64,000 bases of DNA from Mytilus californianus (Eukaryota), in the NCBI RefSeq assembly GCF_021869535.1, contig NW_026262582.1, positions 28,210,001 through 28,274,000 of the forward strand. The letters run 5' to 3'. A program made the translations under genes and the position numbers. Position 1 is the stretch's first letter; the number at the start of each line of letters is the position of its first letter. Shown here piece after piece: positions 1-64,000 of this stretch. The notes beneath the pieces are model-generated. The model did not search any database. It had not been told where the DNA came from and saw only the letters and a program-made list of their open reading frames with translations.

Positions 1-2
1 AA

Positions 3-479
3 AGAGATGATTTTTCATTTCCTATCGTTAATTATCCATTTTTAGATGGTGACGTTCCCTTTTCACCATCTTACGGTGTTTATATATCTCAATTTGTACG
101 ATTCGCTCGTGTATGTAACAATGTTTTAGATTTTAACGAGAGAAATTTATGTATTACTGAAAAATTATTACACCAGGGTTTTCGATATCACAAACTAGTC
201 AAAACATTTACTAAATTTTATCATCGGTATAAGGACATTATTCGTAAATATAGCTCAACATGCAGACTTCTTATACGTTCAGGTATTTCACATCCAATTT
301 TTTATGGAAATATTCTTTATAAAGCACAAAAATGTCAGTATTCACCTCTGAAGCTAACAAAACCTTTAAATAGACTTATTAAGAAGGGATATAGTTACGA
401 TACTGTTGTCAGGTCATTAAAGATTGCATATTTTGGCGTTAATATTGATTCACTTATAGGGTCTTTGCATCGGCACTAG
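3..479 (+). CDS. C-terminal 158 aa of the retroelement reverse transcriptase ORF (5' part outside window)
   Basis: Uninterrupted frame from base 3 to TAG at 477-479, ending ...IDSLIGSLHRH*. Missed by the ORF track because no start codon lies in the window. Confidence 0.8.
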   Translation, partial: RDDFSFPIVNYPFLDGDVPFSPSYGVYISQFVRFARVCNNVLDFNERNLCITEKLLHQGFRYHKLVKTFTKFYHRYKDIIRKYSSTCRLLIRSGISHPIFYGNILYKAQKCQYSPLKLTKPLNRLIKKGYSYDTVVRSLKIAYFGVNIDSLIGSLHRH

Positions 480-530
480 ACACATTTATTTAAAAACCAG
501 TTGTTGCCATGACACGGGTTATATTCTTCT

Positions 531-595
531 CATATATGTTATGATGGTATGATACTAAACCCCTAACGGGAAGGATTGTGCCTGATATTCATATG
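531..595 (+). promoter_or_regulatory. SECIS element (type II) in the retroelement 3' UTR
   Basis: ATGAT 541-545 / TGAT 583-586 core quartet; 11-bp helix II (546-556 with 572-582, one A.G mismatch); unpaired AAA 557-559; CCCC-TAAC-GGG mini-helix; CATAT/ATATG helix I; about 50 nt after the stop. Confidence 0.8.
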
Positions 596-1112
596 ATGAA
601 AACATAATCTTTCAATCAGTTTAATTGAAGTCTGGAGCTGGCATGTCAGTTAACTGCTAGTAGTCTGTTGTTATTTATGTATTATTGTCAATTTGTTTAT
701 TTTCTTTGGTTACATCTTCTGACATCAGACTCTTGAACTGAATTTTAATGTGCGTATTGTTATGCGTTTGCTTTTCTACATTGGCTAGAGGTATAGGGGG
801 AGGGTTGAGATCTCATAAACATATATTACCCCGCCGCATTTTTGCGCCTGTCCCAAGTCAGGAGCCTCTAGCCTTTGTTAGTCTTGTATTATTTTTAATT
901 TTAGTTTCTTGTGTACAATTTGGAGTTTAGTATGGCGTTCATTATCGCTGAACTAGTATATATATTTGTTTAGGGGCCAGCTGAAGGACGCCTCCGGGTG
1001 CGGGAATTTCTCGCTGCATTGAAGACCTGTTGGTGACCTTCTGCTGTTGTCTGTTCTATGGTCTGGTTGTTGTCTCTTTGACACATTTCCCATTTCCATT
1101 CTCAATTTTATT

Positions 1113-1500
1113 GTATGATGCCACATTTTAACAAAAGTGAACTCTCGACTTGTAGGAAAAAGTAAAATCACAAAAATACTGAACTCCAAGGAAAATCCAA
1201 AACGGAAAGTCCCTAATCAGATGGCAAAATCAAATGATAAAACACATCAAACGAATGGACAACAACTGTCATATTCCTGACTTGGTACAGGCATTTTCAA
1301 ATGTAGAAAATGGTTGATTGAACCTGGTTTTATAGCGCTAAACCTCTCACTTGTATGACAGTTGCATCAAATTTCTTTATATTTACAACGATGTGTGATC
1401 AAAACAGACATAATAGGTAACATTGTCATCACTGTGTCACAATCTCAAAACAAACAAACATTTAACAAAGAAGCACAAAAAGCATCTATCAAATATAACA
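1113..1500 (-). repeat. Dispersed repeat (unclassified retroelement 3' fragment)
   Basis: Reverse-complement homolog at about 16205-16535; short fragments at about 20200-20270 and 44465-44515. Confidence 0.6.
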
Positions 1501-4500
1501 ACCACATTCATTGCTTACTTATATATGTATTATAAATCAACCCATAAAGGATTGAAATAGTTAAAGTCTTGTGACTGCATTCACATCTACTCTTAAATGT
1601 AAACGTCACACTGGAAGAAATATAAAATAATTTTGTCGTTCAAAGTATTTTCAAAATATTTATTCCACATGGGGAATGGTGGTTTACAGTGTTGAAAAAT
1701 CAAAAGTTATTGTTAAAACTAATTTCAGAAAAAGACCGAGATTTAAAATTATCCAGAAGTTCTTTAGAATTTTTAAGAATCCACATATGGTTAATACCAC
1801 TACGCGAGTAAAATAATTTTGTCGTTGAAAGTATTTTCAAAAATATAAAGGAAACGTATATGTCTCTCATAGAATGTTCACAAAACAACAAATGATCCTT
1901 TATCCAGTGATTACATGAATAAAACGTATATGAAGTAGTATCAAAATTGCCAAATCAATATCTTTGATTGAAGATATCAGAAAATGTATCAATAAATTCT
2001 TTCTCGTGATCATTCTTTATAATTATCGAAAAATGTGTAGTTTTCGGGGTTGTGTTATATTATTTGTTTTTTGTCTTTTCGTCTTTTCCGACAGTCACGG
2101 TGTTTTCTCGGTGCAATTATATTGCCCTTAGTCACAAATAGAGGCGGTCATAATCGGTACAGCAAGATAAACTTAATGATCAGTTATTTTCACAGGTCGA
2201 AATTCACTTGCGACAGGTTGTATGACCACTCAGACCCGTCATATGAATAATGTCAAGTTTAATTAAAAAAACGACCACTTTTAATCATGCTCCGAAAAAT
2301 ATTGACAGGTCCGCTACTGAATTGACCTCGGGATAAATTTAACTTCGCGACCAGTTCTGCACACAAGTTAATTTGGACCGCGAATGCCCATATTTAACCA
2401 GACCTGTTTTTCAGATAAATTTTGTTTAGTCTTCACCATGAAAAAGTTAACTAGATTAAAAAAGGAAAGTGTTGAGATTCAAAAGAACAAGGTAAACCCC
2501 GCTATATGTTCGTATGTCTGTCCAAAATCAGGAACCTCCCCAGTAGTTTTTTTTTTTTTTTTTGTCTTCAATTATTGTTTTTTACTACTTGGGAAATTCC
2601 GTTTTAACTACATGTCTTTGAATGTTTCTGTTAAATCTATTCTGAATTTTGATAAGCTAAGGACGGTTTAGAGCTTAGCATAGTGTTAAGACACCTGGTT
2701 ATTATTGATTGTTTGCTGTCCTCTACTTTTTTTACATACTGGTATACGCAGAATTCGTATTAGGAAGAAGCCATGTTTTGTCAGTGTATTGAAAAGTAAT
2801 TTTTAATTCATGCAAACCGATTTAATATATGAGACTGCACCAGATACGCATTTGGACAGTTTGTGTCTCCGAGTTATACTCCAAAACAAAATAATTGAAA
2901 AAAAACGTATACAAACGTTGAACAGCTCATACAAAGCCGATATGAACTAAAATGTATTTCAAATTACATTTAGGAATTACGTAATATGTAAGTTAGCACG
3001 TAAACAACGAATAGAATAACTTTCGGTTGAGCATTTTTTTATTCTTTTAAACTTATAAACTAGTAGTTTACAAATTATAAGTTCCCTTTTTTAATTATGC
3101 ATGTACAGTACAATATGGTATTTCGACATATGAAAATTATATACCCCCTGTTACTGACTGGTATACTACCATGATGTTAAATCATGAACCCAGACATTAC
3201 AATATATATGTGTAAAGAGTATGTATTTCATTATTTTGACAGTTCTCTTACGCGAACTAATAGAAAATATACAATAAAAGACTATGTGTTAATAGATAAT
3301 ATAGAAGGTATTTCCTTTGTTTCGAAAAGCCTTCTAAAAAGCATTCACAAAGCGATCTAAACAAGTATTTGGCTACTAGATACCTTTTCAAAATGGAATT
3401 TATTAACAGTTAATGTACCCTGATTTGAACAAAATTGTATCATGTTACAGATTTCTTTTTAAATTCAACTATTTTATTGCATATAAAGTTATTTACACTT
3501 TCCATTGGCGCAACCAAAATTGTGCTAAGTTCCTTCCTGTAGCGTTAAACTGCTAATTCATAGTTATTTTCAGTAAGCTGCATTAAACAAAATATATCTA
3601 TAAAAATATATATAAAAATTCGGTTCGGAACTAGGGTCGAACCAAAGTTGTTATCACTCCCTAATTATTGATACTGAATATCATTTTGATATGTGGTGCA
3701 CTTTTTTCATGAATGTTTTTGGAAAGTGATCGAAAATAAGAATAGTAAAACTAAACGGGAAGGTTCTTATATTTCATTTATATAAACAACCAGATCATGT
3801 ATAAAATAAATGAAAACAACACGTTATTAATTTCATGCGTCCGAAGCGATTTTTTGGATTTACCTTCACCAGGAACGCTCAAAGCCAAATATTTGAAAAC
3901 CGAGACCAAAAAGTACCAAAAGTTCTAAGCATGTTAACCTGTCGAAAGTATACCTGTTATTATGATGGGTCAATAGAAAACCTGTCTATAAGTTTAGTGT
4001 GGATCGGAACTGTCCAAAGAACTGGACAACAGTTTACCTGTCCATATAAAATTGAAAATGGAAAAGAGGAATGTGTCAAAGAGACAACAACCTGACCAAA
4101 GAGCAGAAAACAGCCCAAGGCCATATGTCTGGTTTGAAATTTTCTTGGCTTTATTACTGGTCAAAAGCAAACTTGTCTGGAGCAGTCATACAAAAGCAGA
4201 CATAGGTCTGGTCTGTCACTGATGAAGGTAACTGGCCTATCTGTTCCAATCATATTAAGTTTGCTTTGACAGCAGTCAAGTTGTCTGCTAAATGTTAACT
4301 TTTGTACAGGTTATGAATAAAATCTCTCTGTTTCTTCACTTTCTGCTATTTCTCCTATATTAGTGCGTGTTTAAAATGTTTGTATTTAACACCATATTTT
4401 AGTAGTGCATGTCAGAAACTAATTGTCTGTCATTTCTACGTGTATAAACTGGATATTCTTTAAACGTATATAGCTAGTATGTTGTTAAGATTGTAGTTAT

Positions 4501-4511
4501 TCAATACTTAC

Positions 4512-4880
4512 ATTTAAGATGTAATATAAATGATCTGGTCGTGACTGAGAAATATTCGATCAATGTATATATTCTGCATTGGTATAGACCTGCATCGTCA
4601 ACTGATACATTACTAATCTCTAAGAAAAATTCTCCTTTCGTATTATGTCCAACAATATGTAATCGATTTTTATGTGGTAGACTGTTACTTATACTAGCAT
4701 CGTCCGAATATTTACTTATGTTCCATATTTTACTTTGACCATACGTATCAATTACATCAACATAACGAATTGCATTATTATCATACGCTGGTCCATACCA
4801 GTCTGCATTGGTAGCATTTAATCTGTATTTCAAAACTATTGTTTCGCCTGGTATTGCTTCTATAAAAGTCGTACTATAAC
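4512..4880 (-). CDS. Gene A exon: V-type immunoglobulin domain
   Basis: tttcag acceptor, gtaagt donor, 369 nt, phase 1-1. GYSTTFIEAIPGETIVLKYRLNATNADWYGP...FFLEISNVSVDDAGLYQCRI...FILHLK has the C-strand Trp and D-x-G-x-Y-x-C motif. Confidence 0.85.
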
Positions 4881-6627
4881 CTGAAATATTTCTTCATTTG
4901 TTTTCAATAGGTATGACTTTTGTATTTATCATATTTGAAAGCAATATTTATATCAGACAACGGTCGTATTCATTATTTTGATGCCGAAGTATTCTGTCTG
5001 ATACTGAAAAGGTACAATATGTCATACGTCAATGTGCACATCCGGTTAGCAGGTATGAGGTCATTGTCATTTAATGCAAATCAAGTTGTTCAACTTTTGG
5101 TTTCTGATTAGTATAACTGTGATGTCTGTTTTTGTATACTCATCTTCAACGTTAAGAACTGAAAGTTTGGGTGTTAAAAAATATATAAAACTTTAGGCTG
5201 TTAAGCAAAGGGGTAATACAATAAGGAATTAAAAGGCAACATAAAAATAAAAACCACGCGTATAGACTTCCAATCAAAGAACCCTAGATGAATAACGTTT
5301 CTCAGAAGGTTCAGGTACATGTTTCCGACAGCGCGAGATCCTCCTGTGTAATCAAGGTTGTATAGAAGTATGTACAAATAAATTGTGGTTTTAATCATAA
5401 ATTTGTTGTTGTTTGTTGTTGTATGTCATATTTGTTTTTCGTTCATTGTTTTGTACATAAATCAGGCCGTTAGTTTTCTGATTTGTATTGTTTTATTTTT
5501 GTAATTTCTGGGCCTTTTATAGCTGACTATACGTAATGAGTTTATCTCATTGTTGAAGGCCGTGCAATGACCTATAGTTGCTAACTTCTTTGTTATTTGG
5601 TCTCTGATAGAGAGTTGTTTCATTGGCAATCATACCAAATCTTTATATTTTTATATTTGGCTATGTTATATGCACATGCACAATAATTAAAGTGTTCCCT
5701 ATCGAGTCTGATTGATTACGAAATATTTTTTTTTATTAAAAAAAAAAAATATCAAAGAATAAAACGGTTTAAAAACAGCCCAAATATAACCTGATCCGTA
5801 TAAGATTTACTTAACACGTCTTAATTCATCAAATATCCTCTTTTTGAAAATTAATAGTTGATACAAAATGTTTTAATCCTGGTATCTATGATGAATGTAT
5901 GTATCAATTATGGTTTCTAAATTGAAATTATATGCAACATTTATTCTAGGCGTTCCACAAGATAGAGTCTTCTAATATTGTGTATGTATCTTTTAAACCG
6001 GTAACATGAAGTTATGTGCATTTCCCGTCCTGACTTGTATCACGTTTATTGTACGTTCTGTTATGTACTATTCATTTTCCTACGAATCGAGATGAAACGA
6101 GAGATGAACGAGACCTGAACATTCGTTTAAACCTTCACATGTTAATTTGCATGTTCGAAGTTAAGGACCTCGTCAGTGGTTGTCTTTTGTTATGTGATGT
6201 GGTATTTATACAATGTAACACATCTTTGGTACAGATTGTTTTTGGATTACGGGTGACTTAAACTTACAATACCTTTTAGACTCTATCCAATTGATGAAGT
6301 TCGTATATTGTCCATTAGATATATATTGTACATTTGGTTCCACATCATACAAAATCTTGAGTGTTCTCCATTTGTGTTACAAGTTACATACTGAGCAATG
6401 TGAATGTATAAGGCATTCAGCAAAAATGTAGTCCTGTGTTTTTGTAGCCCTCAAAACATAGTTTGTCCGTTTCTTAAAAGGTGTACAGGTAAAGAAAGAA
6501 ATACCTTTACAAATAACAATAACTTTTTTTTTAATTTCGTATTCTGAGAATATGTCCAAAAAAATACATATAGTTCAAAGGATACATTGCAGTTTCCAGA
6601 TATATCTGTACAACACAAAATAATTAC

Positions 6628-6691
6628 CCGATACTTGATGACACAGCATACAGCAGTATAATATACATTGAACACATTTCTTCATTTTCAT
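6628..6691 (-). CDS. Gene A signal-peptide exon
   Basis: MKMKKCVQCILYCCMLCHQVS+G, phase-1 gtaatt donor joins in frame to the 4880 exon; tttcag acceptor just 5' of the ATG. Confidence 0.65.
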
Positions 6692-7049
6692 TTCTGAAAG
6701 AAGCAAAGAATTAATGAATTGTTTTATTCGATCTGTGATTTGTATGACTTTGTTAATTTCAGTTACATATATGAGTCAGGCTTAGTAATATCATAGTTTA
6801 TCGACAGAAAGCAAGAGTTTTTTTTACTTCAAATTGGTTTTAGAAATCGAAACTTCGTATTGAAGAAAGCTAAAACAGACTAATGTTGAGTAAATTTGGA
6901 TTTTTTTATGTTAATGGTAAGACGTAATCTAAATGATTATATGTACTGCATTAACACAATTGTTTCTGGAAGCATATTTCCTGCAAAACAACAGTGTATC
7001 AATATATTTAAAGAAGTATAGAACAGTGTTTGTTTCTTTTAATGGTAGT

Positions 7050-7620
7050 ATACTGTCAGTTCTAAACTCTCCTAGAATCTGCCAGGAATTGTCAGGAGAA
7101 CTGTTCTAGAACAGACTGTAGACAATTTCCCCTCACACATTTAGAACAGTTTCTGACAGAAGCGGTATTACCATAAAACGATTTTGGACTGTTCCATCCT
7201 ATAACTGATTTTTAGAGTTCTAATCTTCAAGAGATCCTGACAGTTATATGTCTATAACAGTTTTGGTTAGCTCTGTTTATCTACATGGTAATATATTAGA
7301 TAAATTGCATTAGTCTAATTAATTTTATCCTATAATTTCGAATAACATATAGCAAAATAGTATGTAATTACATGTGTATCATAACGTAAGATTGTTTATT
7401 GACAGGCAAACTCGGTTATAAAAAGACTTCAGAACAGATTTGGACTGTTTTACCAACAAACTGATCGTTCTACCTTAGAACAGTTCTTGGGCAGTTCTAC
7501 CCTTGAATTAATTCTGATGTCTACAATGTTCTACCATTATAACAGTTCAAGAACTGTTTACAACAGTTCCTTGGCATAGTATTCTGACAGTTCTAAAGAG
7601 ATGTTAGAATTGATCCAATT
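7050..7620. repeat. Low-complexity array of GTTCTA / AGAAC / AACAG motifs with short palindromes
   Basis: Many copies in both orientations; perfect palindrome CTGTTCTAGAACAG at 7101-7114. Confidence 0.55.
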
Positions 7621-10295
7621 AGTAAAGAGCTAGTTATTAGCTTATGTACTAACCACAGATATAACGTGAAAAAACATACTAAAATAATTTACAGATAACG
7701 TTAGGATTAAGAAACTGAATGCACATTGAAAATTTGTTAATAATTACCTTATGTCAAGTTACATGACCGTTTTATCTACACATTAGTTGAAACTGCTTAA
7801 ATAATAAATAAATGTTTCCTGCTTGAAATGGCCTTTCAGGAAATATACTTTCCGTTAAATGGTTGTGGGGTTGTTTGTTTTTGTGTGGCTTTTATAGGTT
7901 ACTAAAGAATGACAATTGTATAACATTTGAACCATCCGCGCTTTCTAAACATAAAAGTTTGGAATTGGAAAAATTATTTTTTAGACAACAGACAGACACG
8001 ACTGATTGGAAAATTTAATAAAATATATGCTCGAATGTTAGGCCAAAATTAGTCTTAGAAACGATTTTTTTTAAATCAAATCTTTATTAAACAATTTGAT
8101 GAGAAACAAGAGGTGTCAGACAATTCAATATGCATAATATGTATTTTGGTTAAAAGATCGCAGTCCTATGGAAATTTAGACGGCTGATCAAACATGTAAA
8201 TGATTTATGAGGGCATGTTTTAAAATCATACGTAGTAGAATGTAAAGATGAGAGAAAAAATGCGTAAACTGAGGACTTTTCGAGGTTACGAAAAGCAAGA
8301 GATAATTGTTTATTATTTCTTTCAAAAGTGTTTTTCGAGGGAATGAAAAAAAAATTTCGAAACAACGAAGAGAGCATCTCGCGCAGATAAATAAATACAT
8401 AGAGACTTAAGTGTACTTTTTACAAATGAAATATCGTTCAAATGAACGAAAAAATATAGGGATTCTCGAATCCCCTTTCGGCACAGCTACCAAAGACAGC
8501 TTAAATCCAAAATATTTAGCAAAGAATTGTAATTTTTGTTTTTAAAGCAACTTTGTGCTTGCTTGACGATTCTTCTTTCAAACATTTTTTGAAGTAATCG
8601 GAGTACATAAACGAATTGATCAATAATATTCCTGAAATAACATTGTCTTCTTTAGTCATTGTTAAAGCATATGCACAAATACAAATTTTGAGCACATCCT
8701 TCAAATTTCCAGTGTCGGGTCATTCGGATAAAATATACAAATCGTAAAGAAAAATGCTTGAACACTTTACAACTTTTAAAAAATATTAGATTAAAATATT
8801 TCCAATTATTTATTCGTTAAATAAAAACTGTCAAAAAAACATTCATAAAGTTTGCTTCGGTCAATTTCTCTATCACTTCTGTAACATTGTAAATTAAGCA
8901 TATATCAATTAATCGGCGCGTCTGTTTCGTTTTATAAATTTACATGGCCTATACCATTTTTGTGACTATTTGTGCTGACGTTCAACCTTCAATTGATTGA
9001 ATTTTGTAACCAATTACATTTTTGTTATAGTTTGACTAGTTGAGCCTTTATATACGTGTGATATATGCTTAGTTAAAATTTATAATAAAGTTACAATTCT
9101 AATTGTCAATTTAATAACATTGGCATTCCTACAGCACAAACTTCCCGTTTAGATTTACTTTCGAAATCAAGCACATCATGCATATATAGATCAATTTGTA
9201 ATTTGATATTAATATTATCGACTTTTGTTTACATATAGTTTGAGGATGTCAATCATGATGTACAGTCATGATATTAGTCATTTGCCGTCAAAAATATATA
9301 TGCCATGCAGTGTAACCCAGACAATATAATAATCATAGTACATAAACTATTATTTTGTCGCAGATGAAGGTCAATATGTTTTGAAATCGATGAATAATTT
9401 CCTGTTTTTACAGGAAACTGATGAATTAAAAGCAATAGAAAAATTACATTAAACTTAAATTTATCCGACCTAATTTATTATCTAAATATATGTTTCCTAA
9501 TAGTGAGGTCCGCGGTTAAAGTTATCAGAAAGTATATACGAAATTCGATGTTTTGATCCTGCATTCAGAATTCATGACAACTGTTTTGTTCTAACATCCA
9601 CAAGGATCGACTCATATTAAAGTGAAAATGGTATTGTTAGTGTGCTTCAGTACAGTCAAGCGTTAAAATAATAGAATGTTTGAATATAAATCGATCCTTG
9701 TAAATTTGAAAAAAAACGATTTCATTATATAGTAGCTCATTAGCTTTATAATAATGTAGTCTGTAGATATAAATTAAAGTAATGTAAAATGATTATTATA
9801 TATGAGTTTCATTCAGAAACATAAACACCATACTTATCTCACATGTCTCAGTCTTTAGATTTGAACGACGATACTGATATATACGGAAAAGAAGACAGTA
9901 TCGTATATCCAATGCCTATTGGTGTATAGTTGGTTGCTTTTTTAAGACTCTTCACAGAGAAAGAGACACACACAGCGTAAACGAGTTTGTTTATGCTTGT
10001 ACTTATTCCATTTATCGAGATAAATAAAGGAAATCAAAATATCATGATATGCTGTCTGAAACCTATCAAACGACTATTTTGTATCTAAAGATCTTACAGA
10101 GGAAACTGATGTTGCCTCTAAGTAATGGTTGATATTGATACCCTCTGTAATACACAAGTGCATTTCAAATGCTGATTATCGATTACGTAGACAAATTCTT
10201 TAAATCATGGTTATTTTAACTTCGTGCGTTAGATTAATCAAAAATTATAAATAAGATAATGACAAATGAGATACCAGGATTGAAATTTTGTATTT

Positions 10296-10339
10296 ACGCC
10301 AGACGCGCGTTTCGTCTACAAAAGACTCATCAGTGACGC
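10296..10339 (-). ncRNA. Type I hammerhead ribozyme, family 1, intact
   Basis: Minus strand reads GCGTCA-CTGATGA-GTCTTTTGTAGAC-GAAAC-GCGC-GTC|TGGCGT: 6-bp stem I, conserved core, stem II, minimal stem III with palindromic GCGC loop, GUC triplet. Confidence 0.9.
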
Positions 10340-10599
10340 TCGAATCAAAAGGTAGTAACTGCTCCAATTTCACTGAAAGAAATATTTTCATAACTTAATG
10401 AATAAAAATAACATTTACATATATTTCGTGCGTCCAAAGCACTTGTCTGGTTTTATTTGCATCGGGAACTAAAACATTTGAAAAACAAGGGTGCAGCAAT
10501 GAGTAAAATATTTAGACCTATATAACGAAAAGGACCAGAAAAGAAAAAACCAACTTTGTCTGAGGGAGTTGGAACCTTAGTTTCTTACCTTTTTAGAAA

Positions 10600-11137
10600 A
10601 AAAGCTGCACCAGCGCATGATACGCTCATCGCTTTTTCGACGAATAAAGTTCCATTACTCCTCAATGTCATATCAGAAAATCATAAAAAATAAAAGTGCC
10701 AATGTCCCCTCGTTGAACATATTTTATATTTCCAAGGGGCATAACTATTTTAGTCGATCGTCCACCATTATAGAACGTGTCCAAGATATGCTGATATTAA
10801 CCTATAGTATAAGTTTTATAAAAATCTGGCAAGAATTGTACCCGAGAGAGCGCTAACGATGCCATTTTCCATAAATTTAATATTTCCAAGGGTCATAACT
10901 CTTTTAAAAAAAGTCGATCGGCCACCGTTATAGAACTTGTCCGAGATATTGCTGATATTAACCTATAGTACAAGTTTTTTTTTAAAATCTGGCAAGAATT
11001 GTACCTGTTAGAGCGCTAACAAGACCGGACGGACGGACGGACAGACACACGGACTTACACACGGATACACGGACGGACGGACGAACGGACGCTCGGTATT
11101 TCCATGTCCTCTGCAACGCGTTGCGCGGGGGACAAAA
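10600..11137 (-). mobile_element. Non-autonomous Helentron-type element (HINE) with internal tandem repeats
   Basis: Terminal hairpin TGTCC..GCAACGCGTTGC..GGACA (11105-11134), (GGAC)n microsatellite at about 11026-11090, and two 154-bp-spaced internal repeats (TCCAAG at 10731 and 10885). Confidence 0.7.
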
Positions 11138-11559
11138 ACAAACTAAACGGAGCATTTGAAACTACCCAAAGGATGACTAAACATTTACCATCATGAGCAT
11201 TTTGATCCATTCAATGAAGGGAACATCCTAAAGCTTCAAGTAAGTAATTGATTGTAAGAAACGCAGCTCTGGATTACCGCACCAACTTGTAGATACATAT
11301 TTCACATACACTTGTTGCAGAAACTCGAAATTTGAAAAACATATGACATATTTTCTTGTACAGTTGGTTTTCAACTGACCATCAATGTCGATTTCAAGTA
11401 TAATCAAAGGTATGATGTATTTTTAGCTAAATGTTCGGTATCTTTTATTTCATGTTAATTCACACTCAGTCAAAATGTCATAAATGGGAGAAGAACACAA
11501 TCAATAAAGTCACAGATTAGTTGACTATACTGGAAACAAAAGATCTTAGACCATCATAG

Positions 11560-11830
11560 CATGATTTATAACAAACCTTTCTAAAATTGTCCGTTTATAA
11601 ATTTTGAAATTATAAAGAAACTAAGGTTTCAACTCCCTCAGGCAAAATTGACCTTAGATGAATTTGGCTATTTTTTTAGGTATTTTTTGTCACATAAATC
11701 TTCAAATGCTTCGGTACTTATACATCCTCGGCTTTCAAATATTCGGTTTTGAGCGTTCCTGATGAAGGTTAATCCAGAAAAGCGCTTCGGACGCATGAAA
11801 TTATTAAACGTGTTGTATTCATTTTTTTTT
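11560..11830 (+). mobile_element. Retrozyme family 2, partial unit
   Basis: Interior resembles the family 1 unit (TTTGAA..AAA.ACTAAGG..CC.AGG) and ends in a hammerhead. Decayed copies at about 3830, 10420-10590, 12110, 47485, 55225, 56870 and 61930. Confidence 0.65.
11753..11794 (+). ncRNA. Type I hammerhead ribozyme, family 2 (atypical stem II)
   Basis: GCGTTC-CTGATGA-AGGTTAATCCA-GAAAA-GCGC-TTC|GGACGC: 6-bp stem I, intact core, GCGC loop III, UUC triplet. Confidence 0.7.
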
Positions 11831-13129
11831 TGCTATTGAGTAGAGACATGCATACATAGTACTGTATCAGTTAACCAATTCATGATTGTGACTGAAAAAC
11901 TTTCGTCGTTCTTCCTCATAAATCTGTTCGAGCAGTTTTTGTGTAAGGAGTGCAACCAATGCCAGTTAATGTTGTCCAGATAGTGTGGACATGCACGAGC
12001 GTAAAGTTTAATTGAGATATGATAACACAGTACGATGGAGCTTAGGGTCCTATTTAGTTATATATATCAATACGTGTTTCGGTTTTATACATCCTTAATT
12101 TTGCGGACATGTTCGGGTTTGGGCGTTCCCGAACAAGGTAAATCCAGCAAAGCTCTGCGAACTCACGAAATAATATATTTTCATTTTCCGGAAATCCACA
12201 AATTTGTGTGAATTTTTGTAGAACAAATAGGAGCTGAAAAATGAACTAGAGCCGTATTTTATGACATCTTTCAAGGTGATCCTAGGAACACGTATTTTTT
12301 TTGGTGCGCGTCGACAGGGTAAAAAGGAGGCGAAAGATACCAAAGCGATATTAAACTCAGAAGTTGAAAACACACTGACAATGCCATGGCAAAAAAAAAG
12401 AAAAACGATAAGTGTTATCAAGTAAGCATGCATCATAAAAGGCTTAATCTCCTTTTGAAATGTCCTAAAACAAATAGGTTAAATGAGACATTCTATACAA
12501 AATCATAACATAATTTCGGAATTATAGCCTCCCAAGTGCCAAATTTAAATTAAAGAAGCTGATATTGGACTAAGATCCATGAATTCATCAAAATTCGCCT
12601 ACTGGGCCAAAACATATTGATTAAGCTGCATGACTTATCACTCGGGTATGATTTACATGTAGTACATATTCTTTGATCAGCATGGAATATAGCTTATATC
12701 TCCTCGATCCTTTATATTTCCAAATTGACTGTTTGACCTACAGGACTTATCATACTTCCTTAATAGCAAATTATGTGAACACTACCAGGCCAATACCTTA
12801 AATTAGTCCTTATCTTAAGATTTTTTATTGATTAATTTGGTTATGTGAATCGACCTTAATAGAACATGTATATACACTTTAAAGTGATTGAGTCAAGTTT
12901 TCCTGTTTTAAATTAAGTGTATCGTTCGGTTATTTTTTTGTGGTCCCTCAAGATATGCTAAGCCATTTTGCATTGCATATCATTAACATTACTATTGCAC
13001 AATAAATAGTTAAAGGCGTGAAACAGAACTTACTTTTAACAAACAACAAAGAAAATACCTAAAATAACATCTTATTTTAAAACTCCCATTTCATCAAATG
13101 GTTCGAAATACTTAGGATATTCTACCCCA

Positions 13130-13256
13130 GGAATAGATACTTAAGCTGTATTTGGCAAAACCTTTTTGTAATTTTGGGTCCTCAATGCTCTTCGACTTCG
13201 TCCTTTATTTGGCCTTTTAACTTTTTTTATTCGATCGTCACTGATGAGTTTAGACA
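13130..13256 (+). mobile_element. Retrozyme family 1 fragment truncated inside the hammerhead
   Basis: Matches 25720-25860 and ends at CGTCACTGATGAGTTTAGAC. Confidence 0.65.
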
Positions 13257-13940
13257 TTTCTGTTTCCATCATGAAGATAATATAAATATGAAAATAGGGA
13301 GATGTGGTATGATTACCAAGGAGACAACTATCCTCTAAAGTTCAAATGAAGTGGATGTTAGCAATTATAGGCAACCGTACGGCCTCCAACAGTAAGAAAA
13401 ACCCATATCGTATAGTCGGCTATAAAAAAAAAAATCAGTTCTAGATGCATGTACTATAATTGCGTATATTCAGACATTAATTGGCACATTTATTATTGCA
13501 TTTTTTGAAGAATGGACTAAAATACGAGATCAATTATTGCTATTCTAGGAAATTCTGCCAACAGCTTATTTCTGACTTTACAGTATATAAATCGATTTTA
13601 ATGATATCATGAAGACGCATATATACAATTTATTTATTTCAGAAATCACAGCAACAGATAATTGCAGAGTATCTATATGAGTAATTAATTATAAATAGTT
13701 TGACAAACTTAAATATCAATAACCAAATCAAGATGGACTCCTTTTCTTTTGTACCCTAATGATACTTAGTTATCGGAATTATCGTCTGGTCTGTAATTTT
13801 ACCGATTGTGACCTATTCTCTGAGAGTGAATTTGCATTACGACTTGTGGTTGCAAAGAATTAGACGTTTACCCTGTCACGCAACCGGTCTCGCTCCTTAT
13901 GCAGTTCAAGCGGTTCCCAAAGTTGATTTTGTACATTATG

Positions 13941-14280
13941 TAAAAATAAGAAGATGTGGTATGATAGCCAATAAGACAACATTCCACCAAAGCTCAAATG
14001 AAGTGGATGTAGGCAATTATAGGCAACTGTACGTCTTTCAAAAATGAGAACAAAACATATCGTGTAGTCGGCTCTAAAAAGCCCCGACATGAAAAATATG
14101 AAACAATTCAATTGAGAAAACTAACGGCCTAATTAATAACAAAACAATTTGTGAAAAACAATTAAGACAGACATTAACCAACAACAACTACTGAAATGCA
14201 GGCTCCTGACTTTGGACAGACACCTACAGAATGTGGCGGGGTTAAACTAGTTTGTTGGCGACAAACCCTCCCCCTAACCT
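13941..14280 (-). repeat. Abundant dispersed repeat (ATTGCCAATGAGACAAC family), probable retroelement 3' end
   Basis: Related copies at about 5400-5660, 13290-13430, 17536-17835, 29380-29730, 43980-44125, 55325-55480, 58983-59292 and 62220-62660, all sharing one end. Confidence 0.75.
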
Positions 14281-14388
14281 AGTATATTTTAACAAATTTG
14301 TGGTACTTGAGACTCATTTGACTATTGTTGCCTCTTTTTGCGTTTATTGACATCTACAACGTAACTAAAGACATTGGCGATATCCTCA

Positions 14389-15760
14389 TTAGCTCACCTT
14401 TTGCCATCACTTGGCGTCCGTCGTCGTCCGTCGTCGTCAGTCCGGTGTAAACCATTTCAAACATCTTCTAATCTGAAACTACTGAACCAATTCCAACCAA
14501 ACTTAAGCTGAATGATCCTTAATGGTATCTAGAATAAAGTTTGTGTTTTATTTTCTGTTTCGTCAAAAATATGGCCGCCATGGCTAAAAATAGAACATAG
14601 GGGTAAAATGCAGTTTTTGGCTTATATCTCAAAAACTGAAGCATTTAAAGCAAATCTGACATGTTCATTAGGTCAAGTTCTATCAGCCCTGAAATTTTCA
14701 GATGAATCGAACAACCCATTGTTGGGTTGCTGCCACTAAATTGGTAATTTTAAGGAAATTTTGCAGTTTTTGGTTATTATCTTGAATATTATTATAGATA
14801 AAGATAAACTGTAAACAGCAAAAATGTTCAGCAAAGTAAGATCTACAAATAAGTTTCATATGATCAAAATTGTCAATGGACTCCTTAAGGAGTTATTGCC
14901 CTTTACGGACAATTTCACACAATTTGTTTATCATGTTTTCTAACTTTAAAAAATCTTCTCCTCTGAAACTACTAAACCAAATTTAACTAAACTTATGCTG
15001 AATGATTCTAAGGTTATCTTGAATAAAGTTTGTGTTTTATTTTCTGTTTCCTCAGAAAACATGGCCGCCATGGCTAAAATAGAACATAGGGTAAAATGCA
15101 GTTTTTGACTTATATCTTAAAAACTAAAGCATTTAGAGCAAATCAGACAAGAAGTTAAAGTATTCATTAGGTCAAGGTCTACCTGCCCTGAAATTATCAG
15201 CCAAATCGGGTATCTGATTTTTTGGTTATTGCCCCTGAATTGATGATTTTAAGGAAATTTGCAGTTTTCGGTTATTATCTTGAATATTATTATGTATAAA
15301 GATAAACTGTAAACAGCAAAAATGATCAGCAAAGTAAGATCTACAAATAAGTTTATATGACCAAATTGTTAATTGACTCCTTAAGGAGTTATTGTCCTTT
15401 AAAGACAATTTTTCACAATTTGTTCATCTAATCTAGTTTGCTTACTTTAAAAAATCTTCTCCTTTGAAACTGTTGAATCAATTTCAGCCAAACTTGGGCT
15501 GAATGAGTTTCAGAGTATCTAGTTTAAATTTTGTTTTTCATTTCCTTGTACGTCAAGATACATAGCCACTATGGCTATAATGGAACATAGGGGTAAAATG
15601 AATTTTTTTGCTTTTGAAGAAAATATGACAGATACAAAGAACATTTAAATGGCATTTTTAAGCCACTCATTAATATATATTGAAAAGCAAAAATAATCAT
15701 TGATGAAAATTTAAGCAAAAAATTACAGGTGAGCGATTCAGGCTCTTGAGAGCCTCTTGT
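14389..15760 (+). mobile_element. Helentron-associated HINE with about 2.5 internal 490-500 bp repeats
   Basis: Subterminal inverted repeat TTAGCTCACCT (14389) / AGGTGAGCG (15727), GTCC/GTC microsatellite near the 5' end, 3' hairpin AGGCTC-TTGA-GAGCCT; internal units at 14463, 14953 and 15454. Confidence 0.8.
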
Positions 15761-17075
15761 TATTTGTTACCTTGATTTGTATCTCTGTAATTCGTTTATG
15801 AGATTTGAACGTCGGTAAACTAATGTTGCCTGAAGTTAATGATTAACATTTAATTGTGCATGGTCAAGTTTTCATCAACTATAATGTCAATGACACAGTA
15901 TAAAGCGTAAAAGATGATTTTTGCTTCTTTTACTCCAAGTGCGCAGCTTTTTGATAAAAAGAGAAGGCTTTTTGCCAAGTTTTATAATTCTTCCAAGGTT
16001 TGAATTGCTTCATTGAGAGATAAGATGCAAAGTTTTTTTGTATGTCAACTTTGTTCATTTGATCTTCTTAAATATTTTAAAGATATATTAAGAAAATTAG
16101 AAAATCAATTGCTGAAATGTCGGCTAAAAGATCCCCACGCAAAATAAAGAATTTGCGAAATATAGTTTTGTTTTTCTTTGTTGAAATATTTGTTTGTTTT
16201 TATAGTGATTAAAATTATAACACAATGTTGACTGCTGTACTCCTATTTTCAACATTTTTACCTATTATGTCTGTTTGTTTTGTTCCCACATTGTTGTCAA
16301 TATAATGGAATTTTATGCGACTGTCATACAAGTGGGAGGTTTAGCTAGCTATAAAATAAGGTTTAATCCGCCATTTTCTACATAAGGAAATGCCTGTACC
16401 AAGTCATCAATATGACAGGTGTTTTCCATTCGTTTGATGTGTTTGAGCTTTTGATTTTGCCATTTTGCCATTTTGATAAGGGACTTTCCGATTCAAATTT
16501 TCATTGGAGTTCGGTATTTTTGTTATTTTACATTTCCCACTTATCCTCTGCAAGTTTTTGATTTTTTTTTGTGTACAGGTAATTTGTTTGCAGTCAATAA
16601 AGTACTGTTGCAACATATCATGATGCGTAAAGCATCGGTTCGTATCTAAATATAATAATGATAAGACATTTTAAGCAGTTTTTCAGTTTAACAACAAATT
16701 CAAGAATATTGAAGACTTTTGCAAATACATTGTACATAAGAACCAATAAAGAAAAACAGACATACTGATAACGTACATATCATTATCCCAAGGGTGTTAT
16801 TTGAGTTATTTACAACACTTTCCGAATTCAATGGGCCACAAAAAGTCAGATTTGATCAGTTTACCGTTTGCGTACCAAGTTAATGTATTCTGCCTTGGTC
16901 TTTTTGTGGATAACGGTTTGTCCTATCAAAATTATTGTCTGCTTAGTTGCGACCGTTCTCACTATAATTCAGATTTACAGTTTTCTTGACCGTCATTTGC
17001 ATAAAATATATTTTCTGTTATCGTGTGAAGAATCGCCACAAGCAACATTCTCTAAAGAAGTTGAATGTTCATGGT

Positions 17076-17290
17076 TCAATTTTTGTTAGTAGTAAGATTA
17101 ACATGATTGTCTTTAGTTTGATAATTTGCCAATAACATGTTGTATGGCTTTTCATAACCATCGTCGAGATTTTCTAAAGCACTGCGGTCCTGGTCCGATG
17201 ATGCGGACGAAAGTTCTTCATTCACTAGGACTATTCCTCTATTTTCCACAACTGGTGTTTCGACTGTTGAAATTACCGGGTAATCATTTT
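17076..17290 (-). CDS. Gene B last exon, cytoplasmic tail
   Basis: ctttccag acceptor, phase 1; ENDYPVISTVETPV...LDDGYEKPYNMLLANY...TTNKN*. Confidence 0.7.
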
Positions 17291-18802
17291 CTGGAAAGGG
17301 TAAAATCACAGTATATAACATTCATTTTAACAATTAAACTTTCAGAGTTTTTTCTAAAACTGACACCAGTGTGTCAGATTGCAGAGTTACATAAATCATA
17401 TGAAATATATAATCATCAATTGTTTTCATTTATAATCATATTTTACCATGATTAAATTGTGTTCAGTCGTATCCGTTAAGGAAAATCCGAATAAAAATCA
17501 ATAAATTAATTCGTATAAGGTTATCAAATGCTTATAACAATAAGAAGATGTGGTATGATTGCCGAAGAGACAACTCTCCACCAGAGACCAAATGACCTAT
17601 CAGTTTGCAACTATTGGTCACCATACGGATTTCAACAATGAGCAAAACCCATACCGCATAGCACGCTACAAAAGGCCACGAAATGACAAATGTAAAAATA
17701 TTTAAACGAGAAAACAAGCAATCGGATTTATGTATACAATAATAAACGAAAAACAAATATAATAATCAGCAACAAACGATAACCTCTGAATTACAGGCTC
17801 CTATTTTTGGTCAGGCACATAAAGAATGCTTGCGGGTATGGGTAATTGGCGTAAGAGCACAACATGAAAACACACGATAACAATCAATTCGATACAAAGC
17901 ACAAAAAAACATCAAATACAAATTCTAAAAACACAAAGGACAGAAAAACTGATAATGCTTTAATTTCAAAACTAGGAAACATGATTGTGTTCAAATTTGA
18001 TAACCAACATACAAAATTGGCTGAAGTTATGTGAAAATGTTGGTTTATATATTAACAACTAGCTTTCCCTTCTGAAATGTTTTTTTTGTGTAAATATTAA
18101 GTTTGCTCGTTTTATACTTTAAAATATAGTGTTACTCAAAATCAGTTCGTAGACAGGTCCACCGAAGTGTGCAGAATTATTAACGTAATCTTATATCAAG
18201 TATTTCAATAGCACAATTGAATTAATGTACAGGCGATATGTATTAGTGTATAAGATGTGTGTTTCTGAAATTTTCTTTATTAAATACGTTTAAAACCTAT
18301 ATTTTAAGAAACCAAATGTGCAGTATGTTTGCAATCAACGAGTCGACGCCAATAAAATATCAAAGAAACCACTAATAATAGTATTTGGGGAACTTTACCT
18401 ATGATACATGCGTTGATTGTTTTATTACAAGTACAAAAATTATTATCAAAAATGAAATACCAAAAAGAATCATTTTAAATTTTAAAAAAAGTAATACTTT
18501 TTACTAGACTGGCAGACCATTCGGGGGCTGGCCCATGGTGTTAGCGAACTTATATTTCGGCATTTAGATATTCCGGTACTTGAAATATACTAGTGTATTC
18601 CTTCTTCACACAAGTGTGTTCACTCCATCAGAATACGTCAGGGAATTTTTAGACAAGTGTACTTCATTCAGTGATGATACATCGGTTGAAAAAAATGTAC
18701 ATTCACACTAACAGTCCATCAGTAATGGTATCAACCCAATCATAGTATAACAAAATGTGAATTTTATCAATTATTGGGGAATATTTTTTTTACATTTCGT
18801 AC

Positions 18803-18894
18803 CTTGGGATGATGTTTGTATCATATTATTTTCATTAATCTCCGTATAATAAGCACTGTCATTACCATACCTTCGACTCGGATTAACTATCAAC
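18803..18894 (-). CDS. Gene B cytoplasmic exon
   Basis: ttttag acceptor, gtacga donor, phase 2-1; LIVNPSRRYGNDSAYYTEINENNMIQTSSQ. Confidence 0.6.
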
Positions 18895-20029
18895 CTAAAA
18901 TTGTTACTTGTTTGGATAAAATAACATACTAAAAACGGTTTTTTGGATTGTGTGTAGTTCACATGAACTAATTTGTTCAGAGGTTTTTTCGTTGAATGAT
19001 ATGGAGCTATCAGGCACCACGTTTACTTAAGTTGTCCTTTTACATTGTGTCAATAAAATTGTGTAGCAAATTGTTACTATTGACTTACTTATTATTATTG
19101 GACAGTAAAAATAATGTGTTTTGCATTCTTAACGGCAGTTTTCCATTTAAATTCCGCCATCTTTATTTCTGTGTGAATATTTTATTGTGTAACATTCATT
19201 ACTTTCCAGCAATATTGATTCAATTATGAAATACAGTTTCCAAAACATTTTTATGTATGTACAATAACTCGAGTAATGTTATTTTAAGATGTTGCATTAG
19301 TATAATGAAGAATCACAAAAAAATGTATTTAACTCATTCACATCAGAAATTTTATTCAAACATGTTCTTTCAAGAATAACCTGCTTTGTACCATTAATAA
19401 TCTTAATAAGAAAAACAAAAGGACGATTGTTTTTCAAAGGCAATGGAACAAACGTTTATACGTTGTAAATGCATTTTATCGACATAACCACGGAAAACCC
19501 AGCTTGAAAAAATTCTTGTTTTCGAGTATATATTTTTTTTAATTTGTCATTGTATCATTGTATTTGTCATCATATTTCATAAGGAGAAAACATATTGCAA
19601 ATGTGCGCATTTTTTAAGCTGAAATATAAAATATATACGGAGCTATGTTACCATACAGATCTAACAATCAATACGCGTCAGTGAAAGGTCAATTTTGCAA
19701 ACAGAGGTGTAATATAAAAAAATGAACAACTATTTTCCCCTTGGAATATCGAAATAAAGTTGATCTTTGATTTGTTACAAATTACTGCACCCACCTCTGT
19801 CTGAACCTCTGTTTCATGTGCCCTGCAATTGAAACATGAGACGAAAATAAAATTACATGTATTAATTTAAATCTGCAAAACTTAAATAAATTGATTTTTA
19901 TCTATTCAATCATGAGATCAAATCAAATGCTTACCTCTCTGTTAAAGAAAAGGCATTGCTCATCAGTACTTCTGATACTTTCCGTATTTTCTATTACATT
20001 AATACAAACAAAAAAAGAGGATACCAAGG

Positions 20030-21720
20030 GAATAATCAAAAACCATCAGCCGACATCACTATGTTCATTATATTGTTTAACGAGTATATACCCTCATGCT
20101 GACATCGTGGACATCATGATGTTGACAAATTCATGTCAACATTGTATTATTACTGTAAACCTTGTTTACACCCTTGCGTTTCCATAGTCGTGCGTTGGTA
20201 TTGTCAGGTTTTATGGACTTCCCTCTTTTTTAGTCTACCTTGGAGTTCGATATTTTGGTTAATACACTACTTACATCGTTGACATTGCAATAATAAAAAT
20301 GTCATGTCAACAGAGTTTTTATATTTAATAGTGTGTCAAGTATTTGCATCGTCGACATTTTCCAGTTAACAATATCGTGTCAAAAGAGTGTTTGTATTGT
20401 TTACCAAGTCAATACACTCGTGTTTACATCGTCGACATGGTGATGCCAGCAATATCGTGTCAACATTGTGTTTATATTGTTTACCTAGTCTGTTTCCTCG
20501 TGTAAACATCGGGCACTTCGTTCACATCGCAATGTTGACAATTTCGTTATTAATTTGTACCTTGGTTGATAATTGTGGTATAATTTATGAAACTGAGAGA
20601 ATTATATAGTTGTGAATCTTTAATTCAAGTATATATCTTTTTGGTATGGTAGGCCAGAGTTGCTAAATTTTTCAAACTAGTTGGCCCATGATGGTGCTTA
20701 TGGTTTAAGTAAATATATTACAAAACCAGAAAAAAGCAGACAATATTCTGTTCGCTTGGAGAATTGTTGGTTATAAAATACACTGCAAACAATGAAGATG
20801 AATTGTGTTGTCGTTATATATAATAAATAACCCCTACACAGATGGTGAATTCGAAAACGTTGACAAGTAATCGTCCGAAAAACTTTTCAACTAATTGAAG
20901 ATACAATTAGTTCATCTTGAATTACCAGACACGTCAAAAGAAGATAGAATTGTAAAAATGAAAAAAATATTGACATAAAAAATATCATAATTATGAATGT
21001 TTTAATTGAATAAACTGTCGAAAACGTCTTGATAAGACTCATTAATGGCTCTTGAAATATGAAGTTGAAAAGCATTGAAAACCAAAAATACTGAATAATA
21101 TTGCCAAATACGGCTATGGCCATTCAATGTATATGCCTGGATGTAGACTAAAACATTTGTAGCCGATATTTCAAAATTTTGTAAACAAAAAATGAACAGA
21201 GCATAAGGTTATTATTGGTTTTTTTTATATCAACGCAGAAATGCTGACTACTTGGCTGGTGATACCATCAAATCCTGTCTAATCCATACCTGTTATTTGT
21301 AAGCAACAATTTGAAGAGTACATAATTTTGTAAAAGAATATGCATTTGAAGAAATAGATAACCGACTAATTACTTTCCGATTTATTAGCGTTTTTATGCA
21401 TGTATGATCATATTGTTGACAATGTAAACAATAAATGAAAGATTAAACAACGTAAACGATGTAAATACGACATCGTGACTAAATTTTAGCCATCGCAATA
21501 TCGACAATATTGACGACGTAATAAATACATAAGACTTCATTACATATAAACGATGTAGACACAATATTGTAAGTACATTGACGACATGGGGGTGTCTACA
21601 ATGTAAACAATACATAACATTTCACATAATTTATACGATGTTAAAGCGATATCGTTTATTCATTGCAGACATTGCAATGTCGACAATATCCTTTTAACAA
21701 TGTGCATTGGACATGGATGA
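20030..21720. repeat. Degenerate about 80-bp minisatellite in two oppositely oriented blocks
   Basis: AATATCGTGTCAA at 20371 and 20451; GTCGAC/GTTTAC/GTCAAC-rich blocks at 20030-20560 and, inverted, at 21390-21720. Confidence 0.5.
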
Positions 21721-21959
21721 ATACCTTCAAAAATAATTTAATGACCATTGTGAAATTTGTTTTTAATCAGTAATTGGGTTTAAACCTAAACATCACTTTC
21801 CGGACAATGGTAAAAAAGGAATGATCCTCAGATGAATCATCATATTTAGATTTGACAATGCTGTCTATATTTTTAATGAAACATTTCGCTTTTTCTTTTG
21901 ATATTCTTACCACTTGACAGTGTGTTAACTGAAACAGACACTTAAGTAAGTTTACTTAC

Positions 21960-22025
21960 GAACATATAATACCACCCCAGTCACTAAGACTGCAATAATT
22001 ATCAGTAATACCATAACCAGGATGT
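21960..22025 (-). CDS. Gene B transmembrane exon
   Basis: ttcttcag acceptor, gtaagt donor, 66 nt, phase 1-1; ILVMVLLIIIAVLVTGVVLYV. Confidence 0.8.
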
Positions 22026-23826
22026 CTGAAGAAAATGATGATTTTTCTACTGATGGATGATCGGCTGAAACAAATTATGTATATTAGTAAGTTGATTCTT
22101 TTAGCGATCCAAACAGTTAAATATCTAAATAATCAGTCAAATCTAAAATTGGAAATTACCATGGCACAGACAAATATAAAAACCGTGTTATTAATGATAC
22201 GTACGATTGAAGTTTGAAATACTTTCAAAACATTTTTAACCATGTTTCGTTTTTGTTGTTGTCATGCCGGTGTCAGTTTGTCTTCGACATGTGAATTGAA
22301 TATTCCTTTGGTATTTTCCGCCTTTAAAACATGATTTGTTCATTTCAAAATTTTCCAGTCCACAAATTATTTTTGATTATTTTATTCGTGTACATTTTAT
22401 ATCCCAAAATTTTCAAGCATGATGAAATTAAACAAAATCATACAGTCCAATAGATTATAATTCCATAATTTAAAGTATTTTTTCTTTGGAAACCATTACA
22501 TATAATAATGTTATGCGTTTTAATATGATTATGTTTTAGCTTGTCAAATAGAGAACAAAATACTTCTGAAAGTCACGTTTGACTAGTTTTACTTTTATTC
22601 TTACAATGGTTAAGTTCCCAGTAGTAATACTAGGTTATTTCAATTAAATGAGAGTTTCAGTTTTATACGAGAAAAAGCAAATCAACACTAAGCTCCTGTG
22701 TGAACGAAACAAAAATTCGAACAGAACGTCACCATTTTATATTCATTGAAACATCTGCTCTTATTTTGCAGATTCGAAGAAGTATAATTGTTATGAAATT
22801 GTATACCATCACAGGTCGTTATTCCAGGAACAGTCAGTCAACCAAAAGACAGCAAACTTGATTCCGGAAAATGAAATGGCAGCAGAACTGAAAAGAATGG
22901 CAGAAAACGGACATGGGTAAGACATTATCCGGGGTACCTTAGTGCATGAAGTGGCAAGAACATAAAACGAGGGGCTGCAAAATATGTACTAAAACAAGAA
23001 TATTTTAATGATTTGACAAAGTTTACATGAAATAAAAATAGAGGATCGATTGTTTAATAACTGTAAAGTGATTTTGCTAAATAAGTTAAGTTTGTTTAGG
23101 CACAACACCCTAAAGACCACCTTTATTTGTTTAAATTCCAATTTACACATTGTATCTGCAGATTTTTTTCTGTTTTTGGTTTATTATGTAGATTGTCTTT
23201 AGAAAGTAAAAGAAAAATGTTGTTGCATAAAAAACACGAAAGATTACACTATCAATGTTCCGATAACAGATAATAAATGTTAGATAGTAAAAACGTTTAA
23301 CAATCACGTATCAGTTTCATTAAAGTCCAAGATACCTGATATAGATAAGGCTTGGTTATAGGTCTGTCGACGGAAGGAGTAAAACATCGCTTCATTAAGT
23401 TATTCTGTGATTTTTAATCGTATTTAATTCAGTCATTTCAACGTCATCATCATTTCTATTTTAACTGTCTAAATATTCGAAACACGTAAGCGAGATGTAT
23501 GTATCCATGAACAAATATTTTGGCCTTAAGGATCACTGAAGACATTATCGTTAAAACCAAATGTGAAAACAACAATTCTTGAAGATGTAATGGTTGGGTC
23601 TGATAAATAATTGTTTTTATGTTGGATTATTCGTTGGGCTTATAATTGAGATAATATTTAGATTTTATATTTATTCAAGTAAATTCCAAAATTGATTAAT
23701 TTTAAACATTTTGTTAATTTACTATATCTTAAAAGATAGTTTGTCCTTTATAATATGTAATGCTATATTCAGTGACCAATCATCAACTTGAAGAGTTCGT
23801 TATACATATCCTATTTGTAGACTTAC

Positions 23827-24093
23827 AATTTACTTGAAGAACAATAGTTACTGATTCTTTTCCAATGATATTCGTGGCTAAACATGTGTAGTTTCCTTGG
23901 TCGTATCGACTGACGTGTTTAATTGTGTAACAAGTTTGCTTCGTACGATATGTAACCAATATTTCCTTACTTCCATTCAACAATCTCGTTGACGATGGCG
24001 CTGGATTACTCACGACATAACAACACAATTTGTTCGTTTCACCTTCATTGATTTCATCATTCATAACCTGCATGCTAAAAACCCGTGGGGTGT
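23827..24093 (-). CDS. Gene B third Ig domain exon
   Basis: 267 nt, phase 1-1; YTPRVF...LCCYVVSNPAP...VSRYDQGNYTCLATNIIGKESVTIVLQVN. Confidence 0.85.
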
Positions 24094-24159
24094 CTATTGA
24101 AAACAAAAATAATTTACAAAAAATAGAAGTAGGCAGATGCAATATTATTGTAATATTAG

Positions 24160-24490
24160 AGAAGAGAGACGAAATATATCTAAGGGACATTTAAACTCAT
24201 TAGTAGAAAAAAAACTGACAATGCCATTGCAAAACAAACGAAAAATGATGCAAAGACAAACAGTATACACAACACTACATTGAAAATCAAATAATGTGCA
24301 ACACAAACCGCACCAAAATTCCGGGGGTGATCCCAGGTGCTCTCGAAGGGTTAGCACATTTGGCACCCGTTGTGATGCTCATGTATGTACAAACCGGGTT
24401 ATAAGTGTAATTGGTAGATCGCCTTCGAGGACAAAGGACGTTGTTGTGGTTACGACATTTGGAACATATCCGTCGTCCTCTGTCATATTA
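24160..24490 (-). mobile_element. Naiad-type family 2 3' UTR fragment
   Basis: Homologous to 40740-41027 and 42595-42926. Confidence 0.65.
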
Positions 24491-25484
24491 CTTATTTTAT
24501 ATTAAGGTTTACGAACGCCAACATGATTTGCTCTACGGTTTTGGAATATCTGTGTAACTTGTCGTAGCCATAATCCTGTCTTTTTATCCTGTTTTTTTTA
24601 ATTGCCGAGTGTACCTTAACTACGGATTTTTAACTGCTATTAGCAAATGTTCCTGAAGACTTGAGTTCATTTTGCTTTTTTTTTTTTTGTTATTTTGTTT
24701 GGCGAGGTCCATGTTCTTCAATCGTTACGTTTCTTTCTGGTGTTTTGAGGACTTTTGTTTTAAAGTTATAGATAATGTAGATAGACATCAGACATTAGAC
24801 AATTACGAAAAAGATACCACCCATCTATAAAAAAATAGCTTCAGTGTCATTCAGAAACATTGAAAATAAGTTTGAAAAATTTCCACACTATCCAAAACAT
24901 ATAGTGTACACTGCCACTCCCTTATTGTCATTCTTCAAATATTTGTTTGGATTTTTTTTTTTGGCAAATACATCTTATCAACAGAATATTAGTTTTTTTA
25001 CGACAATAGTAAACACCCGCTAGCACTTAACTGAAACTTATTTAAATACAAGCGAACATTAAGAGGTACAAACATGAATTTATTGATTCCTGATTGTACA
25101 AAATCACAAAATAGTCACAATGGTGTTAAATAGAATAAACATTAAACCCTCTATACTGAAAAAAAATATTTACTTTTCACACTAAACACCACATCTAAGA
25201 TTCGATCCGCGTAACTTTGACATGTGCCGTTTTATTATAGTATCGGGACCAAACGCCTTTACAATAATGGTGGTTGCCGCCTTGTTCATATTTGTTGGAG
25301 CATTACCATATGCATATCTGTGTGGCTTAACCACACTAAATTGTTTTCTATGAGATTAATAATTAGTTGTTTATCATTGGCAATCAGTGCTATCTTCTTT
25401 CTTATATAATATTTCAAGCAGTTAAGAATAAATAAACTCTCTTAAAGATATGATAGCGTACTTTACTTTTACTTTTTTATTTGA

Positions 25485-25880
25485 GCGCCACTGATGAGTC
25501 TTTTGAAGACAAAATGTGCGTCTGGCGTACAAAATTTCAATCCTGGTATTATGATAAGTTTATTTACAAACACTGGGTCGATGCCACTGTTGGTGGAGTT
25601 TTTTCTACCAGAGGGTACCACCAGCCCAGTAGTCAGCACTTCTGCGTTGACATGATTTATCATGGATTTGATCATAGTTATCTGTTTACAAAACTTTGAA
25701 TTTTTCGAAAGACTAAGGATTTTCTATCCCAGGAATAGATTATCTTACCTGTATTTTGGAAAACTTTTAGGAGTTTGGGGTCCTCAATGCTCTCTAACTT
25801 CGTACTTTATTTGGCCTTTTTTACTACATGATTCGAGAGTCACTGATGAGTCTTTTGTAGACGAAACGCGCGTCTGGCGT
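25485..25880 (+). mobile_element. Complete non-LTR retrozyme unit (family 1) flanked by two tandem type I hammerheads
   Basis: Hammerheads at 25485-25528 (GAAA mutated to AAAA) and 25837-25880 (core intact); cleavage sites after 25522 and 25874 define a 352-nt monomer. Confidence 0.85.
25837..25880 (+). ncRNA. Type I hammerhead ribozyme, family 1, core intact
   Basis: GAGTCA-CTGATGA-GTCTTTTGTAGAC-GAAAC-GCGC-GTC|TGGCGT; one mismatch in stem I. Confidence 0.85.
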
Positions 25881-26642
25881 TCAAAGATGAGTATTTTATA
25901 GCAGTTTTTATGCTTAGAAAAAGAATAAAAATTTCATTGCGTTAATATAGTCGGCTACCTTAAGCTTATGAAGCGTATGGATGCAATCCCGTTTGAACAT
26001 TCAGAATTGAAAATTTGGTACTTTGTTTATCGGTTTCAGTTGATTTATAGTCAAAACTTAAAATAATTTGTGTTTTAAACAAAATATATATAGTAAAAAA
26101 TTAAGCAAGAAATTGTATATTCGGAAACAATATTCGGCTCGCATCTACGCTCTTTCTTAGATTTTTCTTTCTGATTCCGTACTCTTTCGTATACATTTTC
26201 TACAACCTTACAATAAATGTAACTTGCATTTCAATGTATTGTCCTATGTTCACCTTATTTGTGTTTTTATAATTCATGAATATAGTTATCCTACAAGCAA
26301 TTGCCCTGAGATAATACGACGAAAAAATACTTTTGAAAATTTATAAAGATTTCTTATATATGTAAATCTCTAAGATAGTTTTTTTTTTATTTTATTTACA
26401 TTGACTTGTGTCTTCTCTGTAGACTTATGGGATTTGAATATCTGTAAATTGCTGTTGCCCGTAATCTGGACTAAAATCAGTTGTTGGAGCAACACTCAAA
26501 ATATTATGCACGAAATCATGACTTACAGTTAAAGAAAATAAAACCTATTCTTTAAATCTTAAATTTCAATTAGATTGTTACCAAATTATAAATATTTGAG
26601 CAATGATTGAATAAACATGCAAAATGTTTTTCGATAACTTAC

Positions 26643-26924
26643 AGGTGATGTTTAACTGAACAGTCTTTCTCAATGGTTGATTTGATAATGGACTCCTTGC
26701 CACACACGTATATTCTACGTTATGATCTAGTTTTGTTGGTATTAATGTATACTTAATACTTCGACGTTTACCAGTCTTCACGGTGTTGTTGTTTCGTATG
26801 AGCGATAATGTTACATGAGATCTCCCACTTTGAACCCTGCGTATGATACTTAGTGCAATGTTTTCTGTTCCATGTATTTTATTATCTTTTGTTTCGTTAT
26901 CAAACGTCATATTCGTAGGCAATG
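26643..26924 (-). CDS. Gene B second Ig (C2-like) domain exon
   Basis: 282 nt, phase 1-1; TLPTNMTF...LSIIRRVQSGRS...LDHNVEYTCVARSPLSNQPLRKTVQLNIT. The expected B-strand Cys is Arg (CGC). Confidence 0.8.
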
Positions 26925-27805
26925 CTTAAACATACAAATTCAACAAAAATGTTATTACCCAGCAAGAATTAAGAACAAAACTAATGAACAAAAGAGATTG
27001 TATAGTTAGAGAGCTATGTGTATACTTGATTCGTAATACTAGTAACTCAAACTACGGTTCGCTAACAGATTGGGATTATTTTATTATTATTAACATGATG
27101 ATTAGTGGATCAAGTTTTTATGTTCGAATATTAAATGAAGTTGGCCAAAATGACCATAGCATACATATACTTTTTTTATCTCATGGTCTTACCTTCCTGA
27201 AGAATTAGATGCATTTTAGTGTACAAACGGAGATTTGATTACCTAGAATAAGTAAGGTTTAAAATAAAAGAGGTTTGCATTTTTTGAGCTGTATTAAGTA
27301 CTGAATTGGAAAAACTATATTTGAATGACAAGTATAAAATAGTAACTGATAGCGAACACACTTATGTTTTATTGATATTCATAGAAAATAAAAGTAACTG
27401 TTACATTTACAAATATGTACATCTGTTATTGCGCTAAATATAGAAATATAGAGAATTTTATGACGCTGTTGTTTACAAAGCAAATGCAGCACGTCAGACT
27501 AAAATGTAAGTTAACCGCTTGACTGAATCTTCGATATAATTTAATGACTAGTTCATGTTTATTAAGTTTCCTGGCTACGAAGATTACTTTAACGCAATTT
27601 GAATGATTGACTTCTAAAACATTTTGAATTGTACAGTATCATAATTTTTTTTTCCGATTTAGAAAGAATTAAAACATGATTGTAATAAATTGCAAAGTTT
27701 CTGATGGTCAATTTATTTCGTTTCCTGGTCTTCAGATAAGTGACTGCAATATAACAATTTTTTGACATTTTCTTCTAATTGAAACTTACGTATTTCTTTA
27801 CTTAC

Positions 27806-28072
27806 TTTCCATTTGTAAAGTATAACGTTCAGAATTGCAGTAGTAGAGACCTTCGTCCAAACTAGACGCATTAATTATCTCTAGGTCAAAATTGTTGGTT
27901 TGATTTCTTCTGATGACTTTTAACCAATTGTAATTTTCGTCAGGTTCGTATGTCCAACCCCGTGGGTACGTCGAAAGGTGTGCTGATTTATTCCACCATG
28001 AATATGTACCATCGGATGTATATTTGAGTAACACTGTCGACCCTTCTGGATATAATATAACAGTGGATGCTT
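27806..28072 (-). CDS. Gene B V-type Ig domain exon
   Basis: cttgcag acceptor, gtaagt donor, 267 nt, phase 1-1; ASTVILYPEGSTVLLKYTSDGTYSWW...FDLEIINASSLDEGLYYC. Confidence 0.85.
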
Positions 28073-28326
28073 CTGCAAGATATTTTATACGTTATTGATT
28101 TGATCGAAATAATGTTTTGCATACTGTTATACGTACGGAAGTGCATACCTTACAATATACAATAATATATGAACCTCTTTCTCATACTTTATGTTTGTAA
28201 GCAAACATATGCATTAGATATACCGACTGCATTAGAAACGATCGTTTTCACCAATAATAAAGTGTATGACTACTGTAAATAGTTTTGAAAAGGAAACATT
28301 CTGAAAATACATACTAGACATATTAC

Positions 28327-28660
28327 CTGCTAAATGTAAAAGAGGGACGAAAGATACCAGAGGGACAGTCAAACTCATAGATCGAAAACAAACTGACAAC
28401 GTTATGGCCAAAAATAAAAAGACAAACAGACAAATAATAGTACAGATGACACAACATAGAAAACTAAAGACTAAGCAACACGAACCCCACCAAAAACTGG
28501 GGTGATCTCAGGTGCTCCGGAAGGGTAAGCAGATCCTGCTCCACATGTGGCACCCGTCGTGTTGCTTATGTTATTACAAATCCGGTAAATAGTCTAATTC
28601 GGTAAGTCACAACACAACTGTAGAGAACATCCAAATTCTAAATGGAAACGTTGTCTTCAT
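28327..28660 (-). CDS. Gene B signal-peptide exon, interrupted
   Basis: 28660-28610 gives MKTTFPFRIWMFSTVVL; 28339-28327 gives LHLA+G followed by a gtaata donor. Removing 28340-28609 restores an in-frame signal peptide joining the IgV exon (AEASTV). Confidence 0.75.
28340..28609 (-). mobile_element. 5'-truncated Naiad-type family 2 3' UTR inserted in the signal exon
   Basis: Near-identical to 42655-42926; little decay, suggesting a recent insertion. Confidence 0.85.
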
Positions 28661-31600
28661 TCTTCAATAAATTATATAGATATATTCGTGTATTATTGTA
28701 AGCTGAATGTGTATTGAATATATTTATATTCCCAAACCGCAGGAAAAAAAATTAAAATAACTGTCTGTAATTTAAAATCATTTTGAATTCGATACGTCCA
28801 TAACGAGAAACTTTAAAAATATTATATCACAAGACCAATAAATATGAAAATGAAAAGTTTTAGTTATGATGATAAACAACTGATATCGACAAAACACAAA
28901 TTAAACGGACACCATCACGAATTGATTGACCGATGCAATGTGTCTGTTACTCAACTCAGGAAAGAAACGTTTTCGAGCTTTCAGCTCTTTAATAAGACAC
29001 CAATATAGTCGTATGGTCTGTAAATTAAACGGATTGTCTTCTATAGCCTATCGTGAAATTTTCTAAAGTCTGGAATCGCATGGCAGTTGATAAATGCATT
29101 GCAGAAGACATTTAACCTGTCGTCGAACCGGGTCTCGTTCCGTTTTGCGTTCATGCGATTTCCTCTGTTTTAAATTTACTGACATAGACCTGAGGCAGAC
29201 TATGATTTGCCGTAGTCTGTGGGTTTCAGGCAGGAAAGATTTTGGTGTTCCGTGTATGTTTCGACTGTAAGTGCTAGAAAAATTGACATTTTCTATGATT
29301 TACTGCAGAAAATATATATTTACATACACATTATCTGGGAAAATATCAGTTCAACTGATTTTTATAGTTTGTTGTGATGTAACACCACTGTCCCAGGGTA
29401 GGGGAGGGTTGCGCGCTCACTAACATGTTAAACCCCGCGACATTCTTTGTATGGCTGTCCAAAGTCAGGAGCCTGTATTTCGTTTGGTCATGTCTGTCAT
29501 ATTTGTTTTTCGTAAATTGTTTTGTTATAAATAAGGCTGTTAGTTTTCTCTATTAAAGTGTTTCATATTTATCATGTCGGGGCCTTTTATAGCCGACAAT
29601 AAGGTCTGGGTTTTTCTCATGGTTGAAGGCCGTACGGTTGGCTATAATTGCGTACATCCACATCATTTTAACATTGATTGATAGACGTCTCATTGGCCAT
29701 CATACACATCTCCTTATTTTTATATTTAGATGAGTTGGAAATAATGAGACATTGGTCCAGAGTTAAATTCAAATCCAGGAAAATTAAGAAGTTTGGTGGT
29801 GAAGGAAGGCGAAATGAAAATCTTTTGAGTTACCAACGGAAAGGTTGAACAAGTTAATTGTTTTGGGGAGTTTTGATGCTACAAAAGCAGACAGTGAACA
29901 CACAAACAGCAATTGGATGATTGGCTGTTGACAAAAATTACCTGGGTCTTTATATCTATTGACCTCCATACAATTTCTTAGAAAAGCGCATAAGACTCAC
30001 CAAATTCTATATTCAATAATTGGCTCCCGAAAGTTGTTGCTTTAGTCAAACAAGTGGATTGTGCATGTTGTTTTTTTTTTTTTTTTTGTATTTTTCATCA
30101 TGAAACTGAAAACATTTCGGCAATCGGGTATACAAAAATCCTGGAGTGATGTGCTTCTATTATGTTGAGATCAGATACAAATTTGCAGGAAATCGTATGA
30201 TTATTACGTTATAGGAAAATCCCGAAAAGAAGATTTCGCGTCTCAATGTTGTTGAAGATTATTCGGGGCCAAAGCATATAGATCGAAATCAACCCTTCTA
30301 CAATTTTTATGCTCCCAAATGAACATCAAAACATTTATAAAATTCATGCATTTCTCCAGTATTTGATAAAATAAAATCAAAACGGTGTACCATTTCACAG
30401 TGCAGGTAAAAATTTAGAAGAAAAGTTTTCCCATGCGTATTTGAATTTATACATTATTTTAATTAGATTTTTTGTTGTTTTTTATTCATGCACATTGTTA
30501 CATTATATATCGAATGTTGACGACTGTTTCAATCTAGTCATTTCAGAAACATATTGTAATACTTCAATCCCCACTTTCAGTTACAATTCCACAAGTACCA
30601 TTCCATTTAGAATTTTTGTCATTTCAAACACAACAAAAACTCAAAATTTTGTCATTTGATAAAATATATCTTATTGCTTACATCCTGAAAATTTATCATG
30701 ACCGTTTATTTTAAAATTGTATGGTAAAAATAGTTCCAATAGGGCAAAACAGTTTGTATAAAAAGCTTTTGAAAGGTATTTGATATATATTAACATGTAA
30801 ACTTACTCTTCTTTTAACGTTTAAGATGGATTTCATACATGAGGGAGTAGAAGGGTTTACAAAATAGAGAATAACGGGCATATAAAACAAAATAAACAAA
30901 CAATACCATAAAACATTAGATAAAAAAACAAAAGACTAGACAATGAAAACCCCACCAAAGTCTTTGAGTGGTCTGGTGTGTTCCGTAAATGTTAGCAGAT
31001 CCTGCCCAACTTGTAACATCAGGGTCAAATGTCGACGTTAAATGCAAGTTTGTCCTTCAAATCATAGGCTTCAAGTTAAACCGCTTACTTACAAATACCA
31101 ACCAAGAGCAATTTCCATGCTAACTTTGTAATAATAAATTGAAACTCCAAAACTTACCTGATTACTAATATTTAGTTGAACAACACAATAACTTCTTATT
31201 CGGATGAACACGAAAATAGCTTATCGCTTTATAATATCTTTGATGTAATTCATGTATTCATATATCAAAATTGTAAAATTCCAAATAAATTCCCCACTAG
31301 AAAAAGCGCCTTACAATCCGGAAAGATAACAATAACCTAATTCAAGTCTTTCCTTTCTAAGATGTGTTGAATAGAAGATAAAAATCTTAACATTTCTAAA
31401 TCTGAAGTCAATTCTTCTATAAATGAAAAAATATAAATAATTGAAGTGTTCTCCCAGTCAGAAGGACTTTGATTCTTATGTTTTCAAAATAAACCATGTT
31501 AATATAATCGTTAGTTGTTTTGAATTAAACTTGAAAAAACGTTATTTTGCAAATTTCGATATTTAAAGCCATTGGCAATGACAAAATTGAACACGTAGGT

Positions 31601-34377
31601 GTATTTTGTTTCAGTCGTAAATATATTTTGAAAAAATGAAATGTCAAAAAGAATTCAATATCGGTCAAAGTTACATATCTTTACCTAGATACTGACCTAC
31701 TCCCTATGCAATAACTAACATCTGTAATATACGATTAAAAAATCGCCTTTTTCCGCAAATATAACAGAAAACATGGAATACAGCTCAAAGTGACATATAT
31801 TTTGCTTGGATACGTGCCTGTTCACAAAGATTCATTTTTACAAATGTACGGATGATGCTCTAACCGAGATTTGAACTTGACCATTAAACGTAAAGGTCAC
31901 AGAAGTATGACATCTGACATGTTGAAATACTTATTCCTGTTACTAGCTTTTTATTTTGCTTCCCTAAAGTAGAAAAACGTCTTTATCAATTTTGCTGCAC
32001 TATATTTTTTTTTTCGTTCAAGATCAGAACACAATTCCCGTTTAAAACAGGGGATGAACTTGGGTGTTGACAAACTGACAACATCATGCAAAAAAAAACC
32101 GCAAAAATACCAACAGAAAACATCACCATGCAAACCACAACATAGTAAACTAAGAACTGAGCGACACCAAGCCCACCAAAACAATTATTAAAAACAAATT
32201 GGCCTGCAACGCTAGTGTTACCCATAATATTGCACATTGATGTATAACTCAACGTATATCAAATTTCACTTGCATTCAGTGAGAAATGGAATAAACGAGG
32301 ACATGAGAAAAGGTATGATATTATAAGAAATATAACAATTCCACGGTTTTCTGTGATACAAACATTCCGTAAAGGTATTTCAAATAATTATGACGCATGT
32401 AAAACTATCGAAATTTTGATTCGTTCCTTGAAAGGAACAACATTAAGCTTCTATCGAGGAACTCGCAGTTTAAAACGCAAGTTCTGGATTATCGTACCTA
32501 CTAAGAGATACATATTTCGCATACATTTGCTTCCTAAAACTCGAAATTGAAAATAAATGTTTCATCCTATGTTGTACAGTTTGGTATATCAGCTGAACAT
32601 CGTTGTCGATTTCAAGGTAAAATTCAAGGTATGACTTATATCTTTAGTTAACTGTTTAATATATTTCATTTCAAGGTAGGTGGCGACAGATGCTATCAAT
32701 TTAGTAAGCAAAGTAAGTCATGGTTACAAAGTTACAGACGAAAGATATGTACATGTAGCTGTCGTTCCTTCTTGTGGAAATACCCTGTATAAAGTCTATT
32801 TTATGCAACAAAGAAACATGTCGACAATCATTGTATAGCTTGTTATTTAACCTTTCAACTTGAATGACTCGAGCGTCAATGATAAGTAGCGTGTAGACAA
32901 CACGCGCGTTTTGCGTACAAAATAATAAGCCTGGTAGTTTTCTTTTATCTATAAGTGATAATCATATCTACCAATATATTACTAAAAATACATACAAGTT
33001 TTGTCTTTAGTTTTGATAATTGTTGTTGTCAGTACTTTAAGTAATTTTGTGCTGAAGACATATCTTTTTGCATTTAAATCTATTCAAAACCTGTATAGAC
33101 ATGGGGCACGTTTAAGCTTGACCTATGGTATAGACATCTATTGATCTCCAAATGTCATTTTTTATATCACTCAATGAAGTGAAGACCACCTTTTCCCTTT
33201 TTATTATAATTATCCTGTTAATCTAATATAAAGCTATGTTTAGAATGAACTCGCTTTTCATTCTTTTACAATTGTCCATCACAACTGAGTTTTATTTTCC
33301 CTTTATAACAAGCCATGGTGTTGTGCCGGGAGCTGTAAGAAAAAATATTAAAACAAATAAAATAAAGTTCTGCTACATTTAGTTGCCAAAGTCAAGAATA
33401 TTCTTATTGAAATAATATATTGCTTAAAGGTCTTTTGTCCTTTAAAATGCAATATTTCAGTTAATATTTTGTAATTATTGTTGGCCCATTGTATTGGAAA
33501 TTACTTGAAAAAAGAAGAAAAAGAGATAGAAGAAGGTTCACTGCGCGTATTTCATCAGTTATAATGTATTTCTTCAGTCAGTGTTAATTTCTGTAAAAAG
33601 ATTTAAATATAACGGTCCTCTTCGAAGGTTTAATGGACGTCATCATGATTTTGTTGACCATTATTGAATATATGTGTCTTAGTTAATAATTACTATATAT
33701 TTCATTTCTGGTGGTCACAAGTCTGTCCTCCTTTCTTTGATTATTACATCACTAAATGTGACTCCTCATCTGAATTTTTTTATCACAAGCAATACGATTA
33801 GAATTAGATGAAATTGACTCAATAAAAGTCTTCATTTATCTAAAACTATAGAAACAAAGTGTAATTTTAGTTATATCCTTTGACCTATTGACCTATTGAA
33901 TAAATAGGTCCGTTCATTTAACTCCTCGGTTGGTTTACCTCAGTAAGAATCAATAACTACTATACGTTATGTTTTGTTATTGAAATCGTGATTTTGATAA
34001 CTCATTACTTAAAATTTATTAAATTTTGTGTACAAACTATCGATGTTGTTTATTTATAAAACTAGTCGAATATGAAGAAATTCAATAATTTCAGACATTC
34101 GAACCTCAAAAATATTTGAAATTTTCTCGATATATGGATTAATCAAAACATACGAAAGCAAAAAAAAAATCCAAGTTGATGAAAATTTAACTTTTTTGTT
34201 TCAAATATGACTGAAAAGGAAATGAACTGTTTTAAAGATGAAATAAATTTTTAGTTAAAATAAAACCAAATGACAAACATTATTACAAGAGTTCTATAAT
34301 TTGATATATTATAGAGACTTTATATTAACTTTGCCGATATGAAAATTTTAAAAATTGGTTCTCAAGCATCTACTTAC

Positions 34378-34541
34378 TTTGTGTTTGGGACAAATCTATC
34401 TGGAGTTCACATCTGTCCCCAGTAGTTATAATAGATCCATGTGGAGAACTCTGACAGTAACATGAGTAAGTCTGACCTTTTTTACACACAAACCACCGTT
34501 CAGGCAAGGTGAGCTTTGACATGGATCATTGTTGTTTGTTC
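34378..34541 (-). CDS. Gene C second EGF-like exon with 1-nt frameshift
   Basis: ttccacag acceptor, gtaagt donor, 164 nt (3n-1); GTNNNDPCQSSPCLNGGLCVKK/GQTYSCYCQSSPHGSIITTGDRCELQIDLSQTQ; paralog of the intact exon 53248-53409. Confidence 0.8.
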
Positions 34542-34778
34542 CTGTGGAAATATACTTTGGCATTGCACAAGGTCAGGTTTTTCTCTAACTGTTCGTGACG
34601 TCTTTACACTAAATCCATTGGATGTTGGATGTGTACTGATTGATATTTTAGTCTTAGCTACATGATTATTTTTATTTGTTGTTATTGGCTTTGAACTAGC
34701 TGTCAGTAACTTTTTTTGTTTTTTTTTTTTGTTTTTTTGTTTTTTTTTTGTTGGGGTGGGGGGGATGGGGGGGGGTTA

Positions 34779-35113
34779 AAGTCCATTTATTTGTTTTCTA
34801 GTCTTTATAAAACATCTTACGTGTCAGATAGTGTAAGTAGATGATGGTTGTATTGTTGGATGATTCTATGATCTTTAAAGTACAAATATCCATTTCCGTA
34901 ATGGGGTTTAGAGATAGGATTTGCAGGAATTTACTGTAAAGTCCATTTATTTGTTACTAAACTTTTAAAAGTCTTTATAAAACATTTTATTTAAGTTATC
35001 AGATAGTGTAAGTAGATAATGGTTGTATTGTTGGATGATTCTATGATCTTTAAAGTTCAAATATCACTTTCGGTCAGGTGATTAGAGATAGGATTTGCAG
35101 GAATTTACTGTAA
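34779..35113. repeat. Local tandem duplication, about 160-bp unit x2
   Basis: GTCCATTTATTTGTT at 34781 and 34941, each followed by near-identical sequence to GGAATTTACTGTAA; preceded by T and G tracts. Confidence 0.8.
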
Positions 35114-35860
35114 ATGATTTGGCTACCCAATTTGTCCTTTTGGGTTAGGATCCAACTACACCTCCCAAATATTCCAAATATTTTGAGGACTTTCGTGCTT
35201 AAATTCATGTGGTCTTAACCGAACTTCCTTTTTCAGAATGGCGAAATTATAATCTGTGAATAAGTTTATAATTTGTAAGTAATATATGTCAAGTTCTTAT
35301 TAATATGCGGTAAACTTTGTTATTTTTTTTTTTCTTTGCTTATTAAAGCTGCCGCCGTGAAATTATACAGGTGTTTGAAAATATGGGTTAAACGCTGTCA
35401 ATTAAAATACATCTTGTTAAATGTTATGGGATACGATTATACTAATTTGTGAACGTGTCATAACTTACGTTCGGTAGGAATAACGCTGTGTTTCAGATCT
35501 CAAATTATCATTATATACGTAATTGGACAATCACTAACGCTTTATCACTCTTTCTTGAAAATTGAATGATTAACGTAAACATTCATAGACACACAAAGTC
35601 AAGCATTGGCGAAATTCGAAACAGTGGTGCCGTTTTTTCTGCTATGTATTATATGCAATGCGATACTTGACTTGTGGCTTTTGAATTAAGTGTAGCGATT
35701 GATTTTGCTGCTATTTCGGAGTTGCCAACTTTTGCACAACTAAAGAAGGTTATACCACACAAGGAGATGAAAAAACCTAAGTCGTTTTTAAAATTTGATA
35801 AATGTTATCTTACACAGAATGAAGTTCCAGAGCTCGTTTTCATTATTACTTTAAACATAC

Positions 35861-35965
35861 CCAATGCTTGTTTCAATGTTGTCGATGATGGTCCATTTGT
35901 AGTTGTAGCGTCAGTAGATTGCATTGTATGTACTGTTGTTTGTGGTATATTAGTCGTTTGGTGTG
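35861..35965 (-). CDS. Gene C Thr-rich linker exon
   Basis: 105 nt, phase 1-1; HQTTNIPQTTVHTMQSTDATTTNGPSSTTLKQAL; acceptor context homologous to 54143. Confidence 0.75.
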
Positions 35966-36915
35966 CTTAAGTAAATGTAAACAATGTTCACTTTAATTTA
36001 TTATCATAACTGAGTTGATTATATATTTGATCCATCACTACTTAAAGTTTTTCATACTCATACTTCTTTATTAATAAATTTGAAAGGATATCTTAAAACA
36101 TAAATGTTTTTCTCCCGTTTTGCAGGAAAGATATCAAAAGAAAAACCCCTAATTGACTGTGAACGCACAATGTATTCAAACAAAATGCAGAAGTAGATAT
36201 GCTCGATTCAACAACTGTTACCACCAATTAGTTTAGTTAAATGTTTCTAATAAAGAGTTGGCATATCATATAGGTACTTAATGTACACAGAAACTTGCTG
36301 ACTTGATCATGAAGCATTCGAACAAGTAATATGCAGTTGGACCATTTCTCAAGTACGCCTTTGGTAAATAAATATAATCCTTATCACTAATGAAAAAAGA
36401 GATAGAATCGACGTCTTAGGTGTTGAAATAACTTTTAAATGTAGGAAATAATCGACATGGCTAACATCTCCTGGATATTTGGATAATCAGTTATAAACAT
36501 CTGAATCCTGCTGCGCAAAATTGCTATATAACAGGAATATTCTCTAAGTAGTTATGTTTAGTTTTCGGTGTACTTTATTTGCGTATGTTGTTCTTATATC
36601 AAATGTTATGAATTTGGAGAAGGATCTGCTTCCAGAGCACCGGTGATCACCCCGGTGATATTGGTGGGGTTCGTGTTGCTCAGTCTTTAGTTTTCTATGT
36701 TGTGTTTTGTGTACTATTGTTTGTTCTTTTCGTCGATTTCGGTTTTTGCCATGGCATTGTCAGTTTGTTTTCGATTTATGAGTTTGAATATCCCTTTGAT
36801 ATCTTTCACCTCTCTTTTCTCTTCTTCATAAAAGCGTGAGTCAATATAATGAATGTGCTTGAGAGAATAATGAATAATTCGTTGTCTGTTACTAATGTTC
36901 AGCTTTCATACTTAC

Positions 36916-37098
36916 AGAAGTTATATTTGAAACCAACTTCGCAACTAAGTCCGATATATATCTCATAGTGCGTTGGAGTATATTTAGTTTTACAGAAACA
37001 CTGGTAAGAACTGACTTTGTTCCTACATTCTCCTCCGTTCTGACAAGGGGAACTGCGACAATGATCTATCACTGTTGTTGTTGGCAATGTACTGGTTT
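36916..37098 (-). CDS. Gene C first EGF-like exon
   Basis: 183 nt, phase 1-1; DHCRSSPCQNGGECRNKVSSYQCFC...GLSCE, six EGF cysteines. Confidence 0.85.
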
Positions 37099-37904
37099 CT
37101 GGAATAAAAATAATTACTACAAGTAACAGTCAGAAATGCACAGCTTTATTTTATATTCTTTAACAGAATTATTCTTTGACGAGAGAAGACTAAACATTTG
37201 GTTTGTCATAAAAAAAATTCTGGCTAAACATCTGTCTATTTACCGAAAAAATAGCTGTATTCATGTACTTTTACTTGTGCTTTGATTAATTTTTGTTAAC
37301 AAAATTTGTGATTGTATATTATATCCAAAACAGAACTAGCGTTTAATATTTAGCGTCAAATTTCACTAGTGTGTTACGAGAGGTTAAAAGGGTATTTCAA
37401 ACCGAAAATGTCGTTAATTCGTCCGTAAATTCGGTAGATACACATTTTTTTATTTTCCAGAATCTCAGAATTCAATGAAATTGCTTCAAGGCATACAATA
37501 ATGACCTGTGTCAAACTGTGTCAGGTCATTATTTACCATAAAAAGGAGCCGTAGGGCGTGTTAATACATAACCGCTTAAGAAAAGAATATCCCACTTCAA
37601 TGTGATAGGTAAAATAGGATTAATGTCTGAAAATCTTTGCCGAAAATTGTATTTATTTTGTATATATACAAGTCAGATAATGAACAAGTCTAATTGAAAA
37701 CAACGTTCAAACCTATGATTGCGTTGGATAAAAACCGCAATTTTTATACGTGTGCATGCAAAACAAATTTCTTGGTAGAGGGGTCTAAATACAGCACAAA
37801 CTGTGTATTTTAATGTTTTAATTTCTTGTCCTATAACACAATTGAGTCACCCTCTTTAAATGAAGTCAATATCATTATTAATATTGTTAAAACTAACAGT
37901 GCAT

Positions 37905-38360
37905 ATCCCAGGAATAGATATCCTAGAATAGAGAATATAAACGGGTAAGATATCAAAAAGACGACAACCCAACCAAATGGCAGAAAACCGCCCAAGGCCT
38001 CCAATGGGTCTTTAACGCAGCGGAAATTCCTGCACCAGGAGGCGGGCTTCAGCTGGCCCCTAAACAATAATGCATACTAGTTCAGCAAAATGAACGCCAT
38101 ATTTAACACCGAAGCATATATAAATGAACAAAATATTAAAAAAAACACGCAATACTAACAAAGGCTACGGGTTCTTGACTTGGGACAGGCCAAAAACGCG
38201 ACGGGTTAAACATGATTTGAAACTTTATATGGCAAATCCTTGCGGAATTTTGGGTCCTCAATGCTCTACAAGTTCGTACTTTATTTTGGCCTTTTAACTT
38301 TTTATTATTCGAGAGTCTTTTGTTGCAAAACGTGCGTCTGCCGTACAAAATTATAATCCT
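37905..38360 (+). mobile_element. Decayed family 1 retrozyme interrupted by a Naiad family 1 UTR fragment (about 37927-38220, opposite strand)
   Basis: TATCCCAGGAATAGAT at about 37905 resumes as ...GGCAAA..TTTTGGGTCCTCAATGCTC after 38222; the hammerhead CTGATG core is deleted. Confidence 0.6.
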
Positions 38361-38867
38361 GGTATCTTTAGTGAGTTTGTTTTACTATACTACAGACGAA
38401 CACAGGTTTTATTTTGGTAAATCTAATAAAAAAAACTTACAACTAAGCAGATCATATTTGTTTGACTTAAAGAGTAAAATTTTTGCATTTTCAAAAAACA
38501 TGTGTTACTGCATAAAGTTACTTGTGACTTGTCTGGGCAGCTATCTGAAACTGGTATTTGATCAGGTTTTTTTTCAGTTTGATGGATTACATGTTTACCG
38601 ATTACTTTAAAACAGATCGATCGAGGAATCTCACTGTAAGGTCGAGACAAGGACGCTGAGGCTGAGCAAGTTATATTCCTGAATTGGCACATTGTGTTTT
38701 ACTCTTCGATATGTTCTGCAAACCAACTTTACTCTCATTTTATTTCAAAATAAAAAAAACGTATTCTATTTTACATGAACCTATTTCTTTATCTGCTTCG
38801 AAGACGTATATCAACGTAAAACCAAGATTTCAAATCTCTTTACTTAATTTTTTAAGTGCATACATAC

Positions 38868-38942
38868 CAGTTCTGTTGTTGGAGCACATGAGCTCCTTAC
38901 ATTGTTCACATGGTGAAACGTCGAAGCAGGTTTGCGTGGTAT
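38868..38942 (-). CDS. Gene C small Cys-rich exon
   Basis: attttcag acceptor, gtatgt donor, 75 nt, phase 1-1; DTTQTCFDVSPCEQCKELMCSNNRT. Confidence 0.55.
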
Positions 38943-39670
38943 CTGAAAATATGATAATCTATTTGCTAGAACAAACTAATGTGTAATATTAAACTAAATG
39001 CATGAGGTTATCGTCATTTGTGTTTTTATTGTACTTTTAACCATATGATTTAGGTAAAATTAAGGTTTTGTTATATTACTCGAAGGTGTCCGAGGCAAAC
39101 GCGGATATAAAAAACAGCTGATGAACAATACAAGAAATAACGCCAACAAAGTTATTTAGAAAGGGATGGATTTCAAATCAATTCATCAGTATAATAGAAT
39201 AAAATACCTAATTAGACTTATCAGCGGATTTGCATTTCATTGAGCAATACGACGAACCACCTGAAATCACCCCCAGTTTTTGGCGTGGTTCTTGTTGCCT
39301 AATCTTAAGATTTCTATGTTATGTTTTGTTCACTTTGTTTTCGACTTATGATTTGGTACCTTTCGTCTCTATTTTACAATATCATCGTATGTGTTTCAGA
39401 AGACCTTTGATATATTATACAATGATGATATTCTATGCATTTACAGGTAATAAGACAACCACCTAGCCATTAATAAATCTTTTATCTAAAGTTTATTTTT
39501 TTAATTTGCTTCTAAATATATCTCATATTATATGTCTAGACATAAAGAGATGTTTTATGATTGCCAATGAGACAACTATCCACTAGATTTGGAGCTATTT
39601 TCCTAATGCATGTAGTTTACATGTCTGGTTGGCTGGCTTGCTTACTTTGTTTGTATGAATGTTTGCTCAA

Positions 39671-50880: not shown

Positions 50881-53247
50881 GATTAACGCCATCGGTAGTA
50901 AAAAAAAACAAATCTGTATCCATTTGTGCCTGGACGACTTTTAATTACAAATGCAAGTACAAAAAACAAAAGTTTATCAATGATTGTGCATTATATAATT
51001 GGTACTAAAGAACAACACACGGAAAAGACCTTTTAATAAACATCTTTTCTAAGTTTGGATTCATTCTGTTCCGTGGTTCTCATAAAAATATATATTGAAA
51101 AGCTGACGATGACGGACGACGGCCGCATTGTATAGTAATAACTTACATTGACTTTTTTGCCCAGCATAGGGCAACGTTAAATATTTTTCAGGGATAATTA
51201 TCACCTGTTATCATTGTGCTTGTTTCAGCAGCTGCAACGCTAATTGGTAGGAAAAACATTTGACATCATTTTTATAGTAGAGTAAGACACTTATATTATA
51301 ATTCGAAAGGCCTATTGGTTTCAGAAGGGAAGACTTTTGAAAAAGTTCATAAACAAAGCACGGCAATTGACGTGATTTGGTGATAAAAGTTCACAATGAC
51401 TCCTTTTGTAAGGTGAGCACATACTAATGCAGTGTAAAATGAATTGTCATAGTGTAATGTAAGTAGAATTGAGAATGGAAATGGGGAATGTGTCAAAGAG
51501 AAAACAACCCGACCAAAGGACAGAAAACAGCCGAAGGCCACCAATGAGTCTTCATCATAGCGAGAAAATCACGCACCCGGAGGCGGGCTTCAGCTGGCCC
51601 CTAAGCAAAATGTGTACTAGTTCAGTGAAAATGGACGTCACACTAAACTCCAAAACATATAAATGAACTAAAATTAAAAAACATACAAGACTAACAAAGG
51701 CCAGAGGCTCTTGACTTGAGACAGGCGCAAAAATGCGGCGGGGTTAAACATGTTTTGTAAGATCTCATCTCAAATGTCTTTCAAATGTGAGTTTGAATTT
51801 AGGGAACAGTATATACTGATGTTCAAATCTCATAAATCGATTAAGAAGATACAAGTTAAGGTAACAAACAAAAAAGGAGGAAATCGTATAAACTCCACAA
51901 GGAGAGAGACCGGATGCGTCTACATGGTAAGCATCTCCTGCTTTGCATGCATCACCCACTGTGCACTTGAAATGCATACATACAAACAACAGCTACAAGT
52001 ATGTAAACCATCAATTTTTCTAGACTGTATCTTATATTGAATATGAATTATGCTGTGTTCACCCATTTATTCTTTCGTATAAAAAGTTATGAGACAAACT
52101 CATCAAATTGTATGTTATAAGAAATAAAACATTTCTGTAAAACGGCTGCTATTTTCCAAGTATGTGGAGCCAAGGTGCCTTCGTTGTTGCTGGAAAATAT
52201 GAAAGCAAATATTTGGTAAATCTACAAAAGGAAACTTTCAACTATCGATTATGTCGAGTAGGCTTTACTCTCTTTGTAATTTGTTGATCTTAGTCCTTAT
52301 TTTTTTAATTAACTTCTTTAAAACCCTTTTAATTTTCATTGTTTTTTTTTATCTCATTTTGATGGTTCAGTGCCATTAAATGTTCAAAATTCTATGTTGT
52401 AGACAGATCATATACAGATGGGTGCAGATGCCATCCAAAATTAAATGCACTTTGAAATATATTAGGTCGAGCTCGTCTGATAGGTGTCGTCACCAACAAA
52501 CAAACAGTTCAAATTCACACAGATATTGTAAGCACTTGGTTTCAAGCTAAAGGTGTCAGACCACCAAATTCAAAATCCCTATCTATTCAACCATATTTTT
52601 TTTTTCAATTTTCACAGTTTTCTAAATATTTTACCTTAAGTTTAACTTCTTAGAAACCAGGCATATCCTGAATTGTACTCGTATCACATTTATACATGCC
52701 AAATTTCAACCGACGTTTAAAGTCTTGTAATGAAAAACGACTGTTCAGAAGGCAACTACTACTGAAAACAACTCCTGCTTTTCTTGAAACCTTAAATAAT
52801 CATTCTATGGGGCGCATTAATCCTCATTTGTCAATGCAAACTCATAAACAAGTAAATATAGTCTCAAAATGGTCTAAATATATTTCAATTTCACCAAAAG
52901 TTTAATTTTTACAATTCTTTTTTTTTTTTTTTTTGTTTAAGTAAACAATGACCAAAAGCACTATGTTTTGTCAGGGATGGGTTACTTTTATATTTTAAAT
53001 TGGAGTTGGTGAATTGGTGGTCTGATGCTTTAATCTCTTTTTTGTTGCTTTTTAGTTGTTGTTTTTTTTTTCGTTGGGGAGGAGGGGGACTTTTTAGAAT
53101 CTAAAAAATCTATGTGCAGAAATTAATTTTTATACATAAATTTGAAAAGACCATTACCACTAGTATATTAAACTATTTTCATAAATTTAAGGCAATGTTA
53201 ATTTATCAACTTGTGACAATTTGTATCAATGAGATTAAAATACTTAC

Positions 53248-53409
53248 TCAATGTTTTTGATAAATCTATGTGAAATTCACATCTCTTCCCAGTATTTATA
53301 ATAGAACCAAGTGGAGAACTTTGACAGTAACATAAATAAGACAATCCTTTGTCCACACACAAGCCGCCATTCAAACAAGGGGAGCTTTGACAAGGGCTGT
53401 TGTTCGTAG
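53248..53409 (-). CDS. Gene D EGF-like exon
   Basis: 162 nt, phase 1-1; TNNSPCQSSPCLNGGLCVDKGLSYLCYCQSSPLGSIINTGKRCEFHIDLSKTL. Confidence 0.85.
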
Positions 53410-54029
53410 CTTATAAATAAAAAAATAATTCATCACGTTTAGCTAGTGCAAAATGCATTCATGTTGTTATTTGTTCATTTATGTATTTATTCATTTATTC
53501 ATTTAGAAAATTTAGAAAATGTAAGATCTATAGTTTGTTGATAAATACACAAATTCTGTATTTACAAAATACAAAGTCATGTTGATATTGCGATAAAACA
53601 GCCTAACATTATTATATATATCAGCATATAATCAAATAGTATAGTCTGTTTATAAACTGAATAAACATGAACATGGGGAATGTTCTACTGTCTGTAGCTC
53701 AACTTTGGAGTTCTTTGGTTGGGTTGTTTTCTCTTTTTTGTTGTGGTGGAGGGTGTTGATAATAAACTCATCATAGATCACATTTCATGGAAGGAAATAA
53801 AAAAATACTCATATTTGCCTTTAAAATTTTGATAACATGTATGTATATATAGCTAGTTCCTTACGTACTCACCTTTTTTTTATTCCCTCAGTTTTTGTTT
53901 GTTACCTTGATTTGTCTCTTCCTAATCGATTTACGATATTTGAATATCGGTAAAATTACTTTCGCCTTAATTTACTGCATGAACCTTCCAGTGTTTCATA
54001 TATATATCACTGATGTTCTTTCTTATTAC

Positions 54030-54143
54030 CTATTTGTTGTGTCCCAATTTTTGGAGATTGGGTGTCTGGAGTAGACGTGTCAGCAGGTAAAGAGGTAGGT
54101 GATACTGTTATTTTTGTCGTCTTCTGGTCAGTTGTCTGGTAAC
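54030..54143 (-). CDS. Gene D Thr/Pro-rich linker exon
   Basis: 114 nt, phase 1-1; YQTTDQKTTKITVSPTSLPADTSTPDTQSPKIGTQQI. Confidence 0.75.
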
Positions 54144-54489
54144 CTTGGTAATGTAAACAAGACCATGAAATAGATACATTTGGTTGTAACTTTTACTCAT
54201 GAAAGAATATTCAAATATTAGCAAAGTTTAAGAAGAAAATACGTTTAATATAAAGCTGTTGTTTGTCGCCTCTGAATTTTCATAATTATCAAGTCATATG
54301 TTTTTATTACAAAGTGCCACCCATTTCAGGCAGTTTAATTCATCTAAATAAATGAAATCTAGATATATGATTTTTTGTAAGTTGGTTTATAATACGATTT
54401 ATCTATTCAACTGATGATCCACAATAAATAGTAACACAATTTTAAGATATAACAGTTTTTCCAGTTTTACATGTATGATATATGTATAC

Positions 54490-54739
54490 CTGATGTTTGT
54501 TTTAAAATGTTTGTAGTTTGTTTGTTCGCAGATTGGATAGTAGCTGTTGGTATTGTTGTCTGGTTTTGATGCTGAGTAACTTAAAGAAATATTATTCATT
54601 TTAAAATTTAATGTTGAATTAAAACTGTACGAATTCGTGTGAATAATTAATGCTGTAAATCTCTCTATAGGAACGTGTAAAGTAATATTACAGTTTGCAT
54701 CTTGTGATAACGTTGCAGAAATATTTGTAATTTTATTTC
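54490..54739 (-). CDS. Possible gene D exon, Asn-rich with several N-glycosylation sequons
   Basis: Open 250-nt segment with AG/GT ends and two Cys, but phase 1-2 does not fit the neighbouring exons. Confidence 0.3.
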
Positions 54740-54770
54740 CTTTAAACAGAAGCAGGATTTTGACACGTTT

Positions 54771-54774
<4 letters not shown>

Positions 54775-54816
<42 letters not shown>
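54775..54816. repeat. (TC)n microsatellite, with a short (GA)n tract at about 54848-54862
   Basis: Directly visible. Confidence 0.95.
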
Positions 54817-54819
<3 letters not shown>

Positions 54820-56693
54820 CGATCGAAATTGTCTCTAGAAATCACTTGAGAGAGAGAGAGAGATCTCAAAAAAATGATTTCCGCAGTCAATAAATAAAGG
54901 ATATTTGTAATAGTTTATTCTTTAATGTAATCTTAAAACATCGTCTTCTCTCGTATGAAGTGACCTCTGATATAAAAGAGAACCATTGCATTTAGCCCAA
55001 ACATAAAGAATTGTTTACAAGGCTGGTGAGAATACTAGTATGTGTGTGTAAAACAAATGTTAAATAGAGCATACCACTTTTAGATTGTAAATGCATATCA
55101 ATTTTATAACATGGTTTCGGTCTGTGTTAAAGTACTCAAAAGTTATTTCATTGGTCAAAATGCTCATGGGAAGTAAAATGTGATGATAGATGGATTAATG
55201 GAAATAACACATTTTTAATGTGTTACACCGATGTACTTTTCTTGATTTACCTTCATCAGTTACATCATACCCCAAAACTTAAAGGCCAATGATGTGTAAT
55301 TACCAAAGGTAGGCGTTTTATATAGATATAAGAAGATGTGGTATGAGTGCCAATGAGACAACTCATAGCTTACTTAACGGTACTGGTTTTTCTCGTTGTT
55401 GAATGACGTTCGATGACCTACATTTGTTTAATTCCACGTCATTTGGACTGTGTTGAAAAGTTCTCATTGGACATACCCTTGGTCAACTGTGACTAAGGTT
55501 TCCATTTGTAATAATTTGTTTAATCAATTCATTTTCAAGTATAAATAGCAGAATTGTATTTCCATAACAAACGTTAAGATATATTTAGATTTTTGTTGTA
55601 GCATATCTACAAAGAATCATACATACGTATTTGGTTATTGGAGCAGAGTAAATCCTTACAAAGCTTGCATGGCTGTCGATTGAAGCAATCACCTGAAATT
55701 TCGGATAAAGGAGTACTAAGCTGTAAGAAATATTCACTTCAATACATTGTTAGTATTTTGGTATAAAAAGTAACCCCTCTGAACAGACACCCCTCTTCCA
55801 ACGTATTTTCCTCTATAATAGTCTTATATATAAAGGGGAGTAATTAGTACAGGCAGCAGGCAAAACTTTCAGTGACACAATGGACTGAAACCCTGTTAAT
55901 AACAGGCCGTTCTACCGAATCCCCAATGAAAAACATGACTTAATCATGCCATATTCAACTATATTCTTATTCTTATTCTCGAATATTTTTCGGTTATGAC
56001 AGCTGGTAAAGATTACAAATCTTTGATTATTCAATTGATGGGATAGAGAATGGAAACTAGAAATGTATCTAAGAGACAACAAACATGCAGCCCAAGGCCA
56101 CCAATAGGCCTTCAACGCAACGAGGCGGGTTTCAGCGGTCCCCTACACAATTATCGTATATTTGCTCAGCAAAATGGACGACACACCGAACATACAAATG
56201 AACCAACATTATAAAATCACACAAGACTAACAAAGGCTAAAACTGTTTTCTTGAGCTTGATATTTGAAATAGACACTCAGCTATTACAGATACCAAATCT
56301 GGCAGACACTAACTTCGCTTGTTATAACCTTGTACTTCAGTTACAAATCGAGGAGGGTGTCGATCTTGTAGCTGGATTCTATTGTAATTATTAAATGGTC
56401 TTTTATTAAAATTACATTAGCTGTAAAAAGAGAAAATGAAGAAATACGTTACTTTAACTAATGCCAAAAAAAATGTTAATCGAGAAATGATCGATTGGTG
56501 TTCCTGTGAAAAGATACAATGGTTGCTTAGGGTTAATTGTAGGTGTAATCATGTTAGAACATTCAATACATTGTGATAACAATCGTCTATAACAGAAAAT
56601 CATACCAGATAGCGTAGGCAAATTAAACTCCCAAAAATATACCCCTGAGTGAAATCAGGTCTAATGAAGAAGATTTGATGCGTATGCATATAC

Positions 56694-56837
56694 CTCCACA
56701 ATCGCATACTCCACATGTAGAGTAGCATGCCATCTTCTCTGCGCCGGTCATCATTCCTACCATTGAGGATTTCATTCCTTCCATCATTCCTTTCATCATA
56801 TTGGCGAAGAAAAATCTTTTAGAAATACTTTTGTTTC
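56694..56837 (-). CDS. Gene D exon with KR|F motif, Met-rich segment and CYxxCxxCDCG
   Basis: catttacag acceptor, gtatat donor, 144 nt, phase 1-1; GNKSISKRFFFANMMKGMMEGMKSSMVGMMTGAEKMACYSTCGVCDCG. Confidence 0.8.
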
Positions 56838-57527
56838 CTGTAAATGAAAATAAGACTTTCTAAATTTCGTCCGCCCGAATGACTGTTCTGGATTTACCTT
56901 TACCAGGCATGCTCAAATCTGAACAGTGGAAAGCCAGACATGTGTAAATACATAGAAACGTTTTGAGCCGTATGACCGAAAGATAACTAAAAAGAATAGC
57001 ACAATTATGAAGAAGAGTAAGCAGAGTTTGGGTATGAATGTGATTATCCTGTTTTAAAAAAAACCCAAAGACAATGGAAAGTTGGACGTTTGAGTAAGGG
57101 CAAAAAAAGAATCTTCATTCCCCCTTCCCCGCATTTTGAACAATACAAATCCATCCTTTTAGACTTGGAACTTCTAATTTCATATTTATCGGTTTTCGTT
57201 TCTTTAACTATGCAGATTTGCGGATGCTTAATTTTGTATTTCATTCTTCTTTCAGAAGAAGGCAAAGTTCATACAGTACAAGATGCACAACAAATGATTT
57301 GAGTCTCCAAATGAATGTGGATTGATATGAGCCGTATACAGTTTTCCACGACGGCTGGAAAGTGAAAGTTATTATATTCTCCTCTGAATAAAAATAGATG
57401 AATTAAAAAACACGTGAAAGGTTCCTGTGCGCACACAACAATGTTAAGTTAATAAAAGAATGGGAGAATTTAATTAATGCATACATGGTGATTCTCTTCT
57501 GGAAAAGAAGTTGATGACATAGATTAC

Positions 57528-57591
57528 CTTTCATGGTTTCTGATGTACAGTTGTTTTTAATACGAATACCGCCATGGATCACAAAGCCTAT
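57528..57591 (-). CDS. Gene D exon completing the N-terminal domain
   Basis: 64 nt, phase 0-1; IGFVIHGGIRIKNNCTSETMK. Confidence 0.75.
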
Positions 57592-58347
57592 CTGTAATCA
57601 AAAATAATATTGTTTGGACATTTTTTTATCAATCCCTGCACAACTTCAAACATTCCTATGTTTTCCCTTTCATATAGATTTAAAGCTATTTGACGTATAA
57701 TTGATTTCACGTGGAATTATACTCCTTTTATCATTGTACATCTCACTAGACAAATTCTGCTGAAGTTTTGTGCTAAAGTTTATAACTTTTACTTTCAGAC
57801 TTAAAATGTATTGAAACAAAATATATTGTTTTATATCAAATATTCAAGAATTGAATGCAGTCTTTTTGAAAATTCATACGAAATGAAAGCAAGTGAAGAA
57901 CTACTTCCACGCTTCATGCAAATGTAAATGTCACTGGCTTTTCATTGCGTATGAACACAAATTAAAAAGTGAAAATATGTTGTATATGTGGTGTTAAATC
58001 GAGTTACAATTGTAATTACTTTACAAACAAAACTAATGAATACAATTGTGCCATGTTAATAAGCGGCAACATATAATATCAAATGCGTTAATTTGTAATC
58101 AGGAACCGAAGTAATTAAATTTCAAAATATATTTTATTGCGTAGCAGGTTCAGCATATCTATAGCCAATGACCAAACCATACATACCAGTGTAATTGGTT
58201 TTCAAAACGGTCTTAGTTCTGGATTAATAAATAATAATATTATTAATTTGTATATTTTGACTAGTTTCATTCGTTCAGGAAAACTATATTTTCAAAGGTC
58301 GATTGAAAACGACTGATAGAAACCATACTACATATGATAAATCTTAC

Positions 58348-58548
58348 CTCTCCTTTAATAACAACACCATAACCTCCTGTATAAGAGGCTGTGATCCTCA
58401 AACAGTCTTTTGTTGTTGTTACAATTTGGGTTTCGTCTTTGGAATAATGTATATTATATACATGCAACGACCCATTAGTAGAACAAACACAGTCGTATGC
58501 TTGTGAAAGGGTTACAAACAGACTTAATACAGCTAATGTGATGATATT
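58348..58548 (-). CDS. Gene D exon: signal peptide plus N-terminal Cys domain
   Basis: 201 nt, phase 0-0; NIITLAVLSLFVTLSQA-YDCVC...TTTKDCLRITASYTGGYGVVIKGE. Confidence 0.85.
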
Positions 58549-60146
58549 CTGAAATAAATGTTATATTGTTAAAAAAAAAAGGGAATTTTAAAAAAATTAA
58601 TATATTCTACAATTATTTGCTTTGTTCTGGTTTGAATTTTAATAACTTTTAAGTTCAAATATGTGACTGCTTTTTCGTTTAATTTATGCGATTTGGAAAC
58701 TGGGATCCTTTGAAAGATGGAGAAACCTCCCGAAAGCCAAATACTGCAATGGTATCATATATGATTATTTAAATAGGATGTGATTTTTCTATAGATCGTG
58801 TCCGATAGTCGATGATCAAAAAAATCTTTTAATGGTCAAATATAACCAAAACAGACGAAAATAAAAACAAAAAAAGAATAGAAAAGAGAACAGAACAGAA
58901 CAGGGAAAAGAAAAAAGTATACAGGAGATATGATTTTTTCTTGAAAACAAATAGTGCAATAAGAAAATAAAAGTTACAAAATAAAATAGAACATGGGGTA
59001 TGATTGCCAATGAGACAACTCTTCACAATAGACCAAATGACACAAAAAATAACAACTATAGGTCACCGTACGGCCCTCAATAATTAACCAAGCCCATACC
59101 GCATAGTCAGCTATACAAGGCCCCGTAATGACAAATGTAAAACAATTCAAACGAGAAAACTAACGGCCTAATTTATGTACAAAATAATGAACGAAAAACA
59201 AATATGTAACACAGCAACAAACGACAACCACTGAATTACAGGCTCCTGACTATGGACAGGCACATACAGAATGTGGCGGGGTTAAACATGTTACACGTAC
59301 ACACAAGTACATAGTAATGTGGAAACTTTCTTTGTCTACATGGGTTTTTTTTTATTTTTTTTTTGTATTTTGTAAATGAATTTCTTACTATTGGAAAAAA
59401 TCATTTACAAAAAAAAATTTACCTCCTCATTAATTGTCCTTTTAAATTTTTACCAAGATTAGTTGCTAAGATCAAGAATGTCTCATACAACCTCCTTGCT
59501 AAGATAAACTTTTAAGTCTGAGAAGCACTATAAATTGAACTTTTCAAAAAGTCACGCCAATTATGACCAATTAGGCTATTTATAACTTGTCAATGAGTAG
59601 AAAAAACAACATTTGATAAAGTTTTAACAGTAAATTTTCAGAAAAAATAACTTAAGGTATCGATGTTATGTGTCAACAAATAAGTTGATGCATCATATCT
59701 ATAAACTCATCCTACAAGTGTGTCTAATAAATTTGATACATGCAAATTCGTCTTCACCAATATAGTTAGGATATTATGCCGATGTTCACATTTTGAAGTT
59801 TGTCTATATATATTCAGATTCTAAAGCCATTAATTATGCATGTCTCCAGTTTCAGAATATTCCAAAAAAAAATTCATTTTTCTTGACCTATATTTTTTTC
59901 TTTAAGTTTTTAACTCCTTAGTTAACAGGTCTAATTTTCTTGGTATTGATCGATACACGGTTTTGTGATTCAAAAGTTTTATAATATAAAGCTTAATTCT
60001 TGGTGTATTCTCTATCATAATATTTTGGGGCTAAAACGTAAATAATTCAACATAGAGTTAGTCCTTAAAATTCTTTTTTAGCCATTCCAGGGGCTTTAGA
60101 AATATAGTATATAATGTATATATGCATTTGTTTGTTTTAAACCAAA

Positions 60147-60897
60147 GATTGAATTGCAGATTGAATGAATACTTTATTTGCAAGAAGCATATACATGCTA
60201 TGGCAAACGAAAAAATATATACAATATATGACAAACAAAAGACAGCAGAGAACAGTAGTTACAAAGTATACAATAATATTATGACAATATGTGATCTAAT
60301 TTTCCAAGCTGCATTTAAATAACTGCATAGTTTTACTGTCAGAGATTTACAATGAGCTTGTAATAAATTGTCTAACTTGTGCCGATTTGGCCAAGAATAA
60401 TAAAATTTAGGTAAAAATTCTAATCGCACAGATCTATATGCTGGACATGATAAAACAAAATGATATTCGTCCTCTAAAACATTCATATTGCAACATATAC
60501 AAATTCTATTTTCTCTTTGAATATTTAGATAACGACCAACTTCAACATTTAATTTAAGTGTGCCGCTACGCAATTTAGTTAATATCGATACATTACAATG
60601 GAAATCTAGGTATTTTTCAATACCAAATACTAGTTTATATCGTTTATAAATACATAATTTGTTACACTCTTCTAAAGCTGTATTCCAGCTTTGTAAAAAA
60701 TGATCTTTAATACGTGTTTTAACACAATCAAATGATAATATACTAGTATCTTGTGAAATCCATACATCATTAAATCCAAGGTTACATAACAAATTTTTGA
60801 CGTTAGACGCCCAATTAATTTTACCATTATTTGCATCTTCGTACAAAAGTTTATAAACTTCATATGTGACTGTGTATTTAAACATCCCGCATTTCAA
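60147..60897 (-). mobile_element. 5'-truncated LINE 3' end (RTE-X-like) in gene D intron 1
   Basis: ORF 60259-60897 has post-RT motifs (W...V...L...G, LR.G...L.VE.GRY, CICC..EDEYHFVLSC zinc knuckle), then AATAAA and a TTCAA-type tail. Confidence 0.85.
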
Positions 60898-61303
60898 ACA
60901 TTTTTCTGTGTACTATAGTTGCTAACGCTTCAATAATTTCACAATGAGATAGTCCTGTAAAATTCATTTTTGAGTTATTCTAGTAGCTTTAGAATTATAG
61001 CATACATGCAGTGGTTACGTTTCAGACTGAACGTGTGTGTATATACGTCTCGCTTCTAGTGACTTAAAACATTAAAACAACACTTTACTATTTCATGCGT
61101 CCGAAGTGCCTTTAAAATTTAAAGTTTGCATCAAATTCCATTTACAAATGTTACACTAAATCAAAAATCTGCGTGCTTACACATCTTTGTATGTCTCGCT
61201 GCTAGTGACATACAATTATCATCAGTCACAGTGACACTCTATATAAACTAAACCAAAATATAAAGATTGTCTTCATTTTATATTTTATATACAATAGTCT
61301 TAC

Positions 61304-61306
61304 CAT
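61304..61306 (-). CDS. Gene D probable start codon (ATG at the end of exon 1)
   Basis: TAGAATG|gtaaga, strong donor, phase 0 matches the 58548 exon. Confidence 0.6.
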
Positions 61307-63965
61307 TCTAAGCAGTCTTATTAAACTCGTCTGCCAAATGTCATTTCAGAACACTGAAGGTCTTATCAACATTTAGTCCTATATATGTATATAACCTAAC
61401 GAGATAAACTTATACTGCGCCTGCTCCGAAGACTTCTATGATCACATCGTCAATGTAAATTTCAAAATAAGACAAATTTAAACTATAAACACAGGATCGT
61501 CCTGAACATGCATGAAATATTTGCCACTGAACGTTAAGTATAACCAACAATCAATCAACACTATAAACAGGCACAATATTAAACCGGTATATTTCTATCA
61601 AAGTACGATTGTTGTTTCCTTTATACTCATACTTTTATTTCCGTCATTTATGTATATTTATTGAAGAAAAAAAATAAGCATATTTGAAAAAAAAAGAATC
61701 TGTGAATGGTATTATATACTGTTTAAGGCTACAGGTTTTGCTTCTTTTCGTTAGTATCAATTTCAGTGTGTTCATATACAAGTTTCTAAAATCATTCTAA
61801 ACGGTTCCGGGAGTTTCTCCACGCCTGTCACTCCCATGTATCCTGATTTGGTGAAAAGAAATCTGTGAACAAGGAAAAGGAGGGTACGCTCCTCAAAAGC
61901 CATGACTATTATCTAAAGGTCAAAATTTCGAAATGATTAAGAAACAAAGGTTCTTACTCCATCAAGCAAAGTTGACCTCGGATGGGTTGGCAATACCTTA
62001 TGGTTCCTTTTAAACGTAATATATGTAGATCATAGATAGTTTCGTTTTGAGCTTACATGATGAACGTCAATCAGGAAAAGCGAGGTCGGCGCACTAAATT
62101 TTTAAAGCGTTATTTTCCTTTGTTATTAAGTGTATTTTGTGAGTTTTATTTTAAAAGCTATCGATATGAAAAGCCACGGAAAAGAAGAGCTACTGCTCAT
62201 GAGTTTTATCCATATAAAAGTAAGGAGGTGTGGTATGATTGCCAATGAAACAACCCTCCACCAGAGACAAATGACGTAGAAGTTTACATCAAGTACTCCT
62301 TCAGACAAAATTAATCCTTGACGGTTTTTTGACTGTTTTGTTCTCTTCTCCTTTGGTCCTTTTCGGTTTAAAATGCGCTCAAACATTTACTAATTTGGCT
62401 TTTCAAACTTATTCTCGGGCAAACCAAATGATGGTTAATATAATTAAGGTGCAAGCTCTTGATTTTACAGCATTGCAGCTGGAAGACATATCGCACAAAT
62501 TATGCACATTATTTAGACCTCGAAATGACCACAGTCATTATGAAAATAATGACATAAGACAACTAAACACCAGAGTTTCAGATGAAGTTGATGTAAGCAA
62601 TTGAAGGCAACCGTACGGGCTTCAACAACGAGAAAAAACTACACCGTATAGTTGGCTTTGTTTGCTATTACTCCTAAATCATGCAAGCTTGTTGATAGAG
62701 TATAGCAGCAAATGTTAATTTCATTAAAGTCCGATTTTACTCGATCGAGATTTATAACTCACGGCTACAGCATTTGAGACGGGCATGTTAATTTTTGAAC
62801 AATTTGCCAATCGTGGTGATTAAACTGGCCACCCGCTGATTGATACTGGGTCCATGCAGTAAATACCTCATCAATCGGGATAAAATCAGGTCTTTCAGAG
62901 TATGTTCCGTAAATTTGTTTATCGGGGCGTATAATAATATCTTATATAGGCCCGACAAAAAAATGAATGAGCTGAGTGGTAGATTTGATTTTGATCCGAT
63001 TTGGACCTAATGGAATAGTTTTTAAGAAATCCTTTGAAACAACAATTCCAATTTAAACAAAATAAAATCTGATGCAATCTTTGTATACTTACGATCATTT
63101 TTTATTTTACTGGTACTCTATAGAGTCAGTTTTTTTTAAAGATGCAATATAATGGAACCATAAACAACTTTCATACTTTCATAAACAAAAGAGAGCAATG
63201 GTCACAAAATATAGAATAGAGAAACATTGCCTAAAAATTACAGGATAAAGGACCCCCCCCCCCCCAATTATTTTTTTACAGAAATGAAGGACCCCCCTTC
63301 CCCCTTCCCAAATAAAGGACCTCATGGATATATCATTTAAATGTAGTAAGTTATAGAAATAGTTTGATATTTTTCAAGGTCAGTAAAATTAGACTTGTGT
63401 AGGTTCTTGTGTATCATATTTTAAGAATTTCCCATTTCTTTCTTCATATTATCCAAGTAGAATGAAATATTGGATGCGTTTGCACAAAGTTAGAAAAACA
63501 AATGTGGACTTTAAACACTGAAAGTAAAATGTAAAACATGCAGGAGAGCCATGAGACCTTGTGCGTCTTACATATTCCTTTAATGACAAGAAAGACAGTT
63601 TGTCATATGGCTTTACTTTTTTTTCCAGTTCACTCATGCACAGATTATCTAGCCTACTTATTTGGTACGCATGACCATGACATTTTCATGATGTACGCGT
63701 GATACCTCGAGATTGAGCCATATCGTATGTGAATGGTCAATACATGTGTGCATAAAACTGTCTTACGAATCTCACAACAAAACAAAAACCTTTCATTTAT
63801 AAACATGTTTTTATTGTTGTTGTTTTTATTATTTTTTGAGTGTTGCTGATTGTGTAACTGTTTTTCCCTCATTTCTTCAAGTTTATTTTTGAACCGATGC
63901 TGGTAATTTAATTGCTTCGAACACAATAAATTCGATGTATAAGTAAATTTTCCGTTATTTCGTTA

Positions 63966-63971
<6 letters not shown>

Positions 63972-64000
<29 letters not shown>
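63972..64000. repeat. (AT)n microsatellite running off the window end
   Basis: Directly visible. Confidence 0.95.

Follow-up and report, generated by a model that had tools for sequence, protein, structure and literature searches.

Bivalve SH3b-PGRP proteins provide a precedent for pattern recognition, and the binding of microbial cell-wall polymers has been shown or proposed for them (PMC3308963, PMC11810698). Big-defensin precursors, another relevant system, have a prodomain that ends in KR or RR, a region rich in Cys preceded by a hydrophobic N-terminal one, and an amidated C-terminus (PMC7203481). Here, we have analyzed a window of 64,000 nucleotides from Mytilus californianus (assembly GCF_021869535.1, contig NW_026262582.1, positions 28,210,001 to 28,274,000), which contains two real, tandemly duplicated nine-exon genes, designated C and D, for secreted mosaic proteins.

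Gene models and shared architecture

Both genes lie on the minus strand, and each of their nine exons was rebuilt from the sequence, with AG at all acceptors and GT at all donors. The coding part of exon 1 is a bare ATG in both genes, exon 2 is 201 nt long in phase 0-0, exon 3 is in phase 0-1, and the subsequent modules are in phase 1-1 throughout, which confirms the original prediction of two paralogs with matching exon phases. All motifs listed in that prediction are likewise present, including an 18-aa signal peptide (M plus 17 residues, with the cleavage end SQA/YD in D and TQA/QY in C), a 4-Cys N-domain (CxC...TTTKDCL...GGYxV...G/xG[YF]V...C), a KR/F site (the K codon is split over exons 3 and 4 in C, and the site lies entirely within exon 4 in D), CYxxCxxCDCG, Thr-rich exons, and EGF exons.

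The predicted proteins (~294 aa for D and ~314 aa for C) share a module order: signal peptide, a ~70-aa beta-rich 4-Cys domain, a dibasic site followed by Phe, a segment specific to each paralog (rich in Met in D, hydrophobic and rich in Gly/Ala in C), an 8-Cys module (consensus CYxxCxxCxC...C[FW]xxxPCxxCK[DE][LF]xC), one or more Thr-rich linkers, EGF (one in D and two in C), and the tail PWxxIxGK directly before the stop, which is encoded by a short conserved last exon (coding part 41 nt). The Pfam EGF scores are 25.3 bits for D exon 7 and 27.4 bits for C exon 6 (cut-off 21.5). The dibasic residues are KR in C and D and RR in M. edulis C, and the dibasic site plus Phe is conserved across both paralogs and all orthologs. 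The number of Cys residues is even in each module (4, 8, and 6) and no transmembrane segment is found in either protein sequence, both of which fit an oxidized extracellular protein.

Some 55-85 nt before the ATG of gene D lies a conserved promoter-proximal block (61362-61391), presumably the promoter, that carries the TATA-like motif ATATATAGGAC. This block is collinear with 45575-45604 of gene C (84% identity over 31 nt), and the 5′UTR just past it is near-identical in M. edulis and M. coruscus. Exon 1 (61304-61359, 5′ end approximate) comprises 5′UTR and ATG (61306-61304) with the donor GTAAGA. The CDS models of M. edulis and M. coruscus open with ATG/gtaaga in the same context, and 57 nt are present upstream of exon 2 in record 11 of contig X2. 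Exon 2 (58348-58548) encodes the signal peptide from its second residue on (17 aa) together with the initial 50 aa of the putatively SH3b-like N-domain, carrying CxC, TTTKDCL, and GGYGV (orthologs 78-84% identical), and exon 3 (57528-57591, 64 nt, IGFVIHGGIRIKNNCTSETMK) provides the end of this domain with the fourth Cys. The dibasic SISKR/FFF, a Met-rich helix in which 9 of 27 residues are Met, and CYSTCGVCDCG are all encoded by exon 4 (56694-56837, 144 nt), followed by the second half of the 8-Cys module in exon 5 (55627-55692, 66 nt, DCFNRQPCKLCKDLLCSNNQI; orthologs 84-90% identical). A Thr/Gln-rich linker exon absent from the original prediction, exon 5b (54490-54579, 90 nt), corresponds to residues 95-123 of M. 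coruscus P0007; it is used in the 293-aa M. coruscus model P0022 and skipped by models of the M. edulis group. The mucin-like Thr/Ser/Pro-rich linker of exon 6 (54030-54143, 114 nt) and the EGF-like domain of exon 7 (53248-53409, 162 nt) precede the coding part of exon 8 (52149-52189, TTKAPWLHILGK plus TAG), a conserved C-terminal tail that was located by tblastn with P0007 and P0001 and agrees with the CDS ends of D orthologs.

Transcripts support the predicted junctions of D, since 58348/57591, 57528/56837, and 56694/55692 (exons 2-3-4-5) are spliced in contigs X1 and X2 (two related organisms, ~90% identical), with X1 reaching into exon 5. Both contigs continue beyond the donor at 53248, and in record 2 of X1 the match ends exactly at 53248 and is followed by 52 nt more, indicating that the donor at 53247 is used and that exon 7 is not the terminal exon. 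The complete exon chain is given by annotated D orthologs (260-293 aa), and the whole model, including the ATG-only first exon, is matched by proteins of M. edulis, M. galloprovincialis, M. trossulus, and M. coruscus. Zero reads were found on D exons in one same-species RNA run, of which ~6% was read.

In gene C, the counterpart of the D upstream block is found at 45575-45604. The candidate start codon (45529-45531), placed by collinearity with D, marks the end of exon 1 (TCTAGAATG followed by GTAGGT, collinear with CTTAGAATG followed by GTAAGA in D, and 95.5% identical in M. coruscus). Exon 2 (44528-44728) encodes the rest of the signal peptide and N-domain sequence, and is 75% and 90% identical to the C copies of M. 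edulis and M. coruscus, respectively. Exon 3 (43208-43280, 73 nt) encodes TGYVNIDIGRIEKSCEQKTRKDET and ends one base into the Lys codon of the KR site, and its junction recurs in M. edulis model P0023, which covers exons 2-7. Exon 4 (41879-41977, 99 nt; 72% identity in M. edulis, dN/dS 0.28) continues from (K)R with the Gly/Ala-rich hydrophobic FLLGDIGLGAISMATAAS and then CYISCSSCDCGTE, and exon 5 (38868-38942, 75 nt) completes the 8-Cys module. EGF-like domain 1, absent from D, occupies exon 6 (36916-37098, 183 nt; EGF_CA 23.4 bits, under its cut-off; 81% identity in M. edulis), followed by a Thr-rich linker in exon 7 (35861-35965, 105 nt) and EGF-like domain 2 in exon 8 (34378-34541). The coding part of exon 9 (PGTTPWLVIKGK plus TAA in the ancestral frame, 33292-33332) was recognized by motif search and alignment with the last exon of D, and its M. 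edulis counterpart is TGTTPWLVIKGK at L018:16315-16350. The original span (34378-61306), in which both genes were taken to end at their EGF exons, is therefore too short, and the unit covers about 33292-61360.

One base has been lost from the A6 run at 34478-34483 in C exon 8 (164 nt instead of 165 nt), resulting in a frameshift and a stop after 18 codons. This deletion is the single gap in the DNA alignment with D and occurs in this assembly only, the M. edulis counterpart (L018:15786-15947) being one intact open frame. Gene C could thus be a pseudogene or truncated allele in this individual, with only D being fully functional here, and such a reading would also suit the higher overall dN/dS of C (~0.5, compared to ~0.32 for D), the 8 non-synonymous and 1 synonymous changes that separate its exon 2 from that of M. 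coruscus, and the fact that the C annotations of other species are all N- or C-truncated. However, the remaining exons, splice sites, and last exon of C are intact, the deletion lies within a homopolymer, a place of assembly errors, and the M. edulis RefSeq model of C terminates via read-through of the exon 7 donor, which implies that some isoforms may not need exon 8. We consider the decay of C a serious possibility, although we lean away from it.

Distribution and selective constraint

Searching the whole 1.65-Gb genome with exon 2 yielded only two matches (E 2.9e-38 and 1.9e-13), a two-copy result that was repeated with C as the query; the likeness of the two exon 2 peptides (46-47% identity) is therefore far beyond chance. 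Among 1.8-5.8 billion proteins, relatives turned up only as Mytilus entries, whose database names are 'uncharacterized', 'EGF-like domain-containing', or the misleading 'notch homolog 3-like'. As far as databases show, the family is confined to Mytilus and one animal lineage from metagenome contigs. The D-to-C tandem is kept in M. edulis and M. coruscus, and the duplication took place before the M. edulis group and the M. coruscus-like lineage diverged. The earlier statement that no named family could be recognized holds true, since nothing besides the EGF modules was recognized with Pfam, NCBIfam, PHROGs, or a sequence search of the PDB. C and D form a small, fast-evolving, and lineage-restricted orphan family, in which known module types occur in a new arrangement.

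The lowest dN/dS values are found in the KR/helix/Cys exons and EGF (0.06-0.28), including 0.06-0.19 for the EGF exon and 0.10-0.22 for D exon 4 against its orthologs. The N-domain shows values of 0.35-0.75, and the Thr-rich linkers reach ~1.4-1.6, with the ~1.6 of D exon 6 representing unconstrained sequence. An unusually strong divergence between species was also observed at the D locus.

N-domain fold and candidate functions

The N-domain signature GGYxV...G.xG[FY]V resembles GWxkV...GktGWV, which we take to be the core of bacterial SH3b domains. When residues 18-92 of the M. coruscus ortholog were submitted to the ESM Atlas (language-model features and ESMFold structures), SH3b/SH3_3 clusters ranked first by features (0.91) and SH3_3 proteins appeared in seven of the nine rows by structure (TM 0.64-0.72), while an internal control, residues 97-160, produced scattered helical matches only (TM <=0.43). 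No match to the N-domain was obtained with the SH3_3 HMM even at E 10, two AlphaFold2 models (pLDDT 29 and 33, unusable) agreed on six beta-strands and nothing more, and nothing like the N-domain was detected within 10 kb upstream of the nine PGRP exons of this genome. The SH3b-like fold originally proposed may thus claim real but single-source support from the Atlas, to which HMM and sequence comparisons added no link.

We infer an immune or matrix role for C and D. The best overall explanation, to which we assign a probability of roughly 0.45, is that they are convertase-processed secreted recognition/effector proteins in host defense, a role favored by the parallel between their layout and that of big-defensin precursors. 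The N-domain would fold into an SH3b-like barrel and act as a binding or targeting module, and a proprotein convertase in the secretory pathway would cleave after the dibasic site, baring a hydrophobic (C) or Met-rich (D) helix as a new N-terminus that would be anchored by the disulfide knot and presented on an O-glycosylated stalk with EGF. Gly-Lys at the C-terminus might be trimmed and amidated, the site of action would be mucosal or hemolymph surfaces, and C and D may be specialized via their differing exposed segments. On the other hand, the dibasic site lacks Arg at P4 and is therefore no classical furin site, and the 8-Cys spacing matches no defensin.

It is unlikely, in our view, that C and D are structural or matrix proteins of byssus, shell, mucus, or cuticle, in which the mucin-like linker and EGF would form extracellular material, the N-domain would bind matrix polysaccharides, and the Met-rich helix and Cys cluster of D would buffer redox or, through Cu(I)-type MxxM 'Mets' motifs, bind metal. 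Mollusc matrix proteins commonly contain Thr-rich linkers and EGF, the Met residues of D are spaced i, i+1, i+4, i+5, i+8, ... on one helical face beside eight Cys, their exon being among the most constrained of the gene, and zero D reads in one RNA run would be expected of a gland-restricted product. However, C has its Gly/Ala hydrophobic segment instead of any Met-rich stretch, both proteins are small, non-repetitive, and present in two copies only, no byssal or shell signature (Tyr/DOPA-rich, Gly-rich, acidic, or collagen-like repeats) is seen in them, and a literature search found no proteome paper citing the accessions.

A secreted signaling-ligand precursor appears more improbable still. 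Prohormone-type processing at KR/RR and Gly-Lys amidation would then free an EGF-containing growth-factor-like or pheromone-like product, consistent with the conservation of both the dibasic site and the terminal x-Gly-Lys-stop in the two paralogs and all orthologs, with the EGF exon having the lowest dN/dS, and with the soluble single-EGF growth factors, free of a membrane anchor, of molluscs; but each protein has a single dibasic site, prohormones do not typically contain a large folded N-domain or an 8-Cys module, and the EGF, judged by its sequence, looks like a generic Notch/ECM type and not an ErbB-ligand type. Gamete recognition or fusion, in which a cleavage-exposed fusion-peptide-like segment of C, EGF, and rapid divergence would serve sperm-egg interaction, is very improbable, for although the N-domains evolve fast (including the 8:1 ratio of C exon 2), the D locus diverges unusually between species, and FLLGDIGLGAISMATAAS behind KR has a composition that we presume to be like that of a class-I viral fusion peptide, the hydrophobic segment is conserved among orthologs and no transmembrane or GPI anchor is present for holding a fusogen in the membrane.

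Relation to known systems

As in bivalve SH3b-PGRP (M. edulis HE609081; Magallana gigas MgPGRP3/5), the products of C and D are secreted bivalve proteins, and their N-domain, predicted to be SH3b-like, directly follows the signal peptide as the SH3b-type domain does there. In SH3b-PGRP, however, standard domain models do detect this domain, whose fusion partner is an amidase_2/PGRP domain, whereas the C/D N-domain matches no SH3b model and has no PGRP partner. Bacterial and phage SH3b domains (Pfam SH3_3 PF08239; NlpC/P60 hydrolases, lysostaphin-type enzymes) are similar to it in size (65-70 aa), in the all-beta prediction with 5-6 strands, and in the Atlas comparisons mentioned above. Unlike them, the C/D N-domain has no sequence-profile similarity to SH3b, contains four conserved Cys (two predicted disulfides) that are atypical there, spans two exons with a phase-0 intron between, and is joined to eukaryotic modules (EGF and mucin-like linker). 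Six-Cys EGF-like domains on phase 1-1 exons are shared with Notch-type and other multi-EGF proteins, but C and D have only one or two such modules, no LNR, transmembrane, or ankyrin parts, and ~300 aa in total. The NCBI name 'neurogenic locus notch homolog protein 3-like' for the M. edulis C ortholog was rejected as an annotation artefact of the EGF match.

Membership in the big-defensin family was also rejected. C and D show no sequence similarity to big defensins, their eight Cys (C3C2C1C(3-9)C5C2C5C) differ from the six-Cys beta-defensin pattern, their 'prodomain' would be a folded, Cys-containing domain, and they additionally carry a mucin linker and EGF and are three times longer. The likeness is in layout only: both follow the same order of parts (signal, KR/RR end, hydrophobic segment, disulfide-rich region, and amidation signal), and both are fast-evolving and lineage-diversified in bivalves.

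Gene models and transcripts of C and D

Genes C and D lie in an assembly of 1.65 Gb (175 contigs, approximately 32% G+C), and the window contains no N runs. Their exons, all on the minus strand, were located as paralogous pairs by a six-frame view and a translated self-comparison of the window; each exon was then read with its flanks and boundaries were set by script, with an AG acceptor and a GT donor at every exon of both genes. The first coding exon is the ATG only, both in D (61306-61304, minus strand, followed by GTAAGA) and in C (45531-45529, minus strand, followed by GTAGGT). In both genes, exon 2 has 201 nt and runs from phase 0 to phase 0, exon 3 runs from phase 0 to phase 1, and the modules located 3′ of exon 3 are all of phase 1-1. 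The coding sequence of D totals 885 nt (294 codons plus stop) and that of C totals 944 nt, 1 nt below a multiple of three.

Every motif given in the original prediction was found in the C and D exons. When orthologue proteins were mapped onto the window, all D junctions were confirmed and two D exons absent from the original prediction were added: a Thr/Gln-rich exon (54490-54579, minus strand) and the terminal exon (52149-52189, minus strand). C and D share 46-47% identity in their N-domain exons. Searches of the whole genome with exon 2 of D and of C returned these two genes only, with no further paralogue, and a second genomic copy of D exon 4 was not found. In the 5′-UTR of D (61335-61345), an upstream ATG opens a 7-codon uORF here, at a position occupied by ATA in M. 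edulis and M. coruscus.

With regard to transcripts, D exons had zero reads in X5, an RNA run with the same species label, of which approximately 6% was examined. Logan transcript contigs from related organisms (X1 and X2), approximately 90% identical to D, are spliced as modelled. Record 5 of X1 (485 nt) connects 58548-58348, 57591-57528, 56837-56694, and then 55692 onwards, with two small junction offsets attributed to substitutions adjoining splice sites, and in record 11 of X2 the 57 nt located 5′ of exon 2 correspond to exon 1. The EGF-exon match of X1 record 2 ends exactly at 53248 and is followed by 52 nt of other sequence, which indicates that the D donor at 53247 is used.

Exon 8 of C, its second EGF exon (EGF2), is a homologue of D exon 7 with a shifted reading frame: compared with D and with M. 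edulis C, one base is missing in an A6 run (34478-34483), which represents a genuine frameshift allele or else an assembly error in the homopolymer. It is possible, and only tentatively proposed, that C is a null allele in the sequenced individual, a question apart from that of function.

A repeat core of approximately 46 nt (…GAAGATGTGGTATGAGTGCCAATGAGACAACTC…) is present in intron 5 of D (55316-55364), and related copies occur at 44072-44128, 39539-39589, and 62193-62288. In all runs examined, its read depth lay between hundreds and tens of thousands; since reads diverge on either side, the element is the core of a transcribed interspersed repeat of very high abundance. Neither this core nor any other part of 33000-62000 had a match in Rfam. 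Intron 1 of D holds a 217-aa open frame (…EDEYHFVLSCPAYRSVRLEFLP…; 60262-60912, minus strand), which we take to resemble the C-terminal portion of ORF2 from a non-LTR retrotransposon. Another interspersed repeat has four copies with 60-87% translated identity (51463-51663, 45766-45912, 37923-38090, and 4047-4145), which are distributed over the C-D intergenic region, a C intron, and sequence far downstream. Open frames on the minus strand at 4504-4893, 23786-24190, 26581-26925, and 27801-28091 bear Ig signatures (GLYQCRI, GNYTCLATN, EYTCVA, and GLYYCNS), and the genes downstream of C are predicted IgSF neighbours on this basis.

Orthologues and evolutionary divergence

The two exon 2 peptides were combined into a profile and searched against 1.84 billion representative proteins, in which the real matches were two: P0001, a 260-aa M. 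edulis protein, and P0004, an 82-aa metagenome-derived exon. The other four (P0002, P0003, P0005, and P0006) were repeat proteins matching over short stretches only and were rejected as spurious. Additional D orthologues were obtained by cluster look-ups and a homologue search in M. galloprovincialis (VDI20135.1 and XP_076089322.1), M. trossulus (XP_063417240.1, N-truncated), and M. coruscus (CAC5423602.1, 293 aa, and CAC5423603.1), all of which are named only 'uncharacterized' or 'EGF-like domain-containing' in databases. Literature searches on the family accessions, or on methionine-rich EGF-like Mytilus proteins, found nothing. The D coding sequences of M. edulis and M. coruscus likewise start with an ATG followed directly by gtaaga, after a near-identical 5′-UTR, and in both species a C-type gene lies directly downstream of the D-type gene.

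An alignment-based search identified C models in M. edulis (P0023) and M. galloprovincialis (the fragment P0024). P0023, a 215-aa protein named 'neurogenic locus notch homolog protein 3-like', reproduces C exons 2-7; its first residue is an internal Met, and its end results from read-through of the exon 7 donor. Downstream of this model, the M. edulis locus contains an unannotated intact EGF2 exon (L018:15786-15947) and an unannotated last exon encoding PWLVIKGK (L018:16315-16350), both of which belong to the ancestral gene. Public models of the family (P0008, P0023, and P0024) are partly wrong, and those of M. trossulus D and M. edulis C begin at an internal Met. The analysis corrects this annotation by supplying the last exons that were missing, by showing that RefSeq models of M. 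edulis and M. trossulus are N-truncated, and by marking the 'Notch 3-like' name as misleading; it also flags the possible C null allele.

Outside Mytilus, the exon 2/exon 3 pair of the N-domain was found with identical splice positions in one lineage, the third known for this pair and represented by metagenome contigs of 39% G+C (L011, 399-602 and 1762-1840; also L012-L014; protein cluster P0004/P0011). These contigs also carry reverse-transcriptase genes and are, on this evidence, DNA of an animal host.

Nei-Gojobori counts were made exon by exon. The dN/dS ratio of D was approximately 0.32 against both M. edulis and M. coruscus, and that of C approximately 0.5 against M. edulis. The lowest values (0.06-0.28) were observed in the KR/helix/Cys exons and the EGF, intermediate ones (0.35-0.78) in the N-domain exons (D versus both species, C versus M. 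edulis), and the highest (1.4-1.6) in the Thr-rich exons. C exon 2 differs from that of M. coruscus by 8 non-synonymous and 1 synonymous changes, a dN/dS of approximately 2.3 based on very few sites. Judging by the exon-wise ratios, the segment after the KR site is conserved within each orthologous line, although it is wholly unlike between C and D.

The closest public sequence at the locus is that of M. coruscus, with 92% identity in non-coding DNA 5′ of C, which places the sequenced genome in the Mytilus lineage of this species. The 5′ half of C is near this species (exon 2, dS 0.02 and 95.5% identity; flanks, approximately 92%), whereas D is equally distant from M. coruscus (dS 0.29) and M. 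edulis (L016; dS 0.32), and window 52000-62000, in and around D, has 67-87% identity to the M. coruscus locus (L017). Possible causes of this excess divergence at D are long-persisting allelic lineages, gene conversion, and the reciprocal loss of paralogues.

The N-domain and other modules

HMM and fold searches used the window exons singly and the natural full-length proteins P0022 (M. coruscus D), P0001, and P0023 as proxies. As originally stated, no named family could be recognized: at E 10, EGF was the sole meaningful match of the family in Pfam, NCBIfam, and PHROGs, and the PDB sequence search added nothing meaningful. A CsoS2 match was low-complexity and spurious (14-19 bits versus a 1100-bit cut-off). 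EGF assignment was based on the gathering score together with six Cys in the pattern C-x-C-x-C...C-x-C...C, and D exon 7 (25.3 bits) and C exon 6 (27.4 bits) both had this pattern and exceeded the PF00008 cut-off of 21.5 bits. For calcium-binding EGF (PF07645, cut-off 27 bits), C exon 6 remained below at 23.4 bits, beginning with V-I-D-H-C versus the D-x-D/N-E-C start required, and the D EGF had no match.

SH3b domains are rare among animals. The original prediction of an SH3b-like N-domain is supported from one source, the ESM Atlas, and was not reflected in sequence models. In the ESM Atlas, residues 18-92 of P0022 fell with SH3b/SH3_3 clusters by features (score 0.91), and a structure search with the same residues gave TM scores of 0.64-0.72 to predicted SH3_3 proteins in seven of nine rows; residues 97-160, serving as an internal control, matched unrelated helical proteins only (TM ≤0.43). 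AlphaFold2 runs on two shallow family alignments (12-13 rows) had pLDDT of 29 and 33, and both of these low-confidence models have the same six N-domain strands, with helices after the KR site. On the sequence side, SH3_3 (PF08239) did not match exon 2 peptides or full-length P0001, P0007, and P0022 even at E 10, NCBIfam and PHROGs gave no SH3b match for the family, and the exon 2 profile had no match in the PDB at E 10. Comparison by hhalign with the single sequence of E. coli YgiM gave a probability of 0.15%; the YgiM relatives retrieved were all at least 83% identical, too alike for a diverse profile. Taken together, the N-domain fold is somewhat more likely than not to be SH3b-like, as far as predicted structures indicate. 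The sole PF08239 match in a six-frame search of the own genome (L015, G000:C99:10456243-10459344; a single 529-aa open frame with two SH3 domains) was rejected as an ordinary eukaryotic SH3_1/SH3_2 protein.

Possible functions and comparison with known systems

Both proteins are predicted to be secreted because they possess a signal peptide, an even number of Cys in each module, and no membrane anchor. Both paralogues and every orthologue retain a dibasic site (SISKR|F, ETKR|F, and KTRR|F), which suggests that C and D are candidate proprotein-convertase substrates. Such processing is also favoured by the constrained helix (hydrophobic in C, Met-rich in D), the 8-Cys module, and the terminal Gly-Lys that accompany the invariant dibasic residues and Phe. 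A convertase would cut at this site and expose the helix as a new N-terminus, the SH3b-like binder would be placed ahead of the exposed-helix part, and the conserved Gly-Lys might allow C-terminal amidation.

Considering the SH3b-like binder in front and the big-defensin-like order of parts, we favour by analogy a role in host-defence recognition or as an effector, with a probability of roughly 45%. That C and D are instead matrix or metal-binding proteins, as the extracellular-matrix option of the original prediction would have it, is unlikely; were they ordinary matrix or mucus components, the value of the analysis would be limited to annotation of a lineage-restricted orphan family. A signalling precursor is very unlikely, and a gamete protein highly improbable.

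Within the favoured host-defence role, a more specific and quite doubtful proposal is a new bivalve effector class combining SH3b-like cell-wall targeting with a membrane-active segment that convertase cleavage would unmask and that would resemble a fusion peptide in C and be rich in Met in D. A novel 8-Cys knot on a glycosylated EGF stalk would display this segment, and the paralogues and deeply diverged D alleles would be tuned to different microbes. If the processing mechanism proposed above holds, the family would offer a compact and experimentally tractable case of bivalve effector building through exon shuffling, the modules after exon 3 being uniform in phase. Such shuffling would have joined a binding fold of bacterial type to a hydrophobic peptide that a protease unmasks.

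Three known systems may be compared with C and D. Notch receptors combine EGF repeats, tens of them in tandem, with LNR and ankyrin repeats and a membrane-spanning segment. C and D lack this architecture and were rejected as such receptors: they have one or two EGFs in approximately 300 aa, and no hydrophobic stretch follows the signal peptide. Bivalve PGRPs with SH3b bind and agglutinate microbes (PMC3308963, PMC11810698). These proteins carry the Amidase_2/PGRP domain in the same protein, unlike C and D, in which Amidase_2 (Pfam) is absent from every exon and orthologue. No link to the mussel SH3b-PGRPs was found either: the 10 kb upstream of 9/9 PGRP exons in the own genome, all on contigs other than that of C and D, had neither N-domain similarity nor an SH3b-like motif. 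Membership in the big defensins was rejected on account of the different spacing of the eight Cys and the lack of sequence similarity; the resemblance to big-defensin precursors is one of layout alone, namely in the order of parts (PMC7203481).
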